From IMG/VR virus record IMGVR_UViG_3300028591_000139, positions 1 through 64,000 of that record: a stretch of 64,000 bases of DNA; one strand, 5' to 3'. How positions within the stretch are numbered: position 1 is the stretch's first letter; each line of letters starts with the position of its first letter. The position numbers and the translations under genes were made by a program. The notes under the pieces were generated by a model. It did not search any database and had not been told where the DNA came from. It saw only the letters and a list, made by a program, of their open reading frames with translations. This DNA comes from a virus. Its lineage: Duplodnaviria > Caudoviricetes. Positions 1 through 64,000 of this stretch are shown one piece after another.

Positions 1-1
1 A

Positions 2-808
2 AGCCAAGGCACAATAACAATAAATTATGATGAAGTTGATGGCTCTCCAACTACCATTTCATACAGCACAGATGATGGTACAACTTGGACTCAAATAACA
101 ACAACCACAGAGCCATATACCATAACGACCCTTAATGTTGGTGACAAATTACTTTTAAAAGGAAATAATTCAAGTTATTATTATAGTGCTATAATTAGAG
201 GAACTGCCACATTTGAAGTTTGCGGCAACATAATGTCCTTAATCTATGGAGATAACTTTGTCGGGCAAACAACTCTAACAGAAAGCGGTACTTTCGATTC
301 ATTTTTTTATGATAACATTAATCTTATAAGTGCTGAAAATCTTGTATTACCTGCTACAATGTTAGCAAACTCCTGTTATCAAACTATGTTCATTAATTGC
401 ACATCGTTAACAACAGCGCCTGAATTACCTGCTACAACGTTGGCAAACTACTGTTATAATAGTATGTTCAAAGGTTGCACCTCGTTAACGACAGCGCCTG
501 AACTACCTGCTACAACGTTGGCAAGCAACTGTTATAGTAATATGTTCAGTGGTTGCACCTCGCTAACGACAGCACCTGAGTTACCTGCTACAACGTTGGC
601 AAGCTACTGTTATGAAAGTATGTTCAATGGTTGCACCTCGTTAAATAGCATTACTTGTCTTGCAACTAACATATCAGCAAGTTATTGTACATCTAATTGG
701 GTAAGTGGTGTTGCAGCAAGTGGTACATTTACCAAGGCGGCAAGTATGACATTATGGACAACGGGTGTTAATAGTGTTCCAAGTGGTTGGACGGTACAAG
801 ATGCATAG
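2..808 (+). CDS. BspA-type leucine-rich-repeat (LRR_5-like) protein, 5' end outside the window; possible adhesin/receptor-binding protein
   Basis: Frame is open from base 2 (SQGTITINYDEV...) through the listed ATG at 233 to TAG at 806-808; four 26-aa repeats PATTLAxxCYxxMFxxCTSLTTAPEL. Confidence 0.75.
   Translation, partial: SQGTITINYDEVDGSPTTISYSTDDGTTWTQITTTTEPYTITTLNVGDKLLLKGNNSSYYYSAIIRGTATFEVCGNIMSLIYGDNFVGQTTLTESGTFDSFFYDNINLISAENLVLPATMLANSCYQTMFINCTSLTTAPELPATTLANYCYNSMFKGCTSLTTAPELPATTLASNCYSNMFSGCTSLTTAPELPATTLASYCYESMFNGCTSLNSITCLATNISASYCTSNWVSGVAASGTFTKAASMTLWTTGVNSVPSGWTVQDA
350..643 (+). repeat. Tandem 78-bp coding repeats (about 3.8 copies)
   Basis: CCTGCTACAA unit starts at 350, 428, 506 and 584. 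Confidence 0.9.
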
Positions 809-818
809 TAACACATAT

Positions 819-852
819 AAAAGGATAGTTCAAAAGGACTATCCTTTCTTTA
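819..852 (+). terminator. Intrinsic terminator hairpin
   Basis: AAAGGATAGT...ACTATCCTTT stem followed by a T-rich tract, just after the LRR stop. Confidence 0.7.
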
Positions 853-908
853 TACACTCACCTTATATAATAAAGTGGGGTAGATAAAAAGGTATCATAA
901 CATTTGGC

Positions 909-947
909 AAAAAAATCTGCAAGAACCTCATCGTTTCTTGCAGATTT
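909..947 (-). terminator. Intrinsic terminator of the minus-strand operon
   Basis: AAATCTGCAAGAA/TTCTTGCAGATTT 13-bp stem next to an A-run (U-tract on the minus strand). Confidence 0.65.
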
Positions 948-1001
948 GCATTTTTATTCAAAAGGCGAGGATTGTGCCAACATGTATATAGTTACCAAAT
1001 A

Positions 1002-1919
1002 TTATTTCTTTAAATATTCTAATATCTCTTCAGCATTATGTATTACGGTTTCATTTAAAAATTTATCGCATTTTAAATTGGTATAATATATTATATTGAT
1101 TCCATTTTCCTTGCAATAATTATACTTCATTTCATCTAACTCTTTTCTCCTTTCAAATTCTTTATTGCCTCCAAAATATTCAACAGGATTAAAATGTTGT
1201 CCTCCTTGACATTCTATAGCCACATTATAATCAGGCAAATAGAAATCCAACCTCATTCTTTTATTAAATGGTAAATTATATTGAGGAATATAATTTATTT
1301 TTTCTTTATTTAAAAAAATAGAAATTTCTTCTTCTAACTTACTACTAGCGCAGACAGGGCATCCACAACCAGTAAGATGTTTGTTCGGCGTTTGCCAAAA
1401 CGTACCATGAAGCATACACGTTATAGGAACTTTAGTTACATTATTTTTATATTCAAAAGTTTCATCATATACGTATCTATTGCCATGAACTTCAATAGCT
1501 TTTTTAATAAAATTTTCCCAACCTAATTTCCTTTTCTCACTTCTAATAATATCGGCGCATTTTGGGCACCCAGCCCCGCTTAAATGAGAACGAGGTTCCT
1601 GTTTAAATTCACCATGCTCCGGGCAAATAATACATACGTTTTTATTTTTACCGTTGTACTCCACTTTTGAATAATCATATCTATCACCATGAACTTGTTT
1701 TGCCATAGCTAAAAACTCATCAGTGGTATATTTATAACTTCTATGAGAACATTTTGGGCAACCACAACCATTAACGTGATGTCTTGGCTCTTGATAAAAA
1801 TCACCATGCAATTTACATGTAATTTTTATTTTTTGCTTCATATTAACATAATCATCGTGATAAATGTACTTGTAACCGTGCTTTTCATTACATCTTTTAA
1901 AAAACTCTTCTTTCGTCAT
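1002..1919 (-). CDS. Free-standing endonuclease: 3 zinc-ribbon (DUF723-like) repeats plus C-terminal PD-(D/E)xK/Vsr-like nuclease
   Basis: Repeats HGDxYDYSKV..CPEHGxFxQxP..H..G.GCPxC; C-terminal LDFYLPDYNVAIECQGGQHF. Confidence 0.8.
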   Translation of the reverse strand: MTKEEFFKRCNEKHGYKYIYHDDYVNMKQKIKITCKLHGDFYQEPRHHVNGCGCPKCSHRSYKYTTDEFLAMAKQVHGDRYDYSKVEYNGKNKNVCIICPEHGEFKQEPRSHLSGAGCPKCADIIRSEKRKLGWENFIKKAIEVHGNRYVYDETFEYKNNVTKVPITCMLHGTFWQTPNKHLTGCGCPVCASSKLEEEISIFLNKEKINYIPQYNLPFNKRMRLDFYLPDYNVAIECQGGQHFNPVEYFGGNKEFERRKELDEMKYNYCKENGINIIYYTNLKCDKFLNETVIHNAEEILEYLKK

Positions 1920-1927
1920 AAATTTTT

Positions 1928-3100
1928 CTACCTAACCATTATAGCACTGTAAGGCATCGCTTTCATTTTTAAAACATTCATAAGGCTTTCATTCATGTCA
2001 GCCTGATTTTTGGCCATATTCCATGGTAACATACGCTCCAATCGTTCTTTTAATTCATTTAAAACTTGCTCTTTTTCCTGCTTGCCCTGGTCCAATAAAA
2101 TCTGATAATCCAAAGTCATCTGAGCTTGCGGTATATTAACCACACCACTTGCATATCCTCGTATATTACCCAACAGAATTTTTGCTTCAGCTATTAATAG
2201 TCTTCTAACAATCTGTTGCGTTGGATAATTTAATAATTCATAGTGCATTTTGCTTAAAGGAATCTGGTCTGGTGTTAAAAGAACCGAGTCCTTATTATCA
2301 AGAGCGCACTGCTCAACAGAACTGTCTTCACCATTTCCGTTGCCTGATAAATCATAATAAGTGTACCAACAATAACACCCAATCATTTTGCCCCAACCAT
2401 ATGCGTCATCAGCAGATAAGCCACCCATGGCATTCCTTGACCCAGGTGTTGACATTAAATGCACAAGGTGCGTACCTTCTGGTCCGGCCGTTACTTTATA
2501 TGCCAAATCTCCCCTTAACAATGAGTTTTTATATTTAAGGTCTGCTGCCAATAAAGCAGTATCATACGCATTTCCGACATAAAAGCCTATTAAACCCATG
2601 CCATTTTGCATATTTCCATACTGTCCATAACCTCCTCCAATTCCAGTGTCAAGCATTCCAACATTTCCATACAGAGCTGCTTTCGTTGTTGAAGGCGTTA
2701 TGTACATTACTCTATTTATTTCCCTTCCAGCCGGAATTACATATACTTGTTTTCCCTTTTCTATTTTAAAAAAATCCTTTTTAAGCTCCCACTTTGTTCC
2801 ACGCTGCTGAAGCCCAACTTCCTTGCTAAACCACTCAGACCAATCCCTTGACCAATCTAAAGTTCTTATACTTAAAGCATATGCAACATCAGCGGGGTTT
2901 TCAAGAAACGAAGAACTTCCCATGGCGTTCATCCACTGCGTCTCTATTACCCAATTCTGCACATATGAAGCATAATCTCCAACGCATATTTCAAGAAGGT
3001 CGCATAACTGCTCATCTTCTAACTGCACCGGCCTAATCGGGCTGCCACATGTTACCCTGACTTTGCGGAATAGGTCTCTTAATTCGTCTGTTATTTGCAT
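1928..3100 (-). CDS. Neck/head-tail adaptor, T4 gp13-like
   Basis: N-terminal RKVRVTCGSPIRPVQLEDEQL and C-terminal ILLGNIRG..NIPQAQMTLDYQILLDQGKQEKE resemble gp13 termini. Confidence 0.7.
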   Translation of the reverse strand: MQITDELRDLFRKVRVTCGSPIRPVQLEDEQLCDLLEICVGDYASYVQNWVIETQWMNAMGSSSFLENPADVAYALSIRTLDWSRDWSEWFSKEVGLQQRGTKWELKKDFFKIEKGKQVYVIPAGREINRVMYITPSTTKAALYGNVGMLDTGIGGGYGQYGNMQNGMGLIGFYVGNAYDTALLAADLKYKNSLLRGDLAYKVTAGPEGTHLVHLMSTPGSRNAMGGLSADDAYGWGKMIGCYCWYTYYDLSGNGNGEDSSVEQCALDNKDSVLLTPDQIPLSKMHYELLNYPTQQIVRRLLIAEAKILLGNIRGYASGVVNIPQAQMTLDYQILLDQGKQEKEQVLNELKERLERMLPWNMAKNQADMNESLMNVLKMKAMPYSAIMVR

Positions 3101-4404
3101 AATTTTTTAATTTCAATTAAAAGTTCATCTTTATTTCTATAAATAGTATCAAGGTATTCTTTCGGGTAATTTTTTTCCAAAGAAAAATAAAATAATTTTA
3201 TTCCATTGTTAATGCATTTTTCTCTTTTTAACTTGTCCATTTTAACGGTATAAATATATTTTTCTTCTCCTCCAAAATATTTTACCGGTTTAAAATGCTG
3301 TATTCCTTGATATTCTATCGCTATATTTAATTCTTTAATAAAAATATCTAAAACTTGTCCATTTAAAAAATTATCTTTATATTGGTTTATTATAGTATAA
3401 TTTGGAAGACTTTCTTTTATGAATTTATATAGCAGCATTTCATTGACATGATTTTCTTCATGGCACATACTACATCCTTTGCCACTTAAATGCCCATGAG
3501 GGGCTTGCCAAAACTCTCCGTGTTCCGGACAAATTATGCAAACCTTAGTAGAATCATTTATATACTCAACCTTACTGTAGTCAAATCTATTACCATGTAC
3601 TTTAATAGCCTTTTCAATAAATTCCTCTTTAGTCATTTTATGGAACTTTGAGCATAATGGGCATCCTTGTTTTGCATTTATATGTTTGTAAGGCGTTTGC
3701 CAAAACTCGCCATGTTCAGGACATATAATACAAACTTTTTCACGACTACTTTTATAATCTACTTTTGAATAATCGTATCTATCTCCATGAACTTGTTTTG
3801 CTCGTTCTAAAAACTCTTCAATAGTGTATTTATAACTCCTATGCGAACATTTAGGACAGCCATTTTTTAAATGTATATGCCTGTCAAATGTTGTTTGAAA
3901 GATATTTCCACAGTTATTACACTTTAACGTTATTTTTTGACGAGAATTACATTTATCAACTAATGAATAGTCATATTTATCACCATGTATCTCTTTTGAT
4001 TTTTCAATATATTCAGCTAATGTTTTATTTTTACCAGCGCATTTAGGACATCCACATTTTTGAAGAATATGTAAAGACGGAGTTTGCCAAAATTCACCAT
4101 GTTCGGGACATATTATGCACACCCTTGTTTTATCACTAACGTATTTTACTTTTGAATAATCATATCTATCTCCATGTATTTGTTTTGCCCTTTCAATAAA
4201 TTTTCTACCCTTTTCTATTAACTTGCATTCCTGACAAGCACATTTGCCATATATATGATTTCCGGGGCTAACATAAAACTCTCCATGCTCAGGACAAATA
4301 ATGCACACCTTCGAATTTGAATTTTTATATTCTACTTTTGAATAATCATATTTGTCACCATATAACTGCTTGGCCTTTTCAATAAAAATTTCTTTATTCC
4401 ACAT
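3091..4404 (-). CDS. Free-standing endonuclease, 5 zinc-ribbon repeats plus nuclease domain
   Basis: CPEHGEFWQTP repeats; LDIFIKELNIAIEYQGIQHF; overlaps the neck gene start by 10 nt. Confidence 0.8.
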   Translation of the reverse strand: MWNKEIFIEKAKQLYGDKYDYSKVEYKNSNSKVCIICPEHGEFYVSPGNHIYGKCACQECKLIEKGRKFIERAKQIHGDRYDYSKVKYVSDKTRVCIICPEHGEFWQTPSLHILQKCGCPKCAGKNKTLAEYIEKSKEIHGDKYDYSLVDKCNSRQKITLKCNNCGNIFQTTFDRHIHLKNGCPKCSHRSYKYTIEEFLERAKQVHGDRYDYSKVDYKSSREKVCIICPEHGEFWQTPYKHINAKQGCPLCSKFHKMTKEEFIEKAIKVHGNRFDYSKVEYINDSTKVCIICPEHGEFWQAPHGHLSGKGCSMCHEENHVNEMLLYKFIKESLPNYTIINQYKDNFLNGQVLDIFIKELNIAIEYQGIQHFKPVKYFGGEEKYIYTVKMDKLKREKCINNGIKLFYFSLEKNYPKEYLDTIYRNKDELLIEIKKLCK

Positions 4405-4514
4405 AAACCTTTTTTATTATTACCGTTATAAATATATTTAGAATAATCTATGTCATTCTTATTATTCTCCATGACTTTTTTTAAAAACTCTTCTTGCGTA
4501 AATTTCTTCGACAT
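4332..4514 (-). pseudogene. Truncated N-terminal remnant of a repeat-array endonuclease
   Basis: MSKKFTQEEFLKKV...DYSKYIYNGNNKKGLC is half a repeat, then runs out of frame into the 4404 ATG. Confidence 0.6.
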
Positions 4515-4527
4515 ATTAATACAAATT

Positions 4528-4558
4528 AAAAAGTGCCGGCAGCTTTAAGCCGCCGGCA
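4528..4558 (-). terminator. Terminator after the recombinase gene
   Basis: TGCCGGC/GCCGGCA stem with adjacent A-run. Confidence 0.7.
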
Positions 4559-4565
4559 AAATTAT

Positions 4566-5771
4566 TTACTGGTCAAAAGTCTCCTCCTCAGAGAATTCAA
4601 CATCAGCTTCGGTAATGTCAGTTACAGCACTCTCGCCATCCCTGTTTCTCAACGTCTCAAGCTGACCCAAAATATGCTTTATGTTTTCCTTTTTATACCT
4701 TTCGACATCTTCTTCAGATATAATTCCATTATGAACACAAGCTAAAGTTCCCTCATACGTTACATTATATGGCACGGGTAATTGGTTCTTTGTAACTTTA
4801 ATTTTTGTAATGATTCCATAATTAAAATTCTCACCCTTTGCGGTTGCTTTCAGCGTCTTTGTCGCAGCCTTTGCAACACCACCCATGTGCAATATTAAAC
4901 GTGCTCCATAAAACATGGTTTTTCCCCCTTTTAATTCTATTGACGGAACTCCACCCATAGAATTCATGGAATCATTCCAAATCTTATTCACGCAAAAGAA
5001 TGTATTTGTATATGGTTCACTTATTTTTCTGGAAGATGGGATTCTGTTGTTAATGATATTATTGAATGATTGTGCTATTGCGCCTGCATCAAACATATTA
5101 TTGCCCGACTTGCTTGTGTATGATTTAAATGACTGTATCGAACCTATGCTATCCCAAATAAAGCAAATTGGTTGTTTTATTTTGCCCTCTTCTTGCATGT
5201 CAAGTATTTCATTAATTGAGTAGGCTATATCTTCCAGTACGGCTTGTTTTCTTTTCTTTGATATACGTTTTCCTGCTGCGTAATCAATATCTCCGAATTT
5301 ATCTGCAAGAACTGTAGAGTCATAATAAATTACATCTTTTGCTTTATGCGTAATAATTCCTTGTTTAATTTCTCCAGTTTCTTCGTCAAGAATTTCTCCG
5401 TATATTGGTTCTGCCTCCACTCCACAATCGATGGCGTATTTCCAATCGAAATTGCCTTCTGTTTCATACACGACGGCTAAAATTCCTTCTCTTTGGCAAG
5501 CTGCTATGAGGCAGTTTTTAATGGTTGACTTACCCGTATTTGACCACCCAGTGGCGATGGTTAAGTATCCCTTTGGTATTCCTGGAAGCTTGAGTGCATT
5601 TTCGAAGGCTTGTGGCAGTACTATGAATTCTGTTTCTTTTTCTGCGTTTGAGGCTTTAAGTTCGCTCATTTTTATTGGTTCTTTTGGGGTTTCGATTGTA
5701 AGCCCAAGTAGTTCTCTAATGTCGTCAGTGCTTGGTCTTGTAAATGTTTTTTTCTTAATTGCTTGTTTCAT
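4566..5771 (-). CDS. uvsX: RecA/UvsX-family recombinase
   Basis: Walker A GWSNTGKST, YETEG, Walker B FIWDSIG, KGGKTMFY motif. Confidence 0.85.
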   Translation of the reverse strand: MKQAIKKKTFTRPSTDDIRELLGLTIETPKEPIKMSELKASNAEKETEFIVLPQAFENALKLPGIPKGYLTIATGWSNTGKSTIKNCLIAACQREGILAVVYETEGNFDWKYAIDCGVEAEPIYGEILDEETGEIKQGIITHKAKDVIYYDSTVLADKFGDIDYAAGKRISKKRKQAVLEDIAYSINEILDMQEEGKIKQPICFIWDSIGSIQSFKSYTSKSGNNMFDAGAIAQSFNNIINNRIPSSRKISEPYTNTFFCVNKIWNDSMNSMGGVPSIELKGGKTMFYGARLILHMGGVAKAATKTLKATAKGENFNYGIITKIKVTKNQLPVPYNVTYEGTLACVHNGIISEEDVERYKKENIKHILGQLETLRNRDGESAVTDITEADVEFSEEETFDQ

Positions 5772-7131
5772 AACTTTTTATAAATTTACGTAAATTATTA
5801 ATGTCATTAAAAATTATTTTATTGTTATAGAAATTCATTTTTTCAGCTTTATCAATATGATTTGTATAATATATTAAATTAACATTATTTTTTTCGCATA
5901 TATTATATTTTATAACATCGCTTTCCTTTGCTTTATCTGACTTCATGAATTTCATGTCTTCAAAATGTTGTATTCCTTGGCATTCTATTGCAATTTTAAG
6001 TGATGGAATATAGAAATCTATACTTTTCATATCTAGAAAGTTTAAATCTTTTTTTGTTGCTTGATATATAAAATCTATTCCTTCATTTTTTAGCATTAGT
6101 TCAACGTCTCTTTCCAAGTGGCTTTGGTTGCATTTTGGGCATCCTTGTCCTATCCAATGTTTTAATGGTTTTTGCCAAAATGTTCCGTGTTCCGGACAAA
6201 TTATTTCGACTTCTTTATTATTTCCTTTATAGGTTACTTTACTATAATCATATTTATCTCCGTGTATATTAAGGGAGCGTTTTTTGAATTCGTCTAGTGT
6301 TAATAATTGTCTTTCTGTTTGGTGTTCCATTTTGCATTTTGGACAGCCTTGTTTCATTTCAACGTGTTTATATGGCATTTGCATGAAACTTCCATGTTTT
6401 TTACATATGATTTCTGTTTTTGTTGTATAATTTTTATAAGAATCTTCATTATAATCATATAAATCTCCATGGGCTTTTTTAGCTCTTTTTATAAACTCGT
6501 TAAATGGTATGCTTCTTTTTTTCCTTCTTTCTACATCTGCGCATTGAATGCATCCGTGTCCATTAACGTGTAAATATGGAAGTTGTTTATAATCTCCATG
6601 AATAGGGCATGTTATTAATGTTTCGCTATTATAATTTGTATATTCATTTTCGTGATAGTTATATTTATCTCCATGTTTTTTTCTTGCTCTTTGAACGAAT
6701 ATTTCGAATGGTATATGATGCATTTTGGAACATTTTGGGCATCCTTGTCCGTTTATATGTTTTTTAGGCAATTTAAAAAATGAGCCATGTTCATTTCCAA
6801 ATTCATCTTTTTCGTGGCAAATTATTTCAATTTTTGTTTCGGAGTTTAAATATTTGCTTTTTGAATAGTCATATTTATTACCATGTTTTTCTTTTGCCTT
6901 ATTAATCCATTCTTCTGTTGTATATTTTCTTGTTCCATTGCAAGTTGGGCATCCTTGTTTTTCGCATATATGGTTTGCCGGACTCATTTTAAATAATGTT
7001 CCGCATTTTTTGCAAAGAATTTCGCCTTTTGTTTTATTATTTACATATACAAATTTTGAATAATCATATTTATCTCCGTGTATATCTTTTGATTCATTTA
7101 TAAATTTATCAATTGTTTTATTTTTACACAT
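5755..7131 (-). CDS. Free-standing endonuclease, 5 zinc-ribbon repeats plus nuclease domain
   Basis: GCPxC repeats; IDFYIPSLKIAIECQGIQHF; overlaps both neighbours. Confidence 0.8.
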   Translation of the reverse strand: MCKNKTIDKFINESKDIHGDKYDYSKFVYVNNKTKGEILCKKCGTLFKMSPANHICEKQGCPTCNGTRKYTTEEWINKAKEKHGNKYDYSKSKYLNSETKIEIICHEKDEFGNEHGSFFKLPKKHINGQGCPKCSKMHHIPFEIFVQRARKKHGDKYNYHENEYTNYNSETLITCPIHGDYKQLPYLHVNGHGCIQCADVERRKKRSIPFNEFIKRAKKAHGDLYDYNEDSYKNYTTKTEIICKKHGSFMQMPYKHVEMKQGCPKCKMEHQTERQLLTLDEFKKRSLNIHGDKYDYSKVTYKGNNKEVEIICPEHGTFWQKPLKHWIGQGCPKCNQSHLERDVELMLKNEGIDFIYQATKKDLNFLDMKSIDFYIPSLKIAIECQGIQHFEDMKFMKSDKAKESDVIKYNICEKNNVNLIYYTNHIDKAEKMNFYNNKIIFNDINNLRKFIKSYETSN

Positions 7132-7894
7132 TTAATTTTTCTATTTCTATTATGCAATTTGGCGGAATATTATCATATGTCCAAAAGCCTCCGTTTGCGT
7201 TTCCGTCTATTCTAAAATTAACGTTATTTGGTATTTTGCTTACATCTATTGTTAATAATGAATATCCGTTATTTGTTGTTTTTTTATTATGATAATGTTT
7301 TAAATCAAAAGCGAGGTTTTCTATTTCTTTTTTTAGGATATATTCCGACAGAACATATATTCTATTTGGGAAATAGCTTTTTTCGTTTTTTGTTTTTGGG
7401 CAAAGTCCCATTTTAAGTATTTTTTCTACGTTATTTGTTGGTGTTATGTGGTATAATATTTTTTGTTGTCTTACTTTATCATTACAAGGTTCTTGAAATT
7501 TTGGTTCAAATATTAATTCCACTCCGTTTTCGACCATATTTCCAACGTCTTGTGATGCAGCCAAATAATAGCCATAGAATTCCATTGCTTTTTCTGTTAT
7601 TTGTATATTTTTGGCGACATTTGGTATTATTATGTGTGCGACTTTAACTCCGTTGGTTTTTTCTATTATGAATTGGTCTTCTCCTATGCCAAAAATTCTC
7701 ATAAAATGTTTTTTTGCTGTTTCTATTGGAAATGTTTTTATTAATCCCTCTGCTATTTGTTTAAATTTATCATTTGACAAGTACATATCTAAGTAATTGT
7801 CATTTTTTAATGGATTTAATGGTTTAAATCTAAAATCATTTTTTTTAATTTCCATTTTAAGCGCTTTTTTTACAGCATCATCAAATATTCCCAT
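7124..7894 (-). CDS. Protein with a putative C-terminal ADP-ribosyltransferase-fold (Tpt1/KptA-like) domain
   Basis: LYHITPTNNVEKILKMGLCP, RIYVLS, LLTIDV, NIPPNCI pattern. Confidence 0.5.
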   Translation of the reverse strand: MGIFDDAVKKALKMEIKKNDFRFKPLNPLKNDNYLDMYLSNDKFKQIAEGLIKTFPIETAKKHFMRIFGIGEDQFIIEKTNGVKVAHIIIPNVAKNIQITEKAMEFYGYYLAASQDVGNMVENGVELIFEPKFQEPCNDKVRQQKILYHITPTNNVEKILKMGLCPKTKNEKSYFPNRIYVLSEYILKKEIENLAFDLKHYHNKKTTNNGYSLLTIDVSKIPNNVNFRIDGNANGGFWTYDNIPPNCIIEIEKLNV

Positions 7895-7905
7895 AGATAA
7901 TATTT

Positions 7906-8508
7906 TTAATTTTTCTTTCTAATTAAATCTTTCCAGCATTTTCTACAGATGGCTCTATACAAATCATCTCCTCCCACTAATATTTGATTTCCTTCTGTTA
8001 TTATTGTTCCGTTTGAGTTAAATCTCGCATTAATTGATGCTTTTTTGCCGCACTCACAGCTTGTTTTAACTTCTTCTATATCATCAGCTAGTTCGAACAA
8101 TCTTTTTGAAGCGGGAAACAGTTTTGTTTTAAAGTCTGTTCTTAATCCGTAGCACATAACGCTTATATTTAAGTAGTCAACTACGTCTGATAGTTCGTCA
8201 ACTTGTTCTTCTGTTAGAAATTGGCATTCGTCTACTAATATCCATTTAATTGTTTTTTCTAGTGTTGCCATTCTAACATGATTTATTCTTTCCACCGTTG
8301 CGAATATATCGACGTTAGGTTCTATTGAGATGCATTCTTTTTCAAGTCCTGCTCTTGATTTAACTACATCTTGTCCGTCTCTTGTATCTATTGATGGTTT
8401 TAGGATAAGTATGGGAATATTTTTCTCATCAAAATCATGGGCCGTTGCAAGTAGTCTTAATGATTTCGAGCTACCCATTGGCCCATGGAAAAAATATAAT
8501 TTTGCCAT
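7906..8508 (-). CDS. tdk: Thymidine kinase
   Basis: GPMGSSKS P-loop, LVDECQF, YGLRTDF, zinc-binding CECG...CRKC. Confidence 0.95.
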   Translation of the reverse strand: MAKLYFFHGPMGSSKSLRLLATAHDFDEKNIPILILKPSIDTRDGQDVVKSRAGLEKECISIEPNVDIFATVERINHVRMATLEKTIKWILVDECQFLTEEQVDELSDVVDYLNISVMCYGLRTDFKTKLFPASKRLFELADDIEEVKTSCECGKKASINARFNSNGTIITEGNQILVGGDDLYRAICRKCWKDLIRKKN

Positions 8509-8538
8509 TATAATATTTTTTTTGTATTTTATTTTTGT

Positions 8539-9525
8539 TTAGAACGGTAAATCATCTTCATCCATGATTATTCCATTCATTTTCTTTTCTTCTTCTACTT
8601 TTGGCAGTGTTGAGAAGTCTTTAGTTTGTTCTGTTAAGTTTTGTTTTAATGATTCTTCTTCATCTTTCTTTTTTTCTTCTTGCAATTCGTTTAGGTCAAC
8701 GTATTGTTTCTTTTCTTTATCGAAAATTGGAACTCCACCTTTTACAACTATTGCCATATATTCATATGGTTTTACCGTATATACTTCGTCCCATTTTTTA
8801 CTATCATTAATCCAAGACATTCCAAGTTCATAATTGTCTGTTAATGGTGTTTTATCCTCGTCATCAACAACTTTGATTACCGTTTTATTATTTTGGTCTT
8901 TTGAAAGTGTGATAATCAAGTCTTTTCCTTCCATTAGGTCAAAGATATTACTTGTTCTGCCTTTTCTCTCTGCTGCTTTTTTTCTTTCTTCATAGATGTT
9001 ACGTATTTTATCATACACGCCATCTTTTTTTGCAGAGTCATTAAATAGCCAAAACTTAACGCCATCTTCTTCGTGTCCTCTTTCTATGCATCTTACAATC
9101 CAAGCGGCTTTTGCTCTGTTCATAAATTCAACTTCGCCGTACTTTTTCTTTTCCGCTTCATTTCCAGCATTATGTCTTAATTCTCTTGCCATTTCTGTTG
9201 TTTCACAGAATGGGCATTTATCACCCAGTTTGTTATGGATGGGGCACACGAAAGTACGCCAACCTCCTTGGCTTAATTCTTTATTAACCTTAACGGTGTG
9301 GATAAAAACTTTTTTAAAAGGTGTACCGCCTTCTGGAGAAAAGGGAAGTAATCTAATTGTTAAAGATTTTTTTTCTTCTCCTGGCTTCAATCTTGCTTGC
9401 AAATAATTTTTTACATCAAATTCTGTTTTCTTTCGAGACAATGAATTTGCTGCCTCTTGTTCTCTTAAATACTGTTCAGTTACTGAATTAGCATCAATGT
9501 TTACGTTAAAAACTTTTTCTTCCAT
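8539..9525 (-). CDS. T4 gp32-like single-stranded DNA-binding protein
   Basis: TIRLLP, zinc ligands H...CP..KCPFC, GKDLII, acidic C-terminal DEDDLPF; lies next to the recombinase. Confidence 0.8.
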   Translation of the reverse strand: MEEKVFNVNIDANSVTEQYLREQEAANSLSRKKTEFDVKNYLQARLKPGEEKKSLTIRLLPFSPEGGTPFKKVFIHTVKVNKELSQGGWRTFVCPIHNKLGDKCPFCETTEMARELRHNAGNEAEKKKYGEVEFMNRAKAAWIVRCIERGHEEDGVKFWLFNDSAKKDGVYDKIRNIYEERKKAAERKGRTSNIFDLMEGKDLIITLSKDQNNKTVIKVVDDEDKTPLTDNYELGMSWINDSKKWDEVYTVKPYEYMAIVVKGGVPIFDKEKKQYVDLNELQEEKKKDEEESLKQNLTEQTKDFSTLPKVEEEKKMNGIIMDEDDLPF

Positions 9526-9578
9526 AAAAATACTTTTTAAAATTTTAAATGTGCTAATGCACTTAAATTATGTTTTTA

Positions 9579-9586
9579 CAAATATA
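9579..9586 (-). promoter_or_regulatory. Bacteroidota-type -7 promoter box (TATATTTG) upstream of SSB
   Basis: TTTTGTATATTTGT on the minus strand; the same extended box precedes four other genes. Confidence 0.6.
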
Positions 9587-9667
9587 CAAAAAAATATTAA
9601 AATAACAAAAAAAATCTTTATAATAAATATCAGTAATTATATACTTTTTAACCTGAAGTAAAGTGAA

Positions 9668-10867
9668 CTACCCACAAACTAAAGATTTGTGGGCTTCTGA
9701 CTTCATAGCTGACTGCCCTTGAAAGGGCCTTACATCTGCTCCATCAGTGTAATCGACAGTTCCTGCCGATATATTGCTTAATCCTTCTTTAAGAATATTA
9801 ATTGCTGCATTAGCATCTCTGTCAAGTACCTCTCCACAAGAAGGACAAACCCATTGCCTATCCTTCAGTTGCAAGTCTTCTTTAACCCAACCACAGCAAT
9901 GACAAGTTTTTGAAGATGGGTAGTATCTTCCTATCTTCACTACTTGTTTGTCATTCATAACTGCTTTATATGTAAGCATTGAAAGGAATGCTCCCCAACT
10001 TGCATCAGATATTGACTGAGCAAGTCTATGGTTTCTTTGCATCCCCTTAACATTTAAGTCTTCACAACAAATTACATCATAGTTTCTTATTAAGTCAGTG
10101 CTAATCTTATGTAGTTTGTCAAACCTACAGTTATGAATTTTCTCTTGTATTCTTGCAACCTTAATCCTTTGTTTATCCCAAGAATTACTACCTTTCTGCT
10201 TCCTTGACAAATGCTTCTGTGCTTTTGCAAGTTCCTTTGAGTAATGCTTGATGAACTTATTGCTTGAATACCTTTTACCATCACTTGTAATTACCAAGTC
10301 TTTTAGTCCCAAGTCTATACCAACCTTTGCATTGGTTTTCTGTAAAGGTTCATATGCAACTTGTGTAAGTATGGAAACATAATATTTTCCACTTGGGGTG
10401 ACAGAGATTGTCATATTTCTAACATCGCCACCTTTGAATGGTCTGTGCTCTACTATCTTAATTCCACCTTTGAACTTTGGTATGTAAATTCTACCATTTT
10501 CAACAGAACAATGTTGTGGTATATGGAAGCTGCCACCATTCTTCTTTGCCTTGAATCTTGGAAACCTTGCATTACCCCTAAAGAAGTTTGTATATGCAGT
10601 TTCAAGATTTCTAAGTGTGAATTGAAGCGTTTGTGAATTGATTTCCTTTAGCCACAAGTATTCTTCTTGTTTTTTTAGTTTGGTAAGTATGCTTGCTTGC
10701 ACATAGTAATTATCACTTTTACCGCTCTCAGTGTATTGCTGTTTTCTTTCAGCAAGAAAGTGATTATAGACAAAGCGAACCGACCCAAAATATTTTGCAA
10801 GAATCTGTTCTTGCTCCTTATTTGGGTACATCCTGTATTTATATGTCTTTAAAATCACTTTCATCAT
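9668..10867 (-). CDS. tnpB: TnpB RNA-guided nuclease
   Basis: HTH YKYRMYPNKEQ; RuvC GIDLGLK, CEDLNV, DRDANAAINI (D-E-D intact); zinc finger CHCCG..CPSC. Confidence 0.95.
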   Translation of the reverse strand: MMKVILKTYKYRMYPNKEQEQILAKYFGSVRFVYNHFLAERKQQYTESGKSDNYYVQASILTKLKKQEEYLWLKEINSQTLQFTLRNLETAYTNFFRGNARFPRFKAKKNGGSFHIPQHCSVENGRIYIPKFKGGIKIVEHRPFKGGDVRNMTISVTPSGKYYVSILTQVAYEPLQKTNAKVGIDLGLKDLVITSDGKRYSSNKFIKHYSKELAKAQKHLSRKQKGSNSWDKQRIKVARIQEKIHNCRFDKLHKISTDLIRNYDVICCEDLNVKGMQRNHRLAQSISDASWGAFLSMLTYKAVMNDKQVVKIGRYYPSSKTCHCCGWVKEDLQLKDRQWVCPSCGEVLDRDANAAINILKEGLSNISAGTVDYTDGADVRPFQGQSAMKSEAHKSLVCG

Positions 10868-10951
10868 TTAAAATATAGTTAAAAACTAATCACTTTTCAA
10901 TATTAAATATCAAATATTTTACAAAAAGTTACTATTTTTGTAAAAAATATT

Positions 10952-11356
10952 TTGATTATGGGTTATTTTTCTAAAAATAGGCACAAATTTTACCTAAAAT
11001 GTCACTTGATATTTGTATGTAAATACAGAAAACAACTACTTGTTTCTGATATTAGAGAATGTGTACTTTCTGCATTCAAAGAAATTGAATCTAAGTGTGA
11101 TTTTGAAATTGAGATAATGGAAACAGACAAAGACCATATACATCTTCTTATTAACTATCCTCCAAATGTAACTGTCACTTCAATTGTTAGAATATTGAAA
11201 CAAGTAAGCACAAACAGATTATGGAAAGAGTTTCAACCAATATTAAGAAAACACTTTTGGAAAGAGCATAGTTTTTGGTCTGATGGATATTTTGTGTGTT
11301 CCATTGGTGAAGCAAGTCCTGATGCAATCAGAAAGTACATTGAGAATCAAGGTTAA
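10952..11356 (+). CDS. tnpA: IS200-type Y1 transposase TnpA
   Basis: HLIFVCKYRK, HUH motif DHIHLL, FWSDGYF, YIENQ. Confidence 0.95.
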   Translation: MIMGYFSKNRHKFYLKCHLIFVCKYRKQLLVSDIRECVLSAFKEIESKCDFEIEIMETDKDHIHLLINYPPNVTVTSIVRILKQVSTNRLWKEFQPILRKHFWKEHSFWSDGYFVCSIGEASPDAIRKYIENQG

Positions 11357-11469
11357 TGCAATTCATCCCATTAACTAAAGATTAATGGGTTTTCTTGCAT
11401 TGGTTTTATAAAAAAATGAGTGAACTTTTTTTTGTTCACTCATTTCATAAAGAAAAAATTATTACTAAT

Positions 11470-12300
11470 TTATTGCAGATTAAAAATCTTCTTTATATCT
11501 TGCTCCAGGGAATCATCGATATTGAAACTGTCTGCTATTTCTCTTTCATTAAAATCATCAACGTCACTATTTGTTATCACGTATTCCTGCGATGTTGGCT
11601 CATCATTATCTGTATATGCTGAATAATTGCTTGTTTCTGATTTTTTATCCCAATAATCTGTTGGTTTTTCAACGAATGGGTATGAGTCTAATGAACGAAG
11701 ATTAAGCTTTTCAGTTTGTGTTGGATTTCTTTTTTCAAACTCTGCTTTTAAGTCTTCAATTTGCTGATTATTTTTATCAAACATGCCTTGAAGCGTTTCA
11801 ACTGCTCCAATTAATTTTTCTATTCTACTATCTACCTTTCCTAGGTCTTTACCTATTGAATTTTCTTTATCATTTAATTTTTCTTGGGCGTCGGTTAAGT
11901 CATCTATGTCAAGAACGTTTTCATCTTCCTTTGGTACTTCTTCATCCATAGAGTCCATCATTGGGTCTGGAGCTCCCATGCCATCAGCTGCGGGCGGATT
12001 GTCACCTGCCATTGGGTCTTCTTGGCCATTTTGAGGGGCGCCAGGCATCATATCTGGAGCGCCTTGGTCTGCCATGCCACCACCCATTGGATTTGCATCT
12101 TGAGCGCCTCCATTTTGATTCTGAGGTCCATCAGGTACTGGCTCTCCCATTTGGTCAACACCTGGCATGTTTTGATTTTGCTGATTTGGGTCATCGTCTG
12201 CTTCTTCTATTGGGTAGCCGAAAGATTCCCCTATTGCCCGCATGAATTTCATATGTGCCTCGAATAGGTTATTTTCTTTTAAGTATTTATAATCAGCCAT
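11470..12300 (-). CDS. Acidic low-complexity protein, possible prohead core/scaffold
   Basis: D/E/P/G/M-rich middle, coiled-coil C-terminal half, (L/I)xE motifs. Confidence 0.35.
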   Translation of the reverse strand: MADYKYLKENNLFEAHMKFMRAIGESFGYPIEEADDDPNQQNQNMPGVDQMGEPVPDGPQNQNGGAQDANPMGGGMADQGAPDMMPGAPQNGQEDPMAGDNPPAADGMGAPDPMMDSMDEEVPKEDENVLDIDDLTDAQEKLNDKENSIGKDLGKVDSRIEKLIGAVETLQGMFDKNNQQIEDLKAEFEKRNPTQTEKLNLRSLDSYPFVEKPTDYWDKKSETSNYSAYTDNDEPTSQEYVITNSDVDDFNEREIADSFNIDDSLEQDIKKIFNLQ

Positions 12301-12326
12301 ATTTTAACTTTGTGTTTTTTTTTTAA

Positions 12327-12572
12327 TTAATCAACCAAAAGTTGTTTATTATCTTCTGTTAAAATTGTTTTTGAACTTTCTGTTCTTTCTATTAAACCCT
12401 TATCTTTTTTAATTTTCTTAACTACTGGTTGAGGGTTATCATTTAATATTGTTTCAACCATTGATATTTTATCTTTATGCATAACTTCTTTTTTTTCTAT
12501 TTTGCTATTATTTTTTTCTGCCACTTTCTTTTGTGGCTTTATTTCTTGATTATGTTTTATAATAAATGCCAT
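12327..12572 (-). CDS. Hypothetical protein
   Basis: 81-aa ORF in the operon, preceded by a TATTTAT motif. Confidence 0.55.
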   Translation of the reverse strand: MAFIIKHNQEIKPQKKVAEKNNSKIEKKEVMHKDKISMVETILNDNPQPVVKKIKKDKGLIERTESSKTILTEDNKQLLVD

Positions 12573-12601
12573 AAATATAATATTTTATAAATAAATATCA
12601 T

Positions 12602-13012
12602 TTATTGTAAAAAAATATTTTTATTTTCTATTTTTTCTAAATCTTTAATGCTTAAAACACCGCTTGACAGTATAATAAGTTTATTTTCATAAGACCCCCA
12701 ATCTATTTCCACCTCATTATGCGGTTTTGTGCTATCATAATCGCTTTGGCTTTCAATCAATCTATTGATGGCGTTAATTGAAAAGAGGCATTTATTTTTA
12801 ACGTGAAGAACTGCTGAACCGGGTAAATCTTTAATTATTTCATCCTTATTAAATGTTCTAAATGTGACCAAATATTCTTTACTATTTGAACTTACATTAT
12901 AGACATAGATTTTATCCATGTTTAATTTGAATTTATTTTTCAACCCTTCTAAAAACGTTAATATTAATTCTTTTTTAACAAACGTACCAATTATTACTCC
13001 ATTTTTTGACAT
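12602..13012 (-). CDS. Hypothetical protein
   Basis: 136-aa ORF co-oriented in the operon. Confidence 0.6.
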   Translation of the reverse strand: MSKNGVIIGTFVKKELILTFLEGLKNKFKLNMDKIYVYNVSSNSKEYLVTFRTFNKDEIIKDLPGSAVLHVKNKCLFSINAINRLIESQSDYDSTKPHNEVEIDWGSYENKLIILSSGVLSIKDLEKIENKNIFLQ

Positions 13013-13027
13013 AATTTTTTAATAACA

Positions 13028-13621
13028 TTAAATAGACATGAAATATGGAACAGCATATTTTTTATTCCCTATTTCTTTCTTTATTATTTTAATACATTCA
13101 GAAATGTCGGTACAAATAATATTATTTTTATTTGAATAAATTTTTTTAATAATTTTTTCTTTTTTTATACCGATATATTCTAAAATTATTAATGATATTC
13201 CCAGTATATTATTTTTATTATATAATAAATATATCATGTCATTACTAATATAAATATATTTATTATTATTAGAAAATAAAATATTATATAATATTTTTAT
13301 TTTATTATATTTTAAATTTAATATATTAATATAATAATAATTTATATTATATATAATATTATTAATAATATAATTATAAAAATAAGATAAATCATTCTCA
13401 AAGTCAATACGTCTTTCAGTTTTTTTGAATGTCCAAAATAAATTTCCATTATTTCTCCTATCCAAAATAGAAAAATTTTTAATATATTTTTTGGCCAAAT
13501 CATAGCCAACAATTAATATAGGTTTTGTTGGGTCAGCCAATGAAAAATCATTAACCACCTCAACAAAACCCTTTACATTATTTATTTTTCTATCACTTAC
13601 AATATATCCTAATTTTTGCAT
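13028..13621 (-). CDS. Hypothetical protein with an extremely AT-rich (N/I/Y/K) middle
   Basis: 197-aa ORF with a TATATTTG box at 13641-13648. Confidence 0.6.
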   Translation of the reverse strand: MQKLGYIVSDRKINNVKGFVEVVNDFSLADPTKPILIVGYDLAKKYIKNFSILDRRNNGNLFWTFKKTERRIDFENDLSYFYNYIINNIIYNINYYYINILNLKYNKIKILYNILFSNNNKYIYISNDMIYLLYNKNNILGISLIILEYIGIKKEKIIKKIYSNKNNIICTDISECIKIIKKEIGNKKYAVPYFMSI

Positions 13622-13640
13622 ATTTCAACTAACTTTTTTA

Positions 13641-13648
13641 CAAATATA
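13641..13648 (-). promoter_or_regulatory. Bacteroidota-type -7 promoter box
   Basis: TTTTGTATATTTGT about 20 nt upstream of ATG 13621. Confidence 0.6.
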
Positions 13649-13674
13649 CAAAAAAATATTGAAAAAAAGAAAAA

Positions 13675-16600
13675 TTATGCCACAGGACCAATTTCTCTAC
13701 ATCTCCATATAACAACAAATTTATGAGAACCCATTTTGCATGGAAGCCCACCTTTAGCTGTGTCATGAACGCTACCCCAAGAATATGATTTACCATCACC
13801 TGCATAAATTTCAGCATGGCGTTGATTACCATTATTGTTTTTAGAACAATTGCTTGTATTATTAACAGCAACTATATCCCAAGGCCTCAATTGTGCTTTT
13901 AGCTCGTCTACATTATTAAATGTAAGCATATCAAAGCCTCCATCTTTCATCATTTTTATTCCATTATCTCCTGGATATGCGAAATTACATGAACCCCAAA
14001 CTAAGTTTTTAACTCCATATGCTCTAAGACATGCTGAAACAAAACCTGTACAGTCACGACGTACTTTTCCAACATTTTCTAATGTGCCTGTATATTCAGT
14101 ATCTCCTGAATTATATTCATGTATATTTGTTGCATACCATTGTCCCATGGTTTTCACGATATAAGCCCATTTACTATTATCATTAGAAGAGCTATATGAT
14201 GATAAACCTGCTTCATTAATGGCAGTATAACAATCTTTAAGTTCATAATCTTTGTTATTAAAGATTTTCTTTGCGTTTTCTTCGCTCAATGTGCCATCCG
14301 TATCTGAAACAACCACATTACTGTAACTTTTATATTTTTTTCTAATTACTTTACAGAAATTTTTATTAATATTTCCTCCAACTGAATTTAATTTATCTAC
14401 TACATTTACTTTGTTTAAATCAACAGTAGTATATTTTTCAGCAAGATTAGAAGTGCTTGTTTGATTCACATCTTGTAACATTAATGGAACTTGAGAATTA
14501 ACTTCAGTTTCTCCATTTACACTGATATTTAAGTTTTTATTCAAATCACTTTCAGAAACCATATGTATTTTAAAATATGTACTAGATTCTTTTACTGTGA
14601 CCAAATAAGCAATAGGCTCACTACTTATGTCCATGTTATTTCCAACGACCCATTTTACGCCACTTATGCAATTCCCATATCCATTAACTATTACGTCAAA
14701 TACCTTTGAAAATGTATTATTCGCCGTGGTAGCATTTGTTATATACACAGTATTACCAGAGCTTTTAGATTCATCTATTCCAACTTTAATATTAACAGAA
14801 GATTCCTCACAAGTTCTAGAAAGAGCATTAACAAAGTTGGTAGCAACATCAGAAATGTGTTTATCGCCATTACCTTCTATTTGCATGGGTTGCTCATTTA
14901 ATGGCTTCTGTTCTTCGCTTGCTTGACCTATGTCTTCTGTATATTTTATTCTTTTAAGTCTACTTAACCATCCATTTAAGAATTTTGCTTTATCTGGTTT
15001 ATTTGCTAAATTTCTATAAAACACTTCTCTTGCTTGATATATTTCGCCAAATAATTCTTTTGAATCACGACTATTTATTGCGTTTATGAAATCATCAGTA
15101 GCTACAGCATCATCTTTTAGCCCTAAAATATTATGCTTAACCCTTCTTATTCCAATTCCTGGGCCACTATTAAAGCACCAATCTATTATAATATGTGCAA
15201 TGGAAGTGTTTTTCATTTCGCTTGCTCTAGTTTTCTTCCAGAAATCTTCTATGAAAACTGTCATCCATTGTTCTTCTGTAATATTTTTTAAGTCACTACA
15301 TGTTTTATCTTTTCCAAAATGGCTTCTAAATGTGGCCAAAGTGACGCCCTTATTTGTACACACCTGTCCATCAATATTACCGGCATAGCCTCCCTCAGAA
15401 AACTTAATTTCTGAAATTATATCTTGCATGTTTCTGCTTCCATTTGTAAGGAAGTCATATGAATTAGAAAGCGGATAAACTTTATATGGACAGTCATTAT
15501 CAATACTAGCTATCAAATTTTCAGCAGACGAACTTCCAAGGCCTCCATTTATATCTACAGAGCCTTTTTCATTATTTGGAAATTCTTTGTAAAATCCACT
15601 ATCTTTAGCAATTCTTGTAGATGTATTCGCCATTCTTGTGCCTGTAAACTTTGTAACCATATTACCGGGAGTAATATAATGATGAACCTTTTGTATTAAA
15701 TATGTACCTCTAAACATGGGTACGTTAGTTAAACAAAAATACATCAATGGCTGAACCCATGCACAACCCATCATTGTCACCTCACAAGTATAAGAGTTGT
15801 TTGAATATACAGCATACAAATCTTGTCCATATGTTACTAAATTTGCTTTATCATTAGGGCTTTCTCCTTCAACAGCTTGACTGGCTATTTGATATTGAGC
15901 CTTTATCGATTGCTCTGTAACAACAGGATTATCCATTCCAACTGATATATCTGAAAAATAGCTTTGATACATTTTTCCATATGAAACACCGAATGCTGGA
16001 ATTCTATAACCTTCTGCCATTCCAACACTTTTTGATTTTAATGGTTCTGGCCATTTATTTCTATCATTCCACATCTCATTTATCATAAAGCTATCATTCT
16101 CATATTCAGACCCTTCTATATCAAGGTGGCTCGATGGTTCATTAACATATGAAACAACAAAGTTTGGCGTTGTTTTAGCACTTACAATTTCAGTATATGG
16201 TACAAGATTAAACATAGATTTCATATTTTCTGGTTTTGATAAATCTATGAAATTTTGTAAACATAAGAAATTAAATTTATTATGTGCATAAACATTTGAT
16301 AAAAATGACAATATAGAATATTGGCTATCAGTACTAAAACAACTAATGGCAGTATCTATAAAATGCCCAATATTTATAGGCATAAATCCAACAATATTAT
16401 AGAAAGTATCTATAAAATGGAAATATTTATCATCTCTTTCAAAGAATCTTTCAAATGTCCAATTTTCTTCAAATTCTTCTTTTGACATTCCTGCTAGCCA
16501 TTTGTCATAAAGAAGTTTTAAATATTTGTATATACCAATTTTAATATCATTTGTTGTATTTTCTGGTGGGGCTGCTATATTAGCCAACTTGAAATCTTGT

Positions 16601-19600
16601 CCAACTTTTACTTCATCAATTTTTGATATAAAGCCATCAAAGAAATCAGATAATTCGCTTTTATTTATTATTATCTTACTCTTTTCTTCATTAAAGAAAG
16701 AAGTATTCTTCATGAATAGACAACCGGCTAAAGCAAAATCGACAGCATCCATCACACAATAAGCATTATCCCTATTTCCAAGCCTCATTCCTTTCGTGCC
16801 ATTATATATGCTGCCAATTTCACCGCTATTCCTACTTGAATCTCCGTTATTTGCAGCGTTCCAAGCTTCTATAAAATTATCATATTCCTGTTTTGTAGAA
16901 TGGTCACTACAAATATGGTGAACACACATATAGTTTTCAAAGAATGAATCCGTAAATGTATATCCATATAACTCTAATAGGCTATCATATCCGGCATTAT
17001 TAATCCATCGTTCTCCATCACGTGGATTTCCTAATTTTTGGAAAAAGTCTTCAATACTTTCAAATTTGGATTCTGATTTAATAGTTAGCTCCAATCCAGC
17101 TTTTATCTCATTAAACGACCTAATTGCCGGGCATCCATCAAGCCCATCAGTTACCCAAGTCATGAACACGTCCATTAACCTTGTTTGGACTTGTTCTGAT
17201 AAATTGCTTATCCTTAATCCTATATTTCTATATTCTCCTAAATCTATATTCCAAAATGCATCTTTGTTTCTATTATAATAGATAATGCCGCCAAAAAACA
17301 TTACTGAAGCTAAAGGTATAACAAAAGCAGGTACAAATTCATTACAAATATAGTCTCTACTTATTTCGTTATAATTATAAACATCGCCTAAAGAACAAAG
17401 GAACAAGAATGCTTTAGCGTAATCTGTTTTTTGCTTATAATATAATAATTCACCAAATAATGAAACATTTTTTAATACTTCACATCTATTATTTACGCCA
17501 TAAAATTCAGTAATAGTTATATTGCTATCATTTAAATGTTTATAGAAATAGCTTGATGCACTGCCGCTCATAGAAATCCTTCTAACTTCAGGTCCATGTT
17601 CTTCTCCGCCTTCAGATGACATGCTTTTATCATAATACCAATTTCTACTAACTCCTCCAAATCCATTTACGCCAAGACCGGGTTCATCATCATTAAATCT
17701 ATCCATATCATATCCAAACCCAATGATTTTATTAAGAGAAATTCCTTTTTCATTTTCAGATAATCTTTTAGCTAAAGATGACGATAATGGTAATAAACCT
17801 GAATTTTTAGTTAATTCTATTTTATCTGGTTTTTCTATAATAAATGATAAACGTGAATATAAAAAATCGCCAACAAGTCCATTAATACATTTTTCTCTAT
17901 ATTCATCTTCGTCATAATCTATTTTATTTTCCAAATGTGAAGTAAAATGATTCCATATTTTTTCTAGACCGGATATATCACTGTGCCCTTCAAATTGATT
18001 TTTACATATCATACCTATGCGTTGTATATTGGTATCAACTGTAAAAATATTTTTCTTGGCAAAAGAAGATACTGATGAAGAATTGACATAATCTTCTGAC
18101 CCCATTGAGATATTACTGTCAACAGAGTCATTTGAGAACATATTCCACGATAAATTCTGATAAGGGAAAACCGTCAAATCTATTTCAAACGAATCCCCAT
18201 TATCATTAATGCCTGGGAATGAAGACTCATTTGCAGCCCTTTCATAATCTTCACTTTTTCCCACGGTATTGAAAATGGTTACAATATTTCCATCTACTAT
18301 TTTATCATTTTCATTGTTAAATTCCCAAGGCCAATGTCCATTAGTTGGCTTATGTATTGTATCTGATTCCTCTCCATTCAACATACTAAGGAAATCAAGT
18401 GAATTTACACTTTTAAGCCTTTGTGTCATTTCACCAGGTATGCTACCAACTGAATCAATATAATTTAATAATTCAATTGCGCCTAAATCTTTTGCATAAT
18501 CTGTAGTAAAATCAAATGATGAAATATATAATATTTGTATTGCTCTTAATGCAACAAGGCCTAACACTGATGAAATCTCATTAGTGTCATGCTCACCATA
18601 AGGTTTAGCGCTAGCTATTAAATCAAGACTTGACAATGGGTATGGCATCTTTGTAGTTACAGCGCCATTAGACATTAACTGTGTTAAGCTTTCTTCATCA
18701 TGTATTTCTTTTGTTTCACCAGAAGTATTCCAAGCCCTAGCAACCTCATTAACGCCATTTATTAATCCATGAACCAATTCAACCTCCAAAAATTCAGGAC
18801 TATGGTATTCTCCAACCCATGTTTCTTCTCTTATGTATTGTCCATTGTGGTTGTTGACCTTTGTGACTTTTGGAAACGGCGGCACATACGACTCTTTTAT
18901 ATTTGTTGGGACGTCACTAATATCATCTGGATTAACAACATTTAATGATTGTAATGTTCTTCTTGGATTTTTATTAGAAATATCATATCCTGTTTTAAAT
19001 ATTAAATAAGCAAGTGTCTCAAAATGCGCCATGACTATTTTTGTCATATTTTCAACACCAGTTTTCCACCCCAAATATCTTTCAACAGCAGAAGATTTTA
19101 TCTTTTCAATATCTTCTAATAATTCTTTTTCAGATTTGGTCTCAAGGCTCATTATTTCTGAAATAACATTAGCAACTGGGGTATAGAAGACATATCCTGC
19201 TTGATAGCCTCCATTTCCATCAGAATCACATAAATATTCATTTATTTCAGCCTCATTGTTTTTCGCTATATAGCTTTCTATATTGCGTTTTATAATATCT
19301 GGTATTATATTTTCTTTACCGTTCCAATCAATATATGCTTTTCCTTCTTGGTTTCTATTTGGCCTAATATAGATTGATGGCAGAATAACAGAATCTGTAT
19401 CGCCTTCTCTTTTTATACTACCTCCCCATTTATTTCCCCATGTAGAATCTGGTGTGGAAAGGTCAGAAAGTGCCATAATTCTATTTCCCATTGCCCACCA
19501 ACTACTTTTATCTTTGGGGGCATCTATTTTTCTATATCTTGCTGACCTACTATTATATTCATCAATTGCGTCTATTAGTGCTGATAAAGCCTGATTAGCA

Positions 19601-20805
19601 TCGTCTTCTATACCAAGATACTCATCTAAAGTTTCTATCATTCCTCCCTCAGTTACAATGTCTTTTATTGGGGCGAAATATACCATAGCAACAGTAACAT
19701 CATTTTTAGCTTTAGCCTCAAAAAAATTCTCAAGATTTATACCATTTGCTTTATTTCTAGCAGTAGAGCTTAACATTTTATCTCTATATTTGCTAACGAA
19801 GGCTTCATAAGCATTTTTAACTGATGTAATATCTGTTTTTTCCTTTTCATTTATAACTAGTTCTTGTATTTCCGGACTATTAGATGCTTTTCTTTCTGAA
19901 ATTCTATCAACATGCTTAAGTAGTTTAATTAGCTCTATAATTTTAGGCATTGGCGGTTTTTTACCATTTACACCATCTAATGTAAATCCTCTATTTTTCC
20001 AATATTCATCACCAAGATAGTCAGAATATGGCGCAGCACAAAGTATGTTGAACATTACATCTCCTAAAAATGAGAAGTAATAGCCAACAAATTTTGCAGT
20101 ACAATTGAAATTGCCTGTTTTTGAATCAAATCTTGCCCTAAAATCAGCACAAGTAAGCTCATATGATACCGGTTGTCCATAAAAACCCTTTACCATCAAT
20201 GTGAATTTTGGATATGGAAACGTGAAAAAGCATTGGAAAAATGTATTTGAAATATCAACATCCGCATCTTTTACTCCAGCTCCAAAATCTCTTAATCTTG
20301 TCTCATATGCTTCTTTTTGGGCAAATAAACTAACGCCACGTATATCAACAAATTCTATTGTTACTTCTGGAACCATATAATTATTATATGAGAGGTCTAT
20401 AGATGAAATTCCAAAAGTTTCAATACTCGGTCCTTTCTTTTTTAAATCACCAAGAAATATATCTGTATAATTTGTGGTTAAATAATTTACATAATCTTTA
20501 TTTTTAGCCCCATTCCTATTAATTGGTATTTTAGTGCCTTGAAGAATGTTTATTTTAGTTTTACCAGATATATCAGTTTCATAACTTAAAGATAGTGTAT
20601 TAACATCTTCTTTAGTTCTTATGGTTCTACCTCTTATTTCTACGTTTAAATTAACGTAAATACTATAATCCTCTGCTGGCGGTATAAACTCATATGTGTT
20701 TATACCGTTAGTACCACGCATATCAGTAGAATAAGTATAATTTGGCTCAACGTAAACAATATTATTTTGTTGGGTTATAGTGGTTTTGTTGATTTCTTTT
20801 GCCAT
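13675..20805 (-). CDS. Giant baseplate hub/tail-associated lysin with GH108 muramidase and C-terminal NlpC/P60-CHAP-like domain
   Basis: 2376 aa in the tail module; SEGGYAGN..TNKGVT and FLNGWLSRL (GH108/PG-binding-3); RDCTGFVSAC...HAEIYAG (Cys-His peptidase). Confidence 0.75.
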   Translation of the reverse strand: MAKEINKTTITQQNNIVYVEPNYTYSTDMRGTNGINTYEFIPPAEDYSIYVNLNVEIRGRTIRTKEDVNTLSLSYETDISGKTKINILQGTKIPINRNGAKNKDYVNYLTTNYTDIFLGDLKKKGPSIETFGISSIDLSYNNYMVPEVTIEFVDIRGVSLFAQKEAYETRLRDFGAGVKDADVDISNTFFQCFFTFPYPKFTLMVKGFYGQPVSYELTCADFRARFDSKTGNFNCTAKFVGYYFSFLGDVMFNILCAAPYSDYLGDEYWKNRGFTLDGVNGKKPPMPKIIELIKLLKHVDRISERKASNSPEIQELVINEKEKTDITSVKNAYEAFVSKYRDKMLSSTARNKANGINLENFFEAKAKNDVTVAMVYFAPIKDIVTEGGMIETLDEYLGIEDDANQALSALIDAIDEYNSRSARYRKIDAPKDKSSWWAMGNRIMALSDLSTPDSTWGNKWGGSIKREGDTDSVILPSIYIRPNRNQEGKAYIDWNGKENIIPDIIKRNIESYIAKNNEAEINEYLCDSDGNGGYQAGYVFYTPVANVISEIMSLETKSEKELLEDIEKIKSSAVERYLGWKTGVENMTKIVMAHFETLAYLIFKTGYDISNKNPRRTLQSLNVVNPDDISDVPTNIKESYVPPFPKVTKVNNHNGQYIREETWVGEYHSPEFLEVELVHGLINGVNEVARAWNTSGETKEIHDEESLTQLMSNGAVTTKMPYPLSSLDLIASAKPYGEHDTNEISSVLGLVALRAIQILYISSFDFTTDYAKDLGAIELLNYIDSVGSIPGEMTQRLKSVNSLDFLSMLNGEESDTIHKPTNGHWPWEFNNENDKIVDGNIVTIFNTVGKSEDYERAANESSFPGINDNGDSFEIDLTVFPYQNLSWNMFSNDSVDSNISMGSEDYVNSSSVSSFAKKNIFTVDTNIQRIGMICKNQFEGHSDISGLEKIWNHFTSHLENKIDYDEDEYREKCINGLVGDFLYSRLSFIIEKPDKIELTKNSGLLPLSSSLAKRLSENEKGISLNKIIGFGYDMDRFNDDEPGLGVNGFGGVSRNWYYDKSMSSEGGEEHGPEVRRISMSGSASSYFYKHLNDSNITITEFYGVNNRCEVLKNVSLFGELLYYKQKTDYAKAFLFLCSLGDVYNYNEISRDYICNEFVPAFVIPLASVMFFGGIIYYNRNKDAFWNIDLGEYRNIGLRISNLSEQVQTRLMDVFMTWVTDGLDGCPAIRSFNEIKAGLELTIKSESKFESIEDFFQKLGNPRDGERWINNAGYDSLLELYGYTFTDSFFENYMCVHHICSDHSTKQEYDNFIEAWNAANNGDSSRNSGEIGSIYNGTKGMRLGNRDNAYCVMDAVDFALAGCLFMKNTSFFNEEKSKIIINKSELSDFFDGFISKIDEVKVGQDFKLANIAAPPENTTNDIKIGIYKYLKLLYDKWLAGMSKEEFEENWTFERFFERDDKYFHFIDTFYNIVGFMPINIGHFIDTAISCFSTDSQYSILSFLSNVYAHNKFNFLCLQNFIDLSKPENMKSMFNLVPYTEIVSAKTTPNFVVSYVNEPSSHLDIEGSEYENDSFMINEMWNDRNKWPEPLKSKSVGMAEGYRIPAFGVSYGKMYQSYFSDISVGMDNPVVTEQSIKAQYQIASQAVEGESPNDKANLVTYGQDLYAVYSNNSYTCEVTMMGCAWVQPLMYFCLTNVPMFRGTYLIQKVHHYITPGNMVTKFTGTRMANTSTRIAKDSGFYKEFPNNEKGSVDINGGLGSSSAENLIASIDNDCPYKVYPLSNSYDFLTNGSRNMQDIISEIKFSEGGYAGNIDGQVCTNKGVTLATFRSHFGKDKTCSDLKNITEEQWMTVFIEDFWKKTRASEMKNTSIAHIIIDWCFNSGPGIGIRRVKHNILGLKDDAVATDDFINAINSRDSKELFGEIYQAREVFYRNLANKPDKAKFLNGWLSRLKRIKYTEDIGQASEEQKPLNEQPMQIEGNGDKHISDVATNFVNALSRTCEESSVNIKVGIDESKSSGNTVYITNATTANNTFSKVFDVIVNGYGNCISGVKWVVGNNMDISSEPIAYLVTVKESSTYFKIHMVSESDLNKNLNISVNGETEVNSQVPLMLQDVNQTSTSNLAEKYTTVDLNKVNVVDKLNSVGGNINKNFCKVIRKKYKSYSNVVVSDTDGTLSEENAKKIFNNKDYELKDCYTAINEAGLSSYSSSNDNSKWAYIVKTMGQWYATNIHEYNSGDTEYTGTLENVGKVRRDCTGFVSACLRAYGVKNLVWGSCNFAYPGDNGIKMMKDGGFDMLTFNNVDELKAQLRPWDIVAVNNTSNCSKNNNGNQRHAEIYAGDGKSYSWGSVHDTAKGGLPCKMGSHKFVVIWRCREIGPVA

Positions 20806-20817
20806 ATTTATAGTTTT

Positions 20818-21138
20818 TTAAACCAATCCGTATAATTCTTCATATACATCTATATCATTATTATATCCTGCAAGTGCCACATCTAATGGATATGGTATTC
20901 TTATTTTAGACCCATTTGGTATTTTAAACTCAAAAGAGCCATATTCAGGATTTGCTTGTAAAATAAGCCAATCAAAGCCAGAATCGCCATAAAATTGATA
21001 AGATAATAAATCTAATCTTGTTTTACCAACCTCATAATAAGTATAATAATCTGTATTTCTTACTGGTATTGGTATAAATGGAACATGTAATAATTGTCCA
21101 TTTCTTCTAAATTTAAAATATCTATCGTATAATGCCAT
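20818..21138 (-). CDS. Baseplate wedge LysM-like protein (gp53/P2 gpX-like)
   Basis: RLDLLSYQFYGD..WLILQANP..IPNGSKIRIP. Confidence 0.75.
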   Translation of the reverse strand: MALYDRYFKFRRNGQLLHVPFIPIPVRNTDYYTYYEVGKTRLDLLSYQFYGDSGFDWLILQANPEYGSFEFKIPNGSKIRIPYPLDVALAGYNNDIDVYEELYGLV

Positions 21139-21153
21139 AATGTTTTAAATTTT

Positions 21154-24100
21154 TTATTTTCTTGGTGTAAATGGCGCAAATTTAGTCATATCACCATTTT
21201 CATTATATTGAGCCAATTCTGCCCTATCATCGTAAACCTCAGTATTAGCATAATAGTTAAATGATACAGCGTTTTGCAACCTTGAAATATGCCCTGCCAA
21301 GCTACTTCCTCCAATAAATGTAAACCTCATGCTCACATTGGCAAACATTGGCATAACTCCAATTCCTTCAGGATTTAAATCCCATTTCATTGCAGGTGAA
21401 TCATACTGAATTTGCAAAGAATTTATTAATATTTTAGTATAATAAAAATCTCCAATTCTTAATATACATACAGGTTGCCTTCCAAATGCAAGGTTATTTG
21501 CTGTGTTTTCTTCCCTAGCAAAATCAGTATTACTAATAGTTGGCCCTTGCCTTGTGCATTGCTGCAAGAAAGTTAATCTTGCATTAAATCCTTCAGGACT
21601 TACAGAATGGAAAGCCGGGTCAAAATATTTAACCTTATCACTTATTTTATGATGTAAAAATGGTTCTTCTTTTTCTAATAGAGTAAAGAATCTTGCCTCA
21701 TTATCATATCTCTTTACCTCATCATTTGTTCCAACCCTTTTTCCATCACGCACACTTAATAATGATTGTTCTACACTTTCTTCATTATTTTTGTTAAATA
21801 AACCTGTCACTCTATCTGTAATATATTTTGCGGATTCAGCAAAATCAAATGATGTATCATCAATTACTTCATTGCCATTTAAAATTTTCCCTAAAGTACC
21901 TAAATTCTTCGGGTCATTTAAAATACTACTATCATTACTAACTTCATATTGTATATTAGCGCTATAATCTTTTCCCCAATTAAAAGCCCTATCAATAATA
22001 GAAGTTTTTTCTTTTTTATTGGCTTTTAAAATATTTCTTTCATTACCCTCTGAATCAATAATTTTGGTTTCAATTAAACCATTTTGCACCAAATCAGATT
22101 TTTCCTTTTTAATATAAATTCTAACTTCAGTACTTCTCCATAATTTATTTTCCAAATCATTAACATTACCAGTATTTCCAACGGCATTGCCGCCAGTACC
22201 TCCTGTAACGAAGCTAATATTTTCAGACCCACATTTTTCTTTTATAATTTTATTGCTTGAAAGCCATCTTTTAATAACTCTTGCCCTATTTTTTTGAAGC
22301 TTTTCGTTTTCTTCAGTCATACCCTGTGTTGATGCTCTTCCAACACATTCTATTTTCTCTATGCCATTTTGTTGTATTTTAGCTAAAAACGAAGCTGCCC
22401 TTTCTTTATTAACAACATCAGACAATGTTTTATTATTTTCACTGCTTTCTAATGCAGAAAATGCATCCACAAAACTATAGAGTCTTTCTTTATCATCTAT
22501 TGAAAAGAATTCGGCAACTTGTTTTAAACCCTTATAAGAGTTAAGGCCAAAAGAAATCGAATCTATATAATTTTCCCTTTCTAATAGTTGATTTTTAAAC
22601 ATTTTATCAACTCTATAGAACCATTTTCGCTCCCACCAAACATTTGTTGAATCTCCTTCTTGAACATATAAATAATGCGCTTCGTTAGCACCACTATCAT
22701 ATTGTACTTTTCCTATATATAATGATTCATCTGCCTGTTTGCTTCTAGAAGATGCCAAACTTATAGGCTTACCTACTCTAACTTCATATCCTCCAATTCT
22801 TTTCTTGGAAGTACTGAAATCATATACGGGGGCAAATGGAACGCTATAATCAATTGTTCTTCCGCCTGTTAATATTTTAACACGCTCCTTACCTGCCCCT
22901 ACACCATTTATTAAATAATTAATGGGGAATTTTACATCCTTTTCATTGTCTATTCCACTATAGTTATTTGGGAAAAACACAAAGAATGATATGTACTCAC
23001 TTTCTGGAGACGGTATTTCAATATCTTCCTCAGCGGTCGGCTGCTCTTCTTCTTTTTCGGGTTCAGTTTTTCCCGTCAACATGTCGCATCCAGCAAAGAA
23101 TCTTAGTATTTCTTGCTCGGGGTCGTCAATGTTGTCTACAGAATCACTAACGCTTTTACCTCTATTTTCCCAATAGTTAAGAACTGATGGGTGGTCTATT
23201 AAAAGGGTAAATGATAATGTGCCAGTTCTATCTGTATTTGTATATGTATATATCTTTTCTCCCCTTCCAATAAAGTCAGAACCATGCCAATTAACATTCA
23301 CATCTTCGTTGAAATTGATGTTATAAGGAGGAAACCACATAATTCTTCCTCCAAATGGACCCTTTTGCTCCGGTGATAAACCAGACGTTTGATACGTTTT
23401 TCTTGATGATGCATCTGTGCTAAACATATCTTTCCACGCTAAGTTTTCTATTGAAAACATGCAATTTTTAATATCTACTTTCTTAGAATCATCACCATTG
23501 TCAATTGGTGTTATATTAACCAACCCATTGTCTTTGTTTATTACACCATATCTTTCAAGCCTCGACCTGCCATTTTCAAAACCCCACTTGCTTCTATTTG
23601 AAGAAAATGAGCTAAACCCATAGCTATTATATAAATCACTTTGGGAAGCATCAAACGGCCTTATAGCATCTTTAATCCTGCTGTATTGATGATGATATGT
23701 CCAAACTCTGCAATATGGATTCTCATATCCTTGAGACTTATCTGGTTCTTTTTTAAGCAAATTTCTTCCATGAGACATTCCATATTTTCCACTAACAGCG
23801 CTTTGCGTAATATCTCCTCCATGGCCGGCTTCTTCTTTATCCGTATGGAATCTTGAAATTATGGTCTTATAAAGCCCCTCTTTGAAATTATCATTTGTAT
23901 ATTTTAAAATATCTTTAGATGTTAAATTATTACTATATGTGGAATATTTACCAGCCCTAACGCCTGAATTAAAAGTGACACTTAATATATTTGGCGTGCT
24001 TCCATTTTCATTTTCCCCATAAACCCATAGTTCATTTCCATTAACCATGTTTGATGATTGGGGTAATGTACTAAAAATATATCTTATATTTTGTCCAGAT

Positions 24101-25011
24101 ATATTTTTTTGTATATCTTTAAACAAATAATTTGAATTTATATAAAGATTAGGATGCCCATCTATATTTGGCTTATATGCGTTTCTTAAAACGTTTTTTT
24201 TATAATAGGTTTTAGATTTATCACCCAAAGAGTTATAAAAGCCCTCATAAGCCCCTAAACGCTCTATATTGCCAAAATTATTATCATCCAAAGGTCCATC
24301 AACTGAAACTAACGGTCCTATTGAATTATCTTGGTATCTTCCATTTTCACTACTTAATTTATTGCTAATATAAATTATATCATTATCAATAATGCTTGTT
24401 GTTTTTAATCCAAAATATTCAGGTAACTTATTGGTAATAGAAAATGTTTGAGATTTTCTTTTATCATTATATTTAACTGAATTTTGTAAAGTTTCAAAAA
24501 CATGTATTTTATTAACATTACCCAAATGTGTATCTTCAAACGTATCATTTGGGTTTATTGATATATAATTGGCATCACCATTATTTGCAAAACCAAATCC
24601 AACACTATCTAATTCTACATATCCCACCCTTGAAGCATTTTCATCTATTGCAAATGTTTTTAATTCATTTATATTTTGAACGCTTAAAGTAGCTTCATAA
24701 ACATTTTTTGCATAATCTATATAGTTAGATGTGCTGCTTTTCAAATCATCAGAAATAAACCAGGGAACTCTAACTAAGGTGTTGTAGAAAGGATTTGACA
24801 TTTCACCAATTGGCGTACCAAACCCATCATATGTAAATTCAGTATTACCAATATTCCTATATAAATGTTCCATCATATAGACATAGCTTTTATTGCGTAA
24901 CCCAATCGGCATAGCCATTAAGTTAAGCAATGCATTGCTATTAAAAATATCGAATCCACTTCCGAATGCAATATTTTTATAATAATCTAAATTCTTATTA
25001 AATGATACCAT
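21154..25011 (-). CDS. Baseplate/tube-initiator protein with an inserted OmpA-like domain
   Basis: FIGRGEKIYTYTNTDRTGTLSF and PVCILRIGDFY..PMFANVSMRFTFIG segments; GRAS..ENEKLQKNRA..WRSTEVRI OmpA-like motif. Confidence 0.6.
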   Translation of the reverse strand: MVSFNKNLDYYKNIAFGSGFDIFNSNALLNLMAMPIGLRNKSYVYMMEHLYRNIGNTEFTYDGFGTPIGEMSNPFYNTLVRVPWFISDDLKSSTSNYIDYAKNVYEATLSVQNINELKTFAIDENASRVGYVELDSVGFGFANNGDANYISINPNDTFEDTHLGNVNKIHVFETLQNSVKYNDKRKSQTFSITNKLPEYFGLKTTSIIDNDIIYISNKLSSENGRYQDNSIGPLVSVDGPLDDNNFGNIERLGAYEGFYNSLGDKSKTYYKKNVLRNAYKPNIDGHPNLYINSNYLFKDIQKNISGQNIRYIFSTLPQSSNMVNGNELWVYGENENGSTPNILSVTFNSGVRAGKYSTYSNNLTSKDILKYTNDNFKEGLYKTIISRFHTDKEEAGHGGDITQSAVSGKYGMSHGRNLLKKEPDKSQGYENPYCRVWTYHHQYSRIKDAIRPFDASQSDLYNSYGFSSFSSNRSKWGFENGRSRLERYGVINKDNGLVNITPIDNGDDSKKVDIKNCMFSIENLAWKDMFSTDASSRKTYQTSGLSPEQKGPFGGRIMWFPPYNINFNEDVNVNWHGSDFIGRGEKIYTYTNTDRTGTLSFTLLIDHPSVLNYWENRGKSVSDSVDNIDDPEQEILRFFAGCDMLTGKTEPEKEEEQPTAEEDIEIPSPESEYISFFVFFPNNYSGIDNEKDVKFPINYLINGVGAGKERVKILTGGRTIDYSVPFAPVYDFSTSKKRIGGYEVRVGKPISLASSRSKQADESLYIGKVQYDSGANEAHYLYVQEGDSTNVWWERKWFYRVDKMFKNQLLERENYIDSISFGLNSYKGLKQVAEFFSIDDKERLYSFVDAFSALESSENNKTLSDVVNKERAASFLAKIQQNGIEKIECVGRASTQGMTEENEKLQKNRARVIKRWLSSNKIIKEKCGSENISFVTGGTGGNAVGNTGNVNDLENKLWRSTEVRIYIKKEKSDLVQNGLIETKIIDSEGNERNILKANKKEKTSIIDRAFNWGKDYSANIQYEVSNDSSILNDPKNLGTLGKILNGNEVIDDTSFDFAESAKYITDRVTGLFNKNNEESVEQSLLSVRDGKRVGTNDEVKRYDNEARFFTLLEKEEPFLHHKISDKVKYFDPAFHSVSPEGFNARLTFLQQCTRQGPTISNTDFAREENTANNLAFGRQPVCILRIGDFYYTKILINSLQIQYDSPAMKWDLNPEGIGVMPMFANVSMRFTFIGGSSLAGHISRLQNAVSFNYYANTEVYDDRAELAQYNENGDMTKFAPFTPRK

Positions 25012-25055
25012 ATTTTATAAAATACTGTTTTTAGTTAAAAAATAAATAATAAATA

Positions 25056-28000
25056 TTATTTACCAGCAGTTGCATATTGTTGCGTCTTATTATTCTGTTC
25101 TGACTCCATATTACGCTTACCACCGCCGCCTTGCACACTAAGTCTTTGAGTTATCAAATCTGTAATCTGACGCTTAAACTCAGGATTATCGAGTAATTTA
25201 GAAATGTCTAAATCTGCTGATTTGCCGCCACTTTCTAACTTTATAGCTCCACTAATATTAAGATTAACATCAACTGGAAAAGTATTTTTACTAACCGTTT
25301 GCTCTTTTACTCCATTATTAGAAGGCTTAACTCTTTGATAATTAACAGCTCTTTCTCCATTCTCCTTAACTATATAATATTTCTCCAAGCCATTCTTTCC
25401 GTTTAGCGATTGTTTAGGCTTATCGCCAATTAGCAATTGGCCAATCTCTAATTTAGGAATACGGCTTATCCTAATTCTCATTCTATTTTCATTATTTACA
25501 TTTAGCTTACCATTTTTAGCATACGAAGAAATATTTTTTGCTATGCCATTAGTGCCATTAAAAAGAGTATTGGCAATAAACCCAAATAAACCGCCACGAC
25601 CAGTTCTATCAAAGAAATCTTTTTCTGGTAATTTATTATCAATTGATATTAATACATTAATTACTTTATCTAAGCCTTCACACTCATAATCTGCCGAGGA
25701 TTTAATTTTCTTATCTTTATTCTTATTAACTCCAAAAATTCTACCAATATCTCTATTTCTTTTTGCTTCTCTTTCTTTATTAAGCATCCAAGACATTCCA
25801 AAGAAACCACTATTTCCAAAAATCTTGCCTTTAGCTAATTTATTATCAATAGATACTAAAATGTTAGCAATTTTATCTATACCCTCTCCTTCATAATCCT
25901 TAAGAGTTTTCTCTTTTTCCTTTTCTTTTTTCTTTTTATCTTCGTCGTTCTTCTTTTTCTTGCTACCAAATATACTACCTATTAAACCGATAGGGCCAGA
26001 TGCTATTGTTTTTACTACAGACAAAGCTCCCTTTCCAACTGATTTAGCAGCGGACCAAGCGCCTTTAGCTACTTTTCCAACGCCTTTTGCCAAAGGACCA
26101 ACTACGCCACCAACAGTCTTACCTAAAACGCCTCCCAATTTACTTCCAAGCCATCCGCCTATAACAGTACCAACTACTGGAATAGGTATCATTGTTCCTA
26201 ATATACTTCCAGCTATACCACCAGCAGTGCTACCAACACCTTCTCCAATACCTGCATTCCTTTGGTTTTGGATTTTTTCTATGGCCTTATCTTTCTCTTC
26301 TTTTGATAAGTTACTGCTAAGTATTGCATTCTTTTGAGCATTGTAGTTAGATATGGATGAAGAAATATCCATAGCGCCTCCAAGAACGCCTCCTGTTATA
26401 GCTAACGGTCCAGCACCTTTTAAGGCTTTTAAAGCAGTTCCTGCGCCTTTTAATGCCGTGCCGGCTGCTGGTGCTGCTTTTGATAAACCGCTAACAGCTC
26501 CTCCAATTTTTCCTGCACTAACTGCACTTCCAATTTTACCTGCATTGGCAGCTCCTCTGCCATAGCTACCATAACTGAGCGCGTCAGTTATGCCATAGTC
26601 ATCTCCAAATCCACCAATTAAGCCTCCGCCTAATGTTATAGCAGCTAACCCGCCAAGTCCCTTAAATTTACCGGCAATTTTTCCTATCTTACCTCCAATT
26701 TTGCCGCCAAATTTTCCTAACTTACCAAATTTGCCTCCAATCCATTGGCCAATGCTGGAGTTTTTAATCATGCTAAATCCTCTACTTAAAAGATTCATAA
26801 TAGAGGAAAAACCATTTCTAAGGAATCCAAACAAGCCACTCCATTTAGTCCTTATGTAATTAAATGTTGGAGCAAGCCCATCCTTAGCAAATTTAAACAC
26901 AGAGCTTAAGCCACTAGTAAATCTGGGGAACATAGTAGCAATACCGCTTGAGAATATTTCCCACATTTTCGAACCTTTTTCAGTAATTGTACCCCAAGCA
27001 GCGTGAGCTTTTTCTGAAAAACCTGTTAATACATCTTTGAACCTAGTACCTACATTTTGTACTGCCCCTTCTGCTTTCTTTTCTACCGTAGAAACCGCTT
27101 CTGATTGTTTGTTTTGTTTTTGCTTCTGTTTGAAATGCTCTGCCAAATTTTTTGGCTTTTTCATTATGCCACTAAAATTACCCCTTGGCATATCTCTATA
27201 AATGGCAGATAAAATCTTAACCATTTCTATTGGGGCCTGCCTTAGCATTTGCATTTGCTTAATCTGTCTAGAAACAAGTGTAGCACCTGCCATAGCTCCC
27301 AATGTTCCAGATACGCCCTTTCCTGACATTAAACTAAGGCTACCGCCAATTAAAGATAATGGGTTAGCAAGTGATTTAAGCATTCCAACGCCGTTTCCTA
27401 CCATTCCGCCCTTATCATACATTAATGGCGTTCTTCCATGTTCTTGGACAGTATTTATTGCGCTAACCAATGGCGCAGTTTTTGGATTTTCAACAGTTTC
27501 TTTATTAACAACAAACTCGCCTCTATGCACTATACCTGCAACATCATGTTTATCGCCATATCCGGTATATCCTCCCTTATCAAAGCCAAATCCTTCAGCC
27601 CCATGAGTTCCCATATCTATATTGCCAAAGAATCCTGATAAACCTTTAAGCATATCCCAAGGGAAGAAGCTTCCACCATTCATCCATCCTGAAACAAGCC
27701 CCATATACATATTTTGGAACTGTGCCAAGAATGCTTTTGCCTCTTCTTTTAGTCCTGCTATATTTTCTTTTGTAGAAGTCGTTCCTCTAGCACGGCCCAA
27801 AGTGTCTTGAAGAATGCCTTTAATGTCTTGAACATCGCTAAACAGCCCCTCTTCTGACATTTGTCTATCTTGAGCGACTGCCAATTGCTCTCTTGTAAGG
27901 TCTTCTATTTTTGAAGTTTGTTCTTCACCGTTTTCATCAAACCATGTTATTTGATGCTTACCAGTGGCCAAATCCACATTGTTTCTTGAAAGGTTGCGTA

Positions 28001-29003
28001 TTGCCTCTAGCTCTACTTTGCTAAACTTACCATAGTTGCCGGCATTCCTAAGTTCCTCATCTATTTTTTCATTTTGAGTCTTGGCCATTGCTGGTTCGGT
28101 TAACTTATCAACAGAAACACCAAGAGTTTTGGCCATTTCTTTCAATTGCATCATGGTTATAGGGTCAAATTTAACCTCACCAGTTTCTTTTTGATATGTA
28201 CCTTTTCCTGCAATTGTTTGTTCTACTCTATTCATGAATGCTTTGGGGTCGGCCATTGCCTCATACATAGCGCCCATAGGATTGCTAAATTGCATTCCAA
28301 AGCTTCCGCCAAGCATTTGAATTCTAGCAGAGTTAGATATAGCATCTTCAATATTTCCAAAGTTTTCAGAAGCATGAAGCATTGCTTCCATGTCCATTCT
28401 CATAGATGTGGCTTTAAGTGCCATCTGTTCAATGTCCTTAACGCCATTCTTGAAAGAATACATGGAGGCGGCTTTAATATTATTCTTAAATGTCTCAGTT
28501 GCTTTAGCAGAGCTAACACCCAGGGCTTTTGCCCTTGCTTGCATTCTTCCAACAGTAGCAGTTGCTCTTTCTAAGCCAATGCCTATTTTATCAAAACTAT
28601 TAATTAACTCAACAGCAGCAGATGAAGAACCAACAATTTTACTCAATGCAGCAGTCGCTTCTATCTGCTTTTGCGTAAGAATAATATTTCTACCTGTATT
28701 TTTAGCATATTCTTCTTGGAAAGAAGCTATTTCTTCATGAGAAATACCATAAGCCCTTGACAGAGCTTTTGTGTTATCCATTAAAGCTCTGGTATATTTC
28801 ATGGACATGTCTCTTCCCATGCCCATGGTTCTTGAGGTCTTAAATGCTGTATCTTGGAATTCTACCCATTTCCCAGTAAATTTATCGAATTTTCTTCCGA
28901 CATTACTAATAGCGCCGCCAAGAGCATTAAATACTCCGCTCACCATTTGTATTCCTTTACCAATTTTGCCTATTGCTCCTAATACTGTTCCAAATGCACC
29001 CAT
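25056..29003 (-). CDS. Tape measure protein
   Basis: 1315 aa, helical and Ala/Gly-rich with glycine-zipper stretches; GGYTG..AGIVHRGEFV motif; follows chaperone genes. Confidence 0.85.
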   Translation of the reverse strand: MGAFGTVLGAIGKIGKGIQMVSGVFNALGGAISNVGRKFDKFTGKWVEFQDTAFKTSRTMGMGRDMSMKYTRALMDNTKALSRAYGISHEEIASFQEEYAKNTGRNIILTQKQIEATAALSKIVGSSSAAVELINSFDKIGIGLERATATVGRMQARAKALGVSSAKATETFKNNIKAASMYSFKNGVKDIEQMALKATSMRMDMEAMLHASENFGNIEDAISNSARIQMLGGSFGMQFSNPMGAMYEAMADPKAFMNRVEQTIAGKGTYQKETGEVKFDPITMMQLKEMAKTLGVSVDKLTEPAMAKTQNEKIDEELRNAGNYGKFSKVELEAIRNLSRNNVDLATGKHQITWFDENGEEQTSKIEDLTREQLAVAQDRQMSEEGLFSDVQDIKGILQDTLGRARGTTSTKENIAGLKEEAKAFLAQFQNMYMGLVSGWMNGGSFFPWDMLKGLSGFFGNIDMGTHGAEGFGFDKGGYTGYGDKHDVAGIVHRGEFVVNKETVENPKTAPLVSAINTVQEHGRTPLMYDKGGMVGNGVGMLKSLANPLSLIGGSLSLMSGKGVSGTLGAMAGATLVSRQIKQMQMLRQAPIEMVKILSAIYRDMPRGNFSGIMKKPKNLAEHFKQKQKQNKQSEAVSTVEKKAEGAVQNVGTRFKDVLTGFSEKAHAAWGTITEKGSKMWEIFSSGIATMFPRFTSGLSSVFKFAKDGLAPTFNYIRTKWSGLFGFLRNGFSSIMNLLSRGFSMIKNSSIGQWIGGKFGKLGKFGGKIGGKIGKIAGKFKGLGGLAAITLGGGLIGGFGDDYGITDALSYGSYGRGAANAGKIGSAVSAGKIGGAVSGLSKAAPAAGTALKGAGTALKALKGAGPLAITGGVLGGAMDISSSISNYNAQKNAILSSNLSKEEKDKAIEKIQNQRNAGIGEGVGSTAGGIAGSILGTMIPIPVVGTVIGGWLGSKLGGVLGKTVGGVVGPLAKGVGKVAKGAWSAAKSVGKGALSVVKTIASGPIGLIGSIFGSKKKKNDEDKKKKEKEKEKTLKDYEGEGIDKIANILVSIDNKLAKGKIFGNSGFFGMSWMLNKEREAKRNRDIGRIFGVNKNKDKKIKSSADYECEGLDKVINVLISIDNKLPEKDFFDRTGRGGLFGFIANTLFNGTNGIAKNISSYAKNGKLNVNNENRMRIRISRIPKLEIGQLLIGDKPKQSLNGKNGLEKYYIVKENGERAVNYQRVKPSNNGVKEQTVSKNTFPVDVNLNISGAIKLESGGKSADLDISKLLDNPEFKRQITDLITQRLSVQGGGGKRNMESEQNNKTQQYATAGK

Positions 29004-29062
29004 TTTTTATTTATTAAAATATGCTAATTACAAATAAATAGAGATAATTATATTTTTTTTAT

Positions 29063-29097
29063 AAAAAAATGGAAACTAATTATTTTAGCTTCCATTT
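29063..29097 (-). terminator. Terminator between chaperone and tape measure genes
   Basis: AAATGGAA/TTCCATTT stem with adjacent A-run. Confidence 0.5.
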
Positions 29098-29100
29098 ACT

Positions 29101-29421
29101 TTATTTTCTCTTATTAGAGTTAATTACATTTTGTTGGTCAATATCTGTATATCTATCTATTGCTTCTGTTCTTGTTGATTTACCATTCTGCATTTCTTCA
29201 TATTCTTTATTTTCATTTTCCACAGCCTCATTATGCTTTAATATATAAAATTTTCTATCCCTTGTTGGCATTCTCATTAACTCATCAAACGGTATTTTTA
29301 TATATTTAAAACATCCAAATAATTCATCTTTAAGGTATCTTTCATTATCCGGCGATATTGAGGAAAATAGTATCGTTCCATTGAAGAAAGGTTTTAAAAG
29401 AGCCACCTCCGGCGCTCTCAT
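29101..29421 (-). CDS. Tail assembly chaperone C-terminal part (gpT/gp51-like), possibly made by frameshift
   Basis: IPFDELMRMPTRDRKFYI motif; overlaps the upstream ORF by 77 nt; directly precedes the TMP. Confidence 0.55.
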   Translation of the reverse strand: MRAPEVALLKPFFNGTILFSSISPDNERYLKDELFGCFKYIKIPFDELMRMPTRDRKFYILKHNEAVENENKEYEEMQNGKSTRTEAIDRYTDIDQQNVINSNKRK

Positions 29422-30682
29422 CTTTTTGCACTTCTACTTCAAGGTTAAGGCCTGGTTCGTTATCCAATATGTATCTTCTTAAAGCAAGCGAATCTCGTGC
29501 AGACATAGAATAAATAAAGTTTCTAATATAGCCTCTATCAGTATTTCCATTAATAGAAGTAATGTGCATTTCCATTCTATTAGTAACTGATTTATTAAAC
29601 TTATTATCATTTTCTTTACTTACTCTCTTTGACCAATCGGAAATGCGCCTTATTGAATCCAGTATTGCTGTTTTTTCTCTGGGTTCCAACACATTGTCAT
29701 TTTTAAGGTACGTGTCTAAGTTTTCGCTAATTGCATTAAGTTCGGTAGATAGCGTTCCTTCCGATTCTATCTTTGCAAGAAGTGCCAAATCATTTTCCTC
29801 TTTTCTTGTCAAATATTTAAATTTAACTTCAGCTTTGCATAATGGTAATGTATATGAAAAATGTCCATTTTCATCACCTTTAAGTTTAAATTCCTTGGTT
29901 TTAATCTTAGACAAGTCTACTATACCCTCAACCTCTTCATTTGTTTCTGGGTCAGTTGCCACCACCGGATATTCTGTGCCATAACTTGTTGCTCTTAAGA
30001 ATAGCATAATTGCATCAACGTCGCCGCTAACGAAGTTATTAACATCAATGTCTTTATTGACAACTTTATTCTTAAGCAAATAATCAATTACAAGGCCGTC
30101 ACGGTAAAGATTTGGAGATGTTATAATATTCTCATCATATGCAGTAAGATAAGCGACCGGTACTCTTCCTATCTTGTTTTTATAGCATTCTCCATTGCTT
30201 GGTAATGATATAACGTCATACTGAGCGGTGGAATCAACATTATTAAATGTGGTGTTTGAAGGATTCACTATTTCTTCTCCATATTTAATTCTATTTTCTT
30301 GCTCTTTATGGGTTTCGGTTTCCTTATTCACATTTTCAAGTTTTTCCTTTTCCTTTCTTTTATGTTTTTCAAGAACCGAGAAAATTGTTTCAGCCTCCGA
30401 ATCATTAACGTTATTAACTGGTTCTTCAATTATTGGCTTATGCTCAATAACAATTGGCTGAACTTCTTCTTCTTTGGATATTTCAAGATTTTCAATATTT
30501 CCATCCAAAATGCTTTTTATTTTTCCTTGGACTTCTTCTTGAGCAATTTCAATTCTTCTAATAGAATCTTTAGTACCCCTTAATTTAGCTTCTTCCTTTG
30601 TTCTCTCATACATTTCATTATTTGCTTGCAGCAATTTAATTTCCTTTTCTTGTTCCGGTGTTAATTTTTTCTTTCCTGCCAT
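29345..30682 (-). CDS. T4 gp26-like baseplate hub assembly/tail chaperone
   Basis: SLPSNG, YLTAYDENII, GDVDAIMLFLRATSYG, KFKYLT, MSARDSLALRRYI. Confidence 0.7.
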   Translation of the reverse strand: MAGKKKLTPEQEKEIKLLQANNEMYERTKEEAKLRGTKDSIRRIEIAQEEVQGKIKSILDGNIENLEISKEEEVQPIVIEHKPIIEEPVNNVNDSEAETIFSVLEKHKRKEKEKLENVNKETETHKEQENRIKYGEEIVNPSNTTFNNVDSTAQYDVISLPSNGECYKNKIGRVPVAYLTAYDENIITSPNLYRDGLVIDYLLKNKVVNKDIDVNNFVSGDVDAIMLFLRATSYGTEYPVVATDPETNEEVEGIVDLSKIKTKEFKLKGDENGHFSYTLPLCKAEVKFKYLTRKEENDLALLAKIESEGTLSTELNAISENLDTYLKNDNVLEPREKTAILDSIRRISDWSKRVSKENDNKFNKSVTNRMEMHITSINGNTDRGYIRNFIYSMSARDSLALRRYILDNEPGLNLEVEVQKDESAGGGSFKTFLQWNDTIFLNIAG

Positions 30683-30690
30683 AACTAAAA

Positions 30691-31293
30691 TTATAATTTA
30701 TCTATTAATTTTACTTTTTCTGCTAAAATAGCATATTCGTCCATATCCCCCTTATCCAATATTTTACAATTTTCAAACATCACATATGTTTTTTCATTTG
30801 CGTTATTCAAAAATTCAATATATAAGGTTCTGGTTGGCTCATTTTTCCACACTTTGTCTTCGCCTATTTTATTTTTATATTGATTAATGCTATTATGCTC
30901 ATCAACCCAAAAATTATAATCTTCTTCAAACTCTTCATCCATTGAATCCCTGTTGAATTTAATAATATTTATAACAACATCATTTGAAAAACAATTTTTT
31001 ATTATATTATCAACAGTTTCATCTTTGCCGTTTTCATCCAATAATATTGCTTCCGATTTATAATTATTTGCTACTGCACTTTTTGTTGAATTTGATAAAC
31101 TACCATAATTAACCGTTTTTTCTTTTACTATATTACCTAAGTTGGATAATGCTTCATATGCAACATTTGAATATTTTTTATTTTCCTTATCCATTGCATT
31201 GAAGAAATCTTCATCTGATTTGTAGTAATCATTACTCACATCAAAATCGCCATCATTATAATTTTCTAATTTAATATATATATTAACTTTCAT
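30691..31293 (-). CDS. Hypothetical protein
   Basis: 200-aa acidic ORF in the operon. Confidence 0.6.
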   Translation of the reverse strand: MKVNIYIKLENYNDGDFDVSNDYYKSDEDFFNAMDKENKKYSNVAYEALSNLGNIVKEKTVNYGSLSNSTKSAVANNYKSEAILLDENGKDETVDNIIKNCFSNDVVINIIKFNRDSMDEEFEEDYNFWVDEHNSINQYKNKIGEDKVWKNEPTRTLYIEFLNNANEKTYVMFENCKILDKGDMDEYAILAEKVKLIDKL

Positions 31294-31853
31294 TATTTTA
31301 GAATGTTTCTGTGCCTCTTGTTCTTATTATTTAATTTTTTTTGAACTTCATTTTCAATGTATAATCTTTCTTTTAATGCTTTCATAACTCCGGAAGGATT
31401 ATTCCTAATATCATACTCCCATATTCTCATTATGGGTATACCATGAAGCAAAGCCCATTCATTTTTATGTCCATCAACCATTTTATTCTTCTTATGCATT
31501 GGCAATAGTTTATTTTCATCAATTACCCTAGGGTCAGCATGATAAAAAGAACCATCAATTTCAATTAGCATTGAAATTCTATTTGACAGCGCTTCTTGTT
31601 TCACTGATTTTAAACCATTTTTTTCTTCAAACAACAAATTTTTCTCGCTATTAGATACTATTGCAAAATCATAATATCTGCCTATTTGACTTGCAAAATA
31701 TTGATAAACATAATTAATTCCTAAAGGCTCTAGAAACTCATGAGCAAATTTTTTTTCTAACTTAGATGTACCATATTTATTTTTGTTTTTTATTAGAATT
31801 TTATTACTGCTCTTTTTTTCTATTTTTTTATGTTTTTTTATTGGTTGCTTCAT
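31293..31853 (-). CDS. Vsr/DUF559-like (EDxHD) endonuclease
   Basis: TSKLEKKF, YDF, LIEIDGSFYH, IMRIWEYDI. Confidence 0.75.
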   Translation of the reverse strand: MKQPIKKHKKIEKKSSNKILIKNKNKYGTSKLEKKFAHEFLEPLGINYVYQYFASQIGRYYDFAIVSNSEKNLLFEEKNGLKSVKQEALSNRISMLIEIDGSFYHADPRVIDENKLLPMHKKNKMVDGHKNEWALLHGIPIMRIWEYDIRNNPSGVMKALKERLYIENEVQKKLNNKNKRHRNILK

Positions 31854-32973
31854 CTATATAATTTGCAATTTCATTTAAATTAAATTTATTTCTATCCCTC
31901 ACATAAAATACTTTCACACCATGCTTTTCGCATAGTTTTAATTTTCTTTTATCTCTTTTTTGCTGTTGAATAAATACCTCTTCACCGCCAAAAAAATCAG
32001 TTGGTTTATAGTGTTGTTCTCCTTGAACTTCTATAGCAGCGTTGTAATCCGGTAAATAAAAATCTAAAAATAAATTGCTTCTGTATTTCAACCAATCAAA
32101 AGTTTTTTGCCTATCAATTTTTACATTTAGTTTTTTAAGTTTTTCAAAAACAATTTCTTCAAACATTGATTTATTTTCTCTTCCGCATTGTGCACACCCT
32201 AACCCATTAATATGGTTGTTTGGGGTTTGCCAAAATTCACCATGTTTTGGACATATTATACATACCTTTGTTTGACTATTAATATAATTTACTTTTGAAT
32301 AATCATATTTATCGCCATGAACTTGTTTTGCCTTTTCTATGAACTTCTCTAATGTACGCCTATTTGCTTTTGACATTCTTTCTATACCGCATTTCCAACA
32401 GCCGCTACCATTTAAGTGTGTATCCGGCATTTGCCAAAATTCGCCATGTTCTGGGCAAATTATGCAAACCTTAGTTTTTGAATTTTTATATTCAACTTTT
32501 GAGTAATCATACTTATCGCCATGAATTTCTTTTGCCCTTTCTATAAATTTACATGTAGTAATTCTTCCTCTTTTATCCCAAAGTGTTTCTCTAGCGCATT
32601 TTTGACAGCCATTACCACATAAGTGTTTATTAGGAGTTTGCCAAAATTCGCCATGTTCTGGGCAAATTATACACACTTTTGTGCTATTTTTAATATATTC
32701 TACTTTAGAATAATCATATTTATCTCCATGTATTTTTTTGGCTTTTTCAATAAATGTATTAGTATTACTAAATTTTGAAAAATTTGTCTTTTCGTGTCCA
32801 CATTTACAACACCCGAAGCCCTTTAAATGGCTATAAGGTATTTGCCAAAATTCGCCATGTTTTGGACAAATTATACATACCTTTGTATATGCATTTGCAT
32901 ATTCAACTTTTGAGTAATCATATTTATTGCCATGAATTTCTTTTGCCTTTTTTATGAAATCGTCTAATGTCAT
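31828..32973 (-). CDS. Free-standing endonuclease, 4 zinc-ribbon repeats plus nuclease domain
   Basis: CP(K/E)HGEFWQ x4; LDFYLPDYNAAIEVQGEQHY. Confidence 0.8.
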   Translation of the reverse strand: MTLDDFIKKAKEIHGNKYDYSKVEYANAYTKVCIICPKHGEFWQIPYSHLKGFGCCKCGHEKTNFSKFSNTNTFIEKAKKIHGDKYDYSKVEYIKNSTKVCIICPEHGEFWQTPNKHLCGNGCQKCARETLWDKRGRITTCKFIERAKEIHGDKYDYSKVEYKNSKTKVCIICPEHGEFWQMPDTHLNGSGCWKCGIERMSKANRRTLEKFIEKAKQVHGDKYDYSKVNYINSQTKVCIICPKHGEFWQTPNNHINGLGCAQCGRENKSMFEEIVFEKLKKLNVKIDRQKTFDWLKYRSNLFLDFYLPDYNAAIEVQGEQHYKPTDFFGGEEVFIQQQKRDKRKLKLCEKHGVKVFYVRDRNKFNLNEIANYIDEATNKKT

Positions 32974-33019
32974 AATTGAATTATTTTATATATATAAATA
33001 TAACGATTTTTTGTTTTTT

Positions 33020-33853
33020 TTAATCGGCTGTTTCATCAGGAGTCAATGTTTTTACGTCTTCAAAAGTAAATGTAAGTAATACTTTTCTTAAATCAGTCCT
33101 CGAATAATCAAAAGAACTAAAATTAGCTTCTTTAAATTTACATCCAGTAAATAAAAGAGTATACATCGCGCCTACAGCGTTATCAATAACATCCACGCTG
33201 ATATTGCCAAGAATGTATGAATATGACTTCTTATACATGTCTTCTATTATTCTTGATAATGTCACATATTCACCGCTTTCGCTTTTATATGAAAAATCAT
33301 TAACTGACAGTTCAAGCTCTCCACTTATGCAATCACTGGCGCTTCTGCACATTCTCTTGCCAAATGAATAATCAAAGCTTGATACCCGCCAACTTTCAAT
33401 ATTTACTTTATCCTTTGGAAAATTAACAATGAAATTTGAACAATTGACCCATCTAGAATTGGAAATTTTTTCTTGAATATCAGCAAGCGAAGGCTTTTTA
33501 TAATTTAAATAAAAATCGTTATTGTTCGCATTATGTCCATTTCTATATTCTTTTGCAACATCATTAAATTTTTCATTGGAAAACTTAAAGGAATCGAAGA
33601 AATTATTATTTTTATAATAATCTTTTTTCTCCATTGCCTTTTTTATGAATTCATTGTCAGATTTCTTTTCTTCAGCATCAGGATTTATTAATTTTGATAA
33701 CTCTTTTTCGGTTTGCTCCTTTTCTTGAAGAATTTTTTTAAATGACTCAGTACCATCATTTCCATTTTTCTTCATTTGGTCAATCGTATTTTCATACATC
33801 TTCAAAGTATTAAACTTTAAAGAAATTTCATATAACATCTCTTTATTTTCCAT
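33020..33853 (-). CDS. Protein with a C-terminal tail-tube (gp19)-like domain
   Basis: NFIVNFP..IESWRV and DVIDNAVG..LLFTGCKFKEANFSSFDYSRTD..LTFTFE resemble T4-type tube folds. Confidence 0.5.
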   Translation of the reverse strand: MENKEMLYEISLKFNTLKMYENTIDQMKKNGNDGTESFKKILQEKEQTEKELSKLINPDAEEKKSDNEFIKKAMEKKDYYKNNNFFDSFKFSNEKFNDVAKEYRNGHNANNNDFYLNYKKPSLADIQEKISNSRWVNCSNFIVNFPKDKVNIESWRVSSFDYSFGKRMCRSASDCISGELELSVNDFSYKSESGEYVTLSRIIEDMYKKSYSYILGNISVDVIDNAVGAMYTLLFTGCKFKEANFSSFDYSRTDLRKVLLTFTFEDVKTLTPDETAD

Positions 33854-33854
33854 T

Positions 33855-34595
33855 TTAAAATTTATTATTTTTTAAATTATATTTATTTTCAGTTAAAATA
33901 ATATCATATGTCTTTATTTTTGAAAAATTTTTTAATATATATATGTTTGTTAAGCGTTCAAGTATAAATGTAATTAATCTTGATTGATAAGAAATATAAT
34001 TATTAGGGGAAAATTTTTTAATATATTTAACCTCATTATCTAATACTCTTTTATTTACATCAATACCATTCCTCCAAAACCATTCTTTTAAAAATTCTTT
34101 AATAAAATGTAAAAACTTAATAAAGTCATCCTTCTTCATTATAAACATGTTACAAGGAACAAACTTTTTGGCCTTCAAAAAAAGCTCATATGTTTCATAA
34201 TATTCATTAAAGTTATCTTTTAAAATTTCCCCTAACGAATTTAAATCTTCTACATTATGACAATATTCGTATTGCGTTTTAATACTCACAGACAAATTCA
34301 TTGGGGTTCTTGTGACTATTTCATATTCTTTGAAAATTTCATCCATATTTGGAACATCATCAAGAAAATTATAAAATCTTCTATAATGACAAAATCCAAC
34401 ATAGTCTTTTAAATTAACATTTTCCAAAATATAAAAGAAATGATACCATTCACTTAATTCAATATCAGTTAAAGTATAACAAATTTTATATGTATCCCTT
34501 ATTTTTCTTGCATCAACTACTTTATAAACATGGTCAGAAACGGCCGATTTAAAATCTTTATGGGTGCAAATAAAAATATCTAAATTTTCATTCAT
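33855..34595 (-). CDS. DUF4422-type glycosyltransferase
   Basis: IFICTHK, LSE, DYVGFCHYRRF, CNMFIMKK, LERL. Confidence 0.75.
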   Translation of the reverse strand: MNENLDIFICTHKDFKSAVSDHVYKVVDARKIRDTYKICYTLTDIELSEWYHFFYILENVNLKDYVGFCHYRRFYNFLDDVPNMDEIFKEYEIVTRTPMNLSVSIKTQYEYCHNVEDLNSLGEILKDNFNEYYETYELFLKAKKFVPCNMFIMKKDDFIKFLHFIKEFLKEWFWRNGIDVNKRVLDNEVKYIKKFSPNNYISYQSRLITFILERLTNIYILKNFSKIKTYDIILTENKYNLKNNKF

Positions 34596-34598
34596 GTT

Positions 34599-35600
34599 TT
34601 ATTTCCAATATGTATATAATCCATTATTAATTTCATAAGAATTCCACTTATATTGCTCACGTTTTGGCTGTGTACAAGCCCAATCCCACATCTTTTTAAG
34701 GCCAACCTCCAAATTTGTTTTGTGCTCAAAATGAAGCAAATCTATTGATTTTTTATAAGTTGGAACTGCCCATTTAACCTCATGCCTAGGCTCCATATGC
34801 TTTATTTTATCATAACCAGTAATGTTGCATAAAGTTTTCGCTGCCTCGTTAATTGTATAAGGAACTATGCCGCCAAGATTAATAATCTGTTTTGATGCTT
34901 CAGGTAATATCGCGGCATTCCATAATGGTTCTAAATTATCTTCAATATAAGTGAATGCCCTTGTTTGTTCGCCATCACCATATATTAACATGTTTTTATT
35001 GTTAAGTATTTGATACATCCAAATTCCTAACACATTCCTGTATTTATCCCATATATTTTGCTTTTCACCATAAATATTATGAGGCCTTATTATACAATAA
35101 TCCAATCCATGCTGTTCGCCAGCTACCTTTATATCCAACTCACATGCATATTTAGAAATGCCGTATGGGTCAATTGGTAATGGAATATCATTCTCATCAA
35201 ATCTGTTATGTTTTAAATCGCCATGACCATATACAGACATTGATGATGTGTAAATCAAACGCTTTACACCATACTCTATGCAGTTATTAATTATATTAGC
35301 CGTCGATACAGTGTTGTTCTGCCAATTAAACTTTCTCATAAAAGGAGAAAGGCCTTCAGCAGCATATGCAGCGAAATGAAAAACATAGTCTATGTTATAA
35401 GTTTTAAATACATCAGAAATATCATCAATGGACAAATCCCTCTTATAAAAAATAACATCTTTATTAACATTTTCCATATAGCCGCCAAACAAATTATCAA
35501 TACCAATAACAGTATATTCGTTCTTATTGGCAATAATCCAATCAGCCAACTTACTGCCAAGCAAACCGGCAACACCAGTAATTAAAACATATTTCTTCAT
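34599..35600 (-). CDS. NAD-dependent nucleotide-sugar epimerase/dehydratase (extended SDR, GalE-like); start re-set to ATG 35600
   Basis: MKKYVLITGVAGLLGS (GxxGxxG), HFAA, TSSMSVYG, YGISK (YxxxK), GDGEQTRAF. Confidence 0.9.
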   Translation of the reverse strand: MKKYVLITGVAGLLGSKLADWIIANKNEYTVIGIDNLFGGYMENVNKDVIFYKRDLSIDDISDVFKTYNIDYVFHFAAYAAEGLSPFMRKFNWQNNTVSTANIINNCIEYGVKRLIYTSSMSVYGHGDLKHNRFDENDIPLPIDPYGISKYACELDIKVAGEQHGLDYCIIRPHNIYGEKQNIWDKYRNVLGIWMYQILNNKNMLIYGDGEQTRAFTYIEDNLEPLWNAAILPEASKQIINLGGIVPYTINEAAKTLCNITGYDKIKHMEPRHEVKWAVPTYKKSIDLLHFEHKTNLEVGLKKMWDWACTQPKREQYKWNSYEINNGLYTYWK

Positions 35601-35691
35601 AAAAAAATAAAAAATTTTAATTAAAAAATAAAAAATTATTCCGCTAAATAAATATTTTTCAATATTTTTTTTGTTTTTAAAATATTTTTTG

Positions 35692-35699
35692 TATATTTG
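35692..35699 (+). promoter_or_regulatory. Bacteroidota-type -7 promoter box
   Basis: TTTTGTATATTTGT about 21 nt before ATG 35721. Confidence 0.6.
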
Positions 35700-35720
35700 T
35701 CTAAAATATTTTAACGCCAT

Positions 35721-36101
35721 ATGATAAAAATACTATTTTTAATGCTTTTATGCCACATTATCGATGATTTCGTTCTTCAAACAAAATTCTCATATCTAAA
35801 ACAAAAATCATGGTGGATTAAAGCATGTCAGGAAGATAATCTGCCAATAGAAAAATATAAAAACGACTATAAAATGGCAGTATTTGAACATTCATTGGAA
35901 TGGTCAATTGTAATTATAATTCCAGTAATGCTGTTTTATAACGTTTCATCTATTGCATTAGCAACAATAATATTAATAAACACAATTATACATTATATTG
36001 TAGATAATGCAAAAGCAAACCAATTAAGACTTAATTTAATACAAGACCAAATACTACATTTTCTACAAATAATAATCACATTTTTAGCCTTAATAATATA
36101 A
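35721..36101 (+). CDS. DUF3307-like membrane protein
   Basis: HIIDDFVLQ, HSLEW, HYIVDNAK, DQILH motifs with hydrophobic helices. Confidence 0.7.
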   Translation: MIKILFLMLLCHIIDDFVLQTKFSYLKQKSWWIKACQEDNLPIEKYKNDYKMAVFEHSLEWSIVIIIPVMLFYNVSSIALATIILINTIIHYIVDNAKANQLRLNLIQDQILHFLQIIITFLALII

Positions 36102-36102
36102 A

Positions 36103-36127
36103 AAGTGGCCAAATTAAAAGGCCACCA
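36103..36127. terminator. Hairpin between convergent units
   Basis: GTGGCC...GGCCAC stem. Confidence 0.5.
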
Positions 36128-36182
36128 CATGGTTAAATTCATTACAAACTTTCTAGGTAATTTCCGCCATATAACGTTTGTC

Positions 36183-36512
36183 TCAAGAAATTCTGCGAAT
36201 TATAGGATATTTTGTTCTATTATTTTTATATTCTGTAATTAAAGAATAATCATATTTTCCATTATGTATAGCCTCACATAAATGTTTTACTTCGTCTAAT
36301 TTCATACGTTTTTTCTCTGACGCTTTTTCACGCCCGCAAATAGGACAGCCCTCCCCTCTAAATAAATTATCAGGTAATGCCCAAAAGTCACCGTGCTTTT
36401 TACAAACCAAATTTATTTTTGTTTTTGAGTTTACATGATTAACTTTTGACAAGTCATACTCATCAGAAAATACATTTTTTATTCTTTGCTTAACTTCGTC
36501 ATTTGATAACAT
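36183..36512 (-). pseudogene. Truncated repeat-array endonuclease (about 1.5 repeats, no nuclease domain)
   Basis: CKKHGDFW..GEGCPIC, then HNGKYDYS..KYPII and an abrupt stop. Confidence 0.65.
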
Positions 36513-36534
36513 AAAATTACTTTTATATAAAATA

Positions 36535-36568
36535 TAAAAAAAAATCCTAAGAAAGTAAATTCTTAGGA
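36535..36568 (-). terminator. Terminator after the sheath gene
   Basis: TCCTAAGAA/TTCTTAGGA stem with adjacent A-run. Confidence 0.65.
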
Positions 36569-36592
36569 CTTTTAATATAAATTTTATTTACT

Positions 36593-39500
36593 TTAAATGT
36601 CATTGAAGTTCACCCCTTCAGGAGTTAGAGTAAATGTGAGCAGCACATATTCCAATGCATTATACGGTTTGAAGTATATAGTTGCCGGAAGTTCCCTTCT
36701 ATCTCGTGACTCAACCGAATCATTAACTTCAATTCTATAATCAGAAATACCTCTATTAGCTCTTATATTATCCATAATAGGAGTTACTGCTGTTAAGAAC
36801 ATATTCTTTGTCACTGCATCATTTGGCTCGAATATGAGGCTTCTGCAAGCGATTGCAATGAGTTTTCTCATTCTCAAGAGCAATCTACGAACTGCGATTC
36901 TATTAAGTTGTGACTCACGAACTTGTAAGTTTTTCTGCCCCCATATCTTAACACCGTCAGTTGCAAATGTCTTAACCGGGTTAATTCTTCCGTCGTAGAG
37001 GGTATCTTCATCAGCAAGTTTTGTAATATAGTGCGCTCTTACGCAGTCTACTTTACCACGTATTGAAACGCCTGCTGGAGCGTACCAAGGATAGGTTGTG
37101 TTATCTGTTGCTGCGAAGTTTCTAACTACGTCTTTAGTTGCGGGCAGATAAATATACTGACTATTTTCCTGGTCAAGGTATTTAACCCAAGGATAATATG
37201 TACAAGTGTAGTTTGAATCAATCTCTGTATATTCAAGATTTTCTACAACTTCTTGTGGTGTATACATTTCATCCACGAAGTCTGCTGCTCCACTTGGTTT
37301 ATCAGGTGTTGTAACAACATAGATTGAGTCAGCACGCTCTTCTTCTACCATATCGATTACTTCATTAACAAGTTGTGTGTTATTAACATAATCGATACCA
37401 GGTGTTGCAAGCACATTAATATCTATTGCTTCAGGATTTGCGAACTGTCTGTATGCTGCCAAATAAGCGTACCAGTCTGAAGTAATACCGTTTTGGTTAA
37501 GTCCAAGTGCTTCAGGATTTTCTATTCTATTGAAATTACGTCCTTCTCCGCTGTTATTATCATATGTTCCTCTATAGAGTGACATTTTGAAATCGTCTGT
37601 GTTACTTCTCTGGTCACGGAATACATCCCATCCATCGAAGCCACCATAGAAGTATACAGTAAATTTACGAAGGCTAACATGTTCATATATAGAACCAATC
37701 ATAGACTCTTCTTTGCCAATAACAGGAATATCTGTTAACATGGCTGTTCTGTTATTTACTGAAACGGCATCAAACTTATATCCGCTTACACCATCAACAG
37801 TGATTCTTGGTGTGTGCTGATTATAGTTCTGTGGGTCTAATCTTGAGTCAAGGTGGAAACCTTGTGTAAGCATTTCAGGTATGTTAATGTAAGCTGCCTT
37901 TCCTTTATAGGTAAACAAATCTACATCAACGCCAACTCTTGTTGACAAGCCGAAGTACTGTTTTCTATCTTTTGTTTCCTCGTTATAGTTCAGATTATAC
38001 TTAATAAATGGTGCTATAACATTTTCAGTATTGCCACTCTGTATTTGAACGCCGTCATAAGCAACCATAGGATAGCCTAAGAAACCAGCAGGTGCTGAAT
38101 TCTGAACTGAATCGCCTTCTGCTACTTCAACGGTAATGAACTTAGATTTGCTTTCATAAATTCCATCGAATGAACCAATCTTGAATGCAATGTAGTTATT
38201 GTCACCAGGTATCAATGTACATTTTGAGAATTTCTCCAATATTGTTACATATTCATCTGTATCATTAATATCTCTAACAACCACATCAAATGTGCCTGCA
38301 TCAGGTAATATATTTTCAATAGAAATCTTTATTTCATAGTTTGAATTATTACCATCGGATATTGTATGGAATCTAAACAGTTTATTTAACTCAATATGGT
38401 CATAATCACCCTTTAAGTTAGAAACTATCCAAGGAGTTGAAGCATATCTATATGCTGAAGCATAGTTATTCAAATCACAGGTGATGAAAACACAATCTGA
38501 TTTGTCTTCCTTTATTTTGTAATACAAGCCATCAGCTTCATTTTTAACCATCACCAATCTTGTCGATGAATCTTCTGTATGAGCAGTTCCGCCGGTATTC
38601 ACAATATACTGTTTATTTGTCGGCTTACCATCAACAAGTTTATCGACAATAGGAACTAAGTCTACATTTTCATTACCGGGTTTCTTGCTCCATTCTATCA
38701 CATTAGCTTCAGGATAGTATGCGTAGAAGAAGTGACGTTTTCCTTTACTGTCAGTATACTGTCTAACAGTAAATACTTGGCCTAACAATGAATTATCAAT
38801 AGCAACCTTAACTAGACCGGTTTTATCATCCTCTATCGGATTTGCGGGATAACCTGTTGTGCCTGTTTCACCAAACACCATTGGAGTGTTGGTTTCATAG
38901 TCATAGGGATGCGCGTATATTGTTGGGTCATTTTTGGTCTGACCTGTTTCCACGGTGTTTCTATCTGCTAAGTATCTCTGTCCCAAGTTCTTTCTTGACA
39001 AGAAGTCTTCCTGCATTTTAAGAAGTCCGTTAACGGGTTTCAAGCCGCAGTAGTCAGATGGGTCATAAACATTGTAGAATGTTAAGCCACTATTAATACC
39101 GATAGCTTTGGTATCTCCGCTTTCTGTTATAGCCTGTGACAGCGCAACGTCATATAATGATTCTACATATAAAGGCGCGTCACCGTTATTGGGGTCAGTT
39201 CCAAGAACTTTAAGGATGTAATCCTTATCATAGGGGTTCAATGATACTGGATATTCGAAGAAATAATCTTTCAATTCATCATTTGAATAGCTATCCTCAT
39301 TAAAGTCAACATCTTTTTCTTGGTAGCCTTTCAAGCCGTAAATTGTGAATTTGCCATAGTCTGTTGCGCTAACCAGTGAAACTAAGCCTTCTTCTGTATA
39401 AGCGCTACCTCCGTTAATTTTATAGTCATCGCAATCATTTCCGGTTGCATATAATGGATTATATGGCTTCAATCTAACAACATTATTATATCCAACAACG

Positions 39501-40009
39501 TTGCAAGTATCGCCGCTTCTTTTTATTTCTCCAACTTCATAAACAAGCATGTCATATCCATCAATTGGGCATTCGCACGACCCTGATGCCGCATCAAATT
39601 TATGATATTTCTCATAGTGTGCTCTGGAGCGAAGGACGGCAACCACCATATTTTTATCATTCTTCAATCTTACGGTCACTGCCCATGCAGGACCTGCTTT
39701 ATAGCCGCTAAGTCCAAGTACGCGAACAACTTCAAGCTGTTTTGATTCAGACAGATAAGATTTTGCGATATAAGGCAACTCATATTTAGGATATTGACTT
39801 CCTTTAAATTTTTCTGTACTAGTTCCACCAAATACATCAGCAAACTGGCGCCAATCTTCTATGTGCATTGGTTGAAAAGCAGGGCCACGCAATGTTTCTC
39901 CTGCCAAACCAAGTGTAGTAATTCCAAGACTTTTTACTGCGTAAGTTAATTCATTTTCAGCAGTATATACGCCAGGGCTAACATGGATTCCTCTAACATT
40001 ATTTGCCAT
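36593..40009 (-). CDS. Contractile tail sheath protein (gp18-like)
   Basis: HVSPGVY, GETLRGP, INVLATPG, YYPW, PWYAPAG, RINPV, IWGQKNLQ, NRIAVRRLL, KPYNALEY. Confidence 0.95.
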   Translation of the reverse strand: MANNVRGIHVSPGVYTAENELTYAVKSLGITTLGLAGETLRGPAFQPMHIEDWRQFADVFGGTSTEKFKGSQYPKYELPYIAKSYLSESKQLEVVRVLGLSGYKAGPAWAVTVRLKNDKNMVVAVLRSRAHYEKYHKFDAASGSCECPIDGYDMLVYEVGEIKRSGDTCNVVGYNNVVRLKPYNPLYATGNDCDDYKINGGSAYTEEGLVSLVSATDYGKFTIYGLKGYQEKDVDFNEDSYSNDELKDYFFEYPVSLNPYDKDYILKVLGTDPNNGDAPLYVESLYDVALSQAITESGDTKAIGINSGLTFYNVYDPSDYCGLKPVNGLLKMQEDFLSRKNLGQRYLADRNTVETGQTKNDPTIYAHPYDYETNTPMVFGETGTTGYPANPIEDDKTGLVKVAIDNSLLGQVFTVRQYTDSKGKRHFFYAYYPEANVIEWSKKPGNENVDLVPIVDKLVDGKPTNKQYIVNTGGTAHTEDSSTRLVMVKNEADGLYYKIKEDKSDCVFITCDLNNYASAYRYASTPWIVSNLKGDYDHIELNKLFRFHTISDGNNSNYEIKISIENILPDAGTFDVVVRDINDTDEYVTILEKFSKCTLIPGDNNYIAFKIGSFDGIYESKSKFITVEVAEGDSVQNSAPAGFLGYPMVAYDGVQIQSGNTENVIAPFIKYNLNYNEETKDRKQYFGLSTRVGVDVDLFTYKGKAAYINIPEMLTQGFHLDSRLDPQNYNQHTPRITVDGVSGYKFDAVSVNNRTAMLTDIPVIGKEESMIGSIYEHVSLRKFTVYFYGGFDGWDVFRDQRSNTDDFKMSLYRGTYDNNSGEGRNFNRIENPEALGLNQNGITSDWYAYLAAYRQFANPEAIDINVLATPGIDYVNNTQLVNEVIDMVEEERADSIYVVTTPDKPSGAADFVDEMYTPQEVVENLEYTEIDSNYTCTYYPWVKYLDQENSQYIYLPATKDVVRNFAATDNTTYPWYAPAGVSIRGKVDCVRAHYITKLADEDTLYDGRINPVKTFATDGVKIWGQKNLQVRESQLNRIAVRRLLLRMRKLIAIACRSLIFEPNDAVTKNMFLTAVTPIMDNIRANRGISDYRIEVNDSVESRDRRELPATIYFKPYNALEYVLLTFTLTPEGVNFNDI

Positions 40010-40174
40010 AATTATTTAATTTAATAATTTATTTTTTTATTATTTTTCTTTATGTTTGGTACATTTTTTATATAAATATTTAGCAGAAATTAAAAGTATA
40101 AATATATATAAAATTATTTTTACGCCTTTAACAAAAAATAACATATTTCATTTGTTTATCATGTGTTTTTTTTG

Positions 40175-40182
40175 TATATTTG
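40175..40182 (+). promoter_or_regulatory. Bacteroidota-type promoter (-33 TTTG near 40151, -7 TATATTTG)
   Basis: Both boxes present with about 20-nt spacing upstream of ATG 40211. Confidence 0.65.
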
Positions 40183-40210
40183 CGTAAAAACTAATTTTAT
40201 TTATTAAAGA

Positions 40211-41308
40211 ATGTTAAGCGAAAGTATAAAAAAGAAGATTATTGATGTCGCAAGTGACATGAAGATAGATTCTTACGAGGGTCTCACCAAAGCAAGTCTA
40301 TTTGCGTATTTATTTAATGAATTAGGCTATTTATATGTCATTAATAAGGCTGACAATGGTTATTCTATTGATTTAAGGGGTGACGATGAACCATTATTGG
40401 CAGAAAAAAGCAAAATCATTGATTATTCGCCGACAATAAAAAATTTATTGAAAGCATTTGATGGCATTGCGTTTCAACAGCATTCATCTTATATTTATAT
40501 TATAGGTGAAAAAATAATTTTGAAAGTATTTTCTGAAAAAAATGGAAATGAGATTTCAGTTGATACAATTGAGATTGCCACAAATCTTGAAAATCTTGAA
40601 GAAATAAAGGAAAAGATAGTCTCTTCCTTTGTTATTAAAGAAGTGATTAATGATGAAAACAGTTATAGAATTGCATATCGTGGTCAATATTCAATAGATA
40701 CAACAGTTTGCAAGTTTGATGATTGGAAAAGTAACATAAAGGACAATTATAACGATAACGTACCTTATGACAAGATAAATAAGATTATACGTTCAGATAA
40801 GTCAGGCTTGATAATGTTCTACGGTATACCTGGTACCGGCAAAACGTCATTGGTCAAATCATTAATAAATGATAATAGGGACACCAATTTCATTTTTGTT
40901 GACACATCTGTATGCGAATCAATAAGTGATGGCCTATTTTTGGAGTTCTTAAAGGACAATAAAAATTCAGTTATAGTATTTGAGGACTGTGAAAAGTTAT
41001 TGGCAAGCAGGGATGAAAATGGAAATGAATCGTTGGGAACTATTCTAAACCTTACCGATGGCATTATTGCAGAATCAATGAAAATAAAGTTCATCTGCAC
41101 ATTTAATTGCCCATTGGAAATGGTTGACAAGGCGTTACTGCGAAAGGGAAGGCTATCTTTAAAATATGAATTTGATAAACTATCTCTTGAAAAAACAAAA
41201 GCAATTTATCCAGAGGCGACAGAGCCATTGACATTGGCTGACGCACATAACGCATATGAAAATAATGATTATTCAGAAAAGAAAAAAAGAAAGATAGGCT
41301 TCGTATAA
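40211..41308 (+). CDS. AAA+ ATPase
   Basis: GIPGTGKT, VFEDCE, ILNLTDG, DKALLRKGRL, C-terminal KIGF. Confidence 0.85.
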   Translation: MLSESIKKKIIDVASDMKIDSYEGLTKASLFAYLFNELGYLYVINKADNGYSIDLRGDDEPLLAEKSKIIDYSPTIKNLLKAFDGIAFQQHSSYIYIIGEKIILKVFSEKNGNEISVDTIEIATNLENLEEIKEKIVSSFVIKEVINDENSYRIAYRGQYSIDTTVCKFDDWKSNIKDNYNDNVPYDKINKIIRSDKSGLIMFYGIPGTGKTSLVKSLINDNRDTNFIFVDTSVCESISDGLFLEFLKDNKNSVIVFEDCEKLLASRDENGNESLGTILNLTDGIIAESMKIKFICTFNCPLEMVDKALLRKGRLSLKYEFDKLSLEKTKAIYPEATEPLTLADAHNAYENNDYSEKKKRKIGFV

Positions 41309-41327
41309 AGAGCCTATCTTTCTTTTT
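41284..41327. terminator. 17-bp perfect inverted repeat, probable bidirectional terminator
   Basis: AAAAAGAAAGATAGGCT (41284-41300) / AGCCTATCTTTCTTTTT (41311-41327), spanning both stop codons. Confidence 0.7.
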
Positions 41328-41691
41328 CTACTATTTTTAGTTTTATATTGTTCAAAAACGATATATATTTACTGGTGTCGATGTTTATATTGTTGTTAAT
41401 TAACTTATTTCTATATTCAGTTAATTTGCGTTTATAAGTGTCTGCATCAGTTTTATCTATTTTTTCTCCATATTCAATTTGCGTTTTAAAGAATATATCA
41501 GTAATTTTACCAATTTCTTCCAAATATTGATTACTGGTAATTAATTCATCTAACGAATACTCAAATTTATATTTTGAATTTAATTTAAGTAATTCATCTT
41601 CTATATCAATTAATTCTTTTATTGTAGTCATCGAAAAACAGTTTAAAAGCAGTTTATTTAATGTATACATCTTCTTCTCTTGATGGCTCAT
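41314..41691 (-). CDS. Hypothetical protein (true start probably near MTTIKE)
   Basis: ORF track; helical ORF downstream of the gp15-like gene. Confidence 0.5.
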   Translation of the reverse strand: MSHQEKKMYTLNKLLLNCFSMTTIKELIDIEDELLKLNSKYKFEYSLDELITSNQYLEEIGKITDIFFKTQIEYGEKIDKTDADTYKRKLTEYRNKLINNNINIDTSKYISFLNNIKLKIVEKER

Positions 41692-42922
41692 CTAATTGAG
41701 ACTCATAATCTATTCTTGTGTCAATAACAGTTTCGGGGTCGCTGCCCACTATAATTATTGATGAATCTTTATATTCATCTTTTCTTGTTATAATTATTTC
41801 TACTTTATCATCAACGTTTAATTTAACTTCATTTTCAAAGTTTTGAGCCTCATCGTTGATTTTGATTACGAAATCATTAACATTATTTGTTTCTATTGTT
41901 TCAACATCAATAACTGTATCTATTATAAATGTTACCGAGCGTTCTTCGCAATATGGAAATTCAACTATTAACTTAATTATTTTATTTACATAGTAATTAT
42001 CTTTTTTATTGCAGCATTCCGGAATTTCTTCTTCTATTTTCACTATTGGTTTTTTTGGCTTTTGTGCGTCAACCATGTTTAATGATGGGTCGCACGCATC
42101 AAATCCCCTGTTCATACCATAAAAATCAAGCCAATTTTTGTTGTTTATTTTCTTATCTTTGCCTTTATTCTCATTCACAACGGTTCTAACTTTAAAACGT
42201 GAAGGCACTTTTGTTACTTTAAAGTCTTCTTTTCTTATAATATACCCCATCAGCTTTATTACATATGATTGAGCATAATATTTTCTATCGTCTATGCTAT
42301 ATTCAGATTCGTCATTTACGCTCTCTATCACCATTGGCATGGGATGATTATTTGGCCATAAATAGCACTCTAATGCGTTAAATTCGTGCTGCATTAATTC
42401 AGCAAATTTATTTAATAACTCATATTTGTTGCATATAATAGACACCGTATACATAAAATTAACAGATAGCGGCTGTTTCATCGTATATAAATCATATGCC
42501 TCTTCGCCATTTTCCTGAAGAACGGGAACACAGAACATAGGATAATCTCTATTACCAGGTATATTATATGAACTACCTTGGCTATCTCCATGTTGGGGGT
42601 TATTTTCCCTCGTAATAGTTTTAAAGTTCATTATAAGATTACCGGCATCATCAAGATTATTCCATGTTTGAGAATATTCGCTTAATTTTTGATTGCTAAA
42701 TAACTTATATGTTGATAAACGCTTTCCATCATGCGTTATTTCTAATTTTTTATCAACCCATTCATAAAAAGCATTATCAATATCCTCAAATTCAACAGGC
42801 TTGGGAAAAAATGTCTGATTTTCTAACATTATTTTAGACAAATTTCTCCTACGCTCAACTCCAACGGCATGTCTTCTATGGCGTAAAACGTCCATATATG
42901 GTTTTGGCTGAATTAAACTCAT
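41654..42922 (-). CDS. Tail completion/sheath-stabiliser protein, T4 gp15-like
   Basis: FEDIDNAFYEWV, QPLSVNFMYTVSI, DDRKYYAQSYVIKLMGY; position between neck and sheath genes. Confidence 0.55.
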   Translation of the reverse strand: MSLIQPKPYMDVLRHRRHAVGVERRRNLSKIMLENQTFFPKPVEFEDIDNAFYEWVDKKLEITHDGKRLSTYKLFSNQKLSEYSQTWNNLDDAGNLIMNFKTITRENNPQHGDSQGSSYNIPGNRDYPMFCVPVLQENGEEAYDLYTMKQPLSVNFMYTVSIICNKYELLNKFAELMQHEFNALECYLWPNNHPMPMVIESVNDESEYSIDDRKYYAQSYVIKLMGYIIRKEDFKVTKVPSRFKVRTVVNENKGKDKKINNKNWLDFYGMNRGFDACDPSLNMVDAQKPKKPIVKIEEEIPECCNKKDNYYVNKIIKLIVEFPYCEERSVTFIIDTVIDVETIETNNVNDFVIKINDEAQNFENEVKLNVDDKVEIIITRKDEYKDSSIIIVGSDPETVIDTRIDYESQLDEPSREEDVYIK

Positions 42923-43003
42923 TATTTAACTTTTTTTAACTGTGAAAATTTGCTTATTTTAATATAAATATGTATTTTTGCACAAAATAAAATAAATAGT
43001 TTT

Positions 43004-43240
43004 ATGAAATTATCAAATAAAAAGTTTCAAATATTATGCCAAGATAACCCTCAATCAATGGCAGATAAATTAAATGAAAGCATTGTATATGTGTTTTTTG
43101 AAGATAAGTTCTATACAGAATCACAATATAGGGCTTTATGCGAAAAAACAAAATTGGCATATGATAATGAATATACTGAAGAGGATTGGATAAAGGCAAA
43201 GTCAAATGACACGTTAACATGGTTCTATCCAAAAAAATAA
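43004..43240 (+). CDS. Hypothetical protein
   Basis: 78 aa; TATTTTTG box at 42973-42980 and a terminator immediately downstream. Confidence 0.6.
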   Translation: MKLSNKKFQILCQDNPQSMADKLNESIVYVFFEDKFYTESQYRALCEKTKLAYDNEYTEEDWIKAKSNDTLTWFYPKK

Positions 43241-43260
43241 GGCGGATAATATTCCGCCTT
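43239..43260. terminator. Bidirectional terminator
   Basis: AAGGCGGA/TCCGCCTT stem between convergent stops. Confidence 0.7.
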
Positions 43261-45056
43261 TAATAATTTGTAAATCTTCCATCTGGATTAGGTTTATTAA
43301 CCATAACACCTGGGCCTAAATTATATTTTGAATCCATTTCCCCAAATGTTATTGGTATTATATATCTTATGCCCAATTTTTTAGCATTATAGCATATATC
43401 TGATAACGTTGCACCACCACTTATATTATCGTCAAATATTACAAAAACAGTAGCCTTAATTTTTTCTATTTCTTTATTAACATAATCCATATTTGGCGAA
43501 AAATAATCCATCATTCCCATTCTTATATCGTTGCTAAGATTTTTTATTTGAAAATCATCCTGTTGTAATCTATGCATGGGTATTGGCTTTTGACCAGTGC
43601 CACGGAAAAATGGCTTAACTATTTTCCATATATTTTCAGTATTCCGTATTTCTGATGGCGTTTTTGTTCCCTTTAGTTTTTCAAACGTTTTATGCATTTT
43701 ACCGCCGCTATAATACAGGCAATTATCTATTTCGGCAAGAATGTCTGAAAGCTCTTTGTAAAATTTCGCTAAAGCTTCGGGAAATCTATCTCCATATTTT
43801 TTCCTGTTTATAGCATAGCATCTATATAATCTATCAAATGTATAGTTATATTGGTCAATTAATTTTTTTATTTTGCCAATTTGATTTATTTTAGATACGG
43901 TATTATTAACAAAATCCCTATGCGTTTGATTGTTACTTCCATTTGTTAACATTTTGCTGTCAAAATATGAGGAATTCTTTCTCATAAAATCATCATCAGC
44001 TTTAATGCTTTCCATGTCCTTATTAAATAAAGAGCTATCTATTGCTATAGTTGGTAAATTGGCGAATTTAACTTTTCCTGCCAACTGCTTAACCATGGTT
44101 ACGTTAAAATTACTACTACTAGGTACAGGATAAATAGATACACCCCTGAAATTTTCAACCACGCCCATTTTTCTAATAGCATATGTCACAACATTGTTAA
44201 CCTTTTCGCAAAATTGATTTATAAAATCCCTATATTCAGAATCTTGCATCATAAGCTCATATGATTCTTTAACACCATCTCCGTCGAGGTCTAAATTCAT
44301 TTTAGCAAACTTATTCTTAAAATAATGCATAATTTCAGTACCCCTAATTGATGTAATATTATATGAGTCTATCCCACCCTTTAATGGCACAATAAAAGTA
44401 TCAGAATTATTTTGGTCCATTTTACCTGTATTTAATAATTCTTGTGGATTAAGCTGCCCTTTATTTTTTGTATGACCATTGGAAGTTCTTTTATCATAAG
44501 TTAATTGAAGCTTATTTTTACCAACCTTTTTATTAGCAAAAACATCTTCATTAACAAATAGCCTTTTAAACTGCCCCTCACTCAGTTTAATATTTTTTTT
44601 AAAATTAATCTCAAATAAATTTAATTTATCTTCAGAAATTCTAACTATCTTTTTATTTTCATTTGTATTATATAACTCATTCTCATCAGCACCAAATACG
44701 CCATCATTGGCCAATAATTCTCTAGAAGCAACACCCATATCACTTCTTCCATAATTCATATTGCTATTATCAATTTCGTCTTCAGATTGACGTTCTTTGG
44801 AATTCGCCTCCAAATTATCGGCAATATTCCTCAAATCGAATATATGCCTATCAATACAATCACAAGCATTCTTCTTATTAAAATAAGCCTTTCCTCCCCT
44901 TCTCGTCTTTGGCTTGATTCCACACTTATCAAAAAGTACATATATTGCTTGCTCAGTAAAATTACCACTATACCCATGCTGCACCATCTTTTTCACCAAT
45001 TGCGCAGTGGAAATTAAATTTTTAAAACGCCTTGTATTATCTGCCTCGTTTAACAT
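43260..45056 (-). CDS. Protein with a phosphoribosyltransferase-fold domain
   Basis: SIYPVPSSS and PRPP-loop-like VIFDDNISGGATL. Confidence 0.55.
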   Translation of the reverse strand: MLNEADNTRRFKNLISTAQLVKKMVQHGYSGNFTEQAIYVLFDKCGIKPKTRRGGKAYFNKKNACDCIDRHIFDLRNIADNLEANSKERQSEDEIDNSNMNYGRSDMGVASRELLANDGVFGADENELYNTNENKKIVRISEDKLNLFEINFKKNIKLSEGQFKRLFVNEDVFANKKVGKNKLQLTYDKRTSNGHTKNKGQLNPQELLNTGKMDQNNSDTFIVPLKGGIDSYNITSIRGTEIMHYFKNKFAKMNLDLDGDGVKESYELMMQDSEYRDFINQFCEKVNNVVTYAIRKMGVVENFRGVSIYPVPSSSNFNVTMVKQLAGKVKFANLPTIAIDSSLFNKDMESIKADDDFMRKNSSYFDSKMLTNGSNNQTHRDFVNNTVSKINQIGKIKKLIDQYNYTFDRLYRCYAINRKKYGDRFPEALAKFYKELSDILAEIDNCLYYSGGKMHKTFEKLKGTKTPSEIRNTENIWKIVKPFFRGTGQKPIPMHRLQQDDFQIKNLSNDIRMGMMDYFSPNMDYVNKEIEKIKATVFVIFDDNISGGATLSDICYNAKKLGIRYIIPITFGEMDSKYNLGPGVMVNKPNPDGRFTNY

Positions 45057-45082
45057 AAATCGTAAAAAATAACCTATTTTTA

Positions 45083-45622
45083 TTATACCTTAAATTCGCT
45101 CACATCAACACTGTAACATAAAACCTCGTAATAATAGTTTTTTCTACCATACATGGAATGAGCGTTATCATAGTTTTTATTAATCGCAGAAACCGAAAAG
45201 AACTCCATATGCTCCTCATTCACTTGGCATCCAATATAGTCTCCAGGCTTAATTTCTATTCCAAGTTCATCAAGCGTTTCTTTATACACGCCAAATGTAA
45301 GTTTGCCGGTTTTCATATACGTACCTATGTTCTTTGTTTTATCATATGATTTAAGTTCTGGTTCTTCTAACGTATAAACACAATGAAATTCTACTGGTGT
45401 TTTAAATTTGACATTATTTGCTTGTGTTTCTCCATATATATTATTTATATTTGATGACGAAATGTCAACAGAATATAAAACCAAAGTTTGATTCATATCC
45501 TGCTCAATATAATTTTTTCCAACTTCTATATCAAATTCAAATGATTCATCAGAATAAAAAAGATTATTCCTATTTATTGGAACTCTTTTTATATTTTTTG
45601 TATTAAATTGCAAATTGGCCAT
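45083..45622 (-). CDS. Neck/head-closure protein, T4 gp14-like
   Basis: NNIYGE, IKPGDYI, FFSV pattern; structural-module context. Confidence 0.55.
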   Translation of the reverse strand: MANLQFNTKNIKRVPINRNNLFYSDESFEFDIEVGKNYIEQDMNQTLVLYSVDISSSNINNIYGETQANNVKFKTPVEFHCVYTLEEPELKSYDKTKNIGTYMKTGKLTFGVYKETLDELGIEIKPGDYIGCQVNEEHMEFFSVSAINKNYDNAHSMYGRKNYYYEVLCYSVDVSEFKV

Positions 45623-45624
45623 AA

Positions 45625-46314
45625 TTAAAATGTTTTAATATGTTTTCTGTAAAACCTATTATCTACTTCTTCGCTTAAACCGGAATCCAAAATAACAATT
45701 GTTGGCTCTCCATCCCTCTGAGTCAAGCCCCAATTATTTACATCTCTCAAATCTCTTATAGAATGGTCATACGAATAATATAATTCGCGCAAATTGTTAA
45801 ACAAATGCTCAACTTCGTCATTATTTTCATAAATTTTGTACAATTCATGCACCCAGTCTTCGGCACGTTTATTGTACCCGGCCCTTCCACACATGTCAAC
45901 AAATGAAATAAATCTCTGTACATCTGTAAATGGTATTCCATAAAGCTCTTGAAATTCTTCTCCATGCTCTCTAAGCGGCAAAACAAATTCACTTATAATC
46001 CACAAACCATTCTCTTCATCCGTTCCATTCATTACCTTTGGGAAACAGTCTAAATAATTATCGTTACCCAACGTTATTTCTCTTAGATTTTGCTCTACGC
46101 CTCTTATATTTTTTGCTAATTTCAAACAAGCAAAATCATCTATTTGGAACACAGTCCTACTTGAGCCATTACCTATTGGTTTGCCAAGCATTTGTCTACA
46201 GTAATTTAGCCTCTTCGAAAAAGAAGAACAACTGCGCAAATAATCAAGACTAAATCCAGGCATGGCCGCCTCAAATAATCGTTTATGTTGATTTTCAGTT
46301 ATACGAATTTTCAT
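45625..46314 (-). CDS. Protein-kinase-like fold protein
   Basis: IGNGSSRTVF (Gly loop), CLKLA (Lys), QNLRE (alphaC Glu), DLRDVNNWG (catalytic loop), ILDSG (DxG). Confidence 0.65.
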   Translation of the reverse strand: MKIRITENQHKRLFEAAMPGFSLDYLRSCSSFSKRLNYCRQMLGKPIGNGSSRTVFQIDDFACLKLAKNIRGVEQNLREITLGNDNYLDCFPKVMNGTDEENGLWIISEFVLPLREHGEEFQELYGIPFTDVQRFISFVDMCGRAGYNKRAEDWVHELYKIYENNDEVEHLFNNLRELYYSYDHSIRDLRDVNNWGLTQRDGEPTIVILDSGLSEEVDNRFYRKHIKTF

Positions 46315-46418
46315 GCTTATTTTTTTTCCAATTTACAATAAATAGCAAATAAAACGTAAAACTTGACTTTTTAAAAAAAAATCTTATATTTTATATAATA
46401 AAATATAATATATAATGA

Positions 46419-47345
46419 ATGAAAAAAACTAAGTATAATTTTTGGACAAAAGAAGAAAATGTTATCAATGAGGCAAAAAAGTATAGTACGAAAAAAGATT
46501 TTTATACTAACTCTGCTTCTGCTTACTATGCTGCGTTAAAATTGGGCATTTTAAATGATTTTACTTGGTTTACTAAAAAACAAGATTTAACTAAATTACA
46601 GGATTGTATATATGTTTATATATTTGAAAAGCAAAAATGTGTATATGTTGGAAGAACATTATTAGAAAGAGTTAAACAAAGAGATAACGAACATTTTTCA
46701 GAAAATAAAAACGAGCCCACATATAGATTTATTAAAGAAAATAAAATAGAAAGAGTACCATTAAAAATTATTGAAAGTGGCATAACTGTATGCGAAGGCA
46801 TAGAAAGGGAAAAATATTGGGCTTCTTTTTATGAAAAAAATGGTTATAATTTAATAAATTCTGTAAAATGTGGAGGCGTTGGAGCGTTAGAATATAAAAT
46901 TTGGAATAGTAAAAACGTTGAAGAAGAATCCAAAAGATACAAAACTCGCAGTGAGTTTGCTAAAGGCTCTCCATCCGCTTACAAATATGCATTAAAAGAA
47001 AAATTACTACCAAAATTTGTATGGCTTTCAACAAGTATGAAAATGCCATTTGGCTATTGGATAATAAAAGAGAATGTGGTTAAAGAAGCGAAAAAATATA
47101 CATCAAGAACAGAGTTTTATAAAAAATGTTCTCCGGCCTATCGTTCAGCAATAAAGCATAAATGGATTGACGAAATGACTTGGCTTAAATGTGAGAGAAT
47201 GGTCAAACGTGGCTTTTGGAGCTATGAAAATTTAAAAGAAGAATCAAAAAAATACAAAAATAAAAAGGAATTTTTAAAACACAATAAAAGCGCCTATATG
47301 ATTGCTTACAAAAAGGGCTTACTTAATACATTATATAATGAATGA
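46419..47345 (+). CDS. GIY-YIG homing endonuclease with repeated DNA-binding modules
   Basis: CIYVY...VYVGRT, R..EH, EKYW, NLIN; repeats EAKKYxTRxEFxKxSxSAY. Confidence 0.75.
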   Translation: MKKTKYNFWTKEENVINEAKKYSTKKDFYTNSASAYYAALKLGILNDFTWFTKKQDLTKLQDCIYVYIFEKQKCVYVGRTLLERVKQRDNEHFSENKNEPTYRFIKENKIERVPLKIIESGITVCEGIEREKYWASFYEKNGYNLINSVKCGGVGALEYKIWNSKNVEEESKRYKTRSEFAKGSPSAYKYALKEKLLPKFVWLSTSMKMPFGYWIIKENVVKEAKKYTSRTEFYKKCSPAYRSAIKHKWIDEMTWLKCERMVKRGFWSYENLKEESKKYKNKKEFLKHNKSAYMIAYKKGLLNTLYNE

Positions 47346-49296
47346 AAAATTAGAAAGAATAAATAAAGCTTATAAAAGCCTAAAAGAATATTCTGGTGCC
47401 AATCCATACATTATTAACTTGAAAAATATGGTTTATGCCTATAAAACAAGAGGATTAAATGATTTAGAAATAGGCTATATTATCAAAAATATCAATTTTG
47501 AACCAAAAGAAATAAATAAAATCGTTAAAATCGCAGATTGGTACGGGGAAAAACTATATAATGAGTTGGAATTGGATTTTATACCAGAAAAATTGAAAAT
47601 AACATGGTTTCTTGGAGAAACTGATTATGCGTACCATTTTTTCTTTATATATAGAAGGTCACAAGATAAAGCAATAGAAGCGTTTGCGCCAAAAAACGCA
47701 ATATTAACAAACTTTTTAATAGAAGATTATAATAAGTTAGATATAGATTTTACAGATGTTGAGAAAAAAAGCGGCAGAAAAATAATGGAACACCAAAAAG
47801 AAGCCTGCAAGTTCCTAATCTCAAGAAAAAAATGTATTCTTGCCGATGAAATGGGTGGCGGGAAGACATACAGTGCTATTTTGGGGGCATACCTGGGTAA
47901 TTTTGAACATATTCTTATCATTTCCCCATCATCAGTTAAAAAAACGTGGGAAAACGAACTAAAATTACTCATAAACGATGAAGATATTACCATAGTACAA
48001 GGTTCTAAATGGAAAGATGCAAAATATACTATTATAAATTATGATATATTAGATAATTTCTACAAAATACCGACACAAAAAATAAAAAAGAAAGAACTTA
48101 ATGTTGATGACGAAGGAAAAGTAATTACAGAATATAAAGAAAAAGAAATAGTATCGAGAAACCAAAAAATAATAAATGAAGCAATGTCCGAAAGTCAACT
48201 ATTTCAAGCAAAATATGACTTAATTATCATAGACGAGGCTCATAAACTTTCAAATAGTACCTCCGGAAGATTTAAAATATTATCTGACCTCATCAAAAGA
48301 AGCAATCCAAAAGGAATATTTGAATTAACCGGTACAATGATAACAAATAATTCAAATAATTTATATAACTTGCTTAAAATTATTGATGTTCCCATTACAA
48401 AAGATTGGAAATATTATATGACAAGATACTGTGGGGCTAAAATCTTCTACAAGAAAAATGAAAGAAACGCTTATACTGCACTATTCTGCAAATCTGTTGG
48501 AAAAAAAGAATGGATGGATTTAACATATGATGAAAAACAGGAGTTGAACGAAGTTCTTGAGAAAAAATGCAAGAAAATATGTATCCCAGGAGAAGACACT
48601 AACATGGAAGAGTTGCAAGAAATCATAAAACCTTACTATTTAAGACGATTAAAAGAAGATTTTGTTAAAATGGTAAAAAAAGATATAAGATGCTTGCACT
48701 ACGAAATGACAGAAGAAGAAAAAGAATCTTATAACGAAGTGTGGGAACAATATCTGGCACTACAAGAAGATAAAGAAAAAACAGAAAAAAATAAAAAACT
48801 TATAGAAACATCATTAATGAGACAGTGGCTCGCAAATAAAATGATACCAAAAACAATAGAATTAGTGAAAAAATCTATAAGTCTGGGACATAAAATTATT
48901 ATATTTTGCGCATATGATAACGAAATAGATAAGTTTAGAGAAGAATTTGGCGATATTTGCGTATACCATAACGGAAAACAAACAGAAAAAAAGAAAAATG
49001 AAGCCGTCGAAAAATTTCAAAATGATGACTCAATAAAAGTGTTTATCGGAAATATAATTTCAGCAGGAGTGGGATTAACATTGATAGCTGCGGACATTAT
49101 CGTGTTTAATAATTTTAGTTTTGTCCCAAGCGATAATGTACAAGCTGAAGACAGATGCCATCGCATAGGGCAAACAAAGCCTTGCACAATTTATTATCAA
49201 TCGTTCAATGGAACGTATTATGATAAAATGTTGGAGATTGTTCACAACAAGGAAGAGGTTATAGATAAGATAATCATTACGGAAAAAGAAAAATAA
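47338..49296 (+). CDS. SNF2-family helicase/ATPase (start re-set to ATG 47338)
   Basis: LADEMGGGKT, IIDEAH, LTGT, YLRRLK, GVGLTL, QAEDRCHRIGQ. Confidence 0.9.
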   Translation: MNEKLERINKAYKSLKEYSGANPYIINLKNMVYAYKTRGLNDLEIGYIIKNINFEPKEINKIVKIADWYGEKLYNELELDFIPEKLKITWFLGETDYAYHFFFIYRRSQDKAIEAFAPKNAILTNFLIEDYNKLDIDFTDVEKKSGRKIMEHQKEACKFLISRKKCILADEMGGGKTYSAILGAYLGNFEHILIISPSSVKKTWENELKLLINDEDITIVQGSKWKDAKYTIINYDILDNFYKIPTQKIKKKELNVDDEGKVITEYKEKEIVSRNQKIINEAMSESQLFQAKYDLIIIDEAHKLSNSTSGRFKILSDLIKRSNPKGIFELTGTMITNNSNNLYNLLKIIDVPITKDWKYYMTRYCGAKIFYKKNERNAYTALFCKSVGKKEWMDLTYDEKQELNEVLEKKCKKICIPGEDTNMEELQEIIKPYYLRRLKEDFVKMVKKDIRCLHYEMTEEEKESYNEVWEQYLALQEDKEKTEKNKKLIETSLMRQWLANKMIPKTIELVKKSISLGHKIIIFCAYDNEIDKFREEFGDICVYHNGKQTEKKKNEAVEKFQNDDSIKVFIGNIISAGVGLTLIAADIIVFNNFSFVPSDNVQAEDRCHRIGQTKPCTIYYQSFNGTYYDKMLEIVHNKEEVIDKIIITEKEK

Positions 49297-49298
49297 CA

Positions 49299-50258
49299 AT
49301 GCCAAAGAAATTAACAACGGAAGAATTTATAAAAAGAGCAAAACTGCTTCATAATAATAAATATGACTATTCAAAATCTGAATATAATACAGCAAAAGAA
49401 AAAATTTGCATAATATGTCCGGAGCACGGTGAATTCTGGCAAACTCCAACCGACCATTTAAGTGGAAGGGGATGTTATAAGTGTGGAATAGAAAGGACAA
49501 AAGAATCACAAAAATTCACTACAGAACAGTTTATAGAAAAAGCTAAACAAACCCATGGTGACAAATATAATTATTCAAAAGTTAATTATGTTAACTCACA
49601 AACACCAGTAATTATTACATGTCCAAAACATGGAGATTTTATTATGCGTCCAAACGACCACATTCAAGGCCAAGGTTGCCCAAAGTGCAAGTTAATATTT
49701 CTAAGGAATAAATTCTCTCTCACAACTGAACAATTTATTAAAAAAGCAAGAGAAATACATGGTAATAAATATGTTTATTCTAAAGTAAAATACGTGAATA
49801 ATAGGACAAAAGTTTGTATTATATGCCCAAAACATGGTGAATTTTGGCAAACTCCGGACAAACATTTGCAAGGGTGTAATTGTCCCAAATGCAATAAAAG
49901 CAGATTAGAAGAAAAAGTTAGCCTTATTTTATCAAAAAATAACATTGACTTTGAAGAGCAAAAGCATTTTGAATGGCTTGGTAGACAAAGTTTAGATTTT
50001 TTTCTTCCAAAGTTTAGTATAGGAATTGAATGTCAAGGAGTAGAACACTTTAAACCTGTGGAAAGATTTAAAGGAAGCGGAGGCTTTGAAAATACCAATG
50101 AAAGGGATGTATTAAAATATAGGCTTTGCGGTAACAATAAAGTCAAATTACTTTATTATACAAATCTTAAAGAATATAACACATTTCTCAATGAATCTTT
50201 AATTAAAAATGAAGATGATTTAATCAAAGTAATCACAGAAAATAATAAAAATATATAG
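49299..50258 (+). CDS. Free-standing endonuclease, 3 zinc-ribbon repeats plus nuclease domain
   Basis: CP(E/K)HG x3; LDFFLPKFSIGIECQGVEHF. Confidence 0.8.
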   Translation: MPKKLTTEEFIKRAKLLHNNKYDYSKSEYNTAKEKICIICPEHGEFWQTPTDHLSGRGCYKCGIERTKESQKFTTEQFIEKAKQTHGDKYNYSKVNYVNSQTPVIITCPKHGDFIMRPNDHIQGQGCPKCKLIFLRNKFSLTTEQFIKKAREIHGNKYVYSKVKYVNNRTKVCIICPKHGEFWQTPDKHLQGCNCPKCNKSRLEEKVSLILSKNNIDFEEQKHFEWLGRQSLDFFLPKFSIGIECQGVEHFKPVERFKGSGGFENTNERDVLKYRLCGNNKVKLLYYTNLKEYNTFLNESLIKNEDDLIKVITENNKNI

Positions 50259-50299
50259 AATATAAATTGAAAAATAAATAATTATAAAAAAAAATAGAT

Positions 50300-50620
50300 A
50301 TGGATGATTTACATTTAAACAAATACAGAATTAAAGAAATTGTTTACGAATTAAACGAGCATAAAACGGCAATTTTTAAGTTTAATAATTTTTGTCTGAA
50401 TGACGTGGAAGTTATCGATAAACTTCAAAAACCAAAAGAATTACATGAATATGAGCCGACGTCTTGTTTGCGAACAGAAGAAGGAATGCAAGAAACACTA
50501 AATGCCTCAAGAAAAAAAGAATGGAAAGAAGGCTTTTTGAAAAATAAACTCAAAAACACGCTAAACAGTCCTGATGAAGTAAAAAAAGAAAATGAAAATA
50601 AATCAGAAGAATTAGATTAA
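50300..50620 (+). CDS. Hypothetical protein
   Basis: 106-aa ORF in the operon. Confidence 0.5.
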   Translation: MDDLHLNKYRIKEIVYELNEHKTAIFKFNNFCLNDVEVIDKLQKPKELHEYEPTSCLRTEEGMQETLNASRKKEWKEGFLKNKLKNTLNSPDEVKKENENKSEELD

Positions 50621-50640
50621 AATTTTAAATATTATTAAAA

Positions 50641-51045
50641 ATGAATAGTGAGTCAAAAAACCTATCCCTCTGTTTTGTCAACCTTGTTGGAGAAGAAAAC
50701 GATGGAAATTACAGATATGAATTTATGTTCACAGACAACCCAGATGAAGTTTTCGGAGAGAATTGGGAGTATATGCCTGCGGGGATGGTTAATAATTTAA
50801 TGCCATCGGAAGAATATATAACGGAAATACACGTTGTTAAAACAAAAATTAAACTAGACCTAATACAAAATAATAATTGTTTTTCAATGCAAGACGCTCT
50901 TGACGGCTGCGTTGGTATCGCATATGAGAATATTTCATTTTATGATGACTATCCTGAAGACGGAAGGTTAATTTTTATGTTTGGGGAGTCATTTGATGAT
51001 ATTGAAAGAAAGCTTGCAATGAAAAATATATTATTTGAAAAATAA
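50641..51045 (+). CDS. Hypothetical protein
   Basis: 134-aa acidic ORF followed by a terminator. Confidence 0.6.
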   Translation: MNSESKNLSLCFVNLVGEENDGNYRYEFMFTDNPDEVFGENWEYMPAGMVNNLMPSEEYITEIHVVKTKIKLDLIQNNNCFSMQDALDGCVGIAYENISFYDDYPEDGRLIFMFGESFDDIERKLAMKNILFEK

Positions 51046-51046
51046 A

Positions 51047-51082
51047 AAATAGAGCAATCATAATAGTGGTTGCTCTTTCTTT
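51047..51082. terminator. Bidirectional terminator
   Basis: AGAGCAATCA/TGGTTGCTCT stem flanked by A and T runs. Confidence 0.65.
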
Positions 51083-51172
51083 ATGCCACGTTATTACGTG
51101 CGTACCAAGCATAGTACAGTTCATCAGTTCAAAATAGGACGTTACTGCCAACAGATATATCGTTACTTTTTT

Positions 51173-51559
51173 TTATTTTAACTCTCTTATTGTTATCATA
51201 AGTTGCTCCCTAATTGGAACAATCAAATTTCCACTTGGGTAAGTATATTCATCATTTTTTATCTCCCCAAATTCAATATCGAAATAACCAATATAATTGC
51301 CAGCCTCATTAACATCACGTTTTCTCCAATCATAGCAGATAACGTACTCTTCTACGCAGCCGCCCGTTTCCTTTTTCTTAATATAAGCAGGAGCTTTTGC
51401 AATCTTTGTCACACCACTCTCCCTATTAATCATGGTAAAAGTAATGGAACAGTTTTGCAAAGCCTCGAAAGCCTTTCTATAGTCGTGCCTTCCGTCATTT
51501 ATTAACTCAAGCCGTATGGACGGATTCAATGAGTTTTGATTCAAATACCACTCTTGCAT
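51173..51559 (-). CDS. BppU N-terminal-like (baseplate upper protein) domain protein
   Basis: YLNQNSLNPSIRLEL, ITFTM, YDW..RDVNEAGNYIGYFDI pattern. Confidence 0.5.
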   Translation of the reverse strand: MQEWYLNQNSLNPSIRLELINDGRHDYRKAFEALQNCSITFTMINRESGVTKIAKAPAYIKKKETGGCVEEYVICYDWRKRDVNEAGNYIGYFDIEFGEIKNDEYTYPSGNLIVPIREQLMITIRELK

Positions 51560-51608
51560 TTATTTAAAGTTTTTTTAATAAATATTTTATTTTTTATAAA
51601 TATTTTTG

Positions 51609-51616
51609 TATATTTG
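51609..51616 (+). promoter_or_regulatory. Bacteroidota-type -7 promoter box upstream of the polymerase
   Basis: TTTTGTATATTTGC. Confidence 0.6.
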
Positions 51617-51683
51617 CAAATGAATTGATGTTTTTTAAAAGTAAAAACTTAAAATTCTAACTAAATTTAAAAAAATTTTTAAT

Positions 51684-54143
51684 ATGGCAAAAGAAATTAC
51701 AACAGAAATGGTAAACACATTCCTTAGTGGGCACGACCCAATGGAACATATTGTTTCAATTGAATGTGATTATATGGATAGTATGGCAAATATTATCTAT
51801 AATAATGAAAACGGAGAAAAAAGAGTTAAAAGAGAGCCATTTAAACCATTTATATGGGTCAAAAATAGCGCGTGCATAAGAATGTTTGGTGGCAATAGAA
51901 GCTTGTTAATCAGAAAATTAAGGGAATATAATATAAACGTCAAAAAATTAACAGACAAAAGAGAAGACGGCACTAAAATAGAAAGACTTGAAAACGGATA
52001 TAAATATCTGTTCTACGCCACTAAAAATATGCCATATTCAAGATTCCTAAACTTCTTTACAGAAGCAGGAACACCAATATATGATAAAAATGCGGCAACA
52101 GAAAGAGGAGGCGGCTCAAAAGAATTTATGGCAATTACACCAATTGAACAATTTATGATTCAAACTGGAAAAAGACTGTTCAAAGGATATGAAAACTATG
52201 ACGATTTAAAGAGATTCTTGTTCGACCTTGAAACACAAGGGCTTAACCCAAGAATACACGCCATAGACCAAATTGGTATGAGAACCAATAAAGGTTTTGA
52301 GAAAATTATTACAATAACAGGCGAAGGGGAAGAGAGAAATAAAAATGAATTAGAGGCAATTGACGAATTCCTAAAAACAATATATGAAGAAAAACCCGAT
52401 ATTATAGCAGGACATAACTCAGAAAACTTCGATTGGGACTTCATAATCATCAGATGCGAAGTGTTGGGCACAACACTACAAGAAATGTCATCAAAATACT
52501 TCAAACACCCAATATATAAAAAGAAAAAAAACGCAGTGCTAAAACTCGGAGGAGAAATGGAATATTATAAACCAACTATGGCTTGGGGCTTTAGCGTGTT
52601 AGACTCACTACATGCAGTCAGAAGAGCACAAGCACTTGACTCCAATATGAAATCTGCGTCACTTAAATATACGACAAAATATCTCAACCTTAAAAAACCA
52701 AATCGAGTATATGTTCCAGGAGGAATAATTACAAAAGTATGGAACGTCACAGAAAAAAAATATGCCTTTAGAAATACAGACGGAGATTGGTATGAAATAA
52801 AAGACGATAGAAAACTACTAGACGGCTATGAATTAACAAGTGGAAGATACATAGTAGAAAGATACTTGTTGGACGACCTTTGGGAAACTGATAAAGTAGA
52901 ACTTACACTAAATGAGTCTAACTTCCTCGTGGCAAAATTACTCCCAACGTCATTTACAAGAGCGTGCACAATGGGAACAGCAGGAATTTGGAAATTAATT
53001 ATGCTTGCTTGGAGCTATGAAAATAATCTTGCAGTACCGGCAACAAGCGAAAACGCTCGCTTTACAGGAGGCCTATCACGATTATTAAAAGTGGGATATG
53101 TCGATAGAATCGTAAAATTAGACTACAACTCACTTTATCCATCAATAGACTTAACGTGGTGGGTTAGCACGGGATTAGACATAGATAATATTATGCTCCA
53201 TCTTCTCGAACATATATTAACAAACCGAGAAAAATATAAAAAAATAAAAGAAGAATACGGAGAAAAAGCAAATAAACTAAAAGATAAATTAAATTCAACC
53301 GATTTAACAGAAGAAGAAAAAACAAATATAAAAAACGAAATTGCACGCTGTAAATCAATCAAATCAGCGAATGATAAGAAACAACTACCTTTAAAGATTT
53401 TGGCCAATAGCTTTTTCGGGTCATACGGGTGTCCACAAGTGTTTCCGTTTGGCGATTTGGAAGCTGCTGAGAAAACAACTTGTATTGGAAGACAGAGTTT
53501 ACGTTTAATGATTTCTCATTTTTCGACATTAAGCGAAAAGTTTGGCATTAATAATTCTGACTATAATTACACTCCTGTTGTGGGCGACTCGTTCACAGGT
53601 GATACACCATTATTTATAAAGTACGATGAAAACGGGTTAATTGATATAAAGCCAGTTGAGGAGTTAATTGGCGAAACGGAAGTTGATGCGTTGGGCCGTG
53701 AATATGATACGTCCCAGAAGCCATTTAAAGTGCTCTGTAGAAGCGGTTGGATGCATCCTGAGTATATTTACCGTCACAAGACAGAAAAGCCGTTGTACGA
53801 ACTTTCTGATGGCAATATGAACGTTGTGGTAACAGAGGACCACAGTTTGTTTAATAACAGACAGGAAAAAATCAAGCCAAGCGAAATAAATGCCGAAACA
53901 AAATTGGAATATTACAATGAAAAGCTTGACCACAGTTATACTGACCCAAGTATTAAGCAAATAATAACGATAGCCAAGATGGTGAAGAACGGCACGTTTG
54001 ATAGAATACCGATTAGCATTCTTAACTTAGACAAAAAACAAAGAATACAGGTGTTTTTAGATGTTCTTGGAGATGTGGACTACTCAAAAATTAGCAAAAC
54101 TTGTGCAGCTGGAATATTATTTTTAAAAAAGCAAATTATTTAA
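51684..54143 (+). CDS. polB: Family B DNA polymerase N-terminal part (aa 1-635) fused to the split intein N-half
   Basis: ExoI FDLET, ExoII GHNSENFDW, ExoIII YLLDD, motif A LDYNSLYPS, motif B KILANSFFG; ends VVGD, then intein. Confidence 0.95.
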   Translation: MAKEITTEMVNTFLSGHDPMEHIVSIECDYMDSMANIIYNNENGEKRVKREPFKPFIWVKNSACIRMFGGNRSLLIRKLREYNINVKKLTDKREDGTKIERLENGYKYLFYATKNMPYSRFLNFFTEAGTPIYDKNAATERGGGSKEFMAITPIEQFMIQTGKRLFKGYENYDDLKRFLFDLETQGLNPRIHAIDQIGMRTNKGFEKIITITGEGEERNKNELEAIDEFLKTIYEEKPDIIAGHNSENFDWDFIIIRCEVLGTTLQEMSSKYFKHPIYKKKKNAVLKLGGEMEYYKPTMAWGFSVLDSLHAVRRAQALDSNMKSASLKYTTKYLNLKKPNRVYVPGGIITKVWNVTEKKYAFRNTDGDWYEIKDDRKLLDGYELTSGRYIVERYLLDDLWETDKVELTLNESNFLVAKLLPTSFTRACTMGTAGIWKLIMLAWSYENNLAVPATSENARFTGGLSRLLKVGYVDRIVKLDYNSLYPSIDLTWWVSTGLDIDNIMLHLLEHILTNREKYKKIKEEYGEKANKLKDKLNSTDLTEEEKTNIKNEIARCKSIKSANDKKQLPLKILANSFFGSYGCPQVFPFGDLEAAEKTTCIGRQSLRLMISHFSTLSEKFGINNSDYNYTPVVGDSFTGDTPLFIKYDENGLIDIKPVEELIGETEVDALGREYDTSQKPFKVLCRSGWMHPEYIYRHKTEKPLYELSDGNMNVVVTEDHSLFNNRQEKIKPSEINAETKLEYYNEKLDHSYTDPSIKQIITIAKMVKNGTFDRIPISILNLDKKQRIQVFLDVLGDVDYSKISKTCAAGILFLKKQII
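53589..54140 (+). other. Split intein N-fragment (IntN, 184 aa)
   Basis: Block A SFTGDTPLFIK..IKPVEEL immediately after VGD; block B VVTEDHSLF (TxxH). Confidence 0.9.
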
Positions 54144-54190
54144 GTAATTTTTATTGGAGTATCAGATATTTATTCTAAAGGCGGTATAAT

Positions 54191-55906
54191 ATGGGAAGAT
54201 TTAATGAAGAAAAATTTATAAAAGAATTTAATGAAATTCATAATAATGAATATGAATATTTAAGTTATGAAAATGGGCTGGTGAAATTTTTATGTAAAAA
54301 GCATAATGAAATAAATTATGACACGCCATCGCATTTAAGGGACCCAAAAAGGGGGTGTAAGATTTGCGGAAAAGAAAGACAATCACTTTTTAATAAAAAT
54401 TCAAATAAATTAGCGAAAGAAACTTTTATTGAAAAAGCCAAAAAAATACATGGCGATAAATATGATTATTCTAAAACAGTATATGTAAAAAATAGTATTA
54501 AGGTTATTGTAACATGCCCAACTCATGGGGATTTTACAATAACCCCTAATTCCCATTTAAATGGAGAGGGGTGTTATCGGTGCGGATTAGAGCATTCGCA
54601 TGAAAAATTTAGAAAAACAAAAGAGCAATTCATTGAAGAAGCAAAAAAAATTCATGGGGATAAGTACGATTATTCAAAGGTAGAATATGTTAATACAAAT
54701 CAAAAAGTATGCATAATATGCCCAGAGCATGGAGAATTTTGGCAAGTTCCTTTTAAGCATCTAATGGGTCAAGGATGTCGAAAATGCGGCATAAAAAAAC
54801 GTTCGGCGCAACAAATGCTCACAACAGAACAATTTATTGAAAAGGCGAGACAAGTTCACGGGGACAAATATGACTATTCCAAAGTTGTTTATAATGGATA
54901 TGACAATGAAGTCATTATAACGTGCCCTAAGCATGGAGATTTTAAACAAATACCAGATTCTCATATTCATGGAAGTGGCTGTCAAAAATGCTCTAGTAGC
55001 ATTTCTAAATATGAAAGCGAAATATATGAATTTATATGTAATTTAATTGGTAAAGATAATGTAATACAAAGAGAAAGAAATATACTAAAAAATAAAGCAG
55101 AACTTGACATTTTTATACCATCAAAAAATATAGCAATAGAATATAATGGCTGTAGATGGCACTCTGAACAATTTAATAAAGATAAGAACTACCATTTAAG
55201 TAAAACTCTTCAATGTAGAGAAAATGGTATAAAGCTAATACAAATATTTGAAGATGAATATATAGACAAAAAAGAAATAGTCTTATCTAAATTAAAACAT
55301 TTATTGAATATAGATGACGGCGAAAAAATACAAGCTAGAAAATGTTTAATTTATGAAATTTCTTACTATGAAGCAAAAAAATTTTTAGAAAAAAATCATA
55401 TACAAGGTAAATGTAAATCAACTATATATTTGGGGGCATATTACGAAAAAAACATAGTAGGAGTAATGGCGCTCACAAAACTAAATGATGATAACGAGTG
55501 GGAATTAAATAGATTTGCCACCAAAATAAATACTATTAGCCAAGGCATAGGTAGTAAAATGTTCTCATTCTTTATTGAAAAATATAAACCAGAAACTGTA
55601 AAATCTTTTGCCGATAGAAGATGGACTATTAATGAAAATGAAAATCTATATACAAAATTAGGTTTCAGGTTAAAAAGCATTTTACAGCCAGATTACAAAT
55701 ATATTATAGATGGCACATATAATAGAGTGCATAAATTTAATTTTAGAAAATCTATTTTATCAAAAAAATATAATTTACCAATGTCTTTAACAGAAAGAGA
55801 AATGTGTGAGAAAATAAAAGCATATAAAATATGGGACTGCGGCTTGCTAAAATATATTTGGAAAAAATCTAAAATCAAAATAATTGATAAAGAAATTATA
55901 ATTTAG
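54191..55906 (+). CDS. Free-standing endonuclease (4 zinc-ribbon repeats plus nuclease) with C-terminal GNAT/Mom-like domain (Hef-like architecture)
   Basis: Repeats; LDIFIPSKNIAIEYNGCRWH; then NHIQG, WELNRFA, GIGSKMF, KSFADRRW, LYTKLGF, IWDCG. Confidence 0.75.
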   Translation: MGRFNEEKFIKEFNEIHNNEYEYLSYENGLVKFLCKKHNEINYDTPSHLRDPKRGCKICGKERQSLFNKNSNKLAKETFIEKAKKIHGDKYDYSKTVYVKNSIKVIVTCPTHGDFTITPNSHLNGEGCYRCGLEHSHEKFRKTKEQFIEEAKKIHGDKYDYSKVEYVNTNQKVCIICPEHGEFWQVPFKHLMGQGCRKCGIKKRSAQQMLTTEQFIEKARQVHGDKYDYSKVVYNGYDNEVIITCPKHGDFKQIPDSHIHGSGCQKCSSSISKYESEIYEFICNLIGKDNVIQRERNILKNKAELDIFIPSKNIAIEYNGCRWHSEQFNKDKNYHLSKTLQCRENGIKLIQIFEDEYIDKKEIVLSKLKHLLNIDDGEKIQARKCLIYEISYYEAKKFLEKNHIQGKCKSTIYLGAYYEKNIVGVMALTKLNDDNEWELNRFATKINTISQGIGSKMFSFFIEKYKPETVKSFADRRWTINENENLYTKLGFRLKSILQPDYKYIIDGTYNRVHKFNFRKSILSKKYNLPMSLTEREMCEKIKAYKIWDCGLLKYIWKKSKIKIIDKEIII

Positions 55907-55971
55907 GTATAGAATACCCATATCAAGTTTTTGAGAATAAAGAAGAACTTTTAAAAGAAATACTAAAATGA
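55891..55971 (+). pseudogene. Fossil C-terminus of a previous endonuclease gene
   Basis: Reads RNYNLGIEYPYQVFENKEELLKEILK*; its TGA overlaps the ATG at 55968 (ATGA); resembles the C-termini of the window's other endonucleases. Confidence 0.55.
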
Positions 55972-56069
55972 TTGAAACAAAAAACATAGGAAACACAAGT
56001 GATTACGTGTATGATATATCTTTGGACGGCACAGTTATTAACGCTTTGGGAATGAATGTAATGTCAAAT
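55968..56069 (+). other. Split intein C-fragment (IntC, 34 aa)
   Basis: Block F DYVYDISLD, block G ...VMSN, followed by Thr(+1) of TDG. Confidence 0.9.
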
Positions 56070-57521
56070 ACCGATGGTTTCAACTTCCAAATGCCAAAAA
56101 AATTCAGGTATACTGATGAAAATCCATATGTTGGAAAGGGCCTTGGAAGAAATGTTGAAAAGGGAAAGACGTATACAAAAGTGGAAGCAGACGTTGCAGA
56201 ATTTGAAGACTTATATTTTAATTCGCCGTATAACGGAGGCATTAATAAAATGGGTTTGGGAATAGATGAGTATTGTGACGCTTGTATACAGTTCGCAAGA
56301 AAAAATTACGCGGACCTTATGCCGGATGGTTCTACAAAAAAAGTTGGAAATACCATTAAATCAAGAAAGATGTCGGGTTATTTGGAGAAGTTTATTGATG
56401 ATGGAATAAATTTATTGCTTCACGGTAATGGTTCAAAATTTTTGGAAAATTATTATGATTATATTTCAAGGATTTACAATTATCAAATTCCGATAAAGGA
56501 TATTGCTTCAAAGGGTAAGATTAAGAAGACTATTGATGAGTACAAGACTGACTGTAACACTTTAACGAAGGCAGGTAATAAGAAGTCTCGTCAGGCGTGG
56601 TATGAGTTGGTTATCAGGGAGAATTTAAATGTAAATGTGAGTGACACCATTTATTACATAAATACGGGAACGAAGAAGGGTCATTCTGACGTTAAGAAAG
56701 TTACGCATCAATTTATAAAGGATGAGAATGGCGATATTATTGAGTTGACCAACAAATTAAAGACCGAGTTATTTAAGAAAGAGTTGGAGAATTATGGCGT
56801 TGAGAATGTTAAGGGGTTATCTTCTGATAATAAGAAGGAGATAATAAAGAAATATGTTATTCGTGAGGAGGATGAGATTATTCTTAATTGTCAAATTGTC
56901 CCTGCTGAAATAATGGAAGATGAGAAGGATATTTTATGCAGCGATATTGATGGTTTGGAATATAATTCCGAAAAATATATTGAGCAGTTTAATAACAGGA
57001 TAAAGCCATTATTGGTTTGTTTTTCTCCAAATATAAGAAATGAGATATTAATTTCAAATCCGGAGAATAGAAAATATTTTACCGAAGAGGAGGCAAAATT
57101 GGTTGCTGGTTATCCCAACAAAGAGTCTGACCAAGACACTTATGAAGCTTTAATGACTCCCGAGAAGAAGGAGATTGCTTATTGGTTAAAGATTAATGAA
57201 ACACCGCCATTTATTAAGGAGTGCAACATAGATTGGGATAATTTGGTTAAAGATTACATTAAGGAAAAGGAGGAAAATGATAATGAATTATTTAAGGTTG
57301 AAAATGAAAAATATTTGGAGGCTTTAAATAATTTAACTGATAAAGATGTTGAAGCGTTTGAAGAAGATGGTGTTTTACCTCAAACAATATTAGATGTTGT
57401 AACATTAGATAGTGATATGCATTTTTATTTCAATAAAATACCTTCCGTAGTTCCATCAACTGGCGGCTTTGTATTTGATGACATATCTTATGACTATATT
57501 GATAAAAATGGAGATGAATAA
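55968..57521 (+). CDS. polB: Split intein C-half fused to family B DNA polymerase C-terminal part
   Basis: After the intein: TDG (rest of motif C), ARKNYA, KKVGNTIKS, IYYIN, KYIEQF palm/thumb motifs. Confidence 0.92.
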   Translation: MIETKNIGNTSDYVYDISLDGTVINALGMNVMSNTDGFNFQMPKKFRYTDENPYVGKGLGRNVEKGKTYTKVEADVAEFEDLYFNSPYNGGINKMGLGIDEYCDACIQFARKNYADLMPDGSTKKVGNTIKSRKMSGYLEKFIDDGINLLLHGNGSKFLENYYDYISRIYNYQIPIKDIASKGKIKKTIDEYKTDCNTLTKAGNKKSRQAWYELVIRENLNVNVSDTIYYINTGTKKGHSDVKKVTHQFIKDENGDIIELTNKLKTELFKKELENYGVENVKGLSSDNKKEIIKKYVIREEDEIILNCQIVPAEIMEDEKDILCSDIDGLEYNSEKYIEQFNNRIKPLLVCFSPNIRNEILISNPENRKYFTEEEAKLVAGYPNKESDQDTYEALMTPEKKEIAYWLKINETPPFIKECNIDWDNLVKDYIKEKEENDNELFKVENEKYLEALNNLTDKDVEAFEEDGVLPQTILDVVTLDSDMHFYFNKIPSVVPSTGGFVFDDISYDYIDKNGDE

Positions 57522-57526
57522 TTAAA

Positions 57527-57558
57527 AAAAGGTTGAGATTTTTTTATCCCAACCTTTT
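57527..57558. terminator. Bidirectional terminator
   Basis: AAAAGGTTGAGAT/ATCCCAACCTTTT between convergent genes. Confidence 0.65.
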
Positions 57559-57566
57559 AATTTATT

Positions 57567-60500
57567 TTAGACATTATTTTGTCTTGCATAGTTTCCATAA
57601 TTAATATTGGAAGCACCAGTGCTGTCATCAATTTTATACTTATTATTAGGAGTTCCTGCTCCATTTGCTGTATATTCTCCGCAATTCCAAATGTTGCTCA
57701 GATATAAGCCATTAAATGTTGAGTCATCTGCTTGGCCTGTTATTTCAACTAATCTAAGGGCGTTTGTATCTGTTATTTCAGAATCATTTGTGCCGCTTAT
57801 GATTAGTTCGCTGTCGCTCATTCCCGGTGTTGTATTACCGTGTGACAGTCTCACATCAACTTTCAATGCGTCATTTTCAATATATACGTGTGATGAAGTT
57901 GTATCGCTTCCATCGAGCATATTATCAACTTTGTCATCCAACGCTTTAACTGCGTTATCCAACAGTTGGTCAGCGTTATATAATGATGTTGCTGCGCTAA
58001 TGACTGAACCGGTACTTGGGTGGTATTCGCAAGTTCCAGAGCCAAATCCTATTCCATTTTCTAAGCAGTTAATCTCATTTGACAAATCGTCAATATCATC
58101 TGTAGCAGCGCTAAGTGAATCTCCAATAACAGACATTATATCATTTGTGTTCTTTATTTCTCTGTCGAGGATAATATCTGCATTATTAAATGACGTAGCG
58201 CTTGCAATATAATTTGTGCCTGCGTTTGCCAAATATCTAAATTCAGTGCCATTATCATTCAATCCGCACTTAGGAACTGACATTCCAAGAACGTTATCTT
58301 GTGTGATATTGAGTTCATTTTGTACGCACTGAGTATCACCGGATGATTCAGTTATTTTGCTTTCCAAGCTTGCTGTATATGAAGAGAGTTCTCTAACGGT
58401 TTGGTCAAGCAAATATGTAGCGTTATTGATATTAGTTGCGTTTGCAATATATGTGCTTCCATTAGGAGCGTGGTAAACAAATCCGGCTCCGCATTCGGGA
58501 ATGCTCTCATTTCCAAACACTGCTTTTTCTACACTTGTAAGTTCAGATTTAACGCACTCACTTGAAGCGGTTGCGGCACTTATTAATGCTCCTGATACAT
58601 ATAAGCCATTGCTAACTATTTTAACGATATTGTCATCAAGATTAGTTAATACAATTCTTCCGCTTAATGTATCACTATATCCACTACCATTAGTGACTTT
58701 AGTTAATTCAATTGCGCTATCTTCTGAAGGATTATCTACAACCCAATCATTGAACAGTTCATTAACAGGAACATTCATTGTATGAGATACGCCATTTGAA
58801 TCGTGGTATGTGATAACCAATACTCTATTAATGCTATCGTATACTATGGTGTCAAGTAATGCGCCTGCGTTAAGTTGTATTTCATCTTGTGCTCCGTTAG
58901 ATGTGATAATACGTATCTTATTAGTGGCCGAGTCATATCCCAATCTTACTGATGCAAATATGCCGGCATTTTCTCCACTAATTTTGATGATATTATCATT
59001 GGAGTTGGCAACTTTAACATTGGCAGTAACCACATTTTCGGCAGATTTATTCAAATCTATTGTTGTGGTATCGTCGAACGTTAATGTGCTAGCGGTTAAT
59101 GTTTCGCTTAATTCCTCATCTTTTGCAATTCTTGCTGCTGTTTCGGCTGAAATTAAGTTTGCGAGCTCAGTTTCTTTAGCGGTTGAGCGGGCGATTTCGC
59201 CGTCAATCTTAGTATTAAGAGTTGTTTCAGCATTGGTTGCGCGTGTGGCTTCATTGCTAATAGCTGTTTGCAGTGCTGTTTCAGCGCTTGAAGCGCGAGC
59301 GATTTCTCCGCTTATTCTATTATCCAAAGCCGTTTCGGCACTAGTGGCACGATTTTCCTCACTACCTATTGCTGTTTGCAGTGCTGACTCTGCGCTTGTT
59401 GCCCTTGAAGTCTCATTGGTTAAAGAAGTTTGCAGTGCGCTCTCTGCACTTGCTGCGCGGCTTGCTTCATTTGTGATAAGTGTATTCAAGTTACTATCTG
59501 CATTATCGCGTAGCACAGCTTCATTGCTTATTCTTTCTTGTAAGAGAGTTTCTGCGTCGGTTGCCCTTGTCACTTCAGCATTTAAGCTATTTGTAATAGC
59601 GCTTTCAGCTTCTTTTGCGCGAGTTATCTCTTCTGTTAAATCATCAGTTAAAGCAGATTCAACATTTTTAGCTCTATTTACTTCATTTTCTAAGTTTGAA
59701 ACGACTGTATTGATTGAAATTTGCAATTCGCTATCTTTTTGAGTTGAGCGAGAAACCTCATTATTGATTTTCGTATCAATGGCTGTTTCTGCATTTGTGG
59801 CACGTGCGCTTTCATTATCAATTGCGGTCTGTAGAGCTGTTTCTGCGCTTAATGCTCTGGTTCTTTCTGTATTAACAGATGTCGTCAAAGCTGCTTCTGC
59901 GTTAGTAGCACGAGAAACTTCTGCTGTCAGTGCTGTTTCTAGGTCTAAGTCTTTATCAGCCGAACGGCTCACTTCTGCGTCTAAATCGTTTCTTAGAGTT
60001 GTTTCAACACCGACGGCACGATTTATTTCAGTATCAAGCTTAGTATTGATAGTTGTTTCGGCATTAGTAGCACGTGTGGTTTCGCTATTAATAGCTGTTT
60101 GCAAAGCAGTTTCAGCACTTATTGCGCGAGTTTTCTCTGTTTGTATATTAGAGGCGTTTGATGTGGCTGATATTGCCAATTCTTCATCTTTAGCGGTAGA
60201 GCGTATGATTTCTGCATCTAATTTATCTTCAATCCTTGTATCTTCTCCTGTGGCTCTACTAATCTCACTTGCCAAATCAGTTGAAAGGGTTCTCTCTGCA
60301 TCAGTTGCTCTACTTACTTCGGCAGTTAATCTGCTGTCTAAAGAGCTTACGTTTGTTTCAAGAGTGCTTGTTCTGTTCTGCAATGCTGTTATATCTGTTG
60401 CATTTTTAGTAATGCCTGATGATGTAACATATAATGTTCCTCCATCATTTACCAATATATTATCATTATGGGTAGAGATAACAACGGCAGCTTTAAGTAT

Positions 60501-63065
60501 GTCTTGTTCAGACGTACCGCTTGCTTTTCTTTCTTTGGTGAGTTGTATCGCTCCTTCGTGTCCATCCCACACTCTCCATTCTGTAATTAAATCGCCAACG
60601 GGAACAACTACGTCAGGTTGTCTCACACCATTTATTGTATATTCAATAATAATAGCTTCTTTTACAGAATCATAATATATTCTATCTACAACAGAATTTG
60701 TTTTTAATTCAATATATTTAACGCCATTTGTAGTTGAGAAAATTAACTCATTTTTACCTGCATTTGGGTCAAAATTATAAGTTAAATCAACGCCTGCATA
60801 AAGTCCATCATTATTAAGTTTAATAATATTTTCTTTACCTGATTCAATTTCAGTACTTAAATTAACTTTAATAACGGGATTTACACTATCTGTATTATCA
60901 ACATCGATTGAATGGTCATTATTAACAATGGAGTCTACTTTGCCGCCTGTATCAGCACTAAGTTCTGCAATTGCTTCATTAATTTCTTGTATTTTGGCGT
61001 CGTGTTCATTATCTTTTTCTATTGAACGGCTTGCCTCATAATTTAAATCATTTCTTAATGAAGTTTCAATGCTTGTGGCTCTTTCAATTTCATCATTTAA
61101 TGAATTTTCTATTTCATTAAACTTATATGTTACAGTTTCATGGCTATCTGTTGAGAATCCTGTACCAATAGTTGTTTCAACGTTGCCTATTTTAACATCA
61201 TGTTCTCCGTCTTTAGTAGTAGAGCGTGAAATCTCTGAAGAAAGTCTTTCATTGATTGAAGCATCTTCATTAACTAAATTGTTGATTTCTGAGGTAACGT
61301 TTGCGCTAAACTCGTTAAATTTATATGTAACGGTTTCATGGCCATCTGTTGAGAATCCTGTACCAATAGTTGTTTCAACATCAGCTATTTTAGCATCATG
61401 TTCATTATCTTTAGCGGTTGAACGTACAATTTCAGTTGCAACTCTTTCGTTTATTGCAGCATCTTCACTAACTAAACTGTTAATTTCAGAAGCAACATTT
61501 CCACTAAATTCATTGAACTTATATGTTATATTCTCATGTGGGTCAGTTGTAAAGCCTGTACCAATAGTATCATTAAATTTATTATCACTTTGTATTCTAT
61601 TAGATATTTCTTCATCTATTTTTTCATCAAGTGATGCGGTAGATGCTGAAAGATTATCTAATACACTTTTAACGGTAGTATCATCTAATGAAGTATATTT
61701 TATATTATCAGATACACCATTTACATATAATGTATGGTCTTTATCTTCCAATATATTATTAGCTCCATTATATATTTTAGCGTCGGCAGAAAGCATATCT
61801 TTTCCGCTTCCAGTACTACGTTGTTTATTAAGTAAAATAGTGTGCCCTTCATTTACAACGTCCCATTCTTCGATAATATCTTTAACAGGTATTTCTACTC
61901 TTTGATAATCACCCTTTTCATCTATATAACGAATAACTAAAACCTCATTGGTTGGGTCATAAGTTATATCATGTAATACCTGAAGGCTATTTAATTCAAT
62001 TTCAGAGGTAATTACACTTTCTGATTCTCCATCGGAATACTTATAGATAAGGGTATTTCTTGTCTTATCATATGTAAGCATTGCTGCGGCAAATATGCCA
62101 TCGTGACGTTTATAAATTAAATTACCGGCACTTGTAGAAATATTAGTATCTATATTATCCAACGCATCTTTAACCGTCAAATCGCTCTTATAATGTATAT
62201 TATCAGCAGTACCTTCAACCACCAAATATCTACCTGTTCCATCTTTATGCAAAATATTATGGGGAACGTGCTCTGCCACTCTAACATCTGCTGTTAAAAG
62301 GTCTTGCCATCCATATATACCTTCATGTGATTCTGTATATGAGCTAACGTGTTCTTTAAATAAAACAACCGGTGTTGTACTTGCTGAACCAACTACGGTC
62401 CACTCATCTATAAGCTTTACAACATCAATTTTAACTTTGGAATCGTCAGCAAGTGTCAACACAATCTCCTCATTGATTTCATCATATTCCCCCTTTTTAA
62501 TATGTTTGTCTTTGGGTAACTCAAATTCCTTGGTAACACCATTAACATTAAACGTTATTGCAAATGTCTCAGGGTCATAATTCATATCAACAAAGGCATA
62601 TAAACCTTTATTTCCCTCAGTCTGTAATATGTTGTAATTAACTGTACCAGCTGTAGAAATTCTATAATCTGCCAATTTAACGTCACCACTTAAAACCGTG
62701 CCATCTTCATTATTGTCTGAAAATAGCTTAACCGTATTGCTCTCCAAAGGAATGACAGTTAATGATTTAATAGCCTCTTCTATTTTCTCATCAAGAGCTT
62801 CTATTTCTTCAGCGGTTTTTTGGGTATCAATAAAGAAAGTTCTATTATTGGCATTAGGCCTTCCATTTCCAACAGAACCAATGGCCAAAATAACATTTGG
62901 CCCCTTGGTAGCATCACTATTTTCATACAGCAAAACCATAGGCTCGGCAACAACCGTTGGTCTTTCAACCACTTGTTTATCAAGCACGTAGTTTATTGCC
63001 TCTTCTCTGGTAGCAAAAACATTTTCATGTTTTACAAATTGTAATCTATCAAATATATTTTCCAT
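57567..63065 (-). CDS. Long fibre-like structural protein with a coiled-coil stalk
   Basis: 1832 aa; 18-aa E..RA..AE..L repeats and repeated beta modules (YD..LVI.Y, IPV.DLI.EW). Confidence 0.65.
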   Translation of the reverse strand: MENIFDRLQFVKHENVFATREEAINYVLDKQVVERPTVVAEPMVLLYENSDATKGPNVILAIGSVGNGRPNANNRTFFIDTQKTAEEIEALDEKIEEAIKSLTVIPLESNTVKLFSDNNEDGTVLSGDVKLADYRISTAGTVNYNILQTEGNKGLYAFVDMNYDPETFAITFNVNGVTKEFELPKDKHIKKGEYDEINEEIVLTLADDSKVKIDVVKLIDEWTVVGSASTTPVVLFKEHVSSYTESHEGIYGWQDLLTADVRVAEHVPHNILHKDGTGRYLVVEGTADNIHYKSDLTVKDALDNIDTNISTSAGNLIYKRHDGIFAAAMLTYDKTRNTLIYKYSDGESESVITSEIELNSLQVLHDITYDPTNEVLVIRYIDEKGDYQRVEIPVKDIIEEWDVVNEGHTILLNKQRSTGSGKDMLSADAKIYNGANNILEDKDHTLYVNGVSDNIKYTSLDDTTVKSVLDNLSASTASLDEKIDEEISNRIQSDNKFNDTIGTGFTTDPHENITYKFNEFSGNVASEINSLVSEDAAINERVATEIVRSTAKDNEHDAKIADVETTIGTGFSTDGHETVTYKFNEFSANVTSEINNLVNEDASINERLSSEISRSTTKDGEHDVKIGNVETTIGTGFSTDSHETVTYKFNEIENSLNDEIERATSIETSLRNDLNYEASRSIEKDNEHDAKIQEINEAIAELSADTGGKVDSIVNNDHSIDVDNTDSVNPVIKVNLSTEIESGKENIIKLNNDGLYAGVDLTYNFDPNAGKNELIFSTTNGVKYIELKTNSVVDRIYYDSVKEAIIIEYTINGVRQPDVVVPVGDLITEWRVWDGHEGAIQLTKERKASGTSEQDILKAAVVISTHNDNILVNDGGTLYVTSSGITKNATDITALQNRTSTLETNVSSLDSRLTAEVSRATDAERTLSTDLASEISRATGEDTRIEDKLDAEIIRSTAKDEELAISATSNASNIQTEKTRAISAETALQTAINSETTRATNAETTINTKLDTEINRAVGVETTLRNDLDAEVSRSADKDLDLETALTAEVSRATNAEAALTTSVNTERTRALSAETALQTAIDNESARATNAETAIDTKINNEVSRSTQKDSELQISINTVVSNLENEVNRAKNVESALTDDLTEEITRAKEAESAITNSLNAEVTRATDAETLLQERISNEAVLRDNADSNLNTLITNEASRAASAESALQTSLTNETSRATSAESALQTAIGSEENRATSAETALDNRISGEIARASSAETALQTAISNEATRATNAETTLNTKIDGEIARSTAKETELANLISAETAARIAKDEELSETLTASTLTFDDTTTIDLNKSAENVVTANVKVANSNDNIIKISGENAGIFASVRLGYDSATNKIRIITSNGAQDEIQLNAGALLDTIVYDSINRVLVITYHDSNGVSHTMNVPVNELFNDWVVDNPSEDSAIELTKVTNGSGYSDTLSGRIVLTNLDDNIVKIVSNGLYVSGALISAATASSECVKSELTSVEKAVFGNESIPECGAGFVYHAPNGSTYIANATNINNATYLLDQTVRELSSYTASLESKITESSGDTQCVQNELNITQDNVLGMSVPKCGLNDNGTEFRYLANAGTNYIASATSFNNADIILDREIKNTNDIMSVIGDSLSAATDDIDDLSNEINCLENGIGFGSGTCEYHPSTGSVISAATSLYNADQLLDNAVKALDDKVDNMLDGSDTTSSHVYIENDALKVDVRLSHGNTTPGMSDSELIISGTNDSEITDTNALRLVEITGQADDSTFNGLYLSNIWNCGEYTANGAGTPNNKYKIDDSTGASNINYGNYARQNNV
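61100..61580 (-). repeat. Tandem 198-bp (66-aa) coding repeats, about 2.5-3 copies
   Basis: TIGTGFxTDxHExxTYKFNE recurs; CCTGTACCAATAGT spaced 198 bp apart. Confidence 0.85.
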
Positions 63066-63091
63066 TTTAATACATGTTTTCTTTTTTTATG

Positions 63092-64000
63092 TTAAAAATT
63101 ACCAAAATCCGCATTTAATCTAATGGGAATATCATTAGTACCATCTTTTGAATATAATATCATTCCGCCATTTACATTCATTACATAATATTTAACGCCA
63201 TCTATTTCCTTAATAGCACCTTCCGGAATATTTACATTCTTTGGATTACTTGGGTCATCAATTATCTCATTCTCAATTCTCTTTTCTTCAGCTTTGGCTC
63301 TGTCAACCTCTTCATGCAATTCTTCCAAGATTTGTTCGTCAGCACTTTCCCTGTCAGAAGATTCTTGATGTATGGCATCCCATAATTGATTGTCAACCTC
63401 AGTTCTTGCAGATGCTTCATTTTCGATAGCCTCCCACAGCTGATTATCAACATCGGTTCTTGCAGATGCCTCTTCTTCAATCTTTTCAAATAATTCAGCC
63501 TCCACGGATTGCGCTCTCTCAGCCTCTTGATTTATAGCACCCCAAAGTTGATTGTCAACCTCAGTTCTTGCAGATGCTTCATTTTCAATGGCTTTCCATA
63601 GTTGATTATCAACATCGGTTCTTGCAGATGTTTCAGCATCAATAGCTGCCCATAAATCCTGCTCAACAGTTTGCGCTCTTTCAGATTCTTGGTTTATGGC
63701 ATCCCATAATTGCTGTTCAACGTCCTGTGCCCTAGTTGCTTCGGTTTCTATCTCCTCTTGAAGAATAGCATCAGCTGCTTCACGTTCGTTTTTCTCCTGT
63801 TCATCGGCTGATATTCTATTTTCAATTTCTTCATTCAAGGTTTCCATTATCTCCGTATCGGCAGAAATTCTTTCTTCCCTTTCCTCTTCAATTAATGGAA
63901 CTATCCTATCAATAACACGCTCAACTATAGTGTCATCGGCATTAACCAAAATTTGGTTGCAATTATCCTCTGTATAAACCTTATACTCAATATTATACTG
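63092..64000 (-). CDS. Acidic coiled-coil fibre-like protein, 5' end outside the window
   Basis: Frame is open from 64000 (QYNIEYKVY...); 18-aa repeats E..ART.VDNQLW.AI. Confidence 0.65.
   Translation of the reverse strand, partial: QYNIEYKVYTEDNCNQILVNADDTIVERVIDRIVPLIEEEREERISADTEIMETLNEEIENRISADEQEKNEREAADAILQEEIETEATRAQDVEQQLWDAINQESERAQTVEQDLWAAIDAETSARTDVDNQLWKAIENEASARTEVDNQLWGAINQEAERAQSVEAELFEKIEEEASARTDVDNQLWEAIENEASARTEVDNQLWDAIHQESSDRESADEQILEELHEEVDRAKAEEKRIENEIIDDPSNPKNVNIPEGAIKEIDGVKYYVMNVNGGMILYSKDGTNDIPIRLNADFGNF
63380..63740 (-). repeat. 54-bp coding repeats with a 162-bp higher-order duplication
   Basis: TGATTGTCAACCTCAGTTCTTGCAGATGCTTCATTTTC at 63387 and 63549. Confidence 0.85.

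Follow-up and report, generated by a model that had tools for sequence, protein, structure and literature searches.

How can a phage obtain a working DNA polymerase from a PolB gene that is broken inside its catalytic motif C? The question is raised by a 64,000-nucleotide stretch of DNA (the window) from an uncultured giant (jumbo) phage of the sheep gut, which has three ORFs arranged head to tail on the plus strand (51684-54143, 54191-55906 and 55968-57521). PolB is split over the two outer genes, each of which carries one half of an intein, and an endonuclease gene lies in between. Predicted trans-splicing of the two halves appears to be the best explanation for this split polymerase, with a probability of about 0.85 in our estimate.

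The first ORF (819 aa) matches the Pfam families DNA_pol_B_exo1 and DNA_pol_B, and phrog_262 DNA polymerase at 7e-59. It starts with the 635-aa PolB N-extein (51684-53588), which contains the exonuclease domain and palm motifs A and B and ends in ..YTPVVGD, the first half of motif C. The N-terminal intein half (IntN, 184 aa) follows directly from Ser1 (Ser636 of the ORF, codon 53589-53591), the junction reading ..YTPVVGD/SFTGDTPL (the slash marks the insertion point). Block A is SFTGDTP; the NX motif is R62-H63 (53772-53777), an R-H pair specific to Ser1 inteins (PMC10189870); block B is VTEDHS (T82-E-D-H85, 53832-53843), and the stop codon lies at 54141-54143. The C-terminal half (IntC, 55968-56069, plus strand) has 34 aa and its own ATG. 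Its sequence is MIETKNIGNTSDYVYDISLDGTVINALGMNVMSN, followed by TDGFNFQMPK, with block F as YVYDISLDG, block G as NVMSN and Asn34 (56067-56069) as the last residue; Ser replaces the usual His at the penultimate position. The C-extein (483 aa plus stop codon, 56070-57521) opens with Thr+1-Asp-Gly, the second half of motif C. It has tblastn matches to Salinibacter phage DNA polymerases and 403 homologues, full-length PolBs among them. The earlier note had described the PolB motifs, Ser codon, block B and stop of the first ORF, and the 34-aa IntC preceding TDGF in the third; the sequence and the Pfam and phrog_262 matches bear it out throughout.

The search of related phages for uninterrupted and contiguous-intein alleles that the earlier note had suggested was made on 20 related jumbo-phage loci, which show three allele states at one insertion site. 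Seven are uninterrupted, with a single ORF reading IVGD/TDGFNFQMP. Because these empty alleles define it, the excision point is exactly VGD/TDG: in them the N-extein, 55-79% identical between the window and its relatives, adjoins TDG directly and is continuous with the C-extein. Their length of 1109-1118 codons from stop to stop is matched by the joined exteins of the window (635+483 = 1118 aa, as previously calculated). Seven other loci carry a contiguous 355-aa intein (IVGD/SVTYDTP...VCHN/TDGF) with Intein_splicing and LAGLIDADG_3 matches, and the remaining six are split as in the window. The states are scattered over the polymerase tree, requiring 9 changes, no fewer than with shuffled labels.

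Among the seven split alleles (the window and its six split relatives), overall IntN identity is only 47-87%, yet there is no variation in Ser1, the R-H of the NX motif, the T and H of block B, block F, the terminal Asn or Thr+1, nor in V14-G21, A26, L27 and N34 of IntC. This conservation bears on a rival reading in which the intein halves no longer splice and simply hold together, as a non-covalent clasp, a polymerase of two subunits. PolBs in two pieces do exist without splicing (M. thermautotrophicus PolB and Aeromonas phage 25 gp43, cited in PMC2677866), and the missing penultimate His would suit such a clasp; across the family, however, S, C, K or H is accepted at this position. A clasp would not need Ser1, R62-H63, T82, H85, Asn34 or Thr+1, yet all are retained down to 47% identity, and the break inside motif C would put about 220 aa of intein between the catalytic Asp residues. 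We consider this reading improbable.

Still less probable is a decaying pseudogene, in which insertion of the endonuclease gene has inactivated the polymerase and another one serves the phage. The record to which the window belongs is just 29% complete, so that this phage may have a second polymerase. An in-frame TAG occurs three codons past the junction in L014 and L020, both split relatives, so intactness is not obvious for every split allele, and the endonuclease of another split relative (L010) has an internal stop. Against decay, both ORFs are intact in seven diverged phages, and at least ten further metagenomic C-halves, one per 50%-identity cluster, begin with the same type of IntC. Purifying selection on IntN matches that on the polymerase in strength: within the same pairs, IntN has a dN/dS of 0.06-0.07 and the extein one of 0.08, with values of about 0.03-0.07 for the splicing part of IntN (intein residues 1-115, 53589-53933, plus strand), and about 0.03-0.1 over exteins and IntN. 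Of the related genomes only G001 (409.5 kb) is complete, and its split PolB is also its sole PolB/PolA/DnaE profile match; the window's own incomplete record contains no other PolB, PolA or DnaE profile match.

The endonuclease gene could instead sit within a self-splicing intron, or another RNA-level event could restore a contiguous intein that splices in cis. In the window the N and C ORFs do share one frame, and small group I introns are abundant in related gut jumbo phages (PMC12880540). Nevertheless, Rfam group I/II matches are absent from 53300-56300 even at E 10, and from four other split loci at E up to 1. The non-coding flanks of the endonuclease ORF are merely 47 and 61 nt long, and IntC keeps its own conserved ATG, which overlaps the endonuclease stop in relatives. 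The IntN stop and the endonuclease start are separated by 47 nt (54144-54190), a spacer that contains no significant hairpin (z 0.8) and no terminator and is bridged exactly by contigs from runs X1 and X2 and from the RNA library X6; the X6 contig, which may be DNA carry-over, passes unspliced from the IntN stop into the endonuclease gene. An RNA-level event is thus very unlikely. That the stop codon and insert are an artefact or chimaera of this metagenome-assembled contig, a concern raised in the earlier note, has a negligible probability, since six other contigs assembled independently from different samples show the same architecture and the junctions are covered without a single difference by tiling or bridging contigs of runs X1 and X2, one from X2 (an independent sheep-gut sample) spanning the IntN stop and endonuclease start exactly.

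Modelling predicts that the two intein halves dock. The IntN+IntC complex model has an ipSAE of 0.92, against 0.00 for the best of three controls; contacts agree between runs to 91% or more, and partner pLDDT is 75 or higher. Among solved complexes 58 of 80 attain the ipSAE mark, as do 2 of 110 mismatched pairs, but split-intein complexes have already been solved, so the pass may reflect likeness to those rather than independent support. IntN alone remains below the Pfam Intein_splicing cut-off (14.7 bits vs 35.8), and its AF2 model is mediocre (pLDDT 68), with non-significant Foldseek matches to inteins (E 0.4-0.9). Its best phmmer match among solved structures, to the Aes123 PolB1 intein 9HTH, is weak (E 0.011).

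Taken together, the excision point given by the empty alleles, the invariant residues, the selection, the predicted docking and the lack of a detectable intron support the reading as a split intein in a fractured gene, which the earlier note had proposed. By this trans-splicing model, a Vsr-like homing endonuclease gene would have cut in two a class 1, cysteine-independent intein (Ser1/Asn/Thr+1) at pol-c, between VGD and TDG. Co-transcription of the three ORFs is probable, given their shared strand and head-to-tail order and the absence of an intervening terminator. Two precursors, PolB-N with the 184-aa IntN and the 34-aa IntC with PolB-C, would then be made, and association of IntN with IntC would complete the HINT fold. 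Extein ligation would follow the oxyester pathway: an N-O shift at Ser1, transesterification to Thr+1, cyclisation of Asn34 and an O-N shift. The expected product is a 1118-aa polymerase with the junction ..YTPVVGD-TDGFNFQMPK (junction peptide YTPVVGDTDGFNFQMPK).

The window IntN is unusually long, at 184 aa, and long IntN fragments are at times aggregation-prone in vitro (PMC11923092). Its tail (residues 116-184 plus stop codon, 53934-54143, plus strand) has the conserved end SKTCAAGILFLK and aligns by hhalign to the endonuclease domain of the cis inteins (E 2.1e-5, probability 77%); the catalytic GDG falls in an 11-residue gap of this alignment. AF2 places helices at 127-188 (pLDDT 74-87) and predicts a four-helix piece; dN/dS of the tail is 0.07-0.16 in close pairs, and residues 175-183 contact IntC in the complex model. 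This tail is probably what survives of an ancestral intein endonuclease, namely the region of its second LAGLIDADG motif. The split form would then derive from a contiguous LAGLIDADG intein like that of the relatives.

The product of the middle gene (54191-55906, 571 aa) matches phrog_559 at 1.6e-120 and phrog_3339 at 2.4e-96. It consists of four zinc-ribbon/DUF723 repeats, a Vsr-like (EDxHD-type) core at about 270-380 and a GNAT-like C-terminal domain; Pfam gives DUF723, with Acetyltransf_7 and MTES_1575 below the cut-off. With its AF2 model, Foldseek retrieves I-Bth0305I (3r3p; E 2.2e-3, prob 1.00) and also Vsr (1cw0/1vsr); its sequence matches 3r3p by phmmer at E 0.09. This is a free-standing Vsr-like homing endonuclease, of a family known from fractured genes. 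A paralogue of 319 aa (49299-50258, plus strand; phrog_559 at 5.6e-70), upstream of the polymerase locus, has the same repeats and nuclease core without the GNAT-like domain. Directly 5' of IntC, DNA alignment reveals a conserved module of about 65 nt (55904-55967, plus strand). In relatives this module encodes the C-terminal end of a shorter endonuclease, which terminates in ..GIEYPYQVFENKEELLKEIIK and whose stop overlaps the IntC start (ATGA); in the window it is non-coding, and 61 nt separate the endonuclease stop from the IntC ATG. Identity is 84-92% over the module and IntC and 45-65% over the endonuclease body. Endonuclease turnover is a feature specific to the window's case. By way of a putative target, the endonuclease would keep the cassette mobile: when phages co-infect, their polymerase alleles would undergo gene conversion.

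IntN and IntC also appear to have separate, mosaic histories, judging from their identities: L010 and L014 are 66% identical in IntN and 97% in IntC, L014 and L004 80% and 67%. Such natural mixing of lineages suggests cross-reactivity of IntN and IntC within the family, and the earlier note went too far in calling the pair a candidate orthogonal split intein.

Several known systems resemble this locus. The Pseudomonas jumbo phages MIJ3 and PA5oct (Imam et al. 2019, PMC6892783) have the same layout, polB-N+IntN / endonuclease / IntC+polB-C, a Ser1 intein with NX (YRHE) and block B VTEDHS, and an HNH/Vsr-type endonuclease of the same family and architecture (MIJ3 orf154, 36% identity over about 500 aa, E 9e-80). 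The MIJ3 intein lies two residues later (YGDTD/S, Ser+1) and ends in HN, with no long helical tail on its IntN and a longer N-terminal lead on its IntC ORF; the MIJ3 and window inteins are about 45% identical, over 45 aa only. Fractured genes (Dassa, London, Stoddard, Schueler-Furman and Pietrokovski 2009, PMC2677866), correctly described in the earlier note, likewise comprise adjacent split-intein ORFs with a GIY-YIG or Vsr-like endonuclease between them, in DNA-metabolism genes of phage origin, and their overlap of the endonuclease 3' end with the downstream start recurs in L010, L014 and L020. PolB is absent from the host enzymes of that paper, however; the window has a 61-nt relic spacer in place of the overlap and lacks their hairpin upstream of the endonuclease, and its probable LAGLIDADG relic points to a maxi-intein ancestor, whereas the model of the paper starts from an intein without an endonuclease domain.

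The site itself is that of the pol-c inteins, as had been claimed: PI-PkoII (2cw7), Mimivirus PolB and the split N. equitans polymerase (PMC549080) share the D/T point of YGD/TDS, Ser1, the terminal Asn and Thr+1, with a LAGLIDADG endonuclease in the cis forms. The archaeal and giant-virus inteins are contiguous, unlike that of the window, and the N. equitans halves are genomically unlinked, without an intervening endonuclease gene. 2cw7 is weakly similar to the relatives' cis intein (E 0.0085). PolB of the Salicola jumbo phage SCTP-2 (MF360958, gene 179) carries a cis mini-intein at exactly the window's site, with homologous splicing blocks (IIYGD/SVTHDT..YIYRHKT..VTEDHS..LLKN/TDS), a likewise non-His penultimate residue and a BLASTP alignment that crosses the junction (E 4e-14); it has neither a split nor an endonuclease gene.

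Cysteine-independent split PolB inteins (Aes123 PolB1/CL/CLm (9HTH), CP21 PolB1, LCGC14 PolB2, GOM-OPS-1 PolB2 and PolB16 OarG; PMC11923092, PMC12707363, PMC10189870) come from phage or metagenome PolB-type polymerases, in the case of PolB16 from a sheep-gut metagenome like the window, and share Ser1, Ser/Thr+1 and the NX-motif histidine. Aes123 (DTD/S, with Asp-1, Thr-2 and Ser+1, PMC13014065) and PolB16 (SGDTD/S, with an atypical 15-aa IntN) differ from the window in site, characterised IntN fragments are 115-120 aa long as opposed to 184, and sequence similarity is marginal. The paper on the Jug (jumbo gut) phages (PMC12880540) contains no analysis of split inteins at the PolB locus. Because split PolB inteins of MIJ3, Aes123, CP21 and LCGC14 and the fractured genes are already published, the split PolB intein of the window is not new in kind. 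The novelty asserted in the earlier note was overstated, PolB inteins split by a homing endonuclease gene being on record for MIJ3 and those of Aes123, CP21, LCGC14 and PolB16 characterised biochemically. Specific to this case are the pol-c site GD/TD, a helical IntN tail resembling a LAGLIDADG relic, turnover of the endonuclease and apparently mosaic histories of IntN and IntC.

The host gene of the intein is held by two adjacent ORFs on the same strand, with the halves of the intein at the end of one and the start of the other. The first ORF, at 51684-54143 (819 aa), encodes the PolB N-extein followed by IntN; it matches Pfam DNA_pol_B_exo1, the first 200 positions of DNA_pol_B and phrog_262 (DNA polymerase), and reads ..YTPVVGD, SFTGDTPL.., VTEDHS and stop, in that order. 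The last, at 55968-57521, encodes IntC and the C-extein, its first 34 residues ending ..YVYDISLDGTVINALGMNVMSN and being followed by TDGFNFQMPK. Neither Pfam nor PHROG gave a match for this C ORF, which is therefore recognised through its relatives only. A homing endonuclease ORF lies between them at 54191-55906 (571 aa; PHROG homing-endonuclease families, 1e-120 and 2e-96). The three ORFs, their motifs and their coordinates, as described in the earlier note, were borne out by ORF reading and by these matches. The parent IMG/VR record measures 99.5 kb, with a CheckV completeness of 29%, and genomes of relatives reach 409-412 kb. The runs containing the window's sequence are sheep-gut metagenomes, a statement of habitat that leaves out the small-share runs X3-X5 and X7-X10. 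The locus had no megablast match among 50,697 phage records, and the phage is thus one without a close cultured relative. Very long ORFs (2376, 1285, 1315 and 1832 aa) were also seen within 13675-29003 (-) and 57567-63065 (-), the 1832-aa ORF being packed with repeated coiled-coil-like segments.

Viral contigs were scanned with the C ORF as query, which yielded 20 related loci; their allele states were read by tblastn with five parts of the locus and by stop-to-stop ORF maps. Uninterrupted and contiguous-intein alleles were both found among these relatives, at seven loci each. The empty alleles (L003, L008, L009, L013, L015, L016 and L017) are single ORFs of 1109-1118 codons reading IVGD/TDGFNFQMP (the slash marks the insertion point). 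The contiguous alleles (L002, L005, L006, L007, L011, L012 and L021) are likewise single ORFs, 1463-1489 codons long and containing a 355-aa intein; they read IVGD/SVTYDTP...VCHN/TDGF, and the intein matches Intein_splicing and LAGLIDADG_3 and, weakly, PI-PkoII. Six loci (L004, L010, L014, L018, L019 and L020) are split like the window, with an IntN of 183-201 aa and an IntC of 34-38 aa that has its own ATG. The natural empty alleles, at most 81% identical to the window's exteins, define the excision point at VGD/TDG, and removal of the intein restores the conserved host motif in frame. The insertion thus falls between the D and the T of PolB motif C. This is the pol-c site (YGD/TDS, with Ser1, Asn and Thr+1), occupied by PolB inteins in archaea and in Mimivirus, at which the split polymerase of N. 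equitans is also broken (PMC549080), as the earlier note had proposed. On the extein tree the allele states require 9 changes, no fewer than shuffled labels, and the histories of IntN and IntC are discordant. Scattered states and discordant halves together indicate repeated gene conversion between co-infecting phages. In a metagenomic protein (P0008, 1432 aa) this site holds a contiguous intein that ends ..NNVVAQ/TDGF, with a C-terminal Gln in place of Asn and a block F resembling the split type.

The residues expected of a splicing intein are present in both halves. The first intein residue, Ser636 of the ORF, directly follows VGD and is invariant in 7 split and 7 contiguous alleles. Block B (N3, T-x-x-H) is found as V-T82-E-D-H85-S and is likewise invariant. 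The NX motif [R/K]-H, specific to Ser1 inteins according to Mootz and co-workers and a signature of Ser1 oxyester inteins (PMC10189870), occurs as Y-R62-H63-K-T, invariant in the split alleles, and as K-H in the contiguous ones. Block G reads ..VMSN34/T+1 DG, with the terminal Asn and Thr+1 invariant; its penultimate residue is Ser in the window, not His, and S, C, H or K in relatives. A penultimate His is common in inteins and is not obligatory, so that Ser at this position does not exclude intein membership. IntN identity is as low as 47% among the seven split alleles, and the invariant positions are Ser1, block A DTP, Y-x-Y-R-H-K-T and block B V-x-V-T-x-D-H-S-L-F on the N side, and block F V-Y-D-I-S-L-D-G, the terminal Asn and T+1-D-G on the C side. 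For the two pairs with unsaturated dS, dN/dS of IntN was 0.066 and 0.059 (compared with 0.08 in the first pair's N-extein); within IntN it was 0.03-0.05 in the splicing part and 0.07-0.16 in the tail. The split gene is moreover the only match to PolB, PolA or DnaE profiles in G001 (409,537 bp), the only complete related genome, and metagenomes hold at least 10 more C-halves, each standing for a 50%-identity cluster, that open with an IntC of the same kind. We conclude that the split intein is very probably functional. Trans-splicing would then ligate the exteins, with YTPVVGDTDGFNFQMPK as the predicted junction peptide. The relatives' alleles, the invariant residues and the purifying selection all support the reading of the locus as a split intein in a fractured gene, put forward in the earlier note. 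That the intein halves merely hold the polymerase together as a non-splicing clasp appears improbable, and decay of the locus into a pseudogene is less probable still: both fit badly with invariant nucleophiles and strong purifying selection.

The Pfam Intein_splicing gathering score was not reached, IntN alone scoring 14.7 bits against a cut-off of 35.8 and the contiguous relatives 31-33 bits; the family is divergent. The AF2 model of IntN alone had a pLDDT of 68, and its best Foldseek matches were inteins at E 0.4-0.9, with nothing at E <= 0.001. These sub-threshold matches of IntN alone weigh against function, as does the Ser in the penultimate position. When IntN (with 5 extein residues) was modelled together with IntC (with 10 extein residues), ipSAE came to 0.92, whereas the best of three controls stayed at 0.00; 58 of 80 solved complexes and 2 of 110 mismatched pairs attain this mark. 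Contact agreement between runs was at least 91% and partner pLDDT at least 75. Split-intein complexes are already in the PDB, and the score is therefore to be read as likeness more than as independent support.

Could the two frames instead be fused at the RNA level, the endonuclease lying inside a self-splicing intron? We regard this as very unlikely, since no Rfam intron match was obtained in 53300-56300 even at E 10 and none in four other split loci at E up to 1, and only 47 and 61 non-coding nucleotides flank the endonuclease ORF. An argument against an intron from reading frame was dropped: the N and C ORFs differ in frame in three split relatives (L010, L018 and L019), but intron length is arbitrary and frame is therefore no evidence. 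A contig from the RNA library (X6) runs exactly across the gap from the IntN stop to the endonuclease start; at most this hints weakly at unspliced co-transcription. This library is thin, with partial coverage (12 of 30 bins) and possible DNA carry-over, and a missing spliced joint or uncovered parts are no evidence either way. That the stop and insert are an assembly artefact can be practically dismissed, as contigs from the probable source run cover the stretch from end to end with 0 differences, and a contig from an independent sample (X2) spans the IntN stop and the endonuclease start exactly. One contig of the same independent sheep-gut run joins 53488 to 56068 (side 28), with unknown letters between; the joint ends about 100 nt before the intein start and 2 nt before the C-extein start, and it is probably from a co-occurring relative with another allele state.

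The nuclease core of the endonuclease (about residues 270-380; AF2 pLDDT 81) gave as best Foldseek matches the catalytic domain of I-Bth0305I (3r3p, E 2.2e-3, prob 1.00) and Vsr (1cw0, 1vsr), and phmmer also returned 3r3p (E 0.09). Judging from the model, the protein thus belongs to the Vsr-like/EDxHD family, originally reported from fractured genes (PMC2677866, PMC3239194), and together with the PHROG matches this places between the halves an endonuclease of the kind, GIY-YIG or Vsr-like, that characterises such genes. Four zinc-ribbon/DUF723 repeats lie N-terminal to the core and a GNAT-like domain C-terminal to it. A paralogue without the GNAT-like part is found at 49299-50258 (+; 319 aa), about 1.4 kb upstream of the polymerase gene, and another free-standing paralogue was seen at L003:4319-5419, immediately upstream of an uninterrupted polymerase allele. 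Such paralogues outside the intein suggest that the family may also home intergenically. A HEARO RNA (RF02033, 141.8 bits, E 3e-29) was also observed at L019:12490-12705 (-), about 3 kb downstream of that phage's split polymerase.

The gene in the gap turns over between relatives. It measures 571 aa in the window and 309-340 aa in L004, L014 and L020, is broken by an in-frame stop at L010:7060-7953 (70 + 228 aa), and is replaced by two endonuclease-like ORFs at L018:6303-7928 (156 + 386 aa) and by an unrelated 175-aa ORF, with no family match, at L019:7389-7913. The 3' end of the endonuclease overlaps the ATG of IntC as ATGA in L010, L014 and L020; the window instead has a 61-nt gap, and 55904-55967 is a non-coding relic spacer of the last ~65 nt of the short endonucleases. 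Nowhere in the cassette is the DNA better conserved than in this 3' relic module plus IntC (84-92%, compared with 45-65% for the endonuclease body). In the published fractured genes (Dassa et al. 2009) the 3' end of the endonuclease likewise overlaps the downstream start, unlike in the window, and a hairpin lies immediately upstream of the endonuclease ORF. No such hairpin was found here: those upstream of the endonuclease or of IntC were no better than shuffles, the fold of 54120-54200, directly upstream of the endonuclease ORF, reaching -6 kcal/mol (z +0.83). No terminators were found between the three ORFs, and a promoter scan (37 sites against 32.7 expected) was uninformative.

In two split relatives, L014 and L020 (8073-8081 in each), a 9-nt insert, TAGCTAGGT, with the palindrome CTAGCTAG within it, was observed right after the T+1-D-G codons. 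It gives ..VISN/TDG*LGFNF, an in-frame TAG three codons past the splice junction; the IntC of L010, 97% the same, is without the insert. Genome-wide recoding of TAG was rejected as the cause, the standard code covering 86% of G001, the complete genome to which L020 belongs, in which TAG terminates 21 of 200 long ORFs. This genome has a tRNA with anticodon CUA (L032:17177-17253 (-), about 136.6 kb in G001) in a ~60 kb region with about 40 tRNA genes. Either amber suppression is needed for the polymerase C-half of these two phages or the gene is dead.

The tail of IntN (residues 116-184) aligns with the second LAGLIDADG motif region of the relatives' contiguous inteins (IPISILNL..QVFLDVLGDVDYSK.SKTCAAGILFL against VPEFILNA..KAFLDGFCCGDG..KSKVAMAGLYFL), with an hhalign E of 2.1e-5, a probability of 77% and a gap over the catalytic GDG. 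The first LAGLIDADG motif and the GDG are absent from IntN, and the domain is intact in the relatives' contiguous inteins. The tail is thus probably what remains of the second motif region, and from this alignment the split form probably descends from a LAGLIDADG maxi-intein. The 2009 fractured-gene model starts from an endonuclease-free intein (PMC2677866), and a maxi-intein ancestry would be an addition to it. AF2 models the tail as four helices, its conserved end touching IntC in the modelled complex.

For MIJ3 this arrangement, with an endonuclease of the same family, is already published, and our results leave the picture of such elements unchanged. In this Pseudomonas jumbo phage, as in PA5oct, polB orf153, an HNH endonuclease (orf154) and orf155 come with a putative split intein (PMC6892783). 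The MIJ3 intein sits at YGDTD/S, two residues after the window's site, and the endonucleases of MIJ3 and the window share 36% identity along about 500 aa (E 9e-80). In Salicola phage SCTP-2, exactly the window's site is occupied by a contiguous mini-intein with homologous blocks. Gut 'Jug' jumbo phages reportedly also have endonuclease genes that split their polymerase genes (PMC12880540). Naturally split, cysteine-independent PolB inteins have been characterised biochemically (Aes123 PolB1 (9HTH), CP21 PolB1, LCGC14 PolB2 and PolB16 OarG; PMC11923092, PMC12707363, PMC10189870), and Ser/Thr-only split inteins are rare and wanted for protein ligation in oxidising conditions (PMC12707363). With a Thr+1 junction and numerous diverged natural variants, the present family provides candidates for such use; the window's IntN is long and has non-catalytic cysteines.

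Of local interest are the pol-c site with its Thr+1, the probable LAGLIDADG relic within IntN, and close relatives that supply the full allelic series. At one site of closely related polymerases there is a clean natural series of empty, contiguous LAGLIDADG-intein and split alleles, the last with a free-standing endonuclease, and traces of intermediate steps in the endonuclease-domain relic, in endonuclease replacement with a 3' relic and in mosaic IntN/IntC. This series bears on the origin of split inteins, partly open after the 2009 fractured-gene model. It is conceivable, although we hold it rather unlikely, that the tail (70 aa, a helical LAGLIDADG half-domain) was domesticated to pack on IntC and aid pairing of the halves, and that the endonuclease 3' end together with IntC moves independently of IntN. 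If so, the family would amount to an experiment by nature with Ser1/Thr+1 split inteins whose halves are cross-compatible and can be mixed and matched. Two elements would also be in live competition at one site, a LAGLIDADG maxi-intein and a split intein that owes its drive to a free-standing endonuclease.

What the first reader, a model, noticed from the sequence alone, without database searches (positions are those of the whole stretch)
54191..55906. Endonuclease between the polymerase halves is fused to a Mom/GNAT-like domain
Seen: unlike the five other full-length repeat-array nucleases in the window, this one has about 190 extra C-terminal residues (WELNRFA..GIGSKMF..KSFADRRW..LYTKLGF). 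Known: ELxR, S(Y/F)AD and xYxxxGF motifs typify GNAT-fold proteins, including the Mu Mom DNA-modification family; similar architectures are annotated Hef-like. Inference: it is a homing nuclease that drives spread of the split-intein allele by cutting intact polB, possibly with a coupled DNA-modifying or self-protection activity.
Basis: partly seen in the sequence, partly recalled or inferred. Interest (0 to 1): 0.7.

Follow-up and report, generated by a model that had tools for sequence, protein, structure and literature searches.

The report
Homing endonuclease with Mom-like domain
A selfish DNA-cutting gene sits inside a phage DNA polymerase gene split by a protein intron; its extra tail is related to the DNA-modifying enzyme Mom of phage Mu, a known fusion whose purpose is untested.

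Summary
Observation confirmed. ORF 54191-55906 (571 aa) lies between the two halves of a family B DNA polymerase gene. The gene is split in motif C (GD|TDG) by a split intein. The protein has four zinc-ribbon repeats, a Vsr-like/EDxHD nuclease (profile match to I-Bth0305I, E 6e-7), and about 185 C-terminal residues absent from the five paralogues in the window.

The C-terminal part folds as a GNAT domain (pLDDT 95.7). Foldseek's best PDB match is Mu Mom (8bv8), and profile comparison with the Mom family gives 91% probability. The equivalents of Mom H58, R111, D149, R151 and Y159 are 97-100% conserved in 263 relatives. It falls below Pfam's Mom threshold and keeps a CoA-type GxG/A loop that Mom lacks, so I call it a Mom-related sister family.

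Homing is well supported by comparison. Related phages have empty, intein-only, occupied, deleted and multiply invaded alleles at exactly this site.

The fusion is not new. It occurs in 419 phage records ('Hef-like', 'nuclease/acetyltransferase') and was noted by Iyer et al. 2021. It sits in the split polB of cultured Pseudomonas phage MIJ3. This scan has found it repeatedly on other DNA.

What the Mom-like domain does remains untested. Verdict: new member of a known kind, moderate interest.

The parts
51684..53588 (+). polB N-extein (635 aa), ending ..VVGD in motif C
   Evidence: Pfam PF03104 and PF00136. It aligns end to end with contiguous polB genes of relatives. Junction read.
53589..54143 (+). 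Split-intein N fragment (184 aa plus stop). It starts with Ser and has block B TEDH. Its last ~85 aa are a decayed LAGLIDADG endonuclease remnant.
   Evidence: Alignment with the contiguous LAGLIDADG inteins of L031 and L020 at the same site.
54191..55000 (+). Endonuclease gene, aa 1-270: four tandem ~68-aa zinc-ribbon repeats (DUF723/DUF4379), the presumed DNA-reading array
   Evidence: Pfam PF05265 and PF14311. Internal repeat hits in tblastn. Repeats read from the translation.
55001..55315 (+). Endonuclease gene, aa 271-375: Vsr-like / EDxHD (PD-(D/E)xK fold) nuclease domain
   Evidence: Family profile against PDB hits 3r3p (I-Bth0305I catalytic domain) at E 6.3e-7. Weak Pfam MTES_1575 and DUF559 hits. 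PHROG 559 and 3339.
55316..55906 (+). Endonuclease gene, aa 376-571: Mom-related GNAT domain (aa ~380-560) plus an 11-aa tail unique to this copy, and the stop codon
   Evidence: AF2 pLDDT 95.7. Foldseek top hit 8bv8 Mom. VIA-align Z 12.7. hhalign 91%. Conservation table.
55968..56069 (+). Split-intein C fragment (34 aa), blocks F and G, ending ..MSN before Thr+1
   Evidence: Aligns with the C termini of the contiguous inteins of L031 and L020. Sequence read.
56070..57521 (+). polB C-extein (483 aa), starting TDGFNF
   Evidence: Contiguous with the N-extein in 18 of the 34 related loci, e.g. L003-L005, L008-L010 and L012.
49299..50258 (+). Paralogue without the GNAT domain (319 aa), just after a helicase-like ORF
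31828..32973 (-). Paralogue without the GNAT domain (381 aa)
5755..7131 (-). Paralogue without the GNAT domain (458 aa), next to a UvsX-like recombinase gene
3091..4404 (-). Paralogue without the GNAT domain (437 aa), on the other side of the recombinase gene
1002..1919 (-). Paralogue without the GNAT domain (305 aa)

Best explanation
The gene encodes a free-standing homing endonuclease of the Hef-type / EDxHD (Vsr-like) family. It occupies the endonuclease slot of an intein at motif C of a jumbo-phage family B DNA polymerase gene, and its own start and stop codons break the intein into two fragments.

Inferred mechanism:
1. In a mixed infection, the four zinc-ribbon modules read a long site spanning the uninterrupted GD|TDG junction of an intein-less polB.
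2. The nuclease domain cuts there.
3. Recombinational repair copies the whole cassette (intein N fragment, endonuclease gene, intein C fragment) into the cut genome.
4. The polymerase is then restored by protein trans-splicing, using Ser1, the terminal Asn and Thr+1.

The C-terminal ~185 residues are a GNAT-fold domain. Among characterised proteins it is closest to Mu Mom, the enzyme that transfers glycine from Gly-tRNA to adenine N6 in double-stranded DNA. Equivalents of Mom's H58, R111, D149, R151 and Y159 are nearly invariant across the family, so I take the domain to be a working enzyme or a working nucleotide-binding pocket.

My best guess for its role (about 40%) is that it acylates a base in DNA held by the same zinc-ribbon array and so blocks cutting. 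That would be a built-in immunity against cleavage or nicking of the carrier genome at leftover half-sites or near-cognate sites. The acyl donor may be an acyl-CoA rather than a charged tRNA, because the CoA-type GxG/A loop is retained.

Shown here: the architecture, the folds, the residue conservation, and the series of empty and occupied alleles. Inferred: cleavage, the target site, trans-splicing, and every activity of the GNAT domain.
For: Architecture and nuclease identity; family profile against 3r3p at E 6.3e-7. Taylor et al. 2011 (PMC3239194) place Hef-type phage endonucleases in the EDxHD family.

Intein: the Ser-start block A and the TEDH block B are present, with blocks F and G ending in Asn before Thr. 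The fragments align with contiguous LAGLIDADG inteins at the same codon boundary in L031 and L020.

Mobility:
- Of 34 related polB loci, 18 are empty at this site: 16 are fully contiguous, and L032 and L034 have only a separate gap further upstream. Four of the rest (L007, L011, L035, L015) carry the same split intein with an endonuclease that has the Mom-like domain.
- L010 (empty) and L035 (occupied) are 94% identical in DNA over about 16 kb. Their 36+36 nt flanks are identical, and they differ by a clean 2,143-nt insertion at GD|TD.
- L006 equals L007 (96.7% identical) apart from a 1,063-nt deletion of the endonuclease gene.
- The cassette most like the window's is in L015, whose polB is only 52-61% identical, while the closest polB genes (78-82% identical: L003 and L004) are empty.

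GNAT and Mom relationship:
- AF2 model with pLDDT 95.7 and pTM 0.90.
- Foldseek's top PDB hit is 8bv8 Mom at E 2e-8, against 4e-6 for the next GNAT.
- VIA-align gives Mom Z 12.7, rmsd 3.5, 148 residues aligned, the longest alignment in the list.
- hhalign against a Mom-family alignment gives 89-91% probability and E 1e-6 to 2e-6 over 112-119 columns.
- PF25680 is hit below threshold by 21 of 42 relatives.
- In 263 relatives: R441 263/263, D475 262, R477 257, Y487 258, H403 260. These align with Mom R111, D149, R151, Y159 and H58, which Silva et al. 2026 found essential or important (PMC13219725).

The Mom-like domain is as conserved as the nuclease among intein-lodged orthologues: 56-66% against 55-67%, with 30-64% for the repeats.
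Against: No activity was measured.

Against a close Mom relationship:
- The Pfam Mom score is 16.3 bits against a cut-off of 27.1.
- The family profile does not retrieve 8bv8 from PDB sequences at E<=1, yet it does retrieve two ordinary GNATs.
- VIA-align Z scores of Mom and some 50 other GNATs are tied at 12.3-13.8.
- Mom's essential S124 is Ser here but Gly in 167 of 263 relatives.
- Mom's dimer residue W48 is not conserved.

Against an essential role: five paralogues in the same window, and most relatives elsewhere, lack the domain, so the nuclease does not need it in general.

Against self-protection: in an intein-lodged copy the full target is destroyed by the insertion, so the simplest self-protection argument is weak here.

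Other points: the cultured counterpart in phage MIJ3 has Asn at the D475 position. The intein C fragment has Ser instead of the usual penultimate His, so splicing competence is not certain.
Confidence: 0.8

Rival explanations
1. Single-chain 'cut and protect' competition weapon, the reading of Iyer et al. 2021. The Mom-like domain modifies adenines across the phage's own genome, and the nuclease attacks unmodified host or rival-phage DNA. Spread of the gene is then a side effect, not the function.
For: Iyer et al. 2021 (PMC7824862) describe Mom domains fused to restriction-endonuclease-fold domains in jumbo phages and propose exactly this. The catalytic-type residues are nearly invariant. The window comes from a probable jumbo phage: relatives are 270-400 kb, and CheckV puts completeness at 29% for 99.5 kb.
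Against: The position inside an intein at a catalytic motif is the footprint of a site-specific homing element, not of a genome-wide restriction system. So are the precise empty/occupied allele pair and the deleted and decayed copies. Only one of six paralogous nucleases in the window has the domain. A four-module reader implies a long, rare site.
Confidence: 0.2
2. The GNAT domain no longer transfers anything to DNA. It serves as a structural module: an extra DNA-binding or base-flipping clamp, or an oligomerisation surface, that helps the nuclease engage its site.
For: Mom's S124 equivalent is Gly in 63% of relatives. MIJ3's copy has Asn for D475. The model packs the nuclease and GNAT domains into one confident unit, pTM 0.90. 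The helical insert carries conserved basic residues R512, K515, R519, K520, K525 and K526, as does the DNA-binding insert of Mom (PMC13219725).
Against: A purely structural role does not explain near-invariance of the R441, D475, R477, Y487 and H403 set together with the GxG/A cofactor loop (G452 263/263).
Confidence: 0.3
3. The GNAT domain is an ordinary acetyltransferase acting on a protein or small molecule. It might auto-acetylate to regulate the nuclease, or acetylate a host repair or defence factor. It would have no action on DNA.
For: The protein passes Pfam's generic GNAT threshold: PF00583 at 22.8-24.1 bits against a cut-off of 20.7. It keeps the canonical CoA-binding GxG/A loop. Ordinary acetyltransferases tie with Mom by Z score.
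Against: The domain is found almost always fused to DNA-binding and nuclease modules. The Mom-specific D-x-R and ELxR residues are conserved. Foldseek and hhalign both favour Mom.
Confidence: 0.1
4. The gene is an inactive relic that merely persists between the intein halves.
For: Relatives show that decay happens: deletion in L006, loss in L014, and a degenerate domain in L013. G+C content of the nuclease and GNAT parts is 22-26% against 33-36% for polB.
Against: The 571-aa frame is intact. All conserved nuclease and GNAT positions are present. The L011/L035 orthologue pair has dN/dS about 0.12, though this rests on only 11 differences.
Confidence: 0.07

Closest known systems
Hef-type / EDxHD (Vsr-like) homing endonucleases: I-Bth0305I (PDB 3r3p; Taylor et al. 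2011), Hef of phage U5 (Sandegren et al. 2005, not readable here), and 'Hef-like' genes of Campylobacter, Acinetobacter, Dickeya and other phages
   Same: The nuclease domain is homologous (profile E 6.3e-7 to 3r3p). It is a free-standing gene lodged in or beside conserved phage genes. Records with the same nuclease-plus-GNAT module are annotated Hef-like, Hef53 or homing endonuclease.
   Different: I-Bth0305I uses NUMOD/HTH DNA-binding repeats and has no GNAT domain. This protein uses four zinc-ribbon repeats and carries the Mom-related tail. I did not compare it with the U5 Hef sequence itself.
Fractured genes: split intein with a free-standing endonuclease gene between the halves (Dassa et al. 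2009, PMC2677866)
   Same: The layout is the same: host N part plus intein N fragment, then a Vsr-like endonuclease ORF, then intein C fragment plus host C part. It is also found in phage DNA-replication genes.
   Different: Family B polymerase is not among the eight host enzymes listed there. No GNAT or Mom domain is mentioned. Here the intein N fragment still carries a decayed LAGLIDADG remnant, so the invaded intein already had, and then lost, its own endonuclease.
Pseudomonas jumbo phage vB_PaeM_MIJ3 orf154, inside its split polB (Imam et al. 2019, PMC6892783)
   Same: The polB gene is split in motif C by a split intein. Between the halves sits a 560-aa zinc-ribbon, nuclease and Mom-like protein, matching the domain profile at E 5e-43. 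The phage is cultured, so the arrangement can be tested.
   Different: The paper calls it an HNH endonuclease and does not mention the GNAT part. The insertion point is DTD|S, two codons downstream of GD|TDG here. The D475 equivalent is Asn. The GNAT domains are only about 34% identical.
Mom of phage Mu (PDB 8bv8; Pfam PF25680; Silva et al. 2026, PMC13219725)
   Same: GNAT fold with a helical insert before the last strands. Equivalents of H58, R111, D149, R151 and Y159 are conserved. It is the top Foldseek hit, and hhalign gives 91%.
   Different: Mom is a stand-alone 241-aa dimer and uses Gly-tRNA(Gly). It lacks the GxG/A loop that this family keeps. Mom's S124 and W48 are not conserved here. 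The protein falls below the Pfam Mom threshold.
Mom-REase fusions of jumbo phages (Iyer, Anantharaman, Krishnan, Burroughs and Aravind 2021, PMC7824862)
   Same: The same kind of fusion, a Mom-family GNAT joined to a restriction-endonuclease-fold nuclease, was noted computationally in jumbo phages. Yersinia phage phiR1-37 g151 is among the hits here.
   Different: That paper reads the fusion as a restriction-modification-like weapon. This locus is in a homing position inside an intein, with empty and occupied alleles among relatives.

Membership tests
EDxHD / Hef-type (Vsr-like) homing endonucleases | Nuclease domain homologous to the Vsr-like catalytic domain of I-Bth0305I | tested here: met
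   A profile of 42 relatives hits 3r3p at E 6.3e-7 over chain residues 11-94 of 105. The single sequence gives E 0.09.
EDxHD / Hef-type (Vsr-like) homing endonucleases | Catalytic residues equivalent to I-Bth0305I D196, N208, H213 and D222 | tested here: inconclusive
   In the HMMER alignment the Asp of ELDIF, the Asn of EYNG and the His of WHS align with D196, N208 and H213. The D222 equivalent could not be placed with confidence.
EDxHD / Hef-type (Vsr-like) homing endonucleases | Presence/absence polymorphism at a precise site in a conserved host gene | tested here: met
   Empty, occupied, deleted and multiply invaded alleles occur at the same GD|TD codon boundary. L010 and L035 are 94% identical apart from a clean 2,143-nt insertion.
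EDxHD / Hef-type (Vsr-like) homing endonucleases | Site-specific cleavage of the endonuclease-less allele | not testable with these tools
   This needs a cleavage assay on the intein-less junction.
Fractured gene / naturally split intein | N fragment with splicing blocks A and B fused to the N-extein; C fragment with blocks F and G ending in Asn before a Ser/Thr/Cys | tested here: met
   The fragment has the Ser-start block A and the TEDH block B. The C fragment ends ..SN before Thr. Both align to the contiguous inteins of L031 and L020. The penultimate residue is Ser, not the usual His.
Fractured gene / naturally split intein | Protein trans-splicing restores the host protein | not testable with these tools
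   This needs co-expression of the two polB halves.
GNAT superfamily (Pfam PF00583 / PF13508) | GNAT fold and Pfam score above the gathering threshold | tested here: met
   PF00583 scores 22.8-24.1 bits against 20.7. PF13508 scores 26.9 bits (whole protein) or 28.2 bits (aa 270-571) against 27. About 50 GNAT structures align at Z 12.3-13.8.
GNAT superfamily (Pfam PF00583 / PF13508) | Cofactor-binding loop with the signature G-x-G/A after strand 4 | tested here: met
   G452 is present in 263/263 relatives. Position 454 is Gly in 176 and Ala in 71 of 263.
Mom family (Pfam PF25680) | Pfam score above the gathering threshold (27.1 bits) | tested here: not met
   The score is 16.3 bits, E 0.0077. 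In all, 21 of 42 relatives hit the family at E<=1, with a best E of 8e-5.
Mom family (Pfam PF25680) | Residues essential in Mu Mom: R111, D149, R151 (and the important H58 and Y159) | tested here: met
   They align with R441, D475, R477, H403 and Y487. Each is conserved in 257-263 of 263 relatives. Residue roles are from PMC13219725.
Mom family (Pfam PF25680) | Essential Ser124 | tested here: inconclusive
   The aligned position is Ser455 in this protein. In relatives it is Gly in 167, Ser in 81 and Asn in 10 of 263.
Mom family (Pfam PF25680) | Helical (HTH-like) insert between the last strands, needed for activity in Mom | tested here: inconclusive
   The model has three helices (aa ~515-541) between strands at 502-506 and 544-548. 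Mom gives the longest structural alignment, 148 residues over chain 36-227. I could not check residue-level equivalence of the inserts.
Mom family (Pfam PF25680) | Gly-tRNA(Gly)-dependent modification of adenine N6 in dsDNA | not testable with these tools
   This needs biochemistry and nucleoside mass spectrometry.

The most novel reading that the evidence does not exclude
The Mom-related domain is an active transferase that chemically marks a base in the DNA held by the same zinc-ribbon array. Because the CoA-type loop is kept, the donor is possibly an acyl-CoA rather than a charged tRNA. Hef-type elements with this tail would then be single-chain 'cut or protect' homing enzymes. That would be the first homing endonucleases shown to modify DNA, and a second chemistry for Mom-like enzymes. 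This locus and its relatives supply defined natural substrates: an empty and an occupied polB allele that differ only by the cassette.
Probability: 0.3. Interest if true: 0.75.

Novelty: new member of a known kind. Interest (0 to 1): 0.35.

Why it matters
The nuclease-plus-Mom-like fusion is one of the most abundant uncharacterised architectures among phage mobile genes. There are 13,741 cluster representatives at E<=0.001 and 419 phage records. Nobody has tested what the Mom-like part does.

This locus adds a clean test bed rather than a new kind of system:
- The target can be predicted to the codon: polB motif C, GD|TDG.
- Natural empty, occupied, deleted and intein-only alleles exist among relatives.
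- The same arrangement is present in the cultured phage MIJ3.

It also shows that this split intein arose from a LAGLIDADG-bearing intein. That intein's own endonuclease decayed, and a free-standing gene then moved into its slot. This is a concrete example for models of how split inteins originate.

Tried and rejected
- Homodimer prediction of aa 270-571 (two copies) gave no answer, so nothing is concluded about oligomeric state.
- A megablast of the gene against the phage collection found no match. There is no close cultured relative.
- NCBIfam gave only sub-threshold rimI and tandem-95 hits, which were not useful.
- The promoter/terminator scan of 53900-56100 found 15 promoter-like sites against 14.6 expected and no terminators. 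No regulatory element can be claimed upstream of the endonuclease gene.
- I looked for a co-conversion signal by sliding-window identity between L011 and L035. The endonuclease gene is 99-100% identical against 95-98% for its immediate flanks. Other 100% segments occur elsewhere in these mosaic genomes, so I do not use it as evidence. The dN/dS by domain for that pair rests on only 11 differences.
- A literature search for Mom, GNAT, 'homing endonuclease' and 'fused' together found no paper. Sandegren et al. 2005 and Iyer et al. 2009 could not be read.
- I considered whether the motif VHKFN, shared with the Mu Mom C-terminal part, marks a homologous element. In my model it lies in a helix, and I could not place it in the Mom structure. 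It is left open.
- I considered a crAss-like origin of the window. I rejected it because polB relatives sit on contigs of 270-400 kb.
Full report
**What is there**

The window has an intact ORF at 54191-55906 on the plus strand, 571 aa with an ATG start. It lies 47 nt after the stop of an 819-aa ORF (51684-54143) that carries the exonuclease and polymerase domains of a family B DNA polymerase (Pfam PF03104 and PF00136). It ends 61 nt before a 517-aa ORF (55968-57521).

[quoted passage not shown] The extra 184 aa and 34 aa are the two fragments of a split intein:
- The N fragment starts with Ser right after ..VVGD and contains the block-B motif TEDH.
- The C fragment ends ..MSN right before TDGFNF.

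**The protein**

Residues 1-270 are four tandem ~68-aa zinc-ribbon repeats (Pfam DUF723 and DUF4379; internal repeat matches).

Residues 271-375 are a Vsr-like nuclease. A profile of 42 relatives hits the catalytic domain of the homing endonuclease I-Bth0305I (PDB 3r3p) at E 6.3e-7. Taylor et al. 2011 place phage Hef-type endonucleases in that same EDxHD family (PMC3239194). PHROG families 559 and 3339 ('HNH endonuclease', 'homing endonuclease') match almost end to end.

Five full-length paralogues and one fragment occur in the window, and none extends beyond about residue 371. The 99.5-kb record holds only this one copy of the C-terminal domain.

**The extra domain**

An AlphaFold2 model of residues 270-571, built with 42 relatives, has mean pLDDT 95.7 and pTM 0.90.

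Evidence that links it to Mom:
- Foldseek against the PDB ranks the crystal structure of phage Mu Mom (8bv8) first, at E 2e-8. The next GNAT is at 4e-6.
- By VIA-align, Mom (Z 12.7, rmsd 3.5) ties with about fifty ordinary GNATs (Z 12.3-13.8), but it gives the longest alignment, 148 residues.
- Profile-profile comparison with an alignment of Mom homologues gives 89% probability with 42 relatives and 91% with 263, at E about 1e-6 over 112-119 columns.
- In that alignment, Mom's H58, R111, D149, R151 and Y159 fall on H403, R441, D475, R477 and Y487. Silva et al. 2026 found these essential or important, and placed some of them around the flipped adenine (PMC13219725). In 263 relatives they are present in 260, 263, 262, 257 and 258 sequences.

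Evidence that separates it from Mom:
- The protein scores 16.3 bits on Pfam's Mom model against a cut-off of 27.1, while it passes the generic GNAT model PF00583.
- The family profile does not pull 8bv8 out of PDB sequences, but it does pull two ordinary GNATs.
- Mom's essential S124 is Ser here but Gly in 63% of relatives.
- The family keeps the classical G-x-G/A cofactor loop (G452 invariant), where Mom has N-S-E.

I conclude that it is a GNAT domain of a distinct family. Its nearest characterised relative is Mom, and it shares Mom's substrate-side residues but not its donor-side loop.

**Homing**

A scan of viral contigs with the N-extein returned 34 related polB loci. Mapped against the parts of this locus, they form a series:
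- Eighteen are empty at this site. Sixteen are fully contiguous, including the two closest polB genes, L003 and L004, at 77-82% identity. L032 and L034 have only a separate gap further upstream.
- L031 and the L018-L024 group carry a LAGLIDADG-type intein at exactly this boundary. It is seen whole and contiguous in L031, L020, L022 and L024.
- L007, L011, L035 and L015 carry the split intein with an endonuclease that has the Mom-like domain.
- L006 is L007 (96.7% identical) with a clean 1,063-nt deletion that removes most of the endonuclease gene.
- L014 has lost the endonuclease gene altogether.
- L013 holds three endonuclease genes in tandem between the intein halves. The middle one has a truncated, degenerate version of the domain.

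L010 (empty) and L035 (occupied) are 94% identical in DNA over about 16 kb. Their 36+36-nt flanks are identical, and they differ by a precise 2,143-nt insertion.

The cassette most similar to the window's (62-68% per part) is in L015, whose polB exteins are only 52-61% identical. This mismatch indicates horizontal transfer.

Precise presence/absence, decay and transfer are what the homing cycle predicts. Cleavage itself was not tested.

**Origin of the split intein**

Aligned with the contiguous inteins, the window's N fragment keeps both LAGLIDADG helices in degenerate form. About 87 residues between them are deleted, the catalytic acidic residues are lost, and the fragment stops just after the second helix region.

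So the intein once had its own endonuclease. That endonuclease decayed, and the free-standing Hef-type gene now sits in its slot and breaks the intein.

**What the Mom-like domain may do**

Among the intein-lodged orthologues it is as conserved as the nuclease: 56-66% against 55-67%, with 30-64% for the repeat array. The key residues are all present in these orthologues. Its near-invariant pocket argues for a working active site.

Against an essential role in cutting, five paralogues here and most relatives elsewhere lack the domain.

Against simple self-protection, the insertion destroys the full target in the carrier genome. However, both half-sites remain, and I-Bth0305I nicks sites that keep only one good half-site (PMC3239194). 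A protective mark could therefore still pay.

My estimates are:
- about 40%: an active DNA-directed acyl transfer that blocks cutting;
- about 30%: a mainly structural or DNA-binding role;
- the remainder: other substrates or no function.

The retained CoA-type loop suggests an acyl-CoA donor rather than the charged tRNA used by Mom. This is inference only.

**Comparison with what is known**

- Layout. A split intein with a Vsr-like endonuclease gene between the halves was described by Dassa et al. 2009 for eight other enzymes. Family B polymerase and the GNAT domain are not mentioned there.
- Split polB inteins. These are known in phages (PMC12707363). In Pseudomonas jumbo phage MIJ3, Imam et al. 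2019 reported a split polB with an 'HNH' endonuclease, orf154. I find that orf154 is a 560-aa zinc-ribbon, nuclease and Mom-like protein (E 5e-43 to the domain profile). It is inserted at DTD|S, two codons from the site used here, and has Asn at the D475 position.
- The module. The nuclease-plus-GNAT module occurs in 419 phage records, 343 of them nearly full length. Annotations include Hef-like, Hef53, homing endonuclease, and in two Acinetobacter phages 'nuclease/acetyltransferase'. In cultured phages it is usually a free-standing gene beside capsid, sheath or tail-fibre genes.
- Prior note of the fusion. Iyer et al. 2021 noted Mom domains fused to restriction-fold nucleases in jumbo phages and read them as restriction-modification-like.
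- This scan. Earlier notes report the same fusion on several other genomes, with the same conclusion.

**Verdict**

This is a new member of a known kind. Its value lies in the defined target and the allele series, not in a new architecture.

Noticed in passing
window 53889-54140 (last ~85 aa of the intein N fragment): The split intein's N fragment keeps a decayed LAGLIDADG endonuclease: both motif helices are recognisable, about 87 residues between them are deleted, and the acidic residues are lost. It aligns with the intact LAGLIDADG inteins of L031 and L020 at the same polB site. The free-standing gene therefore invaded an intein that had already lost its own endonuclease.
   Followed up: yes
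L013:10442-14716: Three endonuclease genes in tandem (466, 575 and 388 aa) lie between the two intein fragments of one polB. The middle one has a truncated, degenerate Mom-like domain that lacks the ELxR and D-x-R motifs.
   Followed up: partly
L006:10437-10730 versus L007:10504-11793: The two phages are 96.7% identical. One has lost 1,063 nt of the endonuclease gene by a clean deletion, leaving only the last ~68 codons of the Mom-like domain, while the split intein stays in place.
   Followed up: yes
L041:2771-4453 (Pseudomonas phage MIJ3 orf154): The published 'HNH homing endonuclease' inside MIJ3's split polB is in fact a zinc-ribbon, Vsr-like nuclease and Mom-like protein. Its intein sits at DTD|S, two codons from the site used in the window, so two different insertion points exist within motif C.
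   Followed up: partly
window 55968-56069: The intein C fragment ends ..MSN. The penultimate residue is Ser, not the usual His found in the contiguous intein of L031 (..CHN). The split relatives checked share this: L006 ends ..ISN.
   Followed up: no
window 47302-50258: The GNAT-less paralogue at 49299-50258 starts 3 nt after the stop of a helicase-like ORF. That ORF matches only the middle of a long helicase family (PHROG 62, positions 682-1138 of 1881). The helicase gene may also be fragmented by an endonuclease insertion.
   Followed up: no
window 3091-7131: Two GNAT-less paralogues flank a UvsX-like recombinase gene (4566-5771) on the minus strand.
   Followed up: no
window 9668-10867: A 399-aa ORF matches PHROG transposase families very strongly (phrog_506, E 1e-136). 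This is another mobile element in the phage genome.
   Followed up: no
L032:9119-9303 and L034:9131-9480: In two relatives the polB N-extein match is interrupted near residue 365-375 by 180-350 nt. This may be a second insertion site (intron or other element).
   Followed up: no
window 55001-55906: The nuclease and Mom-like parts have 22-26% G+C. The polB exteins have 33-35% and the whole window 32%.
   Followed up: partly
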